From assembly GCA_000002435.2 (NCBI GenBank), contig CM018793.1: DNA of 64,000 nt. One strand, given 5' to 3'. The notes under the pieces are model-generated. The model did no database searches and was not told where the DNA came from. It saw only the letters and a program-made list of their open reading frames with translations. The translations under genes and the position numbers were made by a program. Positions 1 to 64,000 of the stretch are shown here, piece after piece. The stretch is from Giardia intestinalis (Eukaryota). Numbering within the stretch: position 1 is the first letter of the stretch; the number at the start of each line of letters is the position of its first letter.

Positions 1-1805
1 AATGTTTTCCTGAAGTTGAGGTAGACACGTGGACTAAACTCTGTGAGCAGTGCCCGAAGGACACGGTCAAGGGCTGTTGCCTGGACGATCAGAGGTATTG
101 GGGTCTGATTTCTTGTGACGCGCTTAGCTACAGTAAGGTCGAAGCGCTTTTCTGACAAGATTCGAGTATGCTCTGACTTGAGGTCCTTGGCTTTAAGGAA
201 TGCTACCTCTGGGGTATAGAAAGCACAAGAGTGGTGGGCCACGAAGAGCACCGGAGGCACATACTGTGCTAAAAACAGTGGCGTAGGGCACTTCACCAAT
301 GCATAGATAAATGGGCCAGCAACCCTATCCTCCCCTGTCAGTGCATCACCACAGTAGCAGCACTGGAATTTCCTAGCGACAGCAATGTTACTGGTCCTCT
401 CCAATATGCGTTCCGCCAATTCTAACAGCTCATTAAGGGATCTGTCCGTGACCTTGCTATATGTGTATGTGCACGGAGCTGTGTAAAGCCACGGCTCCTG
501 TGTGACGACAGACTGCTCTGCGTCATATGACTTTCTCAAATCAAAGAACGAGACCGGACTGGGCTCTGAGTTCGGATCTTGTTCGTGAATAGTAACACTT
601 CCATCACGTCCGTGCTTCCATGAAGCTACATGCTCTCCGGTAGGTATTTTATAAATGTTTCCTTGAACATAGAGATACCTACACAGAGAGCACTCGATCG
701 GAGTAGCATATGTAACCTCAGCGTCATTGGGGGAAAGGTAGACATCCAGTGCACTCACAAAGTTGAATCCTGTTTGCATATCTATTGTAGCGATGTAATG
801 ATTTTCCTCTTGAATGTGTTCTGCTGTGACCAGTGTCCAGAGATCATACACATCAGAATCTATTTGGAACTCTTCAGCAAAGCTGGTTGAATCTGTGCTT
901 ACCAGCTGCTCGACCAAGGAGACAGGATAAACACAGGGCACAATATCTGAGGTACTGCGGGAATCGCTGAGGTACGTGAGTCCATATATGTATATCTTTT
1001 GATCTGTGGAATGGCCACCGGTGCCATTCGGGCCCATCTCCAAGATTCTGTCTATCCTCACGGGCTGCAAAGCTCCAGTTACTCTGCAGATATCGCCCAC
1101 TGAAAGCTCAACACCGTGGATATTATAGCATCTACTGTACTCATTGATGATAAAGTTCCCTAATGTATCACTTCCCTTGGTGCTATAGTTAGCCACACTT
1201 GGGGTTCTGCACGTGAAGGTATCCTTGGGATCTGGCTCTTCTAGCTTTTGATCGTAGTCGTGCAAGGTAAGGAAACGCCAGAGATCACGGAGACAAAGTA
1301 GGGTCGGTTCTCTTTGTAGTTTTAATGCCAAAGTTTTGAGATACCTGAGTGTGAAGCTATGGTTTATGCTGGTCAAAAACATTGGACTAAGAGGAACGCC
1401 CAATGTCCCACAGGGACTTGGGCTTTTATACGTTGGATGATAAATTAAAACATGTTGGCCGAAGACTTGCTCTGGACAAATTTCCCCTATATTCAGCAGA
1501 GATAGGAAAGAGATAACGGTTGGGGTTTGGGGTGCTCCAGTCAGAGAGTCCCGTGTGGCCAAAGATATGTCCTTTTCTGGTATTAAATGGTAGACGAGCC
1601 TTCCTTGGTCTTCGCTTCGCACGAGGCATGTAAGTTCATGGCTGTCACCGTAATAGCTTTCCCTGAGAGCTGGAGAAAGCTCTGTGATTGAGGCAATAAT
1701 CCCCATGTCCTGCACATCCGACAGAGTATAGTGCACCACGACGCCGGGGACAAAAGGCCGTACAGCGCGCACGTTCGTACTTATATTTGCTTCGTGCCCC
1801 TCCAT
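1..1805 (-). CDS. Conserved hypothetical protein, 3'-partial (continues past the left window edge). ATG at 1805..1803, and about 600 codons with no stop in this frame down to position 1.
   Basis: Manual minus-strand translation gives MEGHEANISTNVRAVRPFVPGVVVHYTLSDVQDMG… and, at the left edge, …QGNIYKIPTGEHVASWKHGRDG…RALLTEFSPRVYLNFRKT. Codons were spot-checked in three 60-nt blocks. The ORF is absent from the supplied track because it has no stop inside the window. It is divergent from the nucleoside hydrolase gene across an A-rich 116-bp spacer. Confidence 0.6.
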   Translation of the reverse strand, partial: MEGHEANISTNVRAVRPFVPGVVVHYTLSDVQDMGIIASITELSPALRESYYGDSHELTCLVRSEDQGRLVYHLIPEKDISLATRDSLTGAPQTPTVISFLSLLNIGEICPEQVFGQHVLIYHPTYKSPSPCGTLGVPLSPMFLTSINHSFTLRYLKTLALKLQREPTLLCLRDLWRFLTLHDYDQKLEEPDPKDTFTCRTPSVANYSTKGSDTLGNFIINEYSRCYNIHGVELSVGDICRVTGALQPVRIDRILEMGPNGTGGHSTDQKIYIYGLTYLSDSRSTSDIVPCVYPVSLVEQLVSTDSTSFAEEFQIDSDVYDLWTLVTAEHIQEENHYIATIDMQTGFNFVSALDVYLSPNDAEVTYATPIECSLCRYLYVQGNIYKIPTGEHVASWKHGRDGSVTIHEQDPNSEPSPVSFFDLRKSYDAEQSVVTQEPWLYTAPCTYTYSKVTDRSLNELLELAERILERTSNIAVARKFQCCYCGDALTGEDRVAGPFIYALVKCPTPLFLAQYVPPVLFVAHHSCAFYTPEVAFLKAKDLKSEHTRILSEKRFDLTVAKRVTRNQTPIPLIVQATALDRVLRALLTEFSPRVYLNFRKT

Positions 1806-1921
1806 GGCCTCGCACGCCTAACAGACTAGCAGGAATAGGCAAGGGGAGGGTTCGGATTGAAAAACAAAAAAAGCTGTCCAATTAATGATAAAAATAAAGG
1901 GTTTAAATAAGAAGTAAAAAG
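1806..1921. promoter_or_regulatory. Bidirectional A-rich promoter/initiator region between divergent genes (ATG at 1805 on the minus strand, ATG at 1922 on the plus strand).
   Basis: The 116-bp spacer contains aaaaacaaaaaaagctg…aaaaataaagggtttaaataagaagtaaaaagATG. Giardia promoters are short AT-rich elements next to the ATG. Confidence 0.4.
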
Positions 1922-3025
1922 ATGGCTGTCACAAAGCACGTCTGGTTGGACACCGATTGCGGCATCGACGACGCTCTGGCTCTGATGATCCTCGGACTCT
2001 CCACGACTGTCCAGCTCGTCGGGGTCTCGTGTACTTACGGCAACAACAAGCGCAGCGCCGTGGAGCGCAATGTTACACGAGTCCTGAACATCATAAGGGA
2101 GTCGTGCAGACAGCGTGGCGTGAAATTTACCATGCCAGTCCTGTGTAGGGGTCCTTTGGACTCGGCATCCGACTTGGCCTTTCTCAAGACTGGAAAAGGA
2201 GAGCGAGGCAAGTCGAATGATGAAAACTGGCATGGGAATGATGGTCTCGGTGATGCCGACTTCAGTATTCATATGAGTTCTGAGGAGAGGAGGATAATAG
2301 ACACCCCCATTCCGTTTTCTGACGAGGCTCCTTCTGTCCTCATCAAGAGGGCGTGCGTCACCGCCAAGCAGGCAACGGGGAAGAACCTCTCCGTAGTTGC
2401 TATTGGTCCCTTCACGAGTCTCATGAGCATCATCCATCTTCATGCCGAGATTGACCTCTACATCATGGGAGCTGGGTTCTATCCTGCTTTCAAGGCGTAT
2501 TCGCAAAATAAATTCACAGCTGGGAAGATAAAGCAATACGAAGACAGTGGGATGACGGGGCTTCTCCAGGGCAACATGCCTGAATGCGGTATGCCTCACG
2601 CGGAGCACAACATTGGGTGCGACCCCGTGGCGGCCCAGGTGATGTTCAACAGCTTCGATAACATTCGCGTCGTTGATTGGACACTCACTCTTGTGGCCTC
2701 CGTCAGCATAGCGGAGATGGACGAGCTCAATTCGAAGTCTCTCGTCGGGCGCTTCCACCGATCCATCTCAAAGCACATGGAGGACATGACTCGCAAGCAC
2801 GGAGGCGACTACTTCGCCCTCTGTGACCCACTTGCCGCAATGGTCTGCTGTAACGAGGCAATCATCGAAGAAGAGATGCGCGGGTCTGTGGAGGTCGTCC
2901 TGGAAGACACGCCTCACTTCGGGGAAACCGTCTTTCGCAAGAATGACAAGGGCAATACAAGGGCTATCTTTGCCGTCAGCAGAGACGCAGTCATGGAGAC
3001 CCTTCGCTACACCCTAACGAAATAG
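1922..3025 (+). CDS. Inosine-uridine preferring nucleoside hydrolase (IUNH family).
   Basis: N-terminal WLDTDCGIDDALAL matches the nucleoside hydrolase fingerprint DxDxxxDD. The 367-aa ORF has ATG at 1922 with an A-rich upstream context. Confidence 0.88.
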   Translation: MAVTKHVWLDTDCGIDDALALMILGLSTTVQLVGVSCTYGNNKRSAVERNVTRVLNIIRESCRQRGVKFTMPVLCRGPLDSASDLAFLKTGKGERGKSNDENWHGNDGLGDADFSIHMSSEERRIIDTPIPFSDEAPSVLIKRACVTAKQATGKNLSVVAIGPFTSLMSIIHLHAEIDLYIMGAGFYPAFKAYSQNKFTAGKIKQYEDSGMTGLLQGNMPECGMPHAEHNIGCDPVAAQVMFNSFDNIRVVDWTLTLVASVSIAEMDELNSKSLVGRFHRSISKHMEDMTRKHGGDYFALCDPLAAMVCCNEAIIEEEMRGSVEVVLEDTPHFGETVFRKNDKGNTRAIFAVSRDAVMETLRYTLTK

Positions 3026-3133
3026 TGAATTCGCGTTGTTCACTCTGTATTTCTTCTCTGCTCAGTTGTAGCAACCATAGTGGCTGTGACAACGTGCTCT
3101 GCTAGAGATCCAGGTAAGAGAGATTTTAAAAAA

Positions 3134-3841
3134 ATGAGCTCAACCCTTAGGGAGTCCCTTGTCCGTTATGACCCACCTATGCAGGCAACAGCTGCAAAGG
3201 AGAAACAAAAGAAGGCAAAGGCATCCCAGGCCACTAACCAGGGCACAAAAGGGACTCTTCAGACAGAGGACATCCTGAACTCTATCCTCCCCCCGAGGAC
3301 CTTCGAGCAAGACGGAGAACAGTGGGTCCAGTTTGTGTCCAGCACCCCAGCTACACGGCTTGATGTCCTCAACCTACAAGAGAAACTGGATCAGCAGTTA
3401 AAGGTTCGCCAGGCTCGTGAGATGGGCTTGTGTCCGATCAGAGAAGACATATACAGCCAATGCTTCGATGAGTTGATTCGTCACGTCGCCATTAACTGCG
3501 CTGAGCGTGGCGTGCTACTGACCCGCGTCCGTGACGAGCTACGCATGACTATTGCAGCATATCAGACACTATATGAATCGGCAGTGTCGTTCGGGATCAG
3601 AAAAACGTTACTGGCCGAGCAAGGAAAAGCAGAGATGAAAGCAAAGATTGAAGAACTAGAGTCAGAAAACGAAAGGCTCAAGAGGCAACTGGCAGAGCAT
3701 AAGGCAAGGCTGGACGCTGCCGAGAGGACAGAAGCCGAAAGGCGTGCTTTAGATGAAAAGAGGCATGCAGAGGAAGTTGTTTTCCTAAAGAAGCAAGTAG
3801 TCCAGCTGAAGTCCCAGCTGGAGAACATTCTATCAGTGTGA
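3134..3841 (+). CDS. DNALI1: Axonemal inner-arm dynein light chain p28 (DNALI1 / Chlamydomonas p28-like).
   Basis: ILNSILPPR…WVQFVSSTPATRLDVLNLQEKLDQQLKVRQAREMGLCPIREDIYSQCFDELIRHVAINCAERGVLLTRVRDELRMTIAAYQTLYESAVSFGIRK is the conserved p28 core, and the C-terminus is coiled-coil. The track ORF starts at a GTG (3080); the first ATG is 3134, in the context aaaaaaATG. Confidence 0.85.
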   Translation: MSSTLRESLVRYDPPMQATAAKEKQKKAKASQATNQGTKGTLQTEDILNSILPPRTFEQDGEQWVQFVSSTPATRLDVLNLQEKLDQQLKVRQAREMGLCPIREDIYSQCFDELIRHVAINCAERGVLLTRVRDELRMTIAAYQTLYESAVSFGIRKTLLAEQGKAEMKAKIEELESENERLKRQLAEHKARLDAAERTEAERRALDEKRHAEEVVFLKKQVVQLKSQLENILSV

Positions 3842-3909
3842 GGTAGGTGTGTGTAAATGGAAGCATGATAAAAGATCATTGATGAATAGTAAGAATACAG
3901 GGACAGGCA

Positions 3910-4938
3910 TCATAGCTTCAGGCTGAGCAGAGAGAGGAACCTATAAAGCCAGGGGTTCCCGATGCAACCGGCATTTCGCAGGCTGTTGATGAGCCGCGCC
4001 TGAGCTGTATTGACAACTCCTCGGGGAAGAAGAGAAGAAGGACATATAAGGGTGGGAGAGCGATTGTTGAATACGCTGCTGGAACAAATCTGGTGCTGCT
4101 CGATAATGGTATCTGACATGGTGTGCACAAGTACATGGTCTGGAGCACTGTGAAAGAGAACGTCGTGCTGGTCCCCTTCGACGGAAACATACTGCAGTGT
4201 GATAAAGGTGTGCTTTTGAAGGGGAGTCTGCAGAGAAGAGAGCAGAAGAGACATAATGACTCCATTCATTAGGATGTCTGCCACGGTCTTGTGCTGGACT
4301 AAGTTGTAGCTGCTACTGGACGAGTCTGAGGCTGCCGTGTCTTCATCCCCACGACCTTCATTCAGCTGACACGAGAATGCTAGCCTGTAGTAAACGAAAT
4401 AGGGGTCCAGACTAACGATGTAAGTCACTGGGTCCTGGAGTTTATCTGGTATCTGAATCATGGCCAAAGTGCTGCACTCGTAAGCACACAAGGTGGCACT
4501 TTTGACTTGGAGCTTATCATCAATTACAGCCTTGGCCACAGGAGTGAATCTGTATACCTCCCGCAGAAGATTGGCCCCTGAAAGCCTGAGCATGTGGAGG
4601 AAGTTAGAGTAGTTCCTGGTTACTTCTATGAACCCTGAGGGCGAGAGCGAGAATAGCCGTTTGCAGCTACTACTATAGAGAAAGTGCACAGCGCTGGTTT
4701 TGCTTCCCTGCTTATCTGCAGCCTCCTGGTCTGGATCCCCTGCATTAATTAAGTAACTGAACAGGTAAAAGGAAAGGTTACACTGAGCTCCTTCGTAATA
4801 TATGGCCAAATCCTCAGTGTTGATGCTTCTGAAGATCATGGTCACCACACGTCGAGCTTCTGTTAAAGGGATTTCAAGGTCCTCAAGAGTATCGGCCTCC
4901 TGGTTGTACACCTTTGGAACATAAAAAAGCTGAGCCAT
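3910..4938 (-). CDS. Hypothetical protein (343 aa from MAQLFYVPKVYNQ…).
   Basis: Long minus-strand ORF. The ORF has an earlier ATG at 5172, but starting there would overlap the plus-strand gene at 4987 by 185 bp. The start chosen is the internal ATG at 4938 (ttttaatttgtcc…ATG). No recognisable domain. Confidence 0.5.
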   Translation of the reverse strand: MAQLFYVPKVYNQEADTLEDLEIPLTEARRVVTMIFRSINTEDLAIYYEGAQCNLSFYLFSYLINAGDPDQEAADKQGSKTSAVHFLYSSSCKRLFSLSPSGFIEVTRNYSNFLHMLRLSGANLLREVYRFTPVAKAVIDDKLQVKSATLCAYECSTLAMIQIPDKLQDPVTYIVSLDPYFVYYRLAFSCQLNEGRGDEDTAASDSSSSSYNLVQHKTVADILMNGVIMSLLLSSLQTPLQKHTFITLQYVSVEGDQHDVLFHSAPDHVLVHTMSDTIIEQHQICSSSVFNNRSPTLICPSSLLPRGVVNTAQARLINSLRNAGCIGNPWLYRFLSLLSLKL

Positions 4939-4986
4939 GGAGGACCCGAGCAGCTGTGGACAAATTAAAAGAGCAAAATTCAAAAA

Positions 4987-5502
4987 ATGAAACCTACATG
5001 GTCCACTGCATGCACGGCTCCGAGACAGAGCATAATGAACCGCCCCATTAAGGAGCCGTCCAAGTCCAATATGGAGTCTATGGAGCGCCAGTACACGGCT
5101 GAGGATGCAGCTCTGCGTCGTCGACGAGAGCAATACATGCAGCAGGAAGCGGAGAGGCTTCGAGCCATCCATGGCACACGCGAGGAAAAGAGGGAGATCG
5201 CTCAGAAATTGGCGTCTGAGCTCGATACTCTCATTTCAGAGCGGAAGGCGCAGGAATCTCTGGAGGCACAGGAGAACCGTAGGCACGCCCTGGAGGTCCT
5301 GGAGCGGATCAAGTATGAGGAGATGCTTGAGCAGGAGCAGAAAGAAGCCCGTAGAGCATACGAGGAGTATGTCGCAGAGCAAAACAGACGTGCGATAGCA
5401 GAACGTAGGGACGCGCAGGAAAGGGCGCGCCACGAAGAGGTGGCCGAGGAGAAGATGCAGCCAAGCTTCTTTGCCAACCATTTCATGAAGTCCACACGGT
5501 AG
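4987..5502 (+). CDS. Hypothetical highly charged coiled-coil protein (171 aa).
   Basis: ATG in the context caaaaaATG. E/R/K/Q-rich heptad-like sequence (…LRRRREQYMQQEAERLRAIHGTREEKREIAQKLASELDTL…). Confidence 0.55.
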   Translation: MKPTWSTACTAPRQSIMNRPIKEPSKSNMESMERQYTAEDAALRRRREQYMQQEAERLRAIHGTREEKREIAQKLASELDTLISERKAQESLEAQENRRHALEVLERIKYEEMLEQEQKEARRAYEEYVAEQNRRAIAERRDAQERARHEEVAEEKMQPSFFANHFMKSTR

Positions 5503-5711
5503 GTCAGAGTCCACTTATGTCATCATTCCCCTTTGGAATAAGAGTGTGGAGAGAGGGCAAAGTTATGCTCAACTTTGTATGCACAACTCTCCAGCGTGTT
5601 CATGTAAACCATGCGCGGCGTTCTACTTTCTCCAAAACGAAACGCCGCTGCACTCCTCTAATGTTGAGCTTTTGTTTCATAATTAGGAACGCTGTAAGAA
5701 GGGCAAAAAAT

Positions 5712-6728
5712 ATGTCCCGGAAGAAGATTGGCCCGTATGAGGTCACCGGCGTCCTGGGGAGGGGAACGTATGCGACCGTAAAGTTGGCGACAGACTCACG
5801 TACGAAGGAGGAGGTTGCCATAAAGATAATAACAAAGTCTGGCCAACTTACTAAGAAGCAGCTCAAGCACATACGAACAGAGATCGTCGTCCTTCGTCTG
5901 GTCTCGCATCCCAACATAGTCAAGCTGAAAGAGATCTTAGCCAGCAAGAACAAGATCTATATAGTCATGGAGTACCTGGAGGGCGGAGACATCCTGACTG
6001 CTCTCAGAGAGAACGATTTCACCATAGAGCAGGTTCGCCGCTACTTCATTCAGATCTGCTCCGCTCTGGAGTACTGCCAGAAGCTCCACATATCCCACAG
6101 AGACATCAAGGCGGAGAATCTCCTGCTGAGAAAGGGCCGCCAATCGGTCGTCATCACAGACTTTGGGCTTTCTGCCCTCACTGAAGATGCTGAGGACGAC
6201 GACGGGCAAGGAGGGGGCGAGCAGAAGGCCCCCGGTACAAGGGGCAGCAAGCTTCTGACAACCGCCTGTGGGTCTCCTCACTATGTTTCTCCAGAGGTGG
6301 TGTCGAAGACGAATGTGGGCTACTTCGGAGAAAAGGCAGACATTTGGTCTGTCGGCGTTCTTCTCTACCTCATGCTCGGCCGCACGCTTCCGTTCCAGGC
6401 CAATACACTAGAGGCTCTTTTCGAGCGCATCCGTACCGGACAATTCTCGTTCCCCGAGGACCGCGTGAAGAAGGGCTACTTCACCAAGGAGTCAATGGGG
6501 CTGATCATATCCATGCTCAACATAGATCCTGCAAAGCGCCCTTCGTTCACTCAAATTTTGGAAAGCGACTATGTGATGCAGGACAAGGAGTACCTTGATT
6601 CGTACCGCGAAGAGTGCAAGCAGATTTACGGCGAGAAGCAAGACGAGATCTTTAAGAAGGCTCAGCGCATCATGAGCGGGGAGGAAAAGATAGAGGAAAA
6701 CAACGAATTCAACGAGGAGGTCGAGTAA
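5712..6728 (+). CDS. Ser/Thr protein kinase, CAMKL/AMPK-like catalytic domain.
   Basis: Gly loop LGRGTYATV, the VAIK lysine, HRDIKAENLLL, DFG, and GSPHYVSPE (the APE motif). An acidic Gly-rich insert lies in the activation segment. An ATG also exists at 5517, but the ATG at 5712 has the classic context gggcaaaaaatATG and sits 6 residues before the Gly loop. Confidence 0.8.
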   Translation: MSRKKIGPYEVTGVLGRGTYATVKLATDSRTKEEVAIKIITKSGQLTKKQLKHIRTEIVVLRLVSHPNIVKLKEILASKNKIYIVMEYLEGGDILTALRENDFTIEQVRRYFIQICSALEYCQKLHISHRDIKAENLLLRKGRQSVVITDFGLSALTEDAEDDDGQGGGEQKAPGTRGSKLLTTACGSPHYVSPEVVSKTNVGYFGEKADIWSVGVLLYLMLGRTLPFQANTLEALFERIRTGQFSFPEDRVKKGYFTKESMGLIISMLNIDPAKRPSFTQILESDYVMQDKEYLDSYREECKQIYGEKQDEIFKKAQRIMSGEEKIEENNEFNEEVE

Positions 6729-6788
6729 AAGTTCCCTGCTTAAAACAATTTAAATTTCACTTTTTAACCCTTCAAAAGGGCGTGCCCG

Positions 6789-7097
6789 ATGGTCACGACA
6801 AATCAGTGCAGCTACTCGGGCAGGAAGATCCTCCCTGGGTACGGCAAGCGCATGAGCCGCCACGACAAGGTCCTCCTTATTTTCCTCAACAGAAAGGCCT
6901 CTGTGCACTACTTAAACAAGTGGAATCCTCGCAAGATCCGCTGGACTCTTGCATCTCGTAGAGCGCGCGGAAAGGAGGTGATCGTCAAGGCCCGCGAGCG
7001 CGTAACCAGGAAGGCAGTGGTCAGCAAGCGCAACTTCCTCAGCATTGATGACTCCAAGCTGGAGGCTCTTAAGAGCAAGTACTCCAGGGTCAACTAA
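6789..7097 (+). CDS. RPL24: 60S ribosomal protein L24e (eL24).
   Basis: QCSYSGRKILPGYGKRMSRHDKVLLIFLNRKASVHYLNKWNPRKIRWT matches the eL24 signature (C.FSG.KIYPG.G…F.F…K…NPRK..WT). Confidence 0.85.
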   Translation: MVTTNQCSYSGRKILPGYGKRMSRHDKVLLIFLNRKASVHYLNKWNPRKIRWTLASRRARGKEVIVKARERVTRKAVVSKRNFLSIDDSKLEALKSKYSRVN

Positions 7098-7178
7098 GCG
7101 CCATGAGTAAACGGTAGACAGCTAGTCAAATGGGCAATTGAGCACGTGGGCTGTCAAGTAGCTCGACAGGGTCTTGGT

Positions 7179-7985
7179 CTACGTGAGTATTGTGAAGACG
7201 GGGTATTGCATGAGGAAGTGGTGGGCCAGGAGTTTCCTAAGTGGTGTGAGATAGCAAGATGGAGGGATGCGGAGAGACGCGCGCAAAAGCTCTGTAGGTC
7301 GAGTAGCCTCAGAAGACAGTCGTTCATCCTCAAGAAAGATTGCAGGGTTGTCTGTTGAATCCAGAATGGAGCAAGGGGTGGAGAGAATCGCCTCGAGAAT
7401 CTTTTGAATGGTGTCTGTCTCTGGGATGGCGGGTAGCATCCTATCTATGAGCAGACTTGTCTCTGAATTGACAAGGCGTACCCTGAGAGGCCATTTGAGG
7501 AGGTCTGCGCGGAGATCGTAGGTAGGGACATACCGTCGCCTGGCAGATGCAGGTGGTGCCATGCACAGGAACGTCTCGCGCTGCAAACACGCTTGCATTA
7601 TAGCGCGTTGCGTCTCAGTAAAATAGGGCAAATCTATGTACTCTTTGTAGCGTGCCTGAAGGGTAGCGAGGCTTTGCCTGCCTGACGTCCAGAGCGCGAA
7701 AGGCGGATCCATGGCATCATCAGAAGCACGGGATTCCGGTGCATGGATAATCTTTCGCTGAAGGAAAGCTATATCCCGGTAGAAGGCATTCTCGTCATAC
7801 TCTGTTAAGGGGATATAGGCGGTTGGAAGGTCTGCCTTTCCACTGCACCCGGTGACTTCCTTGTGTGTCGTGAAGCATGCTAGTGAGCATGTCATGAGCT
7901 GGCATGAGGGGCAGCGATAGCGAGCAGGTTGCTGGCATGCACTGCATGACTCCATCAAGAATCCAAAAAATAGTGGCGATACCAT
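7179..7985 (-). CDS. zf-HIT zinc-finger protein (BCD1/ZNHIT-like).
   Basis: CSACQQPARYRCPSCQLMTCSLACFTTHKE is a HIT-type Cys/His finger near the N-terminus. The track start at 8150 is TTG; the first ATG is 7985. Confidence 0.6.
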   Translation of the reverse strand: MVSPLFFGFLMESCSACQQPARYRCPSCQLMTCSLACFTTHKEVTGCSGKADLPTAYIPLTEYDENAFYRDIAFLQRKIIHAPESRASDDAMDPPFALWTSGRQSLATLQARYKEYIDLPYFTETQRAIMQACLQRETFLCMAPPASARRRYVPTYDLRADLLKWPLRVRLVNSETSLLIDRMLPAIPETDTIQKILEAILSTPCSILDSTDNPAIFLEDERLSSEATRPTELLRASLRIPPSCYLTPLRKLLAHHFLMQYPVFTILT

Positions 7986-8307
7986 GTGTCCAGATTCGCT
8001 TGGCGAGCCCAATCCCCGAGAGCAGTATACGAATAGGCTAGAACTAGATGTTTCTATTGCACAAAATGAGCTGGAGATGATGCGGTTTGGGCTGCAGCGA
8101 CTAGAAGAAAGTCGACGTGCAAAGATTGAAAAGCTGGCAGAGTTGCGCAACTATTATCAGTCACTCAAGCAAGAAAGTGCCATAAGGACCGCTGCAGCAA
8201 AGGAGAGGCAATATCCACTACTCTGGCTGTGCACGGGATTGTCTGTCGGCGTCCTCTTTCTGCTGGGCAAAGCACTCCTGCTTAATACATATCATTCCTC
8301 TTGCTAA
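7984..8307 (+). CDS. Small coiled-coil protein with a C-terminal transmembrane anchor (tail-anchored; SNARE-like topology, family not assignable).
   Basis: 107 aa: a coiled-coil segment followed by LLWLCTGLSVGVLFLLGKALLL at the C-terminus. Its ATG at 7984 overlaps the ATG of the divergent zf-HIT gene inside a CATG palindrome. Confidence 0.4.
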   Translation: MCPDSLGEPNPREQYTNRLELDVSIAQNELEMMRFGLQRLEESRRAKIEKLAELRNYYQSLKQESAIRTAAAKERQYPLLWLCTGLSVGVLFLLGKALLLNTYHSSC

Positions 8308-8505
8308 TCTCCTCCTTTATACTCCAAGATTGTGTAGAGCTGGTAAATCGAATACCTTGTTCTAAGCTGCCCGACAAAACTTTTCACTGTTGTTTCATTT
8401 AGTTTTGAACTCACTGGAACGCTCAGAGTTTTTACGCAACAGGTAAGTAAACTCCCAGAGCCCACGGACAGAGATTAGCTTGCTACTGCATCATTCCACT
8501 CTTCT

Positions 8506-10143
8506 CTACGTGCGTGAACTAAGTCTTCCTCGAAAGACAGACTTGTCTCGACGTATACTAATAAAGATAATAATTGTACCGACAATCAGGACCCCGGTAA
8601 ATGTCAAGGGAGTCCCATACGACTTGCCATTATTTAGACGAACAAGATCACTAACAAACCCCGCGAGAGGAGGCAGAGCAAACTGATAGACATTAAGAAA
8701 ACTCTCCGAAATGGCATAGGCAGTGTTGATTTGAGAGCTGCTCACAACCTTGCTGAAGAGGCTCTTGAGGAAGGCCGAGCTACCACCGTCTGCAATCCCA
8801 ATGATCGCCATCGGAATCAGATTGTACCACGCCGGGAGGACCATGATGAGGACAAATGCCACAGTAATGCTGATGTACGTAATGCACCCCAGAAAGGGCC
8901 GCCTGCCGACTGCGCCAGCAAGGATTCCACAAAGTGGCCCAAAAATGACGGCAAAGAGGGTCCGCATGACACCAAAGTACTCCGCAGTATGGCTAGTGAT
9001 CTCCTCATGTTGCACTTGAATGAAGGTGAGAAGAAGAGTCTGACAGCTCTCACAAACGGCAAGGAGGATGCTGAAGCTGAAGTTAATTAGCCAGAAGTCC
9101 GGGGGCAGGCTGACCAGCTGTTTCAGAAAGAATGTCTGAGAGGAGCGATTCGGCCTTGCAGGTAGTCGTGGAAGGATTGTAGTATTGATGTACACCGGAA
9201 GCGTGGGCACGAACGCTGTGTGTTTGAAGTATTCTTCCCGGGCCACCCGTGCTCGCTTGTCAATCCTCACCAATGGCAGACTGCACGCGGAAAAGATGAC
9301 TAGGGATAATACGGCAATGACAACAGATAGCCAGTATGAGAGTATTATTCTCTTCTCTAACCTAAGGTACTCTACTTGAGCCATGGGCTCTGGTCCCTCC
9401 AAGACAGATAAGTTTATGTCGCTGAAGAGGGGAGGAATCGTGCCAAAGCAAAGCAAGGCAGCTGCGGTAGAGATGCTCATGCACAGGCCGAACCCAAAGG
9501 ACTCTAGGTGGATTGGCATATACTTGGCTATCAGAGAGGCCTGGACGATCCACGATGATTCAGAGAAAAGACCAAACAAGACACGGGTGACAAGTAGCCA
9601 GCTAAAAGACGCCTGCACAAAGGGAATAAGGATGGAGACAGCTACAAACCAAATGCAGCAAAAGATCCCTACTGCTACGGGTCCGTATTTGTCTATTAGA
9701 GGGGCTACTAAAATAGTAATGACTAATGAGGGAAGGAAAGGCACAGAGGTCAGCCATCCCATTGCAGAATCTGTGATCCCCTTATAATAGTAGGGCAGAT
9801 ACGTGCTAAGAGGCACAAGAGCGTCATTAATGTACATGGAAGGAAAAGCGGCGAAGATCCCAGCGGTGAATACAAGGATGAGCTCACATTTATTGAGCAT
9901 AACACCAGGTGGGAGCGATGGCCGTGAAGGACGGCAGTACGCCCTACCGGAGTAAAACATCGTCGAGTGCATGGAGAACCGTCGGTCCAATAGGCGCTCG
10001 CGAGGAGAGCCGATGTGCTTCGGAGATAGCGCATTGCGGGTGCCCACCCGCAAGCGTTGGAAATCCTCAGGAAGAAGAGGCTCCACCTCGCTACCCTTGC
10101 AAAACCTGGCGAGTTTCACACGTGCGCCATACGCACTCCGCAT
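8506..10143 (-). CDS. Major facilitator superfamily-type transporter (about 12 predicted TM helices).
   Basis: 545-aa ORF with many hydrophobic helices (ILVFTAGIFAAF, VAVGIFCCIWFVAVSILIPFV, etc.). There is a real ATG at 10143, 58 bp downstream of the L35 stop. An alternative internal start is at 9972 (MHSTMF…). Confidence 0.7.
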   Translation of the reverse strand: MRSAYGARVKLARFCKGSEVEPLLPEDFQRLRVGTRNALSPKHIGSPRERLLDRRFSMHSTMFYSGRAYCRPSRPSLPPGVMLNKCELILVFTAGIFAAFPSMYINDALVPLSTYLPYYYKGITDSAMGWLTSVPFLPSLVITILVAPLIDKYGPVAVGIFCCIWFVAVSILIPFVQASFSWLLVTRVLFGLFSESSWIVQASLIAKYMPIHLESFGFGLCMSISTAAALLCFGTIPPLFSDINLSVLEGPEPMAQVEYLRLEKRIILSYWLSVVIAVLSLVIFSACSLPLVRIDKRARVAREEYFKHTAFVPTLPVYINTTILPRLPARPNRSSQTFFLKQLVSLPPDFWLINFSFSILLAVCESCQTLLLTFIQVQHEEITSHTAEYFGVMRTLFAVIFGPLCGILAGAVGRRPFLGCITYISITVAFVLIMVLPAWYNLIPMAIIGIADGGSSAFLKSLFSKVVSSSQINTAYAISESFLNVYQFALPPLAGFVSDLVRLNNGKSYGTPLTFTGVLIVGTIIIFISIRRDKSVFRGRLSSRT

Positions 10144-10201
10144 CTGCTATGTTCTACGCGGTGAAAGGGAAGCAAGAGAGTATTTACTAACACCAGGGTG
10201 C

Positions 10202-10609
10202 TCAGACCTTTACAGCATACTTCAGCTTCGGGAACTGGAGCTTGCGCTTCATGAGCTTGCTTGGCAGGAGGCGCTTTTGCTTCTCTGTCAGTTGGCAGCG
10301 CATGGCATGTGTCAGTCTTGGACGAAATGTCTTTGGAATGTGCTCCGCGCCCTCGAACGCGGCGCGCGCCTCGTCTCTTGCCTTTTGATTAATGACGGTG
10401 AGGACGCGAGCGACGTCCTTCTTGCAGACACGGAAACGGGCAATGCGCTCCGGGACTGGGCCTGCAGTGGCCTTCATTGTGCGGAGGCTTAGCAGCTCGC
10501 GCTTGAGATCTGCCAACTTGCGCTGAAGGTCCTCCTGGGAGAGGCCGACGAGATCTTTTGCTTTAAGTCCGGGCATCGCGGGCCCCCGATCTTTTTCGCT
10601 AGATTTCAT
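10202..10609 (-). CDS. RPL35: 60S ribosomal protein L35 (uL29).
   Basis: MPGLKAKDL…LSQEDLQRKLADLKRELLSLRTMKATAG…RVLTVINQKARDEARAAFEGAEHIPKTFRPRLTHAMRCQLTEKQKRLLPSKLMKRKLQFPKLKYAVKV is collinear with eukaryotic L35. The first ATG is 10609 in the context attttaaaATG; a second ATG lies at 10576. Confidence 0.85.
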   Translation of the reverse strand: MKSSEKDRGPAMPGLKAKDLVGLSQEDLQRKLADLKRELLSLRTMKATAGPVPERIARFRVCKKDVARVLTVINQKARDEARAAFEGAEHIPKTFRPRLTHAMRCQLTEKQKRLLPSKLMKRKLQFPKLKYAVKV

Positions 10610-10653
10610 TTTAAAATACATTGAATAACATCTATCTGGTAGGGGCAAACAGG

Positions 10654-11145
10654 ATGCCATGGCAAGTTGACTCTTCGGTGTGCGAGACGCTACAAAGAGC
10701 CAGGGGTATATGCCAGATGGTTACTCAGGCTTATCTTGCACGCCAAGCATGGTTCAGTGATGGATCCTGTGCAAACAAGAAGCAAGCTTTGTCACCAGAA
10801 CTGCGCTTGTCGGGAAGGCAGATCAAAAAGCGCGTGCTGGATAGCACAATATGCATCCAACGTGCGTGGCGGCAGCGATTACGTACCGAAGCCCGTCTGA
10901 AGCATCGCGAAAGCTGCCGGATTGCTGCGGCCTTGGGGGGTTCAGCAGGCTACCTTTACATAGGAGGTCTTGCAGGCCCGAGATCTCTGGCTGCAGACAT
11001 CGTAGAGAAGCTGAGTAGGGATGGTAAGTATTCATCATCAGCCGCTGCCGCTGCTTTTGCGCGTCGCTGGAAGCTCCTCCGAGCATTTTTCGCACTCAAG
11101 CGGGCCCGATTCTATGCACCCCGCGAAGGTCGTAGGCGCAGCTAG
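10654..11145 (+). CDS. Hypothetical small protein with an IQ-like motif (ICIQRAWRQRLR); weak call.
   Basis: This ORF fills the 547-bp gap between L35 and S17e. The track start at 10621 is TTG, and the first ATG is 10654. No strong domain is present, and it could be non-coding. Confidence 0.3.
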   Translation: MPWQVDSSVCETLQRARGICQMVTQAYLARQAWFSDGSCANKKQALSPELRLSGRQIKKRVLDSTICIQRAWRQRLRTEARLKHRESCRIAAALGGSAGYLYIGGLAGPRSLAADIVEKLSRDGKYSSSAAAAAFARRWKLLRAFFALKRARFYAPREGRRRS

Positions 11146-11156
11146 AAGACGATCAT

Positions 11157-11570
11157 TTACTCCCGGGTGTCCCTGGCCCTCTTTCTCATCGTTGGGTCGA
11201 TGACCTTCAGAGAGGTGGACATGCATTTGAAGCCAATCGAGTCTATCATCTGCTGCGTTGCCCCAGAGACGGTGATGTTCTCTACATCAAACTCAGACTT
11301 CTTTGGGGCATAGTTGTCCCTACGCTCGCGCTCCTCCTCCTGGAGCCTCAGAGAGATGCCGTGGACGGGTCCCTTAACGACGCGATTCATGAGCGTTGTG
11401 ACATAGCCAGCAACCTTATTCCTCAGGCGCTTGGATGGTATTATAGCTACGTTCCTCTTCGAGCAAATAGCCTTGTTGTTCTGGAAATCCTTGGGTTTCA
11501 GTGATTCGTAATTGTTCTCAACAATCTTGCGCGCAGCACGCTTGATTGTCTTGGTCCTGACTTTGCCCAT
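11157..11570 (-). CDS. RPS17: 40S ribosomal protein S17e (eS17).
   Basis: MGKVRTKTIKRAARKIVENNYESL…IIPSKRLRNKVAGYVTTLMNRVVKGPVHGISLRLQEEERERRDNYAPK matches eS17 almost residue-for-residue. Confidence 0.9.
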   Translation of the reverse strand: MGKVRTKTIKRAARKIVENNYESLKPKDFQNNKAICSKRNVAIIPSKRLRNKVAGYVTTLMNRVVKGPVHGISLRLQEEERERRDNYAPKKSEFDVENITVSGATQQMIDSIGFKCMSTSLKVIDPTMRKRARDTRE

Positions 11571-11676
11571 CTCGCGGCGAGGCCACTTTTACTGTAAAAA
11601 GTCAATTTAAAATGGTTTATTATTTAAGCGTGCCCGCGGGCCGGTTTTTGGCAATTTTTACGCAACCAAATTCGGC

Positions 11677-13713
11677 ATGAACAACCAGACGGACCGTCAA
11701 AAGCGAATTGCCGAACGCAGGAAGAACATTCGTGCAAAGTTAGCAGAGCTAACACAAGACATGGATCTAACCGGGGAGAACGCAGGGGTGGTGATTTCGT
11801 CATCGGTTGACCAAATAGCAGTATCAAACGCAGAGAAAGTTGTGTATGACACACTAGCGGGGTTTAGGGACAAGACTAGCGGTTTCATGGCCCACGTCGA
11901 TGGCCTACGGACACGAGCTGACAAAGAAGCCTTAGTAATCTTTAACACAGACAAAGAGAGCGCCCTTATCAGGCGGCAGACGCTTGCCAATGAAAAGACG
12001 GCTTGCAATAAGATTGATGCCTCTTTCAGTATGCGGTGGTCGACACTCATGGAAAAGGATACCCCAGAGGAGCTTGCAGCTGGAATTCTAGAGCTTCGTC
12101 GATACACGTTGGAAATGTTGGAGTCCAAAGATAGAGTGGTGAGCGCATTCGAGGAGTATCTAGCCACAGTGGATGAGGATTATATCCGTCTAATTCGAGA
12201 ACAATCGAAAGAGATTGATGAAGTCATTACGTATATGCGAAAGGTACTGGGAGAACTAAAGAATTACTCCCTCGCCAAAATAAAGGAGTGCGAAGACGCA
12301 TTCAACGAAGATCGTGCTGCTTTTATTAAAGAACGCGAGGCAGGACTCGACAAGCTGCGCGACGAGATAACTGCAATAGAAAATGCGTCTCTTGATGCGC
12401 GCACTAAATTGGCAGAGGAATATAACGACAACGTGGCCTTACAGGTTCTGCAGGACTACGAGGAATATACCTCTCTAAAACGGCGCTTAGAGGCAGAGGG
12501 CGTTGCTCTTCGGCAGCAGCTAGAAGAGATGCGCTCTGTCTATCAATTGAACACAGACAAGCTGGAATATAACTACCGCTTGCTTGCTGCAAGGGACGTA
12601 GAGAGCCAGAATCTCATGGTCCAGCAAAAGAAAAAGATCTCAAAGCTTCAAAATCAGCTTACCGCCCTCATTGCGCGGCACACAACCATAGATAGTCAAC
12701 TCAGGGAGGAGAATCTAGAGCTATCAACATCTTACAAGCGAATGTCCAACTTATATTGCGACCTCCAGGCCAAGTTCAAGTTGTTTGAACGAGTAGACAC
12801 CCAAAAGTTTCGTGAACTCTGGGCATACCATGAGCGTCGCATAGCCGAGTCCCTCAGGGACCTTCTGTTAGCAGAGCAGATCATCAACGAGTCTGTGCTC
12901 TGTGTTGAGGCCAAGAAAGGGATTAATGAAAGCTCAATAGAGTATTCTGTGATGGTGATGCTTAAGAAGTTACAGCATGCAGCTGGAGTCGCTGAGTATG
13001 ACGACACCATGACCGTTACCAAGGAAAATTCAATCCTGGATATTACCCGCTCAATTGATCCCATTGCATCGTGCGCCTTGGGGCCTGTTGCAGCCTCGCG
13101 ACTTCTGACAGAGCTAGCGGCTGAAGCAAGCTTCCTTGCAAGTGATGACCTCTTAAAGATTATGGCACCAGGCGAGGAACTGACACCCAAGATGCGTACC
13201 GATGCACTCCTCTCCACCTTGGGAATACGAAATGCAAGTGAGCTTGACTTGTTGTTCACACACGTTACTGTTAACGGAAAGGGATTTGAACTATTGCCAC
13301 GAGACAAGATCGTGAACTCTCTGCGTGCATTTGCAGCTGAGGTGGTTGTTAAACGAGAGGCTGGGCGGCAAGGTGAGACCACTACAGCAGGAAGCTCAAA
13401 GAAGGGCGGCATCTGGAGCAACGCGTCCCTCAAGACCTTCTGGAGAGAGCTCGCCAACCTTATATCTCCGGAGAAACAGGTCCTTTGGAAAGCTTTGGAC
13501 GACTCCCTGATTCAGTACAAAGAGATCCTGCAGGCCCGGACAGACCTAGTGACGCATAATGATCAGCTAGCAGCTCAGAATGAAGAGTTGCGGAACCTCC
13601 TTCAACAATACATCTCTCAGGAGCGGCAAGCACTGAGTGTGGGCGGAACGATGGTTGTTCCTGAGACAAACAACACACAATTTGTCGGTAACGCTCAGCC
13701 AGCGCATGCTTGA
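11677..13713 (+). CDS. DRC1: Nexin–dynein regulatory complex subunit 1 (DRC1/CCDC164 homolog), an axonemal coiled-coil protein.
   Basis: YQLNTDKLEYNYRLLAARDVESQNLMVQQKKKISKLQ…EENLELSTSYKRMSNLYCDLQAKFKLFERVDTQKFRELWAYHERR and the C-terminal QVLWKALDDSLIQYKEILQARTDLVTHNDQLAAQNEELRNLLQQYIS align to the conserved DRC1 blocks (human YQLNQEKLEYNLQVLKKRD…, [25 protein letters not shown]…LQQYL). Confidence 0.82.
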   Translation: MNNQTDRQKRIAERRKNIRAKLAELTQDMDLTGENAGVVISSSVDQIAVSNAEKVVYDTLAGFRDKTSGFMAHVDGLRTRADKEALVIFNTDKESALIRRQTLANEKTACNKIDASFSMRWSTLMEKDTPEELAAGILELRRYTLEMLESKDRVVSAFEEYLATVDEDYIRLIREQSKEIDEVITYMRKVLGELKNYSLAKIKECEDAFNEDRAAFIKEREAGLDKLRDEITAIENASLDARTKLAEEYNDNVALQVLQDYEEYTSLKRRLEAEGVALRQQLEEMRSVYQLNTDKLEYNYRLLAARDVESQNLMVQQKKKISKLQNQLTALIARHTTIDSQLREENLELSTSYKRMSNLYCDLQAKFKLFERVDTQKFRELWAYHERRIAESLRDLLLAEQIINESVLCVEAKKGINESSIEYSVMVMLKKLQHAAGVAEYDDTMTVTKENSILDITRSIDPIASCALGPVAASRLLTELAAEASFLASDDLLKIMAPGEELTPKMRTDALLSTLGIRNASELDLLFTHVTVNGKGFELLPRDKIVNSLRAFAAEVVVKREAGRQGETTTAGSSKKGGIWSNASLKTFWRELANLISPEKQVLWKALDDSLIQYKEILQARTDLVTHNDQLAAQNEELRNLLQQYISQERQALSVGGTMVVPETNNTQFVGNAQPAHA

Positions 13714-13754
13714 TGACTGTCTAAAGTGATGAGTAAATTATGATGCGAATAATG

Positions 13755-14243
13755 CTAGACGAAGTAGTCGACGGCAAATGACCACTTTCCGGTGACGTTA
13801 TCAAAGGAAATGAATCGGGCGCCCATTTCCAGGGTTCTCTGCTCTACCTGCGTCTGAAGGAAGGATTCTTGCGGCCCGGGCAGGAAAAACTCGATGCGGA
13901 GAAGTGTAATAATCGCGTGCTTATTGAGCTTAGTGCCCCGCGGCGGTGCATTACCATTGGGGTAGACCTCGCAGCCGCCCTTCTCCAGCACCAGATCCTT
14001 GGTAAAGTCCACGCCAGATATGTCAGTTTCACCAGACCAGCATATCATTCCGTACTCATTTGACACCATGAAGTTGTTAACACGTTGCAGCTCGGTAAGA
14101 GACAATTTGCGCAGAAGTTCTGCAGAGGGATTGTAGCGATATCTATTGTCGAGGATGGGCCTTCCAGTAGGCACGGCTCGTGGACTATACACGCATTCAG
14201 AATCCATTCGAGCGAAGATATTGCTAGTGGCTAGAGGGGCCAT
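13755..14243 (-). CDS. Stand-alone Nup98/Nup145N autoproteolytic-domain (peptidase S59 fold) homolog, 162 aa, terminating at the position equivalent to the Nup98 scissile bond.
   Basis: NFMVSNEYGMICWSGETDISGVDFTKDLVLEKGGCEVYPNGNAPPRGTKLNKHAIITL…GARFISFDNVTGKWSFAVDYFV* compared with human Nup98 [60 protein letters not shown]…[24 protein letters not shown]. ATG at 14243. Confidence 0.6.
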   Translation of the reverse strand: MAPLATSNIFARMDSECVYSPRAVPTGRPILDNRYRYNPSAELLRKLSLTELQRVNNFMVSNEYGMICWSGETDISGVDFTKDLVLEKGGCEVYPNGNAPPRGTKLNKHAIITLLRIEFFLPGPQESFLQTQVEQRTLEMGARFISFDNVTGKWSFAVDYFV

Positions 14244-14256
14244 CCGAGCTTAAAAA
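14244..14256. promoter_or_regulatory. 13-bp head-to-head spacer (ccgagcttaaaaa) between the start codons of the Nup98-APD-like gene (minus strand) and the FG-repeat gene (plus strand).
   Basis: The ATG at 14243..14241 on the minus strand and the ATG at 14257 on the plus strand are separated by only 13 bp, with an A-rich initiator on the plus side. Confidence 0.5.
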
Positions 14257-15957
14257 ATGTATGGACAACAGTCCAATGGAGCACAGGGCTTTGGCCTGAA
14301 TTTTTTCAACCAGGGACAACAACCTACGCAGCAGAACCCTTTTCAAAACACACAGGGGAACTCGCTAAGCTCGACTTTTGGGAACGCGTTCTCAACGTCT
14401 ACCACGAATCAATTTTTGGGCAACAAACTGAATACGGGCCAAGGCAACGTGTTTGGCCAACCGCAGAATCAATTCACTACATCTAGTAGTAACTTTCTTT
14501 CGACACCTCAGGTAGGGGGGTTTAACAGCTCAATGAACAAGCTTTCCACAGGACCCGGGCAATCGTCCTTTGGAGGGTTTGGAACATCTTTTGGACAAAC
14601 TTATACAGGCACTACACAGCAAAGCAATTCATTTGGGACATTGGGCAGCCAGACAACCTCAATGGGCACTGGGATGTTTAATCAGCAACAAAATAACTTA
14701 TTTAGTGGGCCAATGGTTAACAACCAAGGATCCATGGGGACCACCATGGGATTTGGAAATGCTGTGGGCCAAATTTCAAATCAGAATGGAAATACCTGCA
14801 TTTATAATACGGCCAGCAACACCAACGCCGATGTAGTGTGTATCCAAATTATCGATAAGACAGATTTTGTTTACGGGTTGATTGATGGTACCGTTGCCAT
14901 AGGATCCACAACTGCCCCACAGGCGCCTATTCAGCAATTCAAGCTGTCGAGCCCAATTCTTTCTTTGGCGGTCAATAATAACAAGGAGATCTTTACTGGG
15001 ACAATGAACGGCCTGTATGTAATTCAGCAGGGCAGCCAGCCCGTGCAAATTGGCACCTATAGTGGCCCAGTCTTCCAGATAGCTACAATTGGCAAGTACA
15101 TCTTTCATAGTGAGATGGTGCTTACCCAGGCTGGGCCGAAGCGTACGATCCAGCAGAGCAAGAACTCCTGGAGTGCCCACGTGAATACCGGCAACCAAGA
15201 GAACCTCCCTATAGCGTATACGATTAAGGTAGGAATGTACGATGGAACTTACAAGCCGGAGCTAGATGTCGCTGAGGCAGCGTGTAGCGGGCACTTCTTC
15301 TTGGTGTCCACTGGAGCGACCACTGGAGGATCGCTTAGCTGCGTACTTATGGTCCCGAACATTAACAATGAGAGGCCGTTTATCGTCTACAATATTAAGC
15401 AGGGAGGAGTAGGCATAAGTTCAAGAATGAGCATTGCTGAAGATACATCCATTAGTGTGAAGCTCAGTACTATTGCTGGAAATAAGCGCCTAAGTTCTGG
15501 AGTAATTGGGTGTGGCTACGATAGAGTAGGGCTTAAGGCCATGGTAGTTACTAATGACAGATGCATGCTGGTGTATGACCTTAACAACAAACTGGTCAAT
15601 CAGAAACAGCTTCAATTCCCGATCTTACATGCATGTTATTCAGATCATCACAGGACGTTTCTTTTCACCGCTGGAACTGAAATAGCATACTATCAAACGG
15701 TTGGAAACAACACTGGCGAGTGGGGCAAGATCCCGGGTACGTCTTTTGGAGAGATATGCAGCTTCAGTATCGATGATCAGAAACTTGCTATAGCCGTCGG
15801 CAGCGCCAGTGCATTGTATCAAGGGACGCCGAGTCAAGGGGCGTCAGGTCAAGTCCGGGTCTCCATTGCTCTTGTGAACCTTCCGTCAGTTCGTCAGGGA
15901 GTATACCCCAACACTTATCATCTGATAAGCAACAAGACTCCTACCAATGTCATTTAA
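14257..15957 (+). CDS. FG-repeat protein with a C-terminal beta-propeller-like domain; candidate FG-nucleoporin.
   Basis: The N-terminal ~170 aa are N/Q/T/S-rich with FG motifs (GFGLNFF, FGNAFS, FGGFGTSFGQ, SFGTLG, GFGNAVGQ). The remaining ~390 aa are beta-rich with blade-like repeats (GLIDGTVAIG, ILSLAVNNNKEIFTGTMNGLYVI, GPVFQIATIGKYIFHSE). Confidence 0.7.
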   Translation: MYGQQSNGAQGFGLNFFNQGQQPTQQNPFQNTQGNSLSSTFGNAFSTSTTNQFLGNKLNTGQGNVFGQPQNQFTTSSSNFLSTPQVGGFNSSMNKLSTGPGQSSFGGFGTSFGQTYTGTTQQSNSFGTLGSQTTSMGTGMFNQQQNNLFSGPMVNNQGSMGTTMGFGNAVGQISNQNGNTCIYNTASNTNADVVCIQIIDKTDFVYGLIDGTVAIGSTTAPQAPIQQFKLSSPILSLAVNNNKEIFTGTMNGLYVIQQGSQPVQIGTYSGPVFQIATIGKYIFHSEMVLTQAGPKRTIQQSKNSWSAHVNTGNQENLPIAYTIKVGMYDGTYKPELDVAEAACSGHFFLVSTGATTGGSLSCVLMVPNINNERPFIVYNIKQGGVGISSRMSIAEDTSISVKLSTIAGNKRLSSGVIGCGYDRVGLKAMVVTNDRCMLVYDLNNKLVNQKQLQFPILHACYSDHHRTFLFTAGTEIAYYQTVGNNTGEWGKIPGTSFGEICSFSIDDQKLAIAVGSASALYQGTPSQGASGQVRVSIALVNLPSVRQGVYPNTYHLISNKTPTNVI

Positions 15958-16417
15958 TCTCAGATACAGCAAGTTTGTGTGTAGTAAATCGGGGTCTGCC
16001 TCATTTCAGTTCCACGGTTTCATGCACAACAGGAGGATGAAAGGAACCATGAAGTAGAAGTAAACCTGCAGATACGCATGTACAGCAGGGTAGTATTCAT
16101 GGTTAGGCAGCTAGAGCACTGTCTCGAGACTAGTATTCTTCTACTTTTAACAGAACAACAGTGACCTACAGTGTTACATCAATTAAAGAGGTGGCCCCTG
16201 AGGAGAGGTAATCTGAAAGTCTATAATTTTCTTTTACCAGAAGTTCTTAGATTATAAAGTAAGATGGGATTGATTTGTTAGGTGGATACTCAGTACTAGG
16301 GCCACCGGTCCCAGTAAACTAATGCTACGGAACTTACTACCTGGTTCTACGGATAGAAAGCCTATCAATTATAAAGCTGATTGAAGTCAAGGCTTTACCA
16401 AAAATATCAGCAGCCTC

Positions 16418-18334
16418 ATGGCCAGTGTAAGCCCCACCAGCTCTCCGCTCGAGAAACCTGAGGGAGAGGCCATCGTAGACGCCTTGGGTCCTGTACTTTA
16501 CCAAGGAGTGGGTGCAAGCATCTATGCACACATCACCCGCCCTGGCAAAGTTATTAAAGAGGTGTCGATTTACGGTCTTCAGGAAGCAAAGCTTAAAGCT
16601 TTGAGGATGTCGTTCCAGGACCTTGCGCGCATCCATCACCCAAACATCGTGCACTCCGAGTTCCCCATAGAACACGATGGATACTTATACGTGCAGATGG
16701 ACCGCTACTGCACATCTCTTGAGACTATGATACGTACTTCCAGGCTAAGAAGACTGCAATTTTCGAAGTCACAAATACTTACAATTGTTACCCAAGTCTC
16801 TGCCGCTCTCGCATACCTCCACAGTGCGCATAAGGACAGAGAATCTCTGTCAGCTATAGTACACGGAAGAGTTCAGCCTGCTAATATCCTTGTCAACGAA
16901 GATGGAAGACAGTTTGCTCTCTCCAATGCGGGCGTTCATAGAAGCAGGCAGAAGTTTAGCAATACAGTATACACGGCGCCAGAGATATTACTAGATGCTG
17001 ACCTTACGCCTGCAGCTGATATGTGGAGTCTTGGGGTCATTCTGTATGAGCTCGCAACAAAGAACAGACCTGAGTTTATAAGTGGCTGTATGCTCGAATG
17101 TGGCTTCGCTGAAGGATGGGTACCAGACTTAAGTAGTGTCGAGGATGTATTACTTAATAATATCATCCGACGCCTACTTATCTTTGATCCAATCAGTAGA
17201 ATGTCTTCATCTGAGCTATCATCCATTCTACAGGATAGCCAATCACTAGCTGATATAGAGAACTACTTTCGCCTAGATATTCTTGAAAGAGACGTCGTGC
17301 AACTGGCTTTGGAAATATCCATGCTGCATAGTGTTATAGAAAAAAGGCAGCTCCTACCAAGAAGCGATGGCCTCACGACATTAATGTGTGCAGCTCGCTC
17401 CGGAAATGTTGACGTCATAAAACAATTAATCGATACTGGTGAGGGAGTCCGTGCTCAAGATGCAGCGGGGTTAACAGCACTAATGCATGCAACTGTTAAA
17501 AAGCAGTATGATGCTATCAAGGTCCTTGTTGCATTTGAACATGGTATCTATGATAATGGTGGTCAAACAGCCTTGATGCACGCTGCTCAGATGAACGATC
17601 CTCAGGCCATTCACCTATTGGCACAATACGAGGCAGGGATGAAAACCAAGAGACTGAACTCCTTGGCAGGAATTTCTGTCAAGTCTAGAACAGCACTCAT
17701 GGGTGCCGCGGCACAAGGATTCACACGAGCAGTTGAAGCGCTTCTTCAGTACGAAGGGGGACTTCGTGATGAGCTTCATCAGACAGCGCTCATGTATGCT
17801 GCTAGCCAAAATCATCTTGAAGCGGTGCAGCTCCTAGCTTCTCGTGAGGGAGGGTTACAAGATAGTATGAGCCAAACAGCTCTCATCTTGGCTGTACAAC
17901 GTGGAAACGTGAATGTTGTTCCCTTCTTGCTTTGCGAAGTGGGCATGAAGAATAACATGGGCTATAGTGCGCTTATGATTGCAGCGAACGAAGGCCAGTT
18001 TGACATCGTGCAGCTTCTTGTTGAGCATGAAAAGGGGATGCGGAGCTTGACGCAAAGCACTGCGCTTATCAGTGCTGCATACAATAACCACTCTCAGATT
18101 GTGGAACTCCTTATACCCTACGAGTCTCGAATGCAGAATCGTCATGGTCTTACAGCACTGATGGAGGCAGCTAAGCACGGGTACATTGATGTAGTAAGGA
18201 TACTTGTGGATCATGAGAAAGGAGTTAAAGATAATCTAGGGCGGACAGCGCGTACTATGGCTCTTAAGTTTGGACACTCAGAGATTGCAGACTTTCTCTC
18301 TCAATATCCAGAAGAGCAATGTACTCTCCTGTGA
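16418..18334 (+). CDS. NEK-family kinase-like protein with C-terminal ankyrin repeats, predicted to be a catalytically dead pseudokinase (Giardia NEK/21.1-type expansion).
   Basis: Kinase-like N-terminal half (HHPNIVH…YLYVQMDRYCTSLE…VYTAPEIL…ADMWSLGVILYEL) with HGRVQPAN in place of HRDLKPxN and LSN in place of DFG. Followed by at least 8 ankyrin repeats (TALMCAARSGNVDVIKQLI, GLTALMHA…). Confidence 0.85.
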   Translation: MASVSPTSSPLEKPEGEAIVDALGPVLYQGVGASIYAHITRPGKVIKEVSIYGLQEAKLKALRMSFQDLARIHHPNIVHSEFPIEHDGYLYVQMDRYCTSLETMIRTSRLRRLQFSKSQILTIVTQVSAALAYLHSAHKDRESLSAIVHGRVQPANILVNEDGRQFALSNAGVHRSRQKFSNTVYTAPEILLDADLTPAADMWSLGVILYELATKNRPEFISGCMLECGFAEGWVPDLSSVEDVLLNNIIRRLLIFDPISRMSSSELSSILQDSQSLADIENYFRLDILERDVVQLALEISMLHSVIEKRQLLPRSDGLTTLMCAARSGNVDVIKQLIDTGEGVRAQDAAGLTALMHATVKKQYDAIKVLVAFEHGIYDNGGQTALMHAAQMNDPQAIHLLAQYEAGMKTKRLNSLAGISVKSRTALMGAAAQGFTRAVEALLQYEGGLRDELHQTALMYAASQNHLEAVQLLASREGGLQDSMSQTALILAVQRGNVNVVPFLLCEVGMKNNMGYSALMIAANEGQFDIVQLLVEHEKGMRSLTQSTALISAAYNNHSQIVELLIPYESRMQNRHGLTALMEAAKHGYIDVVRILVDHEKGVKDNLGRTARTMALKFGHSEIADFLSQYPEEQCTLL

Positions 18335-18744
18335 TAGGACGCAAATCGTGTAAATCAGATCAGTATGGTTACATTGCTAATTTCTGCATGCGGTTTTTCA
18401 TGTGCGGATTTAGATAGGCATAGTAATGGGACTACTACGAAAAAGGCAATCTGATAAACTTACATTAGCTAATAAAGTACCGACATTCAGCCTGTTCTTA
18501 AGTATGCGTGCCGTATTTTCCCTGAGTTCATATCCATTACTAAGTACCACAATTTGCAATTGTCACGTTCTCAGCCTGATAGCCGACCATGAGTATTAGT
18601 ATATAGCAGTGTCCAGGACATAGGAATGAGGTATATTTGCAAGGATGTGGACGCCACTGCTCACCATATTCCTAGAACCTATCACGCACCGGGGGCTCCC
18701 TCGCAATCGGTGCCCAGAAAGTCACGAGCAGGATTCATCGGCGC

Positions 18745-18751
18745 GTTTACT
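18745..18751 (-). terminator. Giardia polyadenylation signal AGTAAAC, 7 nt downstream of the VSP stop (tgaCTTAGGTAGTAAAC).
   Basis: The revcomp of gtttact is AGTAAAC. An identical 17-nt 3' end is found after the second VSP at 58316. Confidence 0.7.
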
Positions 18752-18758
18752 ACCTAAG

Positions 18759-20930
18759 TCATGCCTTCCCTCTGCATATGAACCACCAGCAGAGGAAGCC
18801 CACAAGGCCAGCCACGACAACCACCACAGCGACGGAGATACCTGCTATGGCGCCTGTGCTGAGGCCGCTTCTGCTGCCCCCGCTGGGCTTGGTGGACACG
18901 CACGCCTCACCCTCCAGCCTGTAGTCGTCCCCGCACTGGCCGCACTTGTTCTCCTCGCTGCACCTGATACACCCGTCGATACTGCAGGCGATGCACTGGG
19001 AGCCGTCTGTGTTCGGCCTCTTGCCCCCCTCTGTGCAGGCGGAGCACTTGTTGTCCATATCACAGTGTGAGCATCCAACAACGGCACATGCGAAGCACCC
19101 GCTCCCAGCCAGGTTGGGCTTGTTGTTGGCGCTACACGCTGTGCACGTGGCGGGGGCCATGCCAGGAGCCTCTAGCGCTGCTGGGGCCGTGCATGCTGTG
19201 CAGCCATATACCCCCACATATGCCTTAGCGGTGCTGCCAGCCCCTATCACTGTGCCAAGGGGGTTCTCGCAGGCCAGGACAGACTGATCAGTATTGGATG
19301 CCCCCGGGACCAGAAAGTACCGGCCGTTCTCGCTGGGGGCGGTGCACCTCCCTCCCTCGGCAGTCTTGCACATGTGGCTGCCAGGAGCCTTCTGAGTACT
19401 GTAGCAGCCGCCCATGTACAGGAAGAACCCGGCAGCACACCGGGTGCAGACGCCGTTCTCGCAGGTGTTGTCACCCTTAGTTCCTGTGCAGACGCCATCG
19501 ATGGGGAACGTGGCGGGGTCTCCGCACAGCGAGCAGTACTGGGAGAACGCCCCGGCGCTGTCAACGACGGTCGCCCCGCAGGTCCCAGACGTCCCCCCGC
19601 AGGCCGTGGGGTCCTCGCAGGCCTTTGTGCACTTCACCGGATTGGTTCCCTCCTTGCGATAGTTGAGCTTACAGGAGTTGCAGGTCAACGAGCCAGCGAA
19701 GGTGCACGTTGCACACCCATCGACTCCATCTGTCGGGTTATCACAGGGGACGCATGTGCCGGGGGAAGTGCCCCCTCTCAAGAAGAACCCGGTCTTGCAG
19801 GTTTGGCATTTGGTCTTGTCAGCTTTCTCAGAGCAGGTTGCGCAGTTCTCGCCACAGGCGTCACATGTGAAGCCGCTGTTGGTGTTCTTGATGTACCCCT
19901 CCAGGCACTCTGTGCAGGTCGGCGGTGTGGCGCCAGTCCTCGAGCACTTCTTACAGCCGACGATGCCCTGGTTCTTCTTCTCTTGCTCTGTCACTGTGTC
20001 GCTGCATAGAATACACGCTGTTGCGTCGTCTTTCATGAATAGCCCACTATCGGTGGCTTTGCAGCCGTCGTCTGTCTTTTCCACGCACGTCGTCGTCCCG
20101 TCGGCAGCAGTTCTTACCAGCTTCCCGTTACAATCGGTGCACCTCGGCTTTCCCGTGGCGTCACTATATTCGCATGCCGCGCACCCAGCTATGTCAGTAG
20201 CGCAGGCCTTGCACTCGTCTGCTTTTGGGTCTGCATAGCTATCACTACCACATCCACCAGCCTCTACACACTCAGTGCCCTTCAGGAACTTCCCCCCAAG
20301 GCAGGCGGTGCACTGGGTCGGCGTAGCAGACTCACACGTCAAACAGCCGGGTCCGCATTGCACACATGCACCATCCTTCGTAGCGTACCCTCCTTGGCAT
20401 GCAGTGCACGTGGCAGCCCCTGTACCGCCACCTGGCGCCGTGCATGTGTAGCAGCCCGCCACCCCCGTGACTCCGTCTCGCGGAGTGACGTCTGAGCAAA
20501 GCACGCACTCGTTGCCAGGGGCTACTGGGCTGGCCGGGTTCTGGAATAGATACGCGGCGCCTGCCTTGCAGGTGGTGCACACCCCCTTGTCGGCCGCCGT
20601 GCAGATCTCAGACCACTGGCTCGTCTTGTAGCACCCGCCCATGAAGAGGAAGTACCCGTCCCCGCACTTCCCGTAGGCAGTATCCGAGCCCGCCAACGCG
20701 GTCCCGTCTGCCCTGGTGCACCCGGCCGCCGCGGCCTGGGGGGAGCCGGGGGGCCAGCAGAAGCCGCCGACCGGGACGCCCCCGGCCCTGCACCCGGTGC
20801 AGATCTCGGAGTACCCGACCGTCTCGCACTTATCGGTCTGGCAATTCGCGGCATGGTCTCCGTCTGGCTGACAAGGCGCCGCGAGTGTGACTGCAAGCGT
20901 GGTTCCTACACACAGCAGTGGGTGCCGCCT
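18759..20930 (-). CDS. Variant-specific surface protein (VSP). It has the canonical TM and CRGKA tail, but no in-frame ATG precedes the signal-peptide-like segment, so it may be a 5'-defective or recombined copy.
   Basis: Ends …AGLVGFLCWWFICRGKA*, has many CXXC and GGCY motifs, and its 3' end is TGACTTAGGTAGTAAAC. The frame stays open up to plus position 21050 and encodes …RRHPLLCVGTTLAVTLAAPCQ… with no Met. The track start at 20696 is TTG; the first in-frame ATG (20642) falls inside the mature domain. Confidence 0.75.
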   Translation of the reverse strand, partial: RRHPLLCVGTTLAVTLAAPCQPDGDHAANCQTDKCETVGYSEICTGCRAGGVPVGGFCWPPGSPQAAAAGCTRADGTALAGSDTAYGKCGDGYFLFMGGCYKTSQWSEICTAADKGVCTTCKAGAAYLFQNPASPVAPGNECVLCSDVTPRDGVTGVAGCYTCTAPGGGTGAATCTACQGGYATKDGACVQCGPGCLTCESATPTQCTACLGGKFLKGTECVEAGGCGSDSYADPKADECKACATDIAGCAACEYSDATGKPRCTDCNGKLVRTAADGTTTCVEKTDDGCKATDSGLFMKDDATACILCSDTVTEQEKKNQGIVGCKKCSRTGATPPTCTECLEGYIKNTNSGFTCDACGENCATCSEKADKTKCQTCKTGFFLRGGTSPGTCVPCDNPTDGVDGCATCTFAGSLTCNSCKLNYRKEGTNPVKCTKACEDPTACGGTSGTCGATVVDSAGAFSQYCSLCGDPATFPIDGVCTGTKGDNTCENGVCTRCAAGFFLYMGGCYSTQKAPGSHMCKTAEGGRCTAPSENGRYFLVPGASNTDQSVLACENPLGTVIGAGSTAKAYVGVYGCTACTAPAALEAPGMAPATCTACSANNKPNLAGSGCFACAVVGCSHCDMDNKCSACTEGGKRPNTDGSQCIACSIDGCIRCSEENKCGQCGDDYRLEGEACVSTKPSGGSRSGLSTGAIAGISVAVVVVVAGLVGFLCWWFICRGKA

Positions 20931-21396
20931 CAGAGGGTCCGCCTCCGCCGCCCGCTGTGTACCGAATGTTGTGCTTGCAATGGGGAGTGCATGTTGAGAT
21001 GTGGTCGATAGGCGCCCTGTAGACCCTGTGGTGGGCGGCGCTCGGCCTTCTTAGAAGCTATGCTCCCAGTAGATGGCTACAGTGAGCAAGCCCTGACTCG
21101 TCTGGCTTCAGTTCCGTACGTAGTTTATTGCTCAGTCGATTGTGAACAGCCCTTGAGGCCCGGTGCCCTAATCCGGTATTGGGGATCTGACTATGTAACA
21201 CGCCACTGAAGTAGAGTGGGTGTTTCCAAAAGCGCGTGACTTGATGCAACTCTCCAGTGCATCGGTTCGCCCTACCACGGGGATAGCCGGGGCTGGCCTG
21301 GACATGGCTTTTCTCTCGTACCGATCAGTTCACAGGTTTCCTTCTTATGTTTACAACATACTAATAAATAAGCCAAGCCAGTCCTAGGCACACCGC

Positions 21397-24300
21397 ATGC
21401 TGATTCTCCTGTGTGCTGCTGCATGTCTCGCCGAGGCGTGCGGGACAGGACCTGCATGTGTTAACGGAGACTGCGCCTACGGGGACGGAGCACACTTCTG
21501 CCAGTGCAGGCGGGGCTGGGCGGGGGCTGCGTGCGACGCCCCCCGTGCAGGGTTCCGCAGGGTAACTACTAATACTGGCAAGGCATCCACAGACAGGGCC
21601 GTCAACTACGCTTGCCTCGTGAACGGGACGGAGTGCACAGAGTCGAACAAGTGCACCTACTACGCGGGGGCGTACTCGTGCGACCCCTGTCCTGCTGGCT
21701 TCGTGTCTTACGAGGACGAGTGCCTGCCGAGGGGCTGCTTCAACACAGGTGACCTCTCAGGACAGGAGGCAACGAAGGCCCCCTGCAACGGCCGCGGCCG
21801 CTGCCTCCTGAAGGACCCCGGGCTGGCCGGGCTGAGTGCTGACGACTACGCGTGCGACTGCTACCCGATCTACCGCGGGGGCCTCTGCCAGTCGTGCGAC
21901 GACGCCAACGCGATCGCTGTGGAAAGCTCTTCGTCTGACGCCCTCCCTACGTGCAATGCGCGGGCCTGCCAGGACTCGGATGGCATCGTGTGCTCAGGCC
22001 AGGGAACGTGCACCCTCGACGTGGGCCTCGATCGCGAATCGTACCGCTACCGCTGCAAGTGCAATGATGGCTACACACGCGTTGGGCACAGGTGCGTCAA
22101 GACGGAGTGCGTGGCCACGATCGACGGGTCCCCGGTCGTCTGCGGGGGCTTTGGAAAATGTATAGAAGAGGGCGACGGTGCCCCCAAGTGTGCCTGCGAC
22201 CCAGATGCAGTCCAGGTCGATAAGTTCTGTACCTCTCCTACATGCACGACCGAAACCCCTGCGAAAATATGTGGCGGAGTGGGCGCCTGTGTGCGTGACG
22301 GCGCTGGTTATAGCTGCGATTGCCGAGGGCTTGCCACAGGAAACTTATGTGAAAACTGTGTTCCAGAGAAGTCTGAGAGTATAGACGGCACCTGTGTTCC
22401 AGTGGGGTGTCTTACTTCCAACAAACAGAGCTCATGTACGAATAAAGGAGTCTGCGTCAAGTCCGACGGCGAGTACCACTGCCGCTGCCCGGACATGCTC
22501 ATTGCCGTTGACGGAGAGTGCACGTCCCCCGCGTGCATGGACGAGGAACTTGGGAAGGTCTGCTCGGGGCACGGCACGTGCAAGACGGACGACCCACGAG
22601 ACATAAAGTGTACTTGCGAAGCTGATTATACCTACGTCGCCCCGGGGCGTTGCATCTTGAGCACTTTGGTAGATAGCCCTGCCACGGTTTGCAGCGATCA
22701 TGGACGCATTGTCGTTAGTGCTGAGGCTCCTGATACGATGACGTGCCAGTGTTCGCCTATCTACACAGGAGCTAAGTGCGCAGAATGTGATCAACAGAAC
22801 GCGCAAGTGATTGGCGAGAAATGTATTGCAAAGAAGTGCATTGTGCAGCAACAGCCACCGGATCCACAGCCCAGTCTGCGCACGGCTACTGCTCAGGATA
22901 TCTGCGGGAACACAGGCACGTACACCACTTATGGTGATCCGAGCAATCCGTTCATCACATGCGTCCCTAAAGATGCTGATAGTGGAAATGTCTCCGCCTA
23001 CAACGGCACCTTCTCTGCTAAACCTGGATGTGTATTTATCAGTAAGATAGACAAGACAAGAAGATTCTTTTGTGGATTCCTTGAGAATATAACAGAAAAC
23101 CTGTCAACTGGTAACTTGCCTACGTGCGCTAAACCTTCCGAAAAACCCGATCTGCCTGAAACATGTACTCACTGTCCAACTGACTTTCACCTTGTACACT
23201 TTGGGGAAAACAATAGCACATGTATGCACAAGAGTTGTCACGATGGCAAATCCAGTCATATGTGGTACAATTACTGCGGCGGCGTGGGAGACTGTATTCA
23301 GAAGAAGGATAAAAGCGGATACGAGTGTGATTGTGGGACTGCTGCTAAATGGGATCCAAATTTGAAGGCGTGTGTTACTGATGCATGCAAGCTCAACAAG
23401 AGTCTTGCTGGCCCCTATGCACCAGACTACTGTATTCCTCAGTCTACCTTTACACTCGAATGCACTGTCGGACGGGACGCAACGTGGCAGTGTAATTGCA
23501 CTGGGGACTATGTTACGTACAACAAGACGTGCATTTCAAAGAGTAAGAACGCTGATCCAAAGACTCAGCGAGCAAGGGGACTCTGTGGCGGCCCCGGGGC
23601 GGGATATATAGACAGTACTGGAACCTGCGTCTGCAGCAATGGCTTCCTCAAGATCGGTGACATGTGCTACAGCTACGACTGCCTGCCAGTTGGCATATCA
23701 GATAACATAAGGAATCCGGATATCAACGTGCTTGTCTGCTCCGGAAAGGGGGTCTGCGCATACAACCAGCTGACTGGCCGGTACGGCTGCGAGTGCAGCG
23801 ACGGACTGGAGGCCTTCGGGGGCTACTGCACTCATCCAGGATGCGCCGGAAAGGTAATGCATAACGGAGAAATTAAGTATGTTGAGTGCAAAATCTACGA
23901 TGGGACAACTGGAGATTGTACAAACGATAAGGGCACATATTCCTGCAAGTGTACTACTCCGTATAGATCTGTCAATGGGATCTGTGTTCATCAGCGTTGC
24001 GTATCGTATGATAACGTCTATTGCGGAGGAGATGTCCTGGCTGCATGCGTGCAGGGGAGTAATTACTATTACGGGTGTGTCTGCTCCGAAGGCTATGAGA
24101 GGGGCCAGCTCAATTCGGAATGCATTCCAAGTAAGTGTGTTTACAGAAGGCTGCTGAGTGATCCCACTATTGCATGCAATGGGTTAGGAACATGTGGCGG
24201 AGAAGGATCTTTGTTGAAGAATAGGCGGTGTGAGTGCAAGTCTGGTGCTAAGCTAGTCACACTTAGAGATGTGAATGGGGAGTTGAGAGAAACATGTATA

Positions 24301-26454
24301 TTAAGTGAGTGCATTTCTAGTGAGGACGGAGTGGAACCGCCGATTATCTGTGGAGGACTAGGCAGTTGTGGGCCCACAGGATGCGTATGCGATCTGGGGA
24401 CAAAGTTATTTAAAAGGGCTTGCTTTGGCATCAACTGCTTTATTAACACCGTAGATGATAGCGGACAACTTGTTGAGTCTGTGTGCGGTGGCGAGACCGT
24501 TGGGGTGTGCACAAAGATAGCGTCGCACGGCGATCGTCGAGACTACGCTTGTAAGTGCAAGGACCCGAAGCCTGACGAGTATGAAGAACTTGATGGGTTC
24601 TGTCTACCAAAAGCTTGCATATTTGAAATCACAACCTTGACTAATCAGCAGGTGAGGACGATGTGCGGTGGAAAGCAGTTTGGAACATGCGTTCTTAATG
24701 CTACTCAATCATCCAAGTCATACTGTAAGTGCATAAATCGATATGACATTATTCAAATAACAAATGGAAAGTGTATGAAGAAAACCTGTCTTAGCGACTC
24801 TCTTTCTGGAGGTCCGGAGGGATACGTTGAATGTTCTGGACATGGGAAGTGTATAGGGGATCATATTGTGGGGTACTCGTGCAATTGTGACGAAAATTAT
24901 CAAACGGTTGCAGACGATCGCCGTTATTTGTGCGTACCAGCTGTCTGTGTTGTATCAGAGACAAATTCCAGTACTATATGCAACGGAAGAGGGACCTGTC
25001 AGTTCAAGACAGACCCAGGAAAGTGCGAGTGTAGGCCTGGGTATGATGGTACCAAATGTGAGACGTGTGCAAATGGCTACAAGGAACACACAGATGCACA
25101 GTGCTACCTCAATGGCTGTCCGGCAGACAATTGTGGCACGGAGGAAAATACTAGCGTAGGGGCTTGCCAATTTAGCGGAAACAGTTTTGCTTGCGTCTGC
25201 GTCAACTCGAGCTTCGTCGTTGACAGTGCTAGCAAGAAGTGCCGAAAATCCAGATGCGTTTGGTCGGATCCATACGATCAGACAGAAAAAACGTGCTATG
25301 GCATGGGTACGTGCAATGATAACGGCGAGGACACTGGGGCGTGTGTTTGCAACCCCGGGACAACCCTAGTCGGGACAAACATCTGTGTTTATAGCCAGTG
25401 CATCTCGGATGGAAGCGACCCCAAAGCAATATGCAAGGGGCGCGGGACATGCGTAGAGGGCCCTGTCGCCGGGACAGGACTGTGCAGATGCAACAGCAGC
25501 AGATACCGCACAGACAAGAAGACCGGCCAGTGCTTTGTCAAGGAGTGCTTCGGGGCACACGAGAGCATCCTGGCCGAGGTCTGCGATGGCGGTGGAACAT
25601 GCAGTGAAGACACTAAAAAGTGCAACTGTAGCGTAGACGGCTTCCAGAGCCTCGACGGCCAGAACGGCTGCGTGCACAGCAGCTGCGTCTCGTCGAACAA
25701 CAAGCTTTGTAGCGGCTTTGGGGCCTGCGAGAAGACCGGCGACACCTACGGCTGCCTGTGCGCAAGTTACTATACTCTGGTCGATAAGGACTGCATCCCC
25801 ACAAGGTGTCTCAAGGACGGGAAAGTCTGCAACGGCGGCGGCACGTGCTCCGGCGAGGGATCCTCTGCGACCTGTAGCTGCAACCAGGGCTGGGCTTCGC
25901 TGAATAACCTCTGCTACCCGGCAGCCTGCGTTTCCAGTGGGACGCTCTGCGGGGGGAATGGCAACTGTCCACTTTCCACAGATAGTACATGCGAGTGCAA
26001 GTATGGGTATGAAAGTGTTCTTGACCAGCTCTGCATCAGCAGCCAGTGCGTCCAGCGCGGCACCGACGGCACCGTGACGATCTGCGGGGGCAACGGCAAG
26101 TGCGTGTCTGAGAACGGCGTGACTCCCAGCTGCGTGTGCAACGAGGGCTTCTCTCTCACAAGCGACTTCGTCTGCGGAGTCCCTGCTCCATCCAACAAGT
26201 CATCAAGTACCATAACGATTGCAGTCGTGGTCGTCGTCCTCCTCGTCCTCGTTGCAGTGGCCGGCTTCCTCGTCTGGTGGTTCGTGATACGGCCCAGGAA
26301 GAGCGGTGAGTTGAGGGAGCGCGCCCCGCGGAAAGGCCCTAGCTTTAGTGGCTCGCAAAAGCTCAAGAAGCAAGCAAGCTCCAAGGCGTCGCTCCACGCC
26401 ACTGCGCCCCTACTGAGCCGGTCATCTCATGCCGGTTCTAGTGTCCAACTCTAG
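21397..26454 (+). CDS. High-cysteine membrane protein with tandem EGF-like/laminin-like cysteine modules (1685 aa), type I membrane topology.
   Basis: Signal peptide MLILLCAAACLAEA, then dozens of ~40-aa modules (C..G.C….C.C..GY…). A single TM (IAVVVVVLLVLVAVAGFLVWWFVI) and an ~80-aa cytoplasmic tail follow. ATG verified at 21397. Confidence 0.9.
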   Translation: MLILLCAAACLAEACGTGPACVNGDCAYGDGAHFCQCRRGWAGAACDAPRAGFRRVTTNTGKASTDRAVNYACLVNGTECTESNKCTYYAGAYSCDPCPAGFVSYEDECLPRGCFNTGDLSGQEATKAPCNGRGRCLLKDPGLAGLSADDYACDCYPIYRGGLCQSCDDANAIAVESSSSDALPTCNARACQDSDGIVCSGQGTCTLDVGLDRESYRYRCKCNDGYTRVGHRCVKTECVATIDGSPVVCGGFGKCIEEGDGAPKCACDPDAVQVDKFCTSPTCTTETPAKICGGVGACVRDGAGYSCDCRGLATGNLCENCVPEKSESIDGTCVPVGCLTSNKQSSCTNKGVCVKSDGEYHCRCPDMLIAVDGECTSPACMDEELGKVCSGHGTCKTDDPRDIKCTCEADYTYVAPGRCILSTLVDSPATVCSDHGRIVVSAEAPDTMTCQCSPIYTGAKCAECDQQNAQVIGEKCIAKKCIVQQQPPDPQPSLRTATAQDICGNTGTYTTYGDPSNPFITCVPKDADSGNVSAYNGTFSAKPGCVFISKIDKTRRFFCGFLENITENLSTGNLPTCAKPSEKPDLPETCTHCPTDFHLVHFGENNSTCMHKSCHDGKSSHMWYNYCGGVGDCIQKKDKSGYECDCGTAAKWDPNLKACVTDACKLNKSLAGPYAPDYCIPQSTFTLECTVGRDATWQCNCTGDYVTYNKTCISKSKNADPKTQRARGLCGGPGAGYIDSTGTCVCSNGFLKIGDMCYSYDCLPVGISDNIRNPDINVLVCSGKGVCAYNQLTGRYGCECSDGLEAFGGYCTHPGCAGKVMHNGEIKYVECKIYDGTTGDCTNDKGTYSCKCTTPYRSVNGICVHQRCVSYDNVYCGGDVLAACVQGSNYYYGCVCSEGYERGQLNSECIPSKCVYRRLLSDPTIACNGLGTCGGEGSLLKNRRCECKSGAKLVTLRDVNGELRETCILSECISSEDGVEPPIICGGLGSCGPTGCVCDLGTKLFKRACFGINCFINTVDDSGQLVESVCGGETVGVCTKIASHGDRRDYACKCKDPKPDEYEELDGFCLPKACIFEITTLTNQQVRTMCGGKQFGTCVLNATQSSKSYCKCINRYDIIQITNGKCMKKTCLSDSLSGGPEGYVECSGHGKCIGDHIVGYSCNCDENYQTVADDRRYLCVPAVCVVSETNSSTICNGRGTCQFKTDPGKCECRPGYDGTKCETCANGYKEHTDAQCYLNGCPADNCGTEENTSVGACQFSGNSFACVCVNSSFVVDSASKKCRKSRCVWSDPYDQTEKTCYGMGTCNDNGEDTGACVCNPGTTLVGTNICVYSQCISDGSDPKAICKGRGTCVEGPVAGTGLCRCNSSRYRTDKKTGQCFVKECFGAHESILAEVCDGGGTCSEDTKKCNCSVDGFQSLDGQNGCVHSSCVSSNNKLCSGFGACEKTGDTYGCLCASYYTLVDKDCIPTRCLKDGKVCNGGGTCSGEGSSATCSCNQGWASLNNLCYPAACVSSGTLCGGNGNCPLSTDSTCECKYGYESVLDQLCISSQCVQRGTDGTVTICGGNGKCVSENGVTPSCVCNEGFSLTSDFVCGVPAPSNKSSSTITIAVVVVVLLVLVAVAGFLVWWFVIRPRKSGELRERAPRKGPSFSGSQKLKKQASSKASLHATAPLLSRSSHAGSSVQL

Positions 26455-26574
26455 TTCGCCGCCATCCATGCAAGATATTACAGCATGCACGAGTTGGCCC
26501 TCCAAAACTGTAAATCTGGGTATAAGACTCACTCAGCTCGAGTAGAGGAATCATCTACTGAGAGTAATTGTCCC

Positions 26575-26710
26575 TCGCCTGAAGCGTGTCCAGACGTCTC
26601 ACGGGCAGCAAGCCTGGCCCTCTGAGGGTGGGGTGGTTGTAGGTAACAAGAGGGGCTCCCCTCCACTAGTGCAGAAGGACAACCATGGATCCAGTGCGGT
26701 CGTCGGTGCC
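26575..26710 (-). repeat. Copy A of a ~135-bp conserved element (about 90% identical to copy B at 58921..59054, opposite orientation), located 120 bp 3' of the EGF-like HCMP gene.
   Basis: The revcomp of 26590–26710, ggcaccgacgaccgcactggatccatggttgtccttctgcactagtggaggggagcccctcttgttacctacaaccaccccaccctcagagggccaggcttgctg, compared with 58921– gcaccgacgaccgcactggacccatggtcgtccctctgcactagtggagggagcccctgcttgctacctacaaccaccccatcctcagagggccaggcttgctg. Confidence 0.7.
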
Positions 26711-26759
26711 TGGGCTTGTGTCTCGTGCAACGCGGGCTGGAGATCAGACCAGCACGGCG

Positions 26760-27600
26760 ACCAGAACCAGAAGCCCGACATCTGGCTCGTCGACAAGTGC
26801 AAGGCGATAGAGGTGGGTGTCATCCAGCCCCGCCAGATGGATGCCTACTACAACGAGAAGGTCAAGAAGTACAAGGACGGGACGCTCCCGATCATCTATG
26901 GGACGGATGGATCCCTCCACCCCAAGTCCAAGAAGCACCTCGAGGAGCTCCACGTGGACCTCTGTCCGGGCTGCCTTCGCCATCGCCCACATGGCTGCAA
27001 AGGCGAACGAGCACCTGACGAAGCTGATCAAACGGGCCGGGCCGAAAGCCTGGTCACCCAGAGCGACCGTCTCCTGTCATCCTACTTCTGACAACTGAAC
27101 GAATCCATCCCTGGGACCCGACGACAACGACCGAGAGGGGGCGCAAGACTGGACACACAACCGAGTTGAATCCCAACCAGAAGAGAAAGCCCTGATAGCT
27201 GCTGCCGATCTGTATGGACAGTATTGAGGATGACAACAAAGACCAGAGCTTCACCTACTATGAAGAGAGACCAAGGAGAGGCACCCTAGTAGACCAGCGA
27301 GCCTGCAAGACGGCCTGATCTCCAAAAGGACCTATGTGCACACCTAGATCGAGCACACACCCGCAGAACAGCCGAGGAACGCAATAGCTCCTCCCTACCA
27401 CCACTGTGGTCTTTATATTGATACACGACCAACCCTCGTCTCTGGACATCGCCAAAAATTGAGCGGGAATTTACTCGCGAGATTTGCGGACAGCGCCCGC
27501 AGGCGAGGGCCCCAGCAGCACACCACTGGAAGCAACCGGTGGGTGGAGTAAATGACTAGTTGCTTTTTACGCGTTGCTTCTGGATGTGCGGGTCTCCAGT
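26760..27600. repeat. Mosaic 3'-flank repeat region (copy A). Segments recur at 30500–30900, 42110–42400 and 52540–52700, and they carry a decayed coding remnant (…TLPIIYGTDGSLHPKSKKHLEEL…).
   Basis: DNA-level similarity: 26860–26940 vs 30560–30640; 27270–27330 vs 30790–30850 and 52570–52600; 27450–27560 vs 42270–42390 (gggaatttactcgcgag…cagcagcacaccactgg vs caagaatttactcgtgag…cagcagcacagcactgg). Confidence 0.55.
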
Positions 27601-27696
27601 GTGTGCAGCACGCACTCTGCAACTGGCTAGTGTGTCCGGCCACAGGCGGTCATTTTTACCCTACACGGGGAAACATCAGCAATTAAAAATCTACTA

Positions 27697-29433
27697 ATGC
27701 TGGTATTATTGTTCTTCAACATGTTTTCTAACAATCTGATACCTCAGACAGACGACAGGTCTACTCTAGACAGGAGTACCTACTATGTTGCCTGTGAGGA
27801 GGACCAATCTGATTGTGTGGAAAATAAGTGCGTTATATTCGCTCACGAGAGGCCTCTATGTACCGAATGCAAGTCTGGAAAAATCCCTATCGACGGAGAG
27901 TGTGTCGACGCCAACAGTGTGCCAGGGACAACTGTGTGTGAACAAGAAAATGTTAACGGCGGTGGAACACGCTGTAAGTCATGTTCTAGTGGAAATGGAA
28001 GTAGGAATACTAGTGACGGTGTAGGTTATTTTCTATTTTACGGGGGCTGCTACAATAATGATGAGTGGCCTGGCACAGACATCTGCAAGACCGTTTCAAA
28101 CGGGGTGTGCACAGTTTGTGATACTGAGTATGGGGCCGTTTTTACAAATTTAGATACTACCACCGATGAAAGGTGTATCCTATGTAGTGATACACTATCC
28201 GGAATGGAAGGCTGTGCGACTTGTGTGTCCCTTCCTCAGAATCCTGCGCCAGATAATGCAAAGGGCGCCGCCAATCTCCAATGTACTTCCTGCTTAGATG
28301 AGACCAAAGCCCCAATCGATGGAGTATGCGCAACCTTTGGCTCTAACAGGTGCAGAAATGGATACTGTACTCATTGTGTAGTTGGTTATATTTATCATAG
28401 GGGCGGGTGCTATAGTAATAACAAGGAGGGAACTAAAATATGTGCTGAGGTCAACCAAATAGAGATAGGTGGCTATTCTGCTTGTAAGCAGTGTACCAAC
28501 ACTAGTGAGGCCCCACACAATGGAAACTGTAGGCAGGTAAGTATTTTACATAGCTGCAGAAAAGATAGTTCAACCGGAATGTGCGAAGCTTGCAACCAGC
28601 ATTTCTATGGCCGCCCTATCTTCCTGTACAAAGGCGGCTGCTACGTCATCACTGACCCCCTTGGAGACACCATATGCAAAAAGACGTTCAACGGTAAATG
28701 TACTATTTGTAATGGGGACCAAGGATACTTCATGAAGGATTCGACATGTACTAGATGCGATGAGTTTGTCCCTGGTTGCGCTGTGTGCACCCCTAGCCCT
28801 GATGCCTCCAGTGCTCCTGTGTGTGCCAGCTGCAGGGCCGGTAAATATGCAACCGTAGACGGTGCTTCCTGCGTCGACTCATGTCCATCGGGTAGCTCAG
28901 GTAGCTGCGATAAAAGTAATGTCTGTAGCTGTAAGTGCAGTACAGGAACCTACTTGGATGCCGCCACAAATACATGTAGCGCATGCAATTCAGCTTGCGC
29001 AGACTGTATAGGCCCTGAACCCGATAAGTGTACATCGTGTGCTTCAGGAAAATATCTCAAGCGCGATGCATCTGGTGCCATTGAATGTATAGATTCTGTT
29101 GACTGTGGTGAGGGGTATTATGCAGATAGTGCTACCAACACTTGTTCTTCGTGTGGTATTGACAAGTGCCAGACGTGTGCTTCTGATAGTGGTGTGGTCA
29201 AGTGTATGAAGTGCCTTTCTGGGTATCTTTCCATCGATAGCCTTTCATGTCAGTCCCAGTGTGATGGACCAAATCAGCAAGGACATGCCAATGGCAAATC
29301 CGTTTGCGAATGCATTGCAGGGGCTTATCTGGAGGGCTGTGTCCAGTGCGACTCAGCACGCCTGGAGTGGGTCCAGGGTCTGATCACTGCACAAGTGCTC
29401 CTCGGGAAAGTACACCAAGATGAATGGTTCTGA
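27697..29433 (+). CDS. High-cysteine membrane protein, N-terminal ORF segment of a frameshifted gene (paralog of the HCMP at 40196).
   Basis: Signal peptide MLVLLFFNMFSNNLIP, then cysteine modules collinear with 40196..42025 (CTECKSGKIPIDGECV, GGCY repeats). The frame closes at 29433 inside a module. Confidence 0.7.
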   Translation: MLVLLFFNMFSNNLIPQTDDRSTLDRSTYYVACEEDQSDCVENKCVIFAHERPLCTECKSGKIPIDGECVDANSVPGTTVCEQENVNGGGTRCKSCSSGNGSRNTSDGVGYFLFYGGCYNNDEWPGTDICKTVSNGVCTVCDTEYGAVFTNLDTTTDERCILCSDTLSGMEGCATCVSLPQNPAPDNAKGAANLQCTSCLDETKAPIDGVCATFGSNRCRNGYCTHCVVGYIYHRGGCYSNNKEGTKICAEVNQIEIGGYSACKQCTNTSEAPHNGNCRQVSILHSCRKDSSTGMCEACNQHFYGRPIFLYKGGCYVITDPLGDTICKKTFNGKCTICNGDQGYFMKDSTCTRCDEFVPGCAVCTPSPDASSAPVCASCRAGKYATVDGASCVDSCPSGSSGSCDKSNVCSCKCSTGTYLDAATNTCSACNSACADCIGPEPDKCTSCASGKYLKRDASGAIECIDSVDCGEGYYADSATNTCSSCGIDKCQTCASDSGVVKCMKCLSGYLSIDSLSCQSQCDGPNQQGHANGKSVCECIAGAYLEGCVQCDSARLEWVQGLITAQVLLGKVHQDEWF

Positions 29434-30094
29434 CACGGCCACATGTGTCGACGCGTCTGGCTGTGGCGATGGATACTATGCGGATCCAGAAGAGCTCCAG
29501 TGTGCCACATGTGGAATTGAGAGCTGTCAAGCATGCACTCCTAAGGACAACGACCTCGTGTGCACACGGTGCTCCCCCGGACTTGTCTCCGTCGATGGTT
29601 TCTCGTGCCCACTCACATGCACGGAGCTGAGTCAGAGAGAGGAGGATGGAAGGTGCGTCTGTGCAGAGGGCTTCGAGCCCAGCAGTGACGGCGCATGCAT
29701 CGTTAAGAACACCTGTCCATCAGACGCCACAGGGTGCTCGAGCTGCAGCGCAAGTGGCGAGTGCCTCTCATGTGCGGACAGCAATCACAACGTCCAGCCG
29801 AGCAAGAGATCCTGCGCTTCAGGCTGTCCAAGCGGATCAGAATCAGTCGGCTCTCTCTGCATATGCATGGAGGGGTACACCCTCAGGGGTGACACATGCG
29901 TCTCTCAGACCAGGAAGGCCAGTTCCAGCTCCACGACGATCATCGTGGCAGTCGTTGTCTCTCTTCTCATCATAGCGGCTGTCGCCCTCACATGTTGGTT
30001 CGTCCTGCGGAGGCGGAGAGAATCGAGGGCAGCTTTGAAGAAAAGGGTGATAGCTGAGAATATGAAGCTCATGGGGACGGTGGACGAGTTCTAG
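29420..30094 (+). CDS. High-cysteine membrane protein, C-terminal ORF segment (extra Cys modules, TM and RRRR…GTVDEF tail) of the same disrupted gene.
   Basis: It continues the module …SGKYTKMNGSDTATCVDASGCGDGYYADPEELQCATCG… in a different frame, and ends TCWFVLRRRRESRAALKKRVIAENMKLMGTVDEF*, like the paralog. Confidence 0.65.
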   Translation: MNGSDTATCVDASGCGDGYYADPEELQCATCGIESCQACTPKDNDLVCTRCSPGLVSVDGFSCPLTCTELSQREEDGRCVCAEGFEPSSDGACIVKNTCPSDATGCSSCSASGECLSCADSNHNVQPSKRSCASGCPSGSESVGSLCICMEGYTLRGDTCVSQTRKASSSSTTIIVAVVVSLLIIAAVALTCWFVLRRRRESRAALKKRVIAENMKLMGTVDEF

Positions 30095-30499
30095 CTCTGT
30101 GGCCGTGCAGACTGTAGCTCATAACGAGTGAATGCTCAGTGATCCATTCTGAGCCCGCACCCTTCAGGCTGGCGCTTGGCTCCTCGTTAGTTTCCATCCT
30201 GGGCTGTGACTCAACCAGACTCTGCTCTGAGGCATGACCTACTTGGTTCACCGAGGCGAGTCACGTCACTGGACACCCTCGCCCTCTTACCCAATTGGCT
30301 CCAACGATTAGATGCCGCAATTCAGCAGAAGGGGAAACGCGATAGAGAAGCCGGAATTTAGTCTTTGCAGCTGCAGCCAAACACACTGCACAGAGTGAGC
30401 GTCGACATGATCTCGTACTGGATGACGGAGCATCTGCAAGAGCGCCCTGCGATCCATGAGCAGAGGGCCGGGCCTCTTCCCCGACACAACACATGGGAG

Positions 30500-30900
30500 C
30501 TGTCCGCCGGCATCCACGAACGCGTACTCTAACTCCAAGATAGAGGTGTACGGGGAGCGCACCCTCCCGATCATACTCGGGATCGACGGTATAATCTATG
30601 AGAAGACGAAGAGGCACCTCGAGGAACGGGGTAGACACCCGAGGTCGTGGCGTATCCTATCTTCGTCACGGAACACCAGGGCCACGAAGCAATCCTGAAG
30701 TACATGGCCAGAGTCAATTGCTCTGAGACCAGACTGCTGTGACCGACGGCAGGCCCGAGACAACGGGTGTTCACTAGATATCAGACGATGGTTGACTCCG
30801 ACGGACCAAAGGAAGAGAAGTTCTAGAAGACACTGCGAGGAGCGGCAGCGAGTTTCTAAGGAAACAGAATATGAACTTTTCTTCTCCCACCAAGATCTGA
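30500..30900. repeat. 3'-flank repeat, copy C (downstream of the frameshifted HCMP), a shorter degenerate relative of 26760–27330.
   Basis: caccctcccgatcatactcgggatcgacggtataatctatgagaagacgaagaggcacctcgaggaa vs copy A gacgctcccgatcatctatgggacggatggatccctccaccccaagtccaagaagcacctcgaggag. Also ggaccaaaggaagagaagttctagaagacactgcgagg vs A/E segments. Confidence 0.55.
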
Positions 30901-32028
30901 GGACATCCAAATTCCAGATTCTGGATCCTGGGTTTCAAGTCTTGAATTCTGGACTTTGTTAAAAGTGAGTGGGAGGCCTGCTTGCCCAGAGCGGCGGTGA
31001 CTCACACTGGGGGTTTACTCGGACAATCAGTAAGCTAACTCCGGTGTTTCCCTTCTGGTAAGCTCCTAACATCCGACAGAACAGGACCACAGGCTCCTGT
31101 GTCGCCGCAGTACGTGTCTGTTTCCTTCACCAGGTGATCTTACTCTCGCAAATGACTCTGCCACCGGCTCTGTCGTCTTGAAAGAGTCTATACTGCAGAA
31201 CTTCCCGTGAACTGTTTCTATGCAGATTAGAAATCTTACGTGCTTACCAACGTAGGGATCCAATAACATGGCGCCATGCTCACAGTCCCAGGGTCACCAG
31301 ACAATGGAGCACGGGGCTGAGAAACTCAGATTGCAGCAGTCCAGCTCTTGAGAATCCCTGCATATATTAGGACAGAGTGACTGGGCTAGCACACAGTGAC
31401 ATATTGAACCAGCCAGAGAGGCAAACAATCTCCTCTCATGTAAGACCCCTGTATATCTAGGGCGCCCGGACCATCCGAACTCATAGGCATGCATCCAGTT
31501 CAATATCGGCAATCTAAGCACTGATGGACCGGTTGTGAAGCAGAGCCAGTGCCGACCCCAAGAGCTCAACTGCTCTGGGATAGAGCGTCGTATATGAGCT
31601 TGGTTACCATGAAATGTGTAGTCAGAGCCTGCCACTAGCTATAACTATTGTTTTACCTCAGCTGGTTGTGGAGTCTTCACGAAGCTCGATGCACACCCGA
31701 TCTGCTAAACTAATGAAAAGTAATTACTATGCCCTTGTTGAGATGTGATACGTTGAAATGCTTGTGTACTATAGATAATACCATATCAAGAGCTATGACA
31801 CCATCCATTGATCTACAAGAGGACGATTACATGACTGGCACAAATCTCAACTTCGCCAAATTGCTTAACCTAAAACACAAAACGCGGTGAGAAGAGAAAT
31901 ACTTTGCAGAATAATGGCGTTTAATGTTTCTATTAATTAGACACGTCATATGAATAGTTAAAAGTCAGCCTAAATTGCCACGTTCTTAAGGATTTATCTT
32001 TACATCGCTCATATTTGCTACATATCCA

Positions 32029-33297
32029 ATGCGATGCAGCGTCGGCTCCAAGCACCATACTCTGTTCCTTGCCATGGCGATGATAATTACAGGCACCTTC
32101 AATACTGTCTCCAGGAAGATTTCATACCAAATGGAAGGTAAGAACATTAAGGGTGAACAAGAGCAATATAACAAAGCGTGGATCACAACTTTCTTCATGT
32201 TCCTTGGCGAGAGTATCTGCTTGGTCATCTTTTACATAAAGAGGTGCATCGCCAAGCGGAAAGCTTCTGCAACACCTCTTGATGCAACTGCTGGCAGCGC
32301 AACGGAACCTGAGCAGAGAAGCACCACGGTCCTCAATGATGTCATCCATAACTCTGGCTGCGTGGAGACTACTGAGTCCCCGCAGAATACCCAGGTGACA
32401 ATAGCGGATGCGAGGAAGGGTGTGACAGGCTCACTGCCTTATTGGAAGTTTGTTCTAGCAACGACCTGCTTCGCTGTCCTGGACCTTATACAGACAACGG
32501 CCTTCAACATAGCCATGGTATATGTGCCGGCATCTGCAGCCCAGATTCTCCGAGGGTTTACCATAGTCTTCTGCTTGGTTCTCGCGATCCCCTTGCTGAA
32601 GAGGAAGCCGAAAATGTGGGAGATTATGGGGGTTTGCTTTGCGTTTCTTGGGCTAGTTCTGGTCGGCATTGCCACTACCATCCAGGCGCAGAACTTGGGA
32701 GAATATGGAAGCGCTCTCAAGACCATCATAGGCGTCCTGCTCGTTATTGCTGGTCAGCTCTTCTCTGCAACACAATATCTTGCGGAAGAGAAGATCCTCA
32801 AGAGTCAGGACATAGACCCCCTAATGGTTGTCGGCTGGGAGGGTGTCTGTGGCGTGATTCTGTCGCTGTGCGTTGCGTGCCCGCTGGCACACGTGATACC
32901 TGGCAGCGACCACGGGAGCCTGGAGAACTATGCTAACTCGTTGTACATGTCCTTCGTCAATGGGAACATACTAGCCATGAACATCCTGTATGTGTTGTCC
33001 ATTCTCTTCTTCAACTGGTCTGGGCTGACTGTCGGGAAGTCCCTTACGTCGACCCATCGGTCTCTGTTCGACAACTTGAGATCGCTGTTGATATGGGTCA
33101 TCATGGTCATAATATACTATTCGACGAGGCACTACAATCGTCCGTACGGAGAACCCCTCACCTTCTACTCACTTCTGGAGCTGTTTGGGTTTGGAGTGAT
33201 GATCTTGGGCGTCATGATCCACAACGACGTCCGTGGGTTTGGCGCGAAGGCTACGTGCAGAGGTGAACAAAAGGCGGAACCAACGTCTCCTAATTGA
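32029..33297 (+). CDS. SLC35F6-like (C2orf18/ANT2BP family) multi-pass solute carrier, nucleotide-sugar-transporter-like fold.
   Basis: LAMAMIITGTFNTVSRK, AWITTFFMFLGESICLVIFYIKRC, QILRGFTIVFCLVLAIPLLKRK, VGWEGVCGVILSLCVACPLAHVIPGS and LDNLRSLLIWVIMVII align with human SLC35F6 blocks (LAGLMLVTGSINTLSAKW, MFLGEFSCLAAFYLLRC, QMLRGAVIIFTGLFSVAFLGRR, VGTEGLFGFVILSLLLVP…IPAGS, LDSLRTVVIWALSLAL). ATG verified at 32029. Confidence 0.8.
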   Translation: MRCSVGSKHHTLFLAMAMIITGTFNTVSRKISYQMEGKNIKGEQEQYNKAWITTFFMFLGESICLVIFYIKRCIAKRKASATPLDATAGSATEPEQRSTTVLNDVIHNSGCVETTESPQNTQVTIADARKGVTGSLPYWKFVLATTCFAVLDLIQTTAFNIAMVYVPASAAQILRGFTIVFCLVLAIPLLKRKPKMWEIMGVCFAFLGLVLVGIATTIQAQNLGEYGSALKTIIGVLLVIAGQLFSATQYLAEEKILKSQDIDPLMVVGWEGVCGVILSLCVACPLAHVIPGSDHGSLENYANSLYMSFVNGNILAMNILYVLSILFFNWSGLTVGKSLTSTHRSLFDNLRSLLIWVIMVIIYYSTRHYNRPYGEPLTFYSLLELFGFGVMILGVMIHNDVRGFGAKATCRGEQKAEPTSPN

Positions 33298-34611
33298 TGG
33301 CGTTTTCAGGTGACTGTTGATTTCCCATTTATGTGTTTTGTTTTCAAAGTGTGTTATTCTCAAGAGTAGTTTCAAGACTGACTACCAATTATCCAATGAA
33401 TGAGTGAATATCACGCTTTTTTCTTCATGAAAGAATCATTGGAAACCTTTTTTTGAAACTGGTTGGTATACCGCATCATTCACGCCACAGAAGTTCTCTG
33501 TGCTGAGCTTTATGTTTCTTCTAGCATACTACGCTGATGCTAGCGATATTATTAACAGATTAGAAGATCTTATTATGTAAAAGACTGAGGTCGTCAGGGC
33601 TATAAGTTCCCGCAAGGGGAAGAAGCTGACAGAGTCTGCCGCTTCTCTTGCCGGGGATAAAAGTTTACACTGCCGCAAGTCGTACCTGGGAAAGTATTAC
33701 TCGCTTCGTTACCTCGACAGGATTGCTGAGTGTGAAGCAGATAAGGCTATCATTGCATGCAATCCCCGCCCTACTCTTCGTTGATTTAATCATCGGACAG
33801 TCGCTTGCTCCGTTCCTGATGGCTAGTGTGGTTAATGTTATCCCTATTACAGGCCATCGTTACGACTAGCGCTTTTTCTAAGAGTAATAGAAGCATTCAC
33901 ACAAGAATCCAAGAGAGCCCACTGAGGCCGAGCATTGATGCCATTTTAGACCACTCTTCTGCTTTATCATTTCTATCAGTAGTTCTCATGAAAGTCATGA
34001 CATCGTTTTTGTCAGTGAGGTCAAGAAGCTCCGTGATGTTCCTGTACCGCAGATCTAGGAGTCTTAGAAAGGTGACAGAACTGTCGATCTATTTCTAAAG
34101 CACTACAAAGGTTTGCGAGAACATGGCTCCTGCTTGACCATAGATTACCAGACCGGCCCGTCCTGCAGCTGCAGAGGGACCGCATTCAGTGCATGGGATC
34201 CGCGGTCTGGTCTCTGAGCTTCATCATTGGTCACTCGTGGACCCTGGGTCCTGTATGGCTACCACCGTCCCATGTTTGTCAGAAGATACATGTGGTGTCA
34301 GTTGGACGAGGCGGGCAACCTTACCTTGACGCACGGTCCTCCATTTAGCCCCTCTCTGCAGACAACGCACTGTGGCGAGGCCTCTCCGGACCATCGCCCC
34401 AGAGAAGGCAGGCAGCTCTAGGACAATCCGCTAGAGAAGCCCCATGGCACACAAAACCCGCTGTGTGAGGCGCCGCCTCTTCTGTGCAAGCGGGCCTGAA
34501 AGCCTTTGTCATTCCGTAGTGACCACGCAGTCCAACTACGCCCCGTACTGCAGGCGCTGAGGGAAGAGACAGCTCTCGGTGCGCATTGTTCCTGGCCGAG
34601 CATAGCCGGGT

Positions 34612-35106
34612 TTACTCGAAGAGCTTCAGGTAGCTGTCCACTAGCGTGTCCTTGTCAGTGTCGGTGAAGATGACGAAGGACGGGAGCGGATCGCACTTGC
34701 AGAACCTGAAGCTCTGGTTGAACGGCTTGACCACATCGCCTGCAGAGAACTCCCCGGCGTACTTCTCCGCCGTGCCCCCGCACGTGCAGATGACGCGGAA
34801 CTTCTTGCCCGCGATCACAGCCTTGGAGCCAAAGGCCCATCCGTACGTCAGCACGCTATCCATAAAGACCTTAAGAGAAGGCGGTGATGAAAACCAATAC
34901 ACGGGGAACTGGAAGAAAACTGCGTCCGCCTTCTCTATGATCCTCTGCTCCTCGCTGACCTGCTCAGGGGTCATATGCAGGCTCGGGTAGAGCTCATCCA
35001 GCCAGCGGACCTCCACGTTCTTGAGCTTCTTGGCCGCCTCAACGAGGGGCGCGTTGACGACGCTCTTCGGCTCTGCGGGGTGGGAGTAATAGAGGACGAT
35101 GTGCAT
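34612..35106 (-). CDS. Flavodoxin-fold NAD(P)H:quinone oxidoreductase-like protein (Flavodoxin_2 / NAD(P)H dehydrogenase (quinone) family).
   Basis: MHIVLYYSHPAEPKSVVNAPL…ADAVFFQFPVYWFSSPPSLKVFMDSVLTYGWAFG is the typical FMN-binding flavodoxin-like NQO signature. ATG in the context aaaaATG. Confidence 0.78.
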   Translation of the reverse strand: MHIVLYYSHPAEPKSVVNAPLVEAAKKLKNVEVRWLDELYPSLHMTPEQVSEEQRIIEKADAVFFQFPVYWFSSPPSLKVFMDSVLTYGWAFGSKAVIAGKKFRVICTCGGTAEKYAGEFSAGDVVKPFNQSFRFCKCDPLPSFVIFTDTDKDTLVDSYLKLFE

Positions 35107-35310
35107 TTTTTGTGACAGGCCACAGTGCCGGTAGTTATGTTAAGACACGACTACAAGTTATCCTGGAACCACAAAGGACGAGAGGTCTGAGGGACATCAG
35201 AAAGGACTGCTAGTGCCAAGGGTTGCAGTCACTAGCCGACAGAAGGGATGGTCTCGGCGCAACCCCACGTCTGCTGTTCGGACATTAATCAACCGTCTGG
35301 CCTTCTTCCC

Positions 35311-35754
35311 TCATCGTCTTCGCACCCGTGGAGTGGATAGTTTTATACCTGTCTGCTTGAGCGCCACATATTCTTCAATATACCCATTGAGGATCTTTGT
35401 CTGCTGCATGGTGTTCGCATTCTCTAACGACCCTCCCGCCTTCATGTCCTGGTGACGAGCCTTTTCGCTGGAGTGAACCCCGGTGCCGCCACCTGTATCC
35501 GCGCCTTCGTCGGTGCCAAGGCCAGCATCAGCGTCATCCTCTAGGCTCGGACTCACGCCCTGCAGATGTGTCTTCGTCTCCAAAAGACGCATTAGGGTCG
35601 TCTCGATCTCCCGCCGGATAATAGTGCCCTGGCTCTCCAGCCCCGGGTCAAACCCTACAGACCGAGAAACGGCCTGTGTAAATCCTTGCACACGTGATTC
35701 CAGCGCAGGCAGCTCCCTGCTAATCTTATAGTCGATCTCGATGAAACTGTACAT
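35311..35754 (-). CDS. Hypothetical acidic protein (147 aa).
   Basis: ATG verified at 35754..35752. The gene begins only 5 nt after the stop of the truncated ABC ORF. No recognisable domain. Confidence 0.45.
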   Translation of the reverse strand: MYSFIEIDYKISRELPALESRVQGFTQAVSRSVGFDPGLESQGTIIRREIETTLMRLLETKTHLQGVSPSLEDDADAGLGTDEGADTGGGTGVHSSEKARHQDMKAGGSLENANTMQQTKILNGYIEEYVALKQTGIKLSTPRVRRR

Positions 35755-35759
35755 TAAGT

Positions 35760-38700
35760 TTATATCTTGGCGTTTTCAGATTTCACACTACAGCCGTCAC
35801 TTGCGCACGTCCAGAAGCACCGGGCGGGAGGGAAGCTGAAGAGGGTAGCCCCATGCCCATCGCGAAGCACACACGCCGTGACGAACTGACTGAGTATCAT
35901 TTGGATGTTGAAGGAGTACGACAGTATCAGGCCCGCATACTGAAGGAACTGTATCCCGCCGATGTTGACAGGCGCAATGACGCAGCTGATAAGAGCGATG
36001 AAGCCGCAAAAGAAGGCCCCAATGACGTTCAGTCGGAAGCTCAGCCAGCGGGGGAGAGAGATCTGCATCCAGTATGCCGACGAGTTGATCGTTATCTGCT
36101 CCCGGGCCTTGGCGATGAAGTGGGACTCGAAGCTGTACGCACGAATCGACGGCAGAGCCCCAAGGCTCTCTGTGCAGATGTTGATGACCGGGGACTTGGT
36201 TATGCTCTCCAGTCGCTTCACCTGCGGGGCAACGCGGCGGAACATGAAGAAGATGACAGCGTAGAGGATGATCGTCGGGATGACGACTATAAGGGCCGGC
36301 CAGGCCAGGACGCATATCATTACAAGCATCCCTACCAGTGACGCGCCATTCCCCAGCGCCTGGTTTATGAACCGCATCACCTGGATGTCCATGGAGTCTG
36401 TGTCCTTGCTGAAGCGGTTGAGGATCCGCCCCGTCGGAGTTGTGTCAAAGAACGACATCGGCGATCTGAAGATAGATCGGAGCATCTTCTTGAAGAGTGC
36501 GCGCGCGGCAGAATTAATGAACGAGACGAGGAAGACAGACGACAGGTAGGCCATAAGCATCGTAGACACGGTCATTCCGGCGTAAATCCCGATGTACTTG
36601 TAGTTGTACGACTTATCGGTGTCAGACAGTTTGAAATGATACTGGTCCTTAACCCAGTGATTGATCAACACGCCCTGGTATTGGGTGGATCCCTGCCATA
36701 GCAAGACAAAGACAAGGTAGCAGAGGAGGCTGCAGCGAGACCCGGACCTGAACCAGCGCTTGTAGAACGTCCCTGAGACGGACCCCTGCTGAGCAAAGGC
36801 CTCTGCAAGCATGAGCTTCCCCTTGGCCTCGTTGCCGTCATCGGTCATCAGCGCCAGGTCGCGCCTCTTCTCCTCGTCGGTCTGGGTTGGAATAACGAGC
36901 TGGCTCGCCACGCTCTCGATGCGTCCGGCATTGTTTAGCCCGCTGGCCACGGACGTGGTGCGGGAAAATCCGAAGTCGATGCCCTTGTTCATCAGGTTGT
37001 CCGGCGTGTCGCTGTGGACGATCTCCCCGTCCTCGATCCTGATGACAAGGTCGCAGTTTCCGAAGTACTGCGTCTGGTGGGACGCTATCAAGACGGTGGT
37101 CCCCTGCTCCTTCAGGAATCCACAAATGACCTCGTTCCACAGCCTCTGCCCGACGTGCGAGTCGACGGCGGAGAGGGGGTCGTCAAGGAGCAGGATGTCA
37201 CAGCCCGAGTACACGGCCCGGGCCAGAGCGACGCGCGCCTTCTGCCCGCCCGACAGAGAGACGCCCTTTTCACCGATCTCTGTCAGGTCGCCCGCCTTGA
37301 AGAGCTTGAGGTCGGGTATCAGGCAGCAGATGTCGAGCACCTTTTCATAGCGAGCACGGTCGAAGGGCCGGTAGAAGACGATGTTGTCACGCAGGGTGCC
37401 AGAGAAGATGCAGGACGACTGGGCAAAGTACGCGACGGACCCGTAGATGTGGACGTGGGGGATCTGCGGGTCGAACCTGGGGTCCTCCGTCGAGTACTTC
37501 TCGACGAACGAGGTAGGAGGCGTTAAGCCGGTCTGGTAGTCGAACTTGATCTCCAGGTTGTTAAACTTGTAGGAGTCCAGCTTTGCACGCTGCTCTCTCA
37601 CCAGGCGCAGCTCGCCCAGCAGAGCAGAGAACAGCGTGGTCTTGCCGGCGCCAACAGGCCCGCAGATCCCCACGAGGTAGCCCTTCGGTATGCTGAGGTC
37701 GAGGTTCTTGATGCGTGGAGGCAGATCAACGTGGTTGGGGTTCTTGTCGAGCTGCGTGTCAATGATCTGCTTGCACCTGGCAGGGTCTTTTCTGTACTTC
37801 TTGAGGTCGCGCGACACTTGGTTCTGCTCGGCGGCCAGGTCGTAGAGACCCCGTACCACAATCCGGTGCAGGAACGTCTTCTTCAGCACCTGGTAGGGAT
37901 TATCGTCCGGCGACGCCTAGTAGGCCTGGGGAATGTAGGCGCCGAACGACGTCACCTTGTCGGGCGGTAGGAGGCCGAACTCAATGACTCACGAGTCGAT
38001 GTAGCGCATTGCATCGGCCTCCTTGTCGGTAACATCGATGGAGTCGAATCGATTCAGCAGGATGTCTTCCTCGGTGGCGTCCACGGATACGGAGGGGTTC
38101 TTTGTCTTCCACGCCTTGTACTCCTTGACCTTTTTCTCGTAGTGCTTCTTAAATTGGGGATAGAGCTGCAAGACCTGCCTCTGCTTCTTCATGTTGTCCT
38201 TGAACATCGGGTCCAGGAGCGGCGGTATAATGGAGTCCTCCCTCAGGCCCCAGCAGAAGCTGGGCTGGTTGGACGTTTTGATTGCGTAGGGCACCGTCTC
38301 GCCCTTGGTAAGGGTATAGGACCTCTCGCGGGTGACGACCCCGTAGTCCGGCTGCGGAAGCGTTATAAAGGTCAGGATGTGCTTGGAGCTTATCTTCGAC
38401 TCGGAAATCCCGGACATCATCAGTGGCATGAAGACAAACACCAGGCCCAGCATGTTGTATACGAACACCGCGGTGTATGCGTTGGCAACGTCAAAGCTTG
38501 AGCTGGTCATGAAGAAGAGGAACCCGAAGAGGGACATTAATGGCGCTGCACCGTTGACGACAAGACCAAAGCCGGAGAGAATGATGCCAAAGCGGAAAAT
38601 CATCCCTATCTCCTTGTTGCGGATGTTCATCACTCGCGCCTCTTGGACATCCTCCATTCCGAAGAGCTTGACGACCTTCATTCCGTTGAGGACCTCAGAG

Positions 38701-39251
38701 ATCTTCTTGACACGCAGGTCTGTCATGCTGAGCAAGGAAAAGAGGAGCCGGGTAAAGGCAAACAGGATCAGTCCAACAATCGGCAGGATGATGAAGAGAG
38801 CAATCAGGCCTCCAATCCCTTTGGGGTCGATCTCGATGGCCATGTAGACCAGGTAACAGACAAACATCAGCGGCATCGTCATCATGAAGATGAGCAAAAG
38901 CATAAAGTTCGAGATTCTCATCGTGTCTGCGAAGAGGAGGTTGACCAGGTTGCCGGCGGCAGAATTTTGGCGGGTGATGTCCGAAAGAGACAGGGTGGCC
39001 TCGTCGGGACATTTGGACACTGACCTACTCTGCCTATTTGAAGGAGACCAAGCTCCCTCGTGACTTGCTGCAATCCTCCGTGGCTGCTGATAGTGGCATG
39101 GCAGCCAGAATTGTAGAGGAAACAGAGTCTGCTGCGAAGACCATATGCCAGACCCTTCAGACCGCAGAAACGAATCTGGTCCAGAAGCTGGTTGTCCCAC
39201 CGCGATGCAATCAGGCGTTTCTGGGCGCCTTGACACCGACTGAGCTGTCAC
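35760..39251 (-). pseudogene. ABCC/MRP-type ABC transporter, degenerate. TMD1 (partial), NBD1 and TMD2 are present. It has two in-frame stop codons, lacks NBD2 and the N-terminal TM helices, and has no ATG at its 5' end.
   Basis: The 420-aa ORF (37989..39251, TMD1 helices 3–6) and the 709-aa ORF (35760..37889: Walker A GICGPVGAGKTTLFSALLG, signature LSGGQKARVALARAV, Walker B ILLLDDPLSAVD, then TMD2 with FFDTTPTGRILNRFSKD) lie in the same frame. They are separated only by TGA (37989–37991) and TAG (37917–37919), with a plausible linker peptide between. Both track starts are GTG. The coding ends at the TMD2/NBD2 boundary. Confidence 0.7.
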
Positions 39252-40195
39252 ACATGGGCATAAGGCAGCCAGGATACGATGTCGCAGACGATGAGCCCAC
39301 AGAAGCGTCGGGAATACTTGACACAGAGTACAGCGATGTGGTTTCAGAAGTATCGGCTTCCCTTAGTGGCGGTGCTAAGAATCATGCAAGGAAGCCACCG
39401 GTTATTTGCATAGGTGATCTTTACTTTTCGCGGTACAATCCTCTTTTCCACCACAGAGACACCTTACAAATACAGAGGCTTGACAGTAATAGGGGCAGTC
39501 CCTGTTCTGGCATCTGACACCTGAGCCATCCTATAGATTCCACCCTCCGAGGAGCCAGAGAGCCCAAGAGACACCCCGTCTCTGGCAGAGACCACCGATG
39601 GGCAACAGCACATAGGGCCCTTGTCCCAGCACTCATCCCTGCTGGCTAGGCTGTCTACGTCTGCATACACAAGACCAGCATGCCTGTTTCACTGAGCTGC
39701 ACCAAAGAACTGATTGTTGGCCGCACGACTGAGCCCATGAGACACTTGGCGATCCTCCATAAGGCTCAAGGCCGTGCTGCATTCCGAGTGGAGCCCGCAG
39801 GCCCTCATGGTACCTGATGCTCAGAAGTTATGTCAGTCGTTGCCCGATACAGTACTCCAGACAAGAAGCATGTAGTCCAACCCAGGCAGAGGAACGCTCC
39901 TCGAGTCCCAGATCAGCGCACGGTAGACGGGTGTTAAAGCCCGAAAAAGCCATTCTCCCGAAGTAGGACTGTGTCGGCACCAGAGCCAGAATAGTACGGT
40001 GTGTTCTGGATGGTTGCCTGCTCGGACACTGGCCGGTGAGATCAGGTGCTAACCACTCCCCCACCCGGTATCTGGACATAGAGGCCCCGGTGTGCGCACA
40101 GTGCCTCGCCGAGTGGCCCGTTGCGACCGACTAGAGGAGCCCTTCACACGTATTGTAAAGACGAGTGTTCACAATTGATATTCAAAAAATCGCTG

Positions 40196-42025
40196 ATGTT
40201 GGGATTGTTATGTTTTGGTGCGTGTGCCATCGGCCAGGCAATCCTGGTAGGCGATGGCTCTACTCCGTATAAGAACAGCTACTACGTTCCCTGCACGGAG
40301 GATCAGTCAGATTGCGTGAAGGACAGGTGTGTCGCATTCGGCCGGGGCGCAACACTCTGCACCGAGTGCCAATCTGGGAAGGTACCGATCAATGGCAGAT
40401 GCGTAGGACCCGACGATCCAGACTCACTTCTAGACTCGAGCGTCTGCACTTCGGAAAACGGCAGCAGCGGCGGACAACGCTGCAAGGCGTGTAGAGACCA
40501 GAACGAGGACGCTAGTGAGGACACAGACATCTTCCTCTTCTACGGGGGCTGCTACAGCAAGAGCGAGTGGCCGGGCTCGCACATCTGCAGGACCGCCTCA
40601 GGTGGGGCGTGCAGCGTCTGCGAGACAGAGCATGGGTATGTCTTCATGAACACGGGGCAGAGCGCCGCCGAAAAGTGTATTCTGTGCGGCGACACGGCCG
40701 GCTTCGGCAGCAGCGTCGGAATAGACGGCTGTGCGGTCTGTGTCCCTCTGTCGCAGGAGTCCGTGTCAAGTAGTCCAGCAAGCGCTATCCAGTGCACTGC
40801 CTGCTCCGCTAACGACAAGGCCCCGATTGACGGCCGATGCACGGATGTCGGCGCCAATAGGTGCGCGAATGGGTACTGCACTCACTGCGCGGCTGATTAC
40901 GTCTATCATCGAGGGGGCTGCTATAGCAAGAACGGGGTGGGAAACAAGGTCTGTGCGGAAGGCGATCTCTTCGAGATAGCCGGCTACTCGGCCTGTAAGA
41001 AGTGCGTCAACTCCAGCGAGGTCCCGCACAACGGGAATTGCGGGCCGATCGACGAGCTGTATAACTGTAAAAAGGACGCCTCCGGTGGAATGTGTGCGGC
41101 CTGCAACCAGGGCTTCCCCGGCCGCACGGTCTTCCTGTACGAGGGCGGTTGCTACAACACCACCGACCCCGTCGGAGGGACCGTGTGCACAGAAGCCTTC
41201 AACGGCAGGTGCACTTCTTGTAACGAAGCGCAGGGATACTATAAGAAGGACCTGGGATGCGATTCGTGCGCCGCTGTGATCGCCGACTGTGCCAGCTGCG
41301 TCCCCCGCTCTGGCACGTCCGACATACCCATCTGTGTCGGATGCAGGAACGGCAAGTATGCAGCCGTAGGCGGGGCCTCTTGCGACGCCTCGTGCTCTCA
41401 GCCGACGACGCCCACCTGCACGGACGGGCTCTGTCGCTGCAGCTGCGGGGTAGGGTCTTACCTCAGCACCACCACCAACAGCTGCACCCCCTGCGACCCG
41501 GCCTGCGCAGACTGCATGAGCCCCGGCGCCGACGGGTGCGTGTCGTGCGCCCCGGGCCGTTACATTAGGTACGGCGACTCCGGCAGATCCTGCGTGGAGC
41601 CCTCTGAGTGCGGCGACGGGTACTACGCGAACAGCGACAGTTACACCTGCACCCCGTGCGGCATCGACGCATGCAAGGCCTGTAGCAAGAGCGGCAACGG
41701 AATCAAGTGCACGGCGTGCTCCTCCGGGTACCTCTCCGCCGACGGATCCTCGTGCTCTTCTGAGTGCAACGGGCCCAACCAAGTAAAGAACGGCAGCGAC
41801 AACTGTGTCTGCGTGGGTGGGTACACCCTGAGAGATGGCGTTTGCGTTCTCCAGGCCAGGAGGGCCAGCTCCGTGCCGATTGCTGTGGGGGTCGCCGCCT
41901 CTGTCGTCGGGATCATGGTCGTCGCTCTCGTCTGCTGGCTCGTTCTGCGGCGGCGGCGAGGACCGAAGAGCCTCTCGACTATGGCGGGATCCCGAAGGCT
42001 TGCAGGCACCGTGGACGAGTTCTAG
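40196..42025 (+). CDS. High-cysteine membrane protein (HCMP), type I, with an RRRR…GTVDEF cytoplasmic tail; paralog of the gene at 27697.
   Basis: The track start at 40121 is TTG; the first ATG is 40196 (ttcaaaaaatcgctgATG), giving signal peptide MLGLLCFGACAIGQA. Contains GGCY/CXXC modules, TM VVALVCWLVL, and the tail RRRRGPKSLSTMAGSRRLAGTVDEF*. Confidence 0.85.
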   Translation: MLGLLCFGACAIGQAILVGDGSTPYKNSYYVPCTEDQSDCVKDRCVAFGRGATLCTECQSGKVPINGRCVGPDDPDSLLDSSVCTSENGSSGGQRCKACRDQNEDASEDTDIFLFYGGCYSKSEWPGSHICRTASGGACSVCETEHGYVFMNTGQSAAEKCILCGDTAGFGSSVGIDGCAVCVPLSQESVSSSPASAIQCTACSANDKAPIDGRCTDVGANRCANGYCTHCAADYVYHRGGCYSKNGVGNKVCAEGDLFEIAGYSACKKCVNSSEVPHNGNCGPIDELYNCKKDASGGMCAACNQGFPGRTVFLYEGGCYNTTDPVGGTVCTEAFNGRCTSCNEAQGYYKKDLGCDSCAAVIADCASCVPRSGTSDIPICVGCRNGKYAAVGGASCDASCSQPTTPTCTDGLCRCSCGVGSYLSTTTNSCTPCDPACADCMSPGADGCVSCAPGRYIRYGDSGRSCVEPSECGDGYYANSDSYTCTPCGIDACKACSKSGNGIKCTACSSGYLSADGSSCSSECNGPNQVKNGSDNCVCVGGYTLRDGVCVLQARRASSVPIAVGVAASVVGIMVVALVCWLVLRRRRGPKSLSTMAGSRRLAGTVDEF

Positions 42026-42109
42026 CCCCCTAGCTTTTTGTAGTCCTTAATGAGTGAACATGACGATAATTCACTCCACCCCGATTACTTCCAGGGCTGG
42101 GTCCGCCCA

Positions 42110-42400
42110 CTAAGACGGCAGACCAAGGAGGGCGCCATTAATAGACAACACGAGTCCATGAGAAGGCCAGAGATCTGGAAGCACACCCAGACAGGGTCCA
42201 CGCCACACGGAGCAACCGAGGAACGTGCCGGATTCTGGATGTGTTGGCGGAGGGAGCGCCTATTGTGTTATCCAAAATCAGCCATCGCCTCTGGGTATGG
42301 CCAAGAAGTGGACAAGAATTTACTCGTGAGGTCTCTGGACCACGGCCACAAGCGATGACCAGCAGCACAGCACTGGGGCTAATCGACGAGGGGTGAATCA
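42110..42400. repeat. 3'-flank repeat, copy D (homologous to the distal part of copy A, 27290–27560).
   Basis: gaccaaggagggcgccattaatagacaacacgag… and caagaatttactcgtgaggtctctggaccacggccacaagcgatgaccagcagcacagcactgg match copy A, gaccaaggagaggcaccctagtagaccagcgag… and gggaatttactcgcgagatttgcggacagcg…cagcagcacaccactgg. Confidence 0.5.
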
Positions 42401-42614
42401 CCTCGGCCGATCTCAGTCAATAGAAGCGGGCCTAGTCAGCTCAGCCTAGCCTCCCCTCTCCTTCAATCCTGGCCTTAACCTGTGACGCTAGCCAGATCCT
42501 GTGCTTTTCTGGTCCACTCGCTTCGGCACATCTTTTGCATTTAATTTCAACCACGATTATGTTCGCCACCACAAGCGATCATTCTTCTGTTCAACAGATC
42601 TACTAAAATATCAA

Positions 42615-43991
42615 ATGACGCTTTCCGAAGACACCCTGAGGGCCGTGGAGGCGACCGCCGGCCTCATCGCCGCTCAAGGCATCGAGTTTACTCGCGCCTT
42701 CTACGAGCGCATGTTGACCAAGAACGAAGAGCTGAAGAACATCTTCAATCTAGCCCACCAGCGCACCCTGCGCCAGCCCAAGGCCCTGCTCGACTCCCTC
42801 GTCGCCTACGCGCTGAATATCCGTAGGATCAATGAGCTGTACGAGCTGAAGGGGAAGGGCCTGCCGGTGCCGCCAGAGCACTGGGCCGAGCTGCAGGGCT
42901 TCTTCTCTGCCGCCGAGCGTGTCGCGAACAAGCACACCAGCTTTGGCATCCAACCTGCGCAGTATCAGATTGTCGGCGCACACCTGCTCGCTACCATCGA
43001 GGATCGCATAACCAAAGACAAGGACATTCTCGCAGAGTGGGCCAAGGCCTACCAATTCCTCGCCGACCTCTTCATCAAACGCGAGGAGGAGATCTATGCC
43101 GCGACAGAGGGCTGCAAGGGCGGGTGGCGCCAGACTCGCACGTTCCGCGTCGAGGAAAAGACCAGGGTCAACGAAATCATCTGCAAGTTCAGGCTCGTCC
43201 CGGCTGAGGAGGGCGCCGGCGTGGTAGAGCACAGGCCCGGGCAGTACCTTGCTATCTTCGTCCGCAGCCCCGAGCACTTCCAGCACCAGCAGATTCGCCA
43301 GTACTCAATTATTTCGGCGCCGAATAGCGCGTACTACGAGATCGCGGTGCACAGGGACGAAAAGGGGACTGTTTCCCGCTATCTCCATGATTACGTGAGC
43401 ACTGGCGATCTGCTCGAGGTCGCGCCGCCTTACGGGGACTTCTTCCTCAGGTATCTCGAGGCCGATGAGCAGGCCCCTGCGGACACACAGGCCTCGCAAG
43501 AGTTCCAAATGCTGCAGAGCGGGGCCATCAACTTTGCGGCAGAGAAGACGATGCCGATTGTGCTCATCTCCGGCGGCATCGGCCAGACCCCGCTGCTGTC
43601 GATGCTCAGGTTCCTCGCGCAGAAGGAGGGCAAGGAGACGGCCCGCCCCATCTTCTGGATCCATGCCGCGCACAACAGCCGCGTCCGCGCCTTCAAGGAA
43701 GAGGTTGACGCGATCAGAGAGACGGCTCTGCCAAGCCTGCGCGTCGTGACCTTTCTGAGCGAGGTCAGGGCGACGGACAGAGAGGGCGAGGATTACGACT
43801 TCGCCGGGCGCATCAACCTTGACCGTATCTCGGAACTCACCAAGCTGGAGGCAGACAACGCCAATCCGCACTACTTCTTCGTCGGCCCGACCGGCTTCAT
43901 GACCGCCGTGGAGGAGCAGCTCAAGACCAAGTCCGTGCCCAATAGCCGCATCCACTTCGAGATGTTCGGCCCCTTCAAGGCCTCCCATTAG
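42615..43991 (+). CDS. hmp: Flavohemoglobin (nitric oxide dioxygenase; globin + FAD/NAD(P)H-binding ferredoxin-reductase-like domains).
   Basis: KHTSFGIQPAQYQIVGAHLLATIEDRI compared with E. coli Hmp [27 protein letters not shown]. Also RPGQYLAIFV…QIRQYSIIS, GGIGQTPLLSML and FVGPTGFM. The first ATG after the leader is 42615 (MTLSEDTL…); the track start at 42501 adds a non-globin leader. Confidence 0.9.
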   Translation: MTLSEDTLRAVEATAGLIAAQGIEFTRAFYERMLTKNEELKNIFNLAHQRTLRQPKALLDSLVAYALNIRRINELYELKGKGLPVPPEHWAELQGFFSAAERVANKHTSFGIQPAQYQIVGAHLLATIEDRITKDKDILAEWAKAYQFLADLFIKREEEIYAATEGCKGGWRQTRTFRVEEKTRVNEIICKFRLVPAEEGAGVVEHRPGQYLAIFVRSPEHFQHQQIRQYSIISAPNSAYYEIAVHRDEKGTVSRYLHDYVSTGDLLEVAPPYGDFFLRYLEADEQAPADTQASQEFQMLQSGAINFAAEKTMPIVLISGGIGQTPLLSMLRFLAQKEGKETARPIFWIHAAHNSRVRAFKEEVDAIRETALPSLRVVTFLSEVRATDREGEDYDFAGRINLDRISELTKLEADNANPHYFFVGPTGFMTAVEEQLKTKSVPNSRIHFEMFGPFKASH

Positions 43992-44635
43992 CTGCCCGCA
44001 CACGGCCCTCCGCCGGTGTGTGTAGAGCGATTACATCGCCATCCCAGGCTCCATGAGCCCGGTCCGTGCCTGGCCCTGGCTTCGCTGCATCTCTGCTGAA
44101 GAAGCTTGCGACACTCATCTCCAATGCGGGCAGCGGAGGTGGGGCTGGCTTCTTTCGTGGCGACGTCTTTGGTAGGAAACAGGAGGGCATCAGAAAGGAA
44201 GCCCCAGCAGGGACATCTCTCTATCGAGTCCACGATGTAAATCGCATACCGACCAGTTCGGGCGTTCGTTGCCCACCACAAGAAACTCTCCGTTGGGCGC
44301 TCGACAACATTCTGAGCCGACGAGCGCGGTAGCTGTCGGTTATGCCAGAGAGCGAAAGAAGCGGCTCTACTGGGGCATTCCATTCCAATGAGGATGGTGG
44401 AGTGCCATGATTCCGCATAATGGACAGGGCCTAGTTTGTCTTGTAAATTACTAAAATCGACTTGCCTATCAGATTCAAAGAGCGCCGCACTAAGCGTATG
44501 AGTTCCACGGCTTTTGTCCTGAAGCTTCACTGCATAGACGCTGGATTGCTTGTGGGGAGCCATAAGCATGCACAGCGCGCGTCTGAACAGACATAAAATA
44601 TCCACATACTTATCAAAGCCCATGGGAAGCAGCAT
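43988..44635 (-). CDS. Hypothetical protein (weak call). Its stop overlaps the flavohemoglobin stop by 4 nt.
   Basis: The track start at 44734 is GTG; the first ATG is 44635 (MLLPMGFDKYVDIL…). No domain is recognised. The C-terminal 50 aa look non-coding-like (GPGSWSLGWRCNRSTHTGGGPCAGS). Confidence 0.3.
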   Translation of the reverse strand: MLLPMGFDKYVDILCLFRRALCMLMAPHKQSSVYAVKLQDKSRGTHTLSAALFESDRQVDFSNLQDKLGPVHYAESWHSTILIGMECPSRAASFALWHNRQLPRSSAQNVVERPTESFLWWATNARTGRYAIYIVDSIERCPCWGFLSDALLFPTKDVATKEASPTSAARIGDECRKLLQQRCSEARARHGPGSWSLGWRCNRSTHTGGGPCAGS

Positions 44636-46069
44636 TCTTCTATCCTGTAATGACAGAGCCGGGTCGTGTACTGTGTGTCCATGATTAGAGAGAACCTTCT
44701 GCAGACGTTCTTCCAACCACTGCAGATACCCCACAGCGGTCTACTTCACCAGCTGGCTACTCTCGACACTGTGCCATCGGGGCATCGTCTGTGGATATGG
44801 GCCAACAATCTCGCGGGCAAGCTTTCGTTCGACTTGGCTACGTCCGGAGACGAGGGTAGATTATCACTTGCAGGAGGAGCCGACCCGCATTACTCTCAAT
44901 AGAGTGGCGACATGCTGCCTATAGATGCGTGGAGTATCCGCTGGACGAGAGCAATGAAGTAGGAAGGGGCTAGTCAATGCGGAGTCGAAAGAGCACATGG
45001 CCATCACCATGTGCAAGCTATTCCCTAGATGGATACTGCAGTGGAAGATGAAGGCCCACAGGGATTGGACCCTCCGATCTATGAGGGCCAGCACATTCAG
45101 ACCCAAGAAGTGCCTCGAGAAGTCCCACCAGCCTGAACCTCCGTTATCGCCTACGTGATAGCGGACATCGGACGAAGCCAACCAGACAGGACCCAGGGCA
45201 ACCGTCTGCCGGATCACTTCTGGCTGGCAGCAGGACCTCCAAGGTAGGCCAGAACGGCTGAGAAGGACACCAAGATCCAGAGGCAGTGTTGCTCGCCTCA
45301 CCTGCCGAACTATAAGGCTGGCATCTTTGTGCGTCTCTTCACTGGTCTGAGCTGGTGGATTTGTAAGATACGTGAGGGAGTTGAGAGCTACGGAGTAGTG
45401 CCCACGCAATCGAATTGTCCAGGCCGCTAGCTGAAGCCCGGCCAGCTAGAGCAGGATATGGGCGGGCAGGCTTTGCTGAGGGCGAAGATCACAGTCACGA
45501 GGGGCACTGTAGTCCTTGCTGACTGCAGAATCTTGTCTGTGAACTGCTGAGCAAGCAGGTGTGGTTACTATCGACACTCACTTGGGGGCCGCAGACTCTT
45601 GAGAGCAATTGACCCGTTGTGTTCACGCGAAATGGAATTGGAAATCGCTCCAGCGATTGAGGATACTTATGCTCTTGTGGCCCCTAGCAATATCTGTGAG
45701 TGCTGGCTGTTACAGTTCGGGTGAACGACACCAGAGCTCAGCGAAACAGTCAGGAAGTCTACAACCCGCCCTTGCTGGACACAAAACTTCGGTGCGAGTG
45801 CCCTTGAAGTGCAAGTAACCACACCGGGTGAGACTGGAGCCAGGGACATTTGAAGGGGCTACGCAAAAGCCGTTGCACGCCGAAGATAAGCTACGGCCTG
45901 CTGAGCCCTGACAGTAGTACGTCAGCGAGAGCGAACATTGGTACATGCTAACACTGGCTGTGCCTCCACGTGCTACTAGCTCTGGAGGAGCTGTCCTCTG
46001 GCGCTGGCCTGCGCAGGCACACACATGTGTGCAGTTCAGGGTAAATCATATTTTCAATTCCTTATCAAC

Positions 46070-64000: not shown

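Follow-up and report, generated by a model that had tools for sequence, protein, structure and literature searches.

A stand-alone Nup98-type autoproteolytic domain gene lying head-to-head with an FG-repeat/beta-propeller gene in Giardia: candidate parts of the nuclear pore

The window analysed here, a stretch of 64,000 nucleotides of Giardia intestinalis (G. duodenalis) DNA, carries two divergent genes whose start codons, as originally predicted, lie only 13 bp apart. The minus-strand gene (13755–14243; XP_001705258.1, A8BRG2) was identified by its ORF, its match to Pfam PF04096 and its identity to the public protein, and encodes a 162-aa protein with the autoproteolytic domain (APD) of the Nup98 family. 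The plus-strand gene (14257–15957; GL50803_006139, annotated as hypothetical), likewise defined by its ORF and identity to a public protein, encodes a 566-aa protein with FG repeats and a beta-propeller. The 13-bp spacer between the two ATGs (14244–14256, ccgagcttaaaaa) has an A-rich element abutting the ATG of the FG gene, and comparison of three loci (L004, L005 and L001) gave spacers of 13, 12 and 13 bp respectively with TAAAAA conserved. Knowledge of Giardia promoters is the basis for giving the spacer a promoter role, and we presume that it acts as a shared bidirectional initiator.

The homology of the 162-aa protein to the Nup98/Nup145N APD stood up to profile comparison, the match to PF04096 (Nup98-96 autopeptidase S59) being highly significant (E 1.2e-22, 81.1 bits; gathering threshold 28.4 bits) and residues 33–161 covering profile positions 2–143 of 148. 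This stretch, which together with PDB alignments delimits the APD proper (13761–14147, minus strand; its last residue is the P1 Phe), matches APD chains of Nup145N, Nup116 and Nup98 in the PDB with E-values from 1e-8 to 1e-5 (best 1.3e-8). Judged by its sequence, the protein is a complete Nup98/Nup145N-type APD, and the full-length profile match suggests that it adopts the S59 fold. The gene is under purifying selection (dN/dS 0.10–0.14 against its orthologues) and is already known by name, as ‘Nucleoporin autopeptidase’ in NCBI and UniProt; the FG-propeller protein has so far gone unannotated. An inventory from 2010 contains a Giardia Nup98-96 candidate (‘nup98_giardia’; Neumann et al., 2010, PMC2951903) which may be the present gene.

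The 3′ end of the gene, on the minus strand, is gcc gtc gac tac ttc gtc tag, the last four codons (13755–13766) specifying Y160-F161-V162-stop, the equivalent of H-F|S, with no nucleophile and no downstream chain to be released. In the PDB alignments Y160-F161 coincides with the H-F pair of HF|S that forms the terminus of the cleaved chain 5cww_A, and V162 occupies P1′, directly before the stop codon. The protein therefore ends one residue past the scissile position, as had been claimed, with Tyr in place of the catalytic His, and DYF[V/A]-stop is the C-terminus in five of five Giardia APD orthologues (P1′ is Ala in two). Roles in autoproteolysis have been described for the Lys, Asn, His and Phe of the APD (bioRxiv 10.64898/2026.09.13.750810). 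In the Giardia protein A99 aligns with the Lys position of K-PP-x-G-x-G-L-N and N107 is retained, so that from the catalytic set of His-Phe|Ser/Thr, Lys and Asn the Lys, His and Ser/Thr are gone and the Asn is kept. On these alignments the protein should have the S59 fold but is not an active peptidase, and because the residues needed for cleavage have been lost it can act solely as a binding module. The proposal that the gene encodes the equivalent of an already-cleaved Nup98 C-terminus is thereby borne out, since the encoded chain end matches the post-cleavage end plus one residue. The best PDB matches are cleaved Nup98/Nup145N chains (5cww, 5hb6, 3kep, 1ko6, 2q5x) and differ in how that end arises: theirs is left when a Nup98-Nup96 precursor cleaves itself by means of the His, Lys and Asn and a Ser/Thr nucleophile, whereas the Giardia end is encoded in the gene, where Tyr replaces His, Ala replaces Lys and Val or Ala replaces the nucleophile. 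A protist APD that similarly lacks catalytic residues is found in the Nup98/96-related TbNup158 of Trypanosoma brucei (bioRxiv 10.64898/2026.09.13.750810). The two differ in that the trypanosome APD sits inside a single uncleaved chain, flanked by an FG domain and a Nup96-like part, and the Giardia APD stands alone.

No FG repeats precede the APD, again in line with the original prediction. Only 32 non-repetitive residues lie ahead of the domain and an in-frame stop is found two codons upstream of the ATG, so the arrangement of a Nup98-type full protein, in which one chain bears GLFG/FG repeats and a GLEBS segment followed by the APD, is not present. The length and end of the ORF are conserved among the orthologues, four of which share the start, and the fifth (P0005) begins at M13. 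The C-terminal domain of yeast Nup116/Nup100 (PDB 2aiv, 3pbp, 3nf5, 7tbi; E about 1e-5 against the Giardia APD) is likewise an APD at the extreme C-terminus that serves docking only, but in Nup116 and Nup100 it shares its chain with long GLFG domains (in Nup116 also with a GLEBS), in contrast to the short leader of the Giardia protein.

FG repeats are encoded by the neighbouring gene. Its first 171 codons (14257–14769) encode an uncharged, G/Q/S/N/T-rich domain, recognised from composition and Phe conservation, with 18 F, eight FG, two Y and only two charged residues, and no second ORF of similar FG-rich composition occurs in the window. Phe is invariant at 17 of its 18 positions as against 74 of 153 other residues (Fisher p 1e-4), and dN/dS for the domain is 0.10–0.12. 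Residues 1–171 thus combine low charge, spaced FG and conserved Phe with variable spacers, the features expected of an FG nucleoporin. The domain is short at 171 aa and contains neither a GLFG tetrapeptide nor a charged GLEBS-like segment. A single-sequence AlphaFold model of the full-length protein had a pLDDT of 31.8, and although the FG region was below 50 this held nearly throughout the model, which is thus no test of disorder. There are five Giardia orthologues as well as one in Giardia muris (GMRT_10151), whose N-terminus of 182 aa has 19 F, 11 FG and no Y; the FG-then-propeller architecture is therefore common to G. muris.

The remainder of the protein (residues 172–566; 14770–15954) was modelled with AlphaFold from a six-sequence alignment of the domain, and is predicted, with confidence over approximately residues 186–520, to form a closed propeller with four-stranded blades, i.e. 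a WD40-type beta-propeller. The description of this gene as encoding an FG/NQ-rich N-terminus followed by a propeller thus agrees with both composition and model. Pfam returned only sub-threshold propeller matches (Vps41, WDR35, BBS2, EML) and assigned no family. Self-comparison of the propeller profile revealed no significant internal repeat (E 0.17), and an exhaustive HMMER search for relatives of the 566-aa protein outside Giardia returned only weak bacterial and archaeal BNR/YVTN-like repeats. As modelled, the domain is a generic WD40 fold and is not specifically like Nup82/Nup88. Neither of these was among its top 60 structural neighbours and identity with them was rejected; they also differ from the Giardia protein in that they lack FG repeats and carry a coiled coil at the C-terminus. 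Rae1/Gle2 and Bub3 (PDB 7vpg, 1u4c), GLEBS-binding seven-bladed propellers, are among the closest known systems, and an identity with Rae1/Gle2 was also rejected, no orthology being found at the sequence level. Across APD, FG domain and propeller dN/dS ranged from 0.02 to 0.15, indicating purifying selection on all three modules.

The head-to-head pair, with its gap of 12–13 bp, is retained in four lineages of the G. duodenalis complex, at nucleotide identities of 86%, 76% and 73%. As gaps of 6–36 bp are ordinary between Giardia gene calls, the 13-bp gap is itself weak evidence for a functional link. The window does not contain a cluster of pore genes, its other large ORFs encoding VSP/high-cysteine proteins, an ABC transporter, an MFS transporter, a NEK-ankyrin kinase and a CCDC65-like axonemal protein, and because no other pore gene is present the adjacency of APD and FG genes is a specific coincidence, with a chance, roughly estimated, of about 1 in 100 if there are a few dozen pore genes among some 5000 genes. 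No APD gene was found within 8 kb on either side of the G. muris FG-propeller gene. A profile search for a G. muris APD via a word index gave only G. duodenalis-complex sequences and one unrelated metagenomic fragment, and a scan of metagenome DNA for the APD gave no matches.

The explanation we favour, to which we give a probability of roughly 0.55, is that the APD-only gene and the FG-propeller gene both encode pore parts which together replace Nup98 non-covalently. It is likely that both proteins are nuclear-pore components, and a joint replacement of Nup98 by the two is plausible. The 566-aa FG-propeller protein would be an FG nucleoporin of the Giardia lineage, anchored by its propeller, and the APD protein a small adaptor docking at the pore as do the APDs of Nup98, Nup116 and Nup145N. 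Somewhat more tentatively, a single short A/T-rich initiator region may drive divergent transcription of both genes within the G. duodenalis complex. Most tentatively of all, the anchor and the cohesive FG repeats, which form one chain in Nup98, might be supplied non-covalently by the pair, with the APD perhaps binding the propeller of the 566-aa protein. The Nup82–Nup116 CTD–Nup159 and Nup88–Nup98 APD complexes (PDB 3pbp, 3tkn, 7mni) show that an APD can dock on a beta-propeller; on the other hand the known APD binds its partners via one surface, which counts against a bare APD as a bridge.

Both proteins could instead be pore components that function independently, the APD being what is left of a reduced Nup98 and binding, by itself, to a Nup96- or Nup88-type partner, the FG-propeller protein a separate lineage-specific FG nucleoporin and their adjacency an accident of a compact genome. 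We regard this as possible, although clearly the less probable account: in G. muris the FG-propeller locus lacks the pairing, Giardia genes are commonly separated by short gaps and the propeller does not specifically resemble the APD-binding propellers of Nup82/Nup88, but chance is an unlikely reason for the only APD gene detected in the genome to lie beside the sole FG-rich gene of the 64-kb window, and the adjacency has been kept across about 27% nucleotide divergence. That the 566-aa protein is no nucleoporin at all, but a WD40 protein of another pathway (vesicle coat, RNA granule or flagellar/ciliary gate) with a low-complexity N-terminus, seems unlikely. Its lack of a family, the sub-threshold Pfam matches and the weak prokaryotic repeats that are the only relatives found beyond Giardia would fit such a protein, as would its unfamiliar domain order, since we know of no nucleoporin in which an FG domain is followed by a propeller. 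However, the N-terminus is FG-nucleoporin-like and not prion-like, being nearly chargeless and favouring Phe over Tyr (18:2, and 19:0 in G. muris), its Phe residues are conserved while the spacers drift, and the gene adjoins one of the Nup98 family.

A more specific version of the joint reading, which we consider doubtful, is that a single inversion broke up an ancestral FG-APD Nup98 gene by turning round its FG-coding 5′ part, the FG sequence becoming fused in frame to a divergent WD40 gene and the APD being left head-to-head with it, and that Nup98 function is now rebuilt non-covalently through docking of the APD onto the propeller. One such inversion would account for the FG-less APD, the FG-then-propeller architecture and the 13-bp divergent arrangement alike. 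As the FG-propeller fusion also occurs in G. muris, the inversion would have to predate the G. duodenalis/G. muris split, and the adjacency would later have been lost in G. muris. It is hardly credible, by comparison, that the 162-aa ORF is a single exon, spliced in cis or in trans, of a larger gene with FG repeats and that its stand-alone state is an annotation artefact. A few Giardia genes are trans-spliced, and a loose 3′-splice-like ACACACAG and a GTATGT do occur on the plus strand within the FG gene, but these are in the wrong order, and a search of the APD strand from window position 11000 to 19000 found none of three Giardia intron motifs. Splicing of FG repeats to the APD was rejected on the upstream in-frame stop and the lack of motifs on the right strand, and the conserved length and end of the APD ORF, with the neighbouring gene starting 12–13 bp away, also speak against it.

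The Giardia nuclear pore is almost uncharacterized, comparative screens having yielded just a handful of candidates. We found no paper on Giardia FG nucleoporins, nothing in the literature under the gene and protein identifiers of either gene (including GL50803_006139), and no localization, expression or interaction data for the two proteins in the searchable literature. The pair are good candidates, though not proven ones, for components still missing from this pore. To our knowledge, wherever else Nup98 has been examined its cohesive FG domain, which makes the permeability barrier, is always covalently tied to its APD anchor. If a bare 162-aa anchor and a neighbouring FG-propeller protein do take its place, covalent linkage of FG repeats and APD would be dispensable, and the two proteins would offer small, easily tagged entry points to the whole Giardia pore by proximity labelling and pull-down. 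Should the inversion also prove true, the locus would illustrate cleanly how one rearrangement can re-wire domains in a compact genome.

The two genes lie head to head at the coordinates originally predicted, as ORFs of 162 aa (13755..14243, minus strand; the APD protein) and 566 aa (14257..15957, plus strand; GL50803_006139, the FG-propeller protein), with 13 bases (ccgagcttaaaaa) between their start codons. The window is Giardia duodenalis (intestinalis) WB, and each of the two proteins has a public Giardia entry with 100% identity. Convergent with the APD gene is a gene at 11677-13713 (+) for an NYD-SP28/CCDC65 (DRC2)-like axonemal protein (Pfam PF14772, PF14775), the stop codons being separated by 41 bp that contain AGTGAT/AGTAAAT polyadenylation-like motifs. 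Downstream of the FG-propeller gene lies a gene at 16418-18334 (+) whose product has a long array of ankyrin repeats after its kinase domain (NEK/ankyrin type, expanded in Giardia); this gene is syntenic at two other loci of the G. duodenalis complex (L001 and L005). A 140-aa antisense ORF wholly within the FG-propeller gene (14776-15198, minus strand) is probably spurious. The window also holds five ORFs with variant-specific surface protein (VSP) domains (18759-20696 (minus strand), 27697-29433, 40121-42025, 53056-55470 and 56174-58315) and a 1685-aa ORF (21397-26454) with a single EGF_2 Pfam match.

The 162-aa product had been recognized as a homologue of the Nup98/Nup145N autoproteolytic domain (APD), and the searches agree: residues 33-161 match positions 2-143 of 148 in Pfam PF04096 (Nup98-96 autopeptidase S59; E 1.2e-22, 81.1 bits where the gathering score is 28.4), and the protein matches the Chaetomium and yeast Nup145N chains of solved APD structures (E 1.3e-8 to 8e-7), the Nup116 chain (E 1e-5) and vertebrate Nup98 (3e-5). 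Its ...AVDYF aligns on ...SVEHF and ...KVNHF of the solved chains, placing F161 exactly where the cleaved chain 5cww_A ends, and therefore the protein stops, as predicted, one residue (V162) past the scissile-bond position, with Tyr in place of the catalytic His of cleaving Nup98/Nup145N APDs. The P1′ nucleophile, Ser or Thr in cleaving APDs, is Val here and Ala in two orthologues, and the Lys of the K-PP-x-G-x-G-L-N motif is Ala99, whereas the Asn is kept (N107); Lys, Asn, His and Phe are implicated in cleavage by a 2026 preprint on an Entamoeba Nup98-like protein (bioRxiv 10.64898/2026.09.13.750810). It is highly improbable that the ORF is one exon of a spliced gene, as an in-frame stop lies two codons 5′ of the ATG, none of three Giardia intron motifs searched for occurs on the minus strand at window positions 11000-19000, four of five orthologues share the start Met (the fifth, P0005, begins at M13) and all five end in DYF(V/A)-stop. 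There is no hidden FG-coding exon. These data show a Giardia APD that is catalytically dead, FG-less and constitutively in a cleaved-like state; it is incapable of self-cleavage, has nothing to cleave off, and can act only as a binding module. Two APD variants from Logan assemblies (P0006 and P0024), in which the C-terminal half is swapped for unrelated sequence ending ...GRPIHFL, look like frameshifts (assembly or sequencing errors) and not isoforms. An APD ORF of eukaryotic source on a 946-bp contig of JGI metagenome 3300037891 (L003:1-738) terminates exactly at ...VPHF, with the stop codon immediately after the P1 Phe, and gene-encoded 'pre-cleaved' ends therefore exist outside Giardia; its frame is open upstream into Cys-rich EGF-like sequence, an odd context.

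The FG/NQ-rich N-terminus proposed for the neighbour is borne out: residues 1-171 are made up almost entirely of G, Q, S, N, T and F and include 18 Phe, 8 FG dipeptides and 2 Tyr, the only charged residues being two Lys, and no other ORF of the 64-kb window has such a segment. Among five Giardia orthologues (71-86% identity) Phe is invariant at 17/18 positions versus 74/153 for all others (Fisher p 1e-4), Ser, Asn and Thr being invariant at 23-36% only. Phe that stays anchored while uncharged spacers drift, and a preference for Phe over Tyr, mark the cohesive domains of FG nucleoporins and not prion-like domains. Residues 172-566 give only sub-threshold sequence matches to propeller blades (Vps41 propeller in Pfam, E 0.002-0.01; PDB chain 7zu0_F, E 5e-4). 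AlphaFold from the single 566-aa sequence reached a pLDDT of 31.8; the propeller-domain model from a six-sequence alignment, G. muris orthologue included, has pLDDT 70.1, pTM 0.76 and about 28 beta-strands, and all 50 matches listed of the 1652 that Foldseek found in the PDB at E<=1e-3 are beta-propellers, mostly WD40-repeat, as the predicted propeller-like fold would have it. Nup82, Nup88, Nup159 and Nup214 are absent from the top 60 structural matches, and the modelled domain lacks a C-terminal coiled coil. When 1.84 billion representative proteins were searched exhaustively with HMMER, the propeller profile retrieved only Giardia sequences and weak bacterial/archaeal BNR/YVTN-like repeat proteins. 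The Giardia sequences include G. muris GMRT_10151 (563 aa, E 2.5e-15), whose N-terminus is also FG-rich and nearly uncharged (19 F, 11 FG and 0 Y in 182 aa), and the FG-then-propeller architecture is therefore older than the G. duodenalis/G. muris split. Purifying selection acts on each of the three modules, with dN/dS of 0.10-0.14 (APD), 0.10-0.12 (FG domain) and 0.02-0.15 (propeller). These data show a conserved FG domain carried on a WD40 propeller.

We estimate a probability of about 0.55 that both proteins are pore components as described. That the 566-aa protein is not a nucleoporin is improbable given its FG domain. Somewhat less improbable, though still unlikely, is that the two are independent pore proteins whose adjacency is accidental. 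The divergent arrangement recurs in three further G. duodenalis-complex lineages in Logan assemblies (nucleotide identity 86%, 76% and 73%; spacers of 13, 12 and 13 bp), with TAAAAA conserved immediately 5′ of the FG-propeller ATG. In these genomes neighbouring genes are commonly 6-36 bp apart, divergent pairs (17 and 36 bp) among them, and the 13-bp spacing is a trait of the genome rather than a sign that the two genes are specially linked. The only detected APD gene adjoins the only FG-rich gene in 64 kb, and no other pore genes lie near the pair in the window; if a few dozen of Giardia's roughly 5000 genes encode pore proteins, the chance of a pore gene as immediate neighbour is, as an after-the-fact estimate, about 1%. 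In G. muris no APD was detectable by tblastn within 8 kb each side of the FG-propeller gene, which lies 6 bp downstream, on the same strand, of a gene for a Ulp1-family SUMO protease (L002:6663-7994 (+), CM016928.1; 443 aa, Pfam Peptidase_C48 E 8.8e-10). Yeast and human nuclear pores tether Ulp1 and SENP2; the adjacency in G. muris could be a second pore-related one, or chance.

If both are pore proteins, the propeller would anchor the FG domain and the APD would dock like other APDs, either on the N-terminus of a Nup96-type protein or on a propeller. More tentatively, the two genes may share one bidirectional A/T-rich initiator, and the APD might bind the propeller encoded next door, much as Nup116 binds Nup82 and Nup98 binds Nup88, which would re-join anchor and FG repeats non-covalently; such a direct interaction is possible, if doubtful. 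An ancestral FG-APD gene could have undergone a single inversion of its FG-coding portion that fused the FG domain to a divergently oriented WD40 gene. That one step would account for the FG-less APD, the unusual domain order and the head-to-head arrangement; we regard this scenario as a long shot.

The APD half is already annotated and is not new ("Nucleoporin autopeptidase" in NCBI and UniProt; XP_001705258.1, A8BRG2). Neumann et al. (2010; PMC2951903), in their HMM screen, mark Nup96-98 as present in Giardia, and the "nup98_giardia" sequence in their supplementary alignment may be the product of the APD gene. GL50803_006139 is annotated as hypothetical, without a Pfam family, and our literature search found no paper remarking on the missing FG repeats of the APD protein, its encoded 'pre-cleaved' end or its neighbour; the FG-propeller protein and the split arrangement appear to be undescribed. 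Of the suggestion that these are split pore components, the dead, FG-less APD and the FG domain on a propeller stand, and the function is putative. The gene pair, whose products are presumptive pore components, gives experimental work on the Giardia nuclear pore a concrete and cheap starting point.
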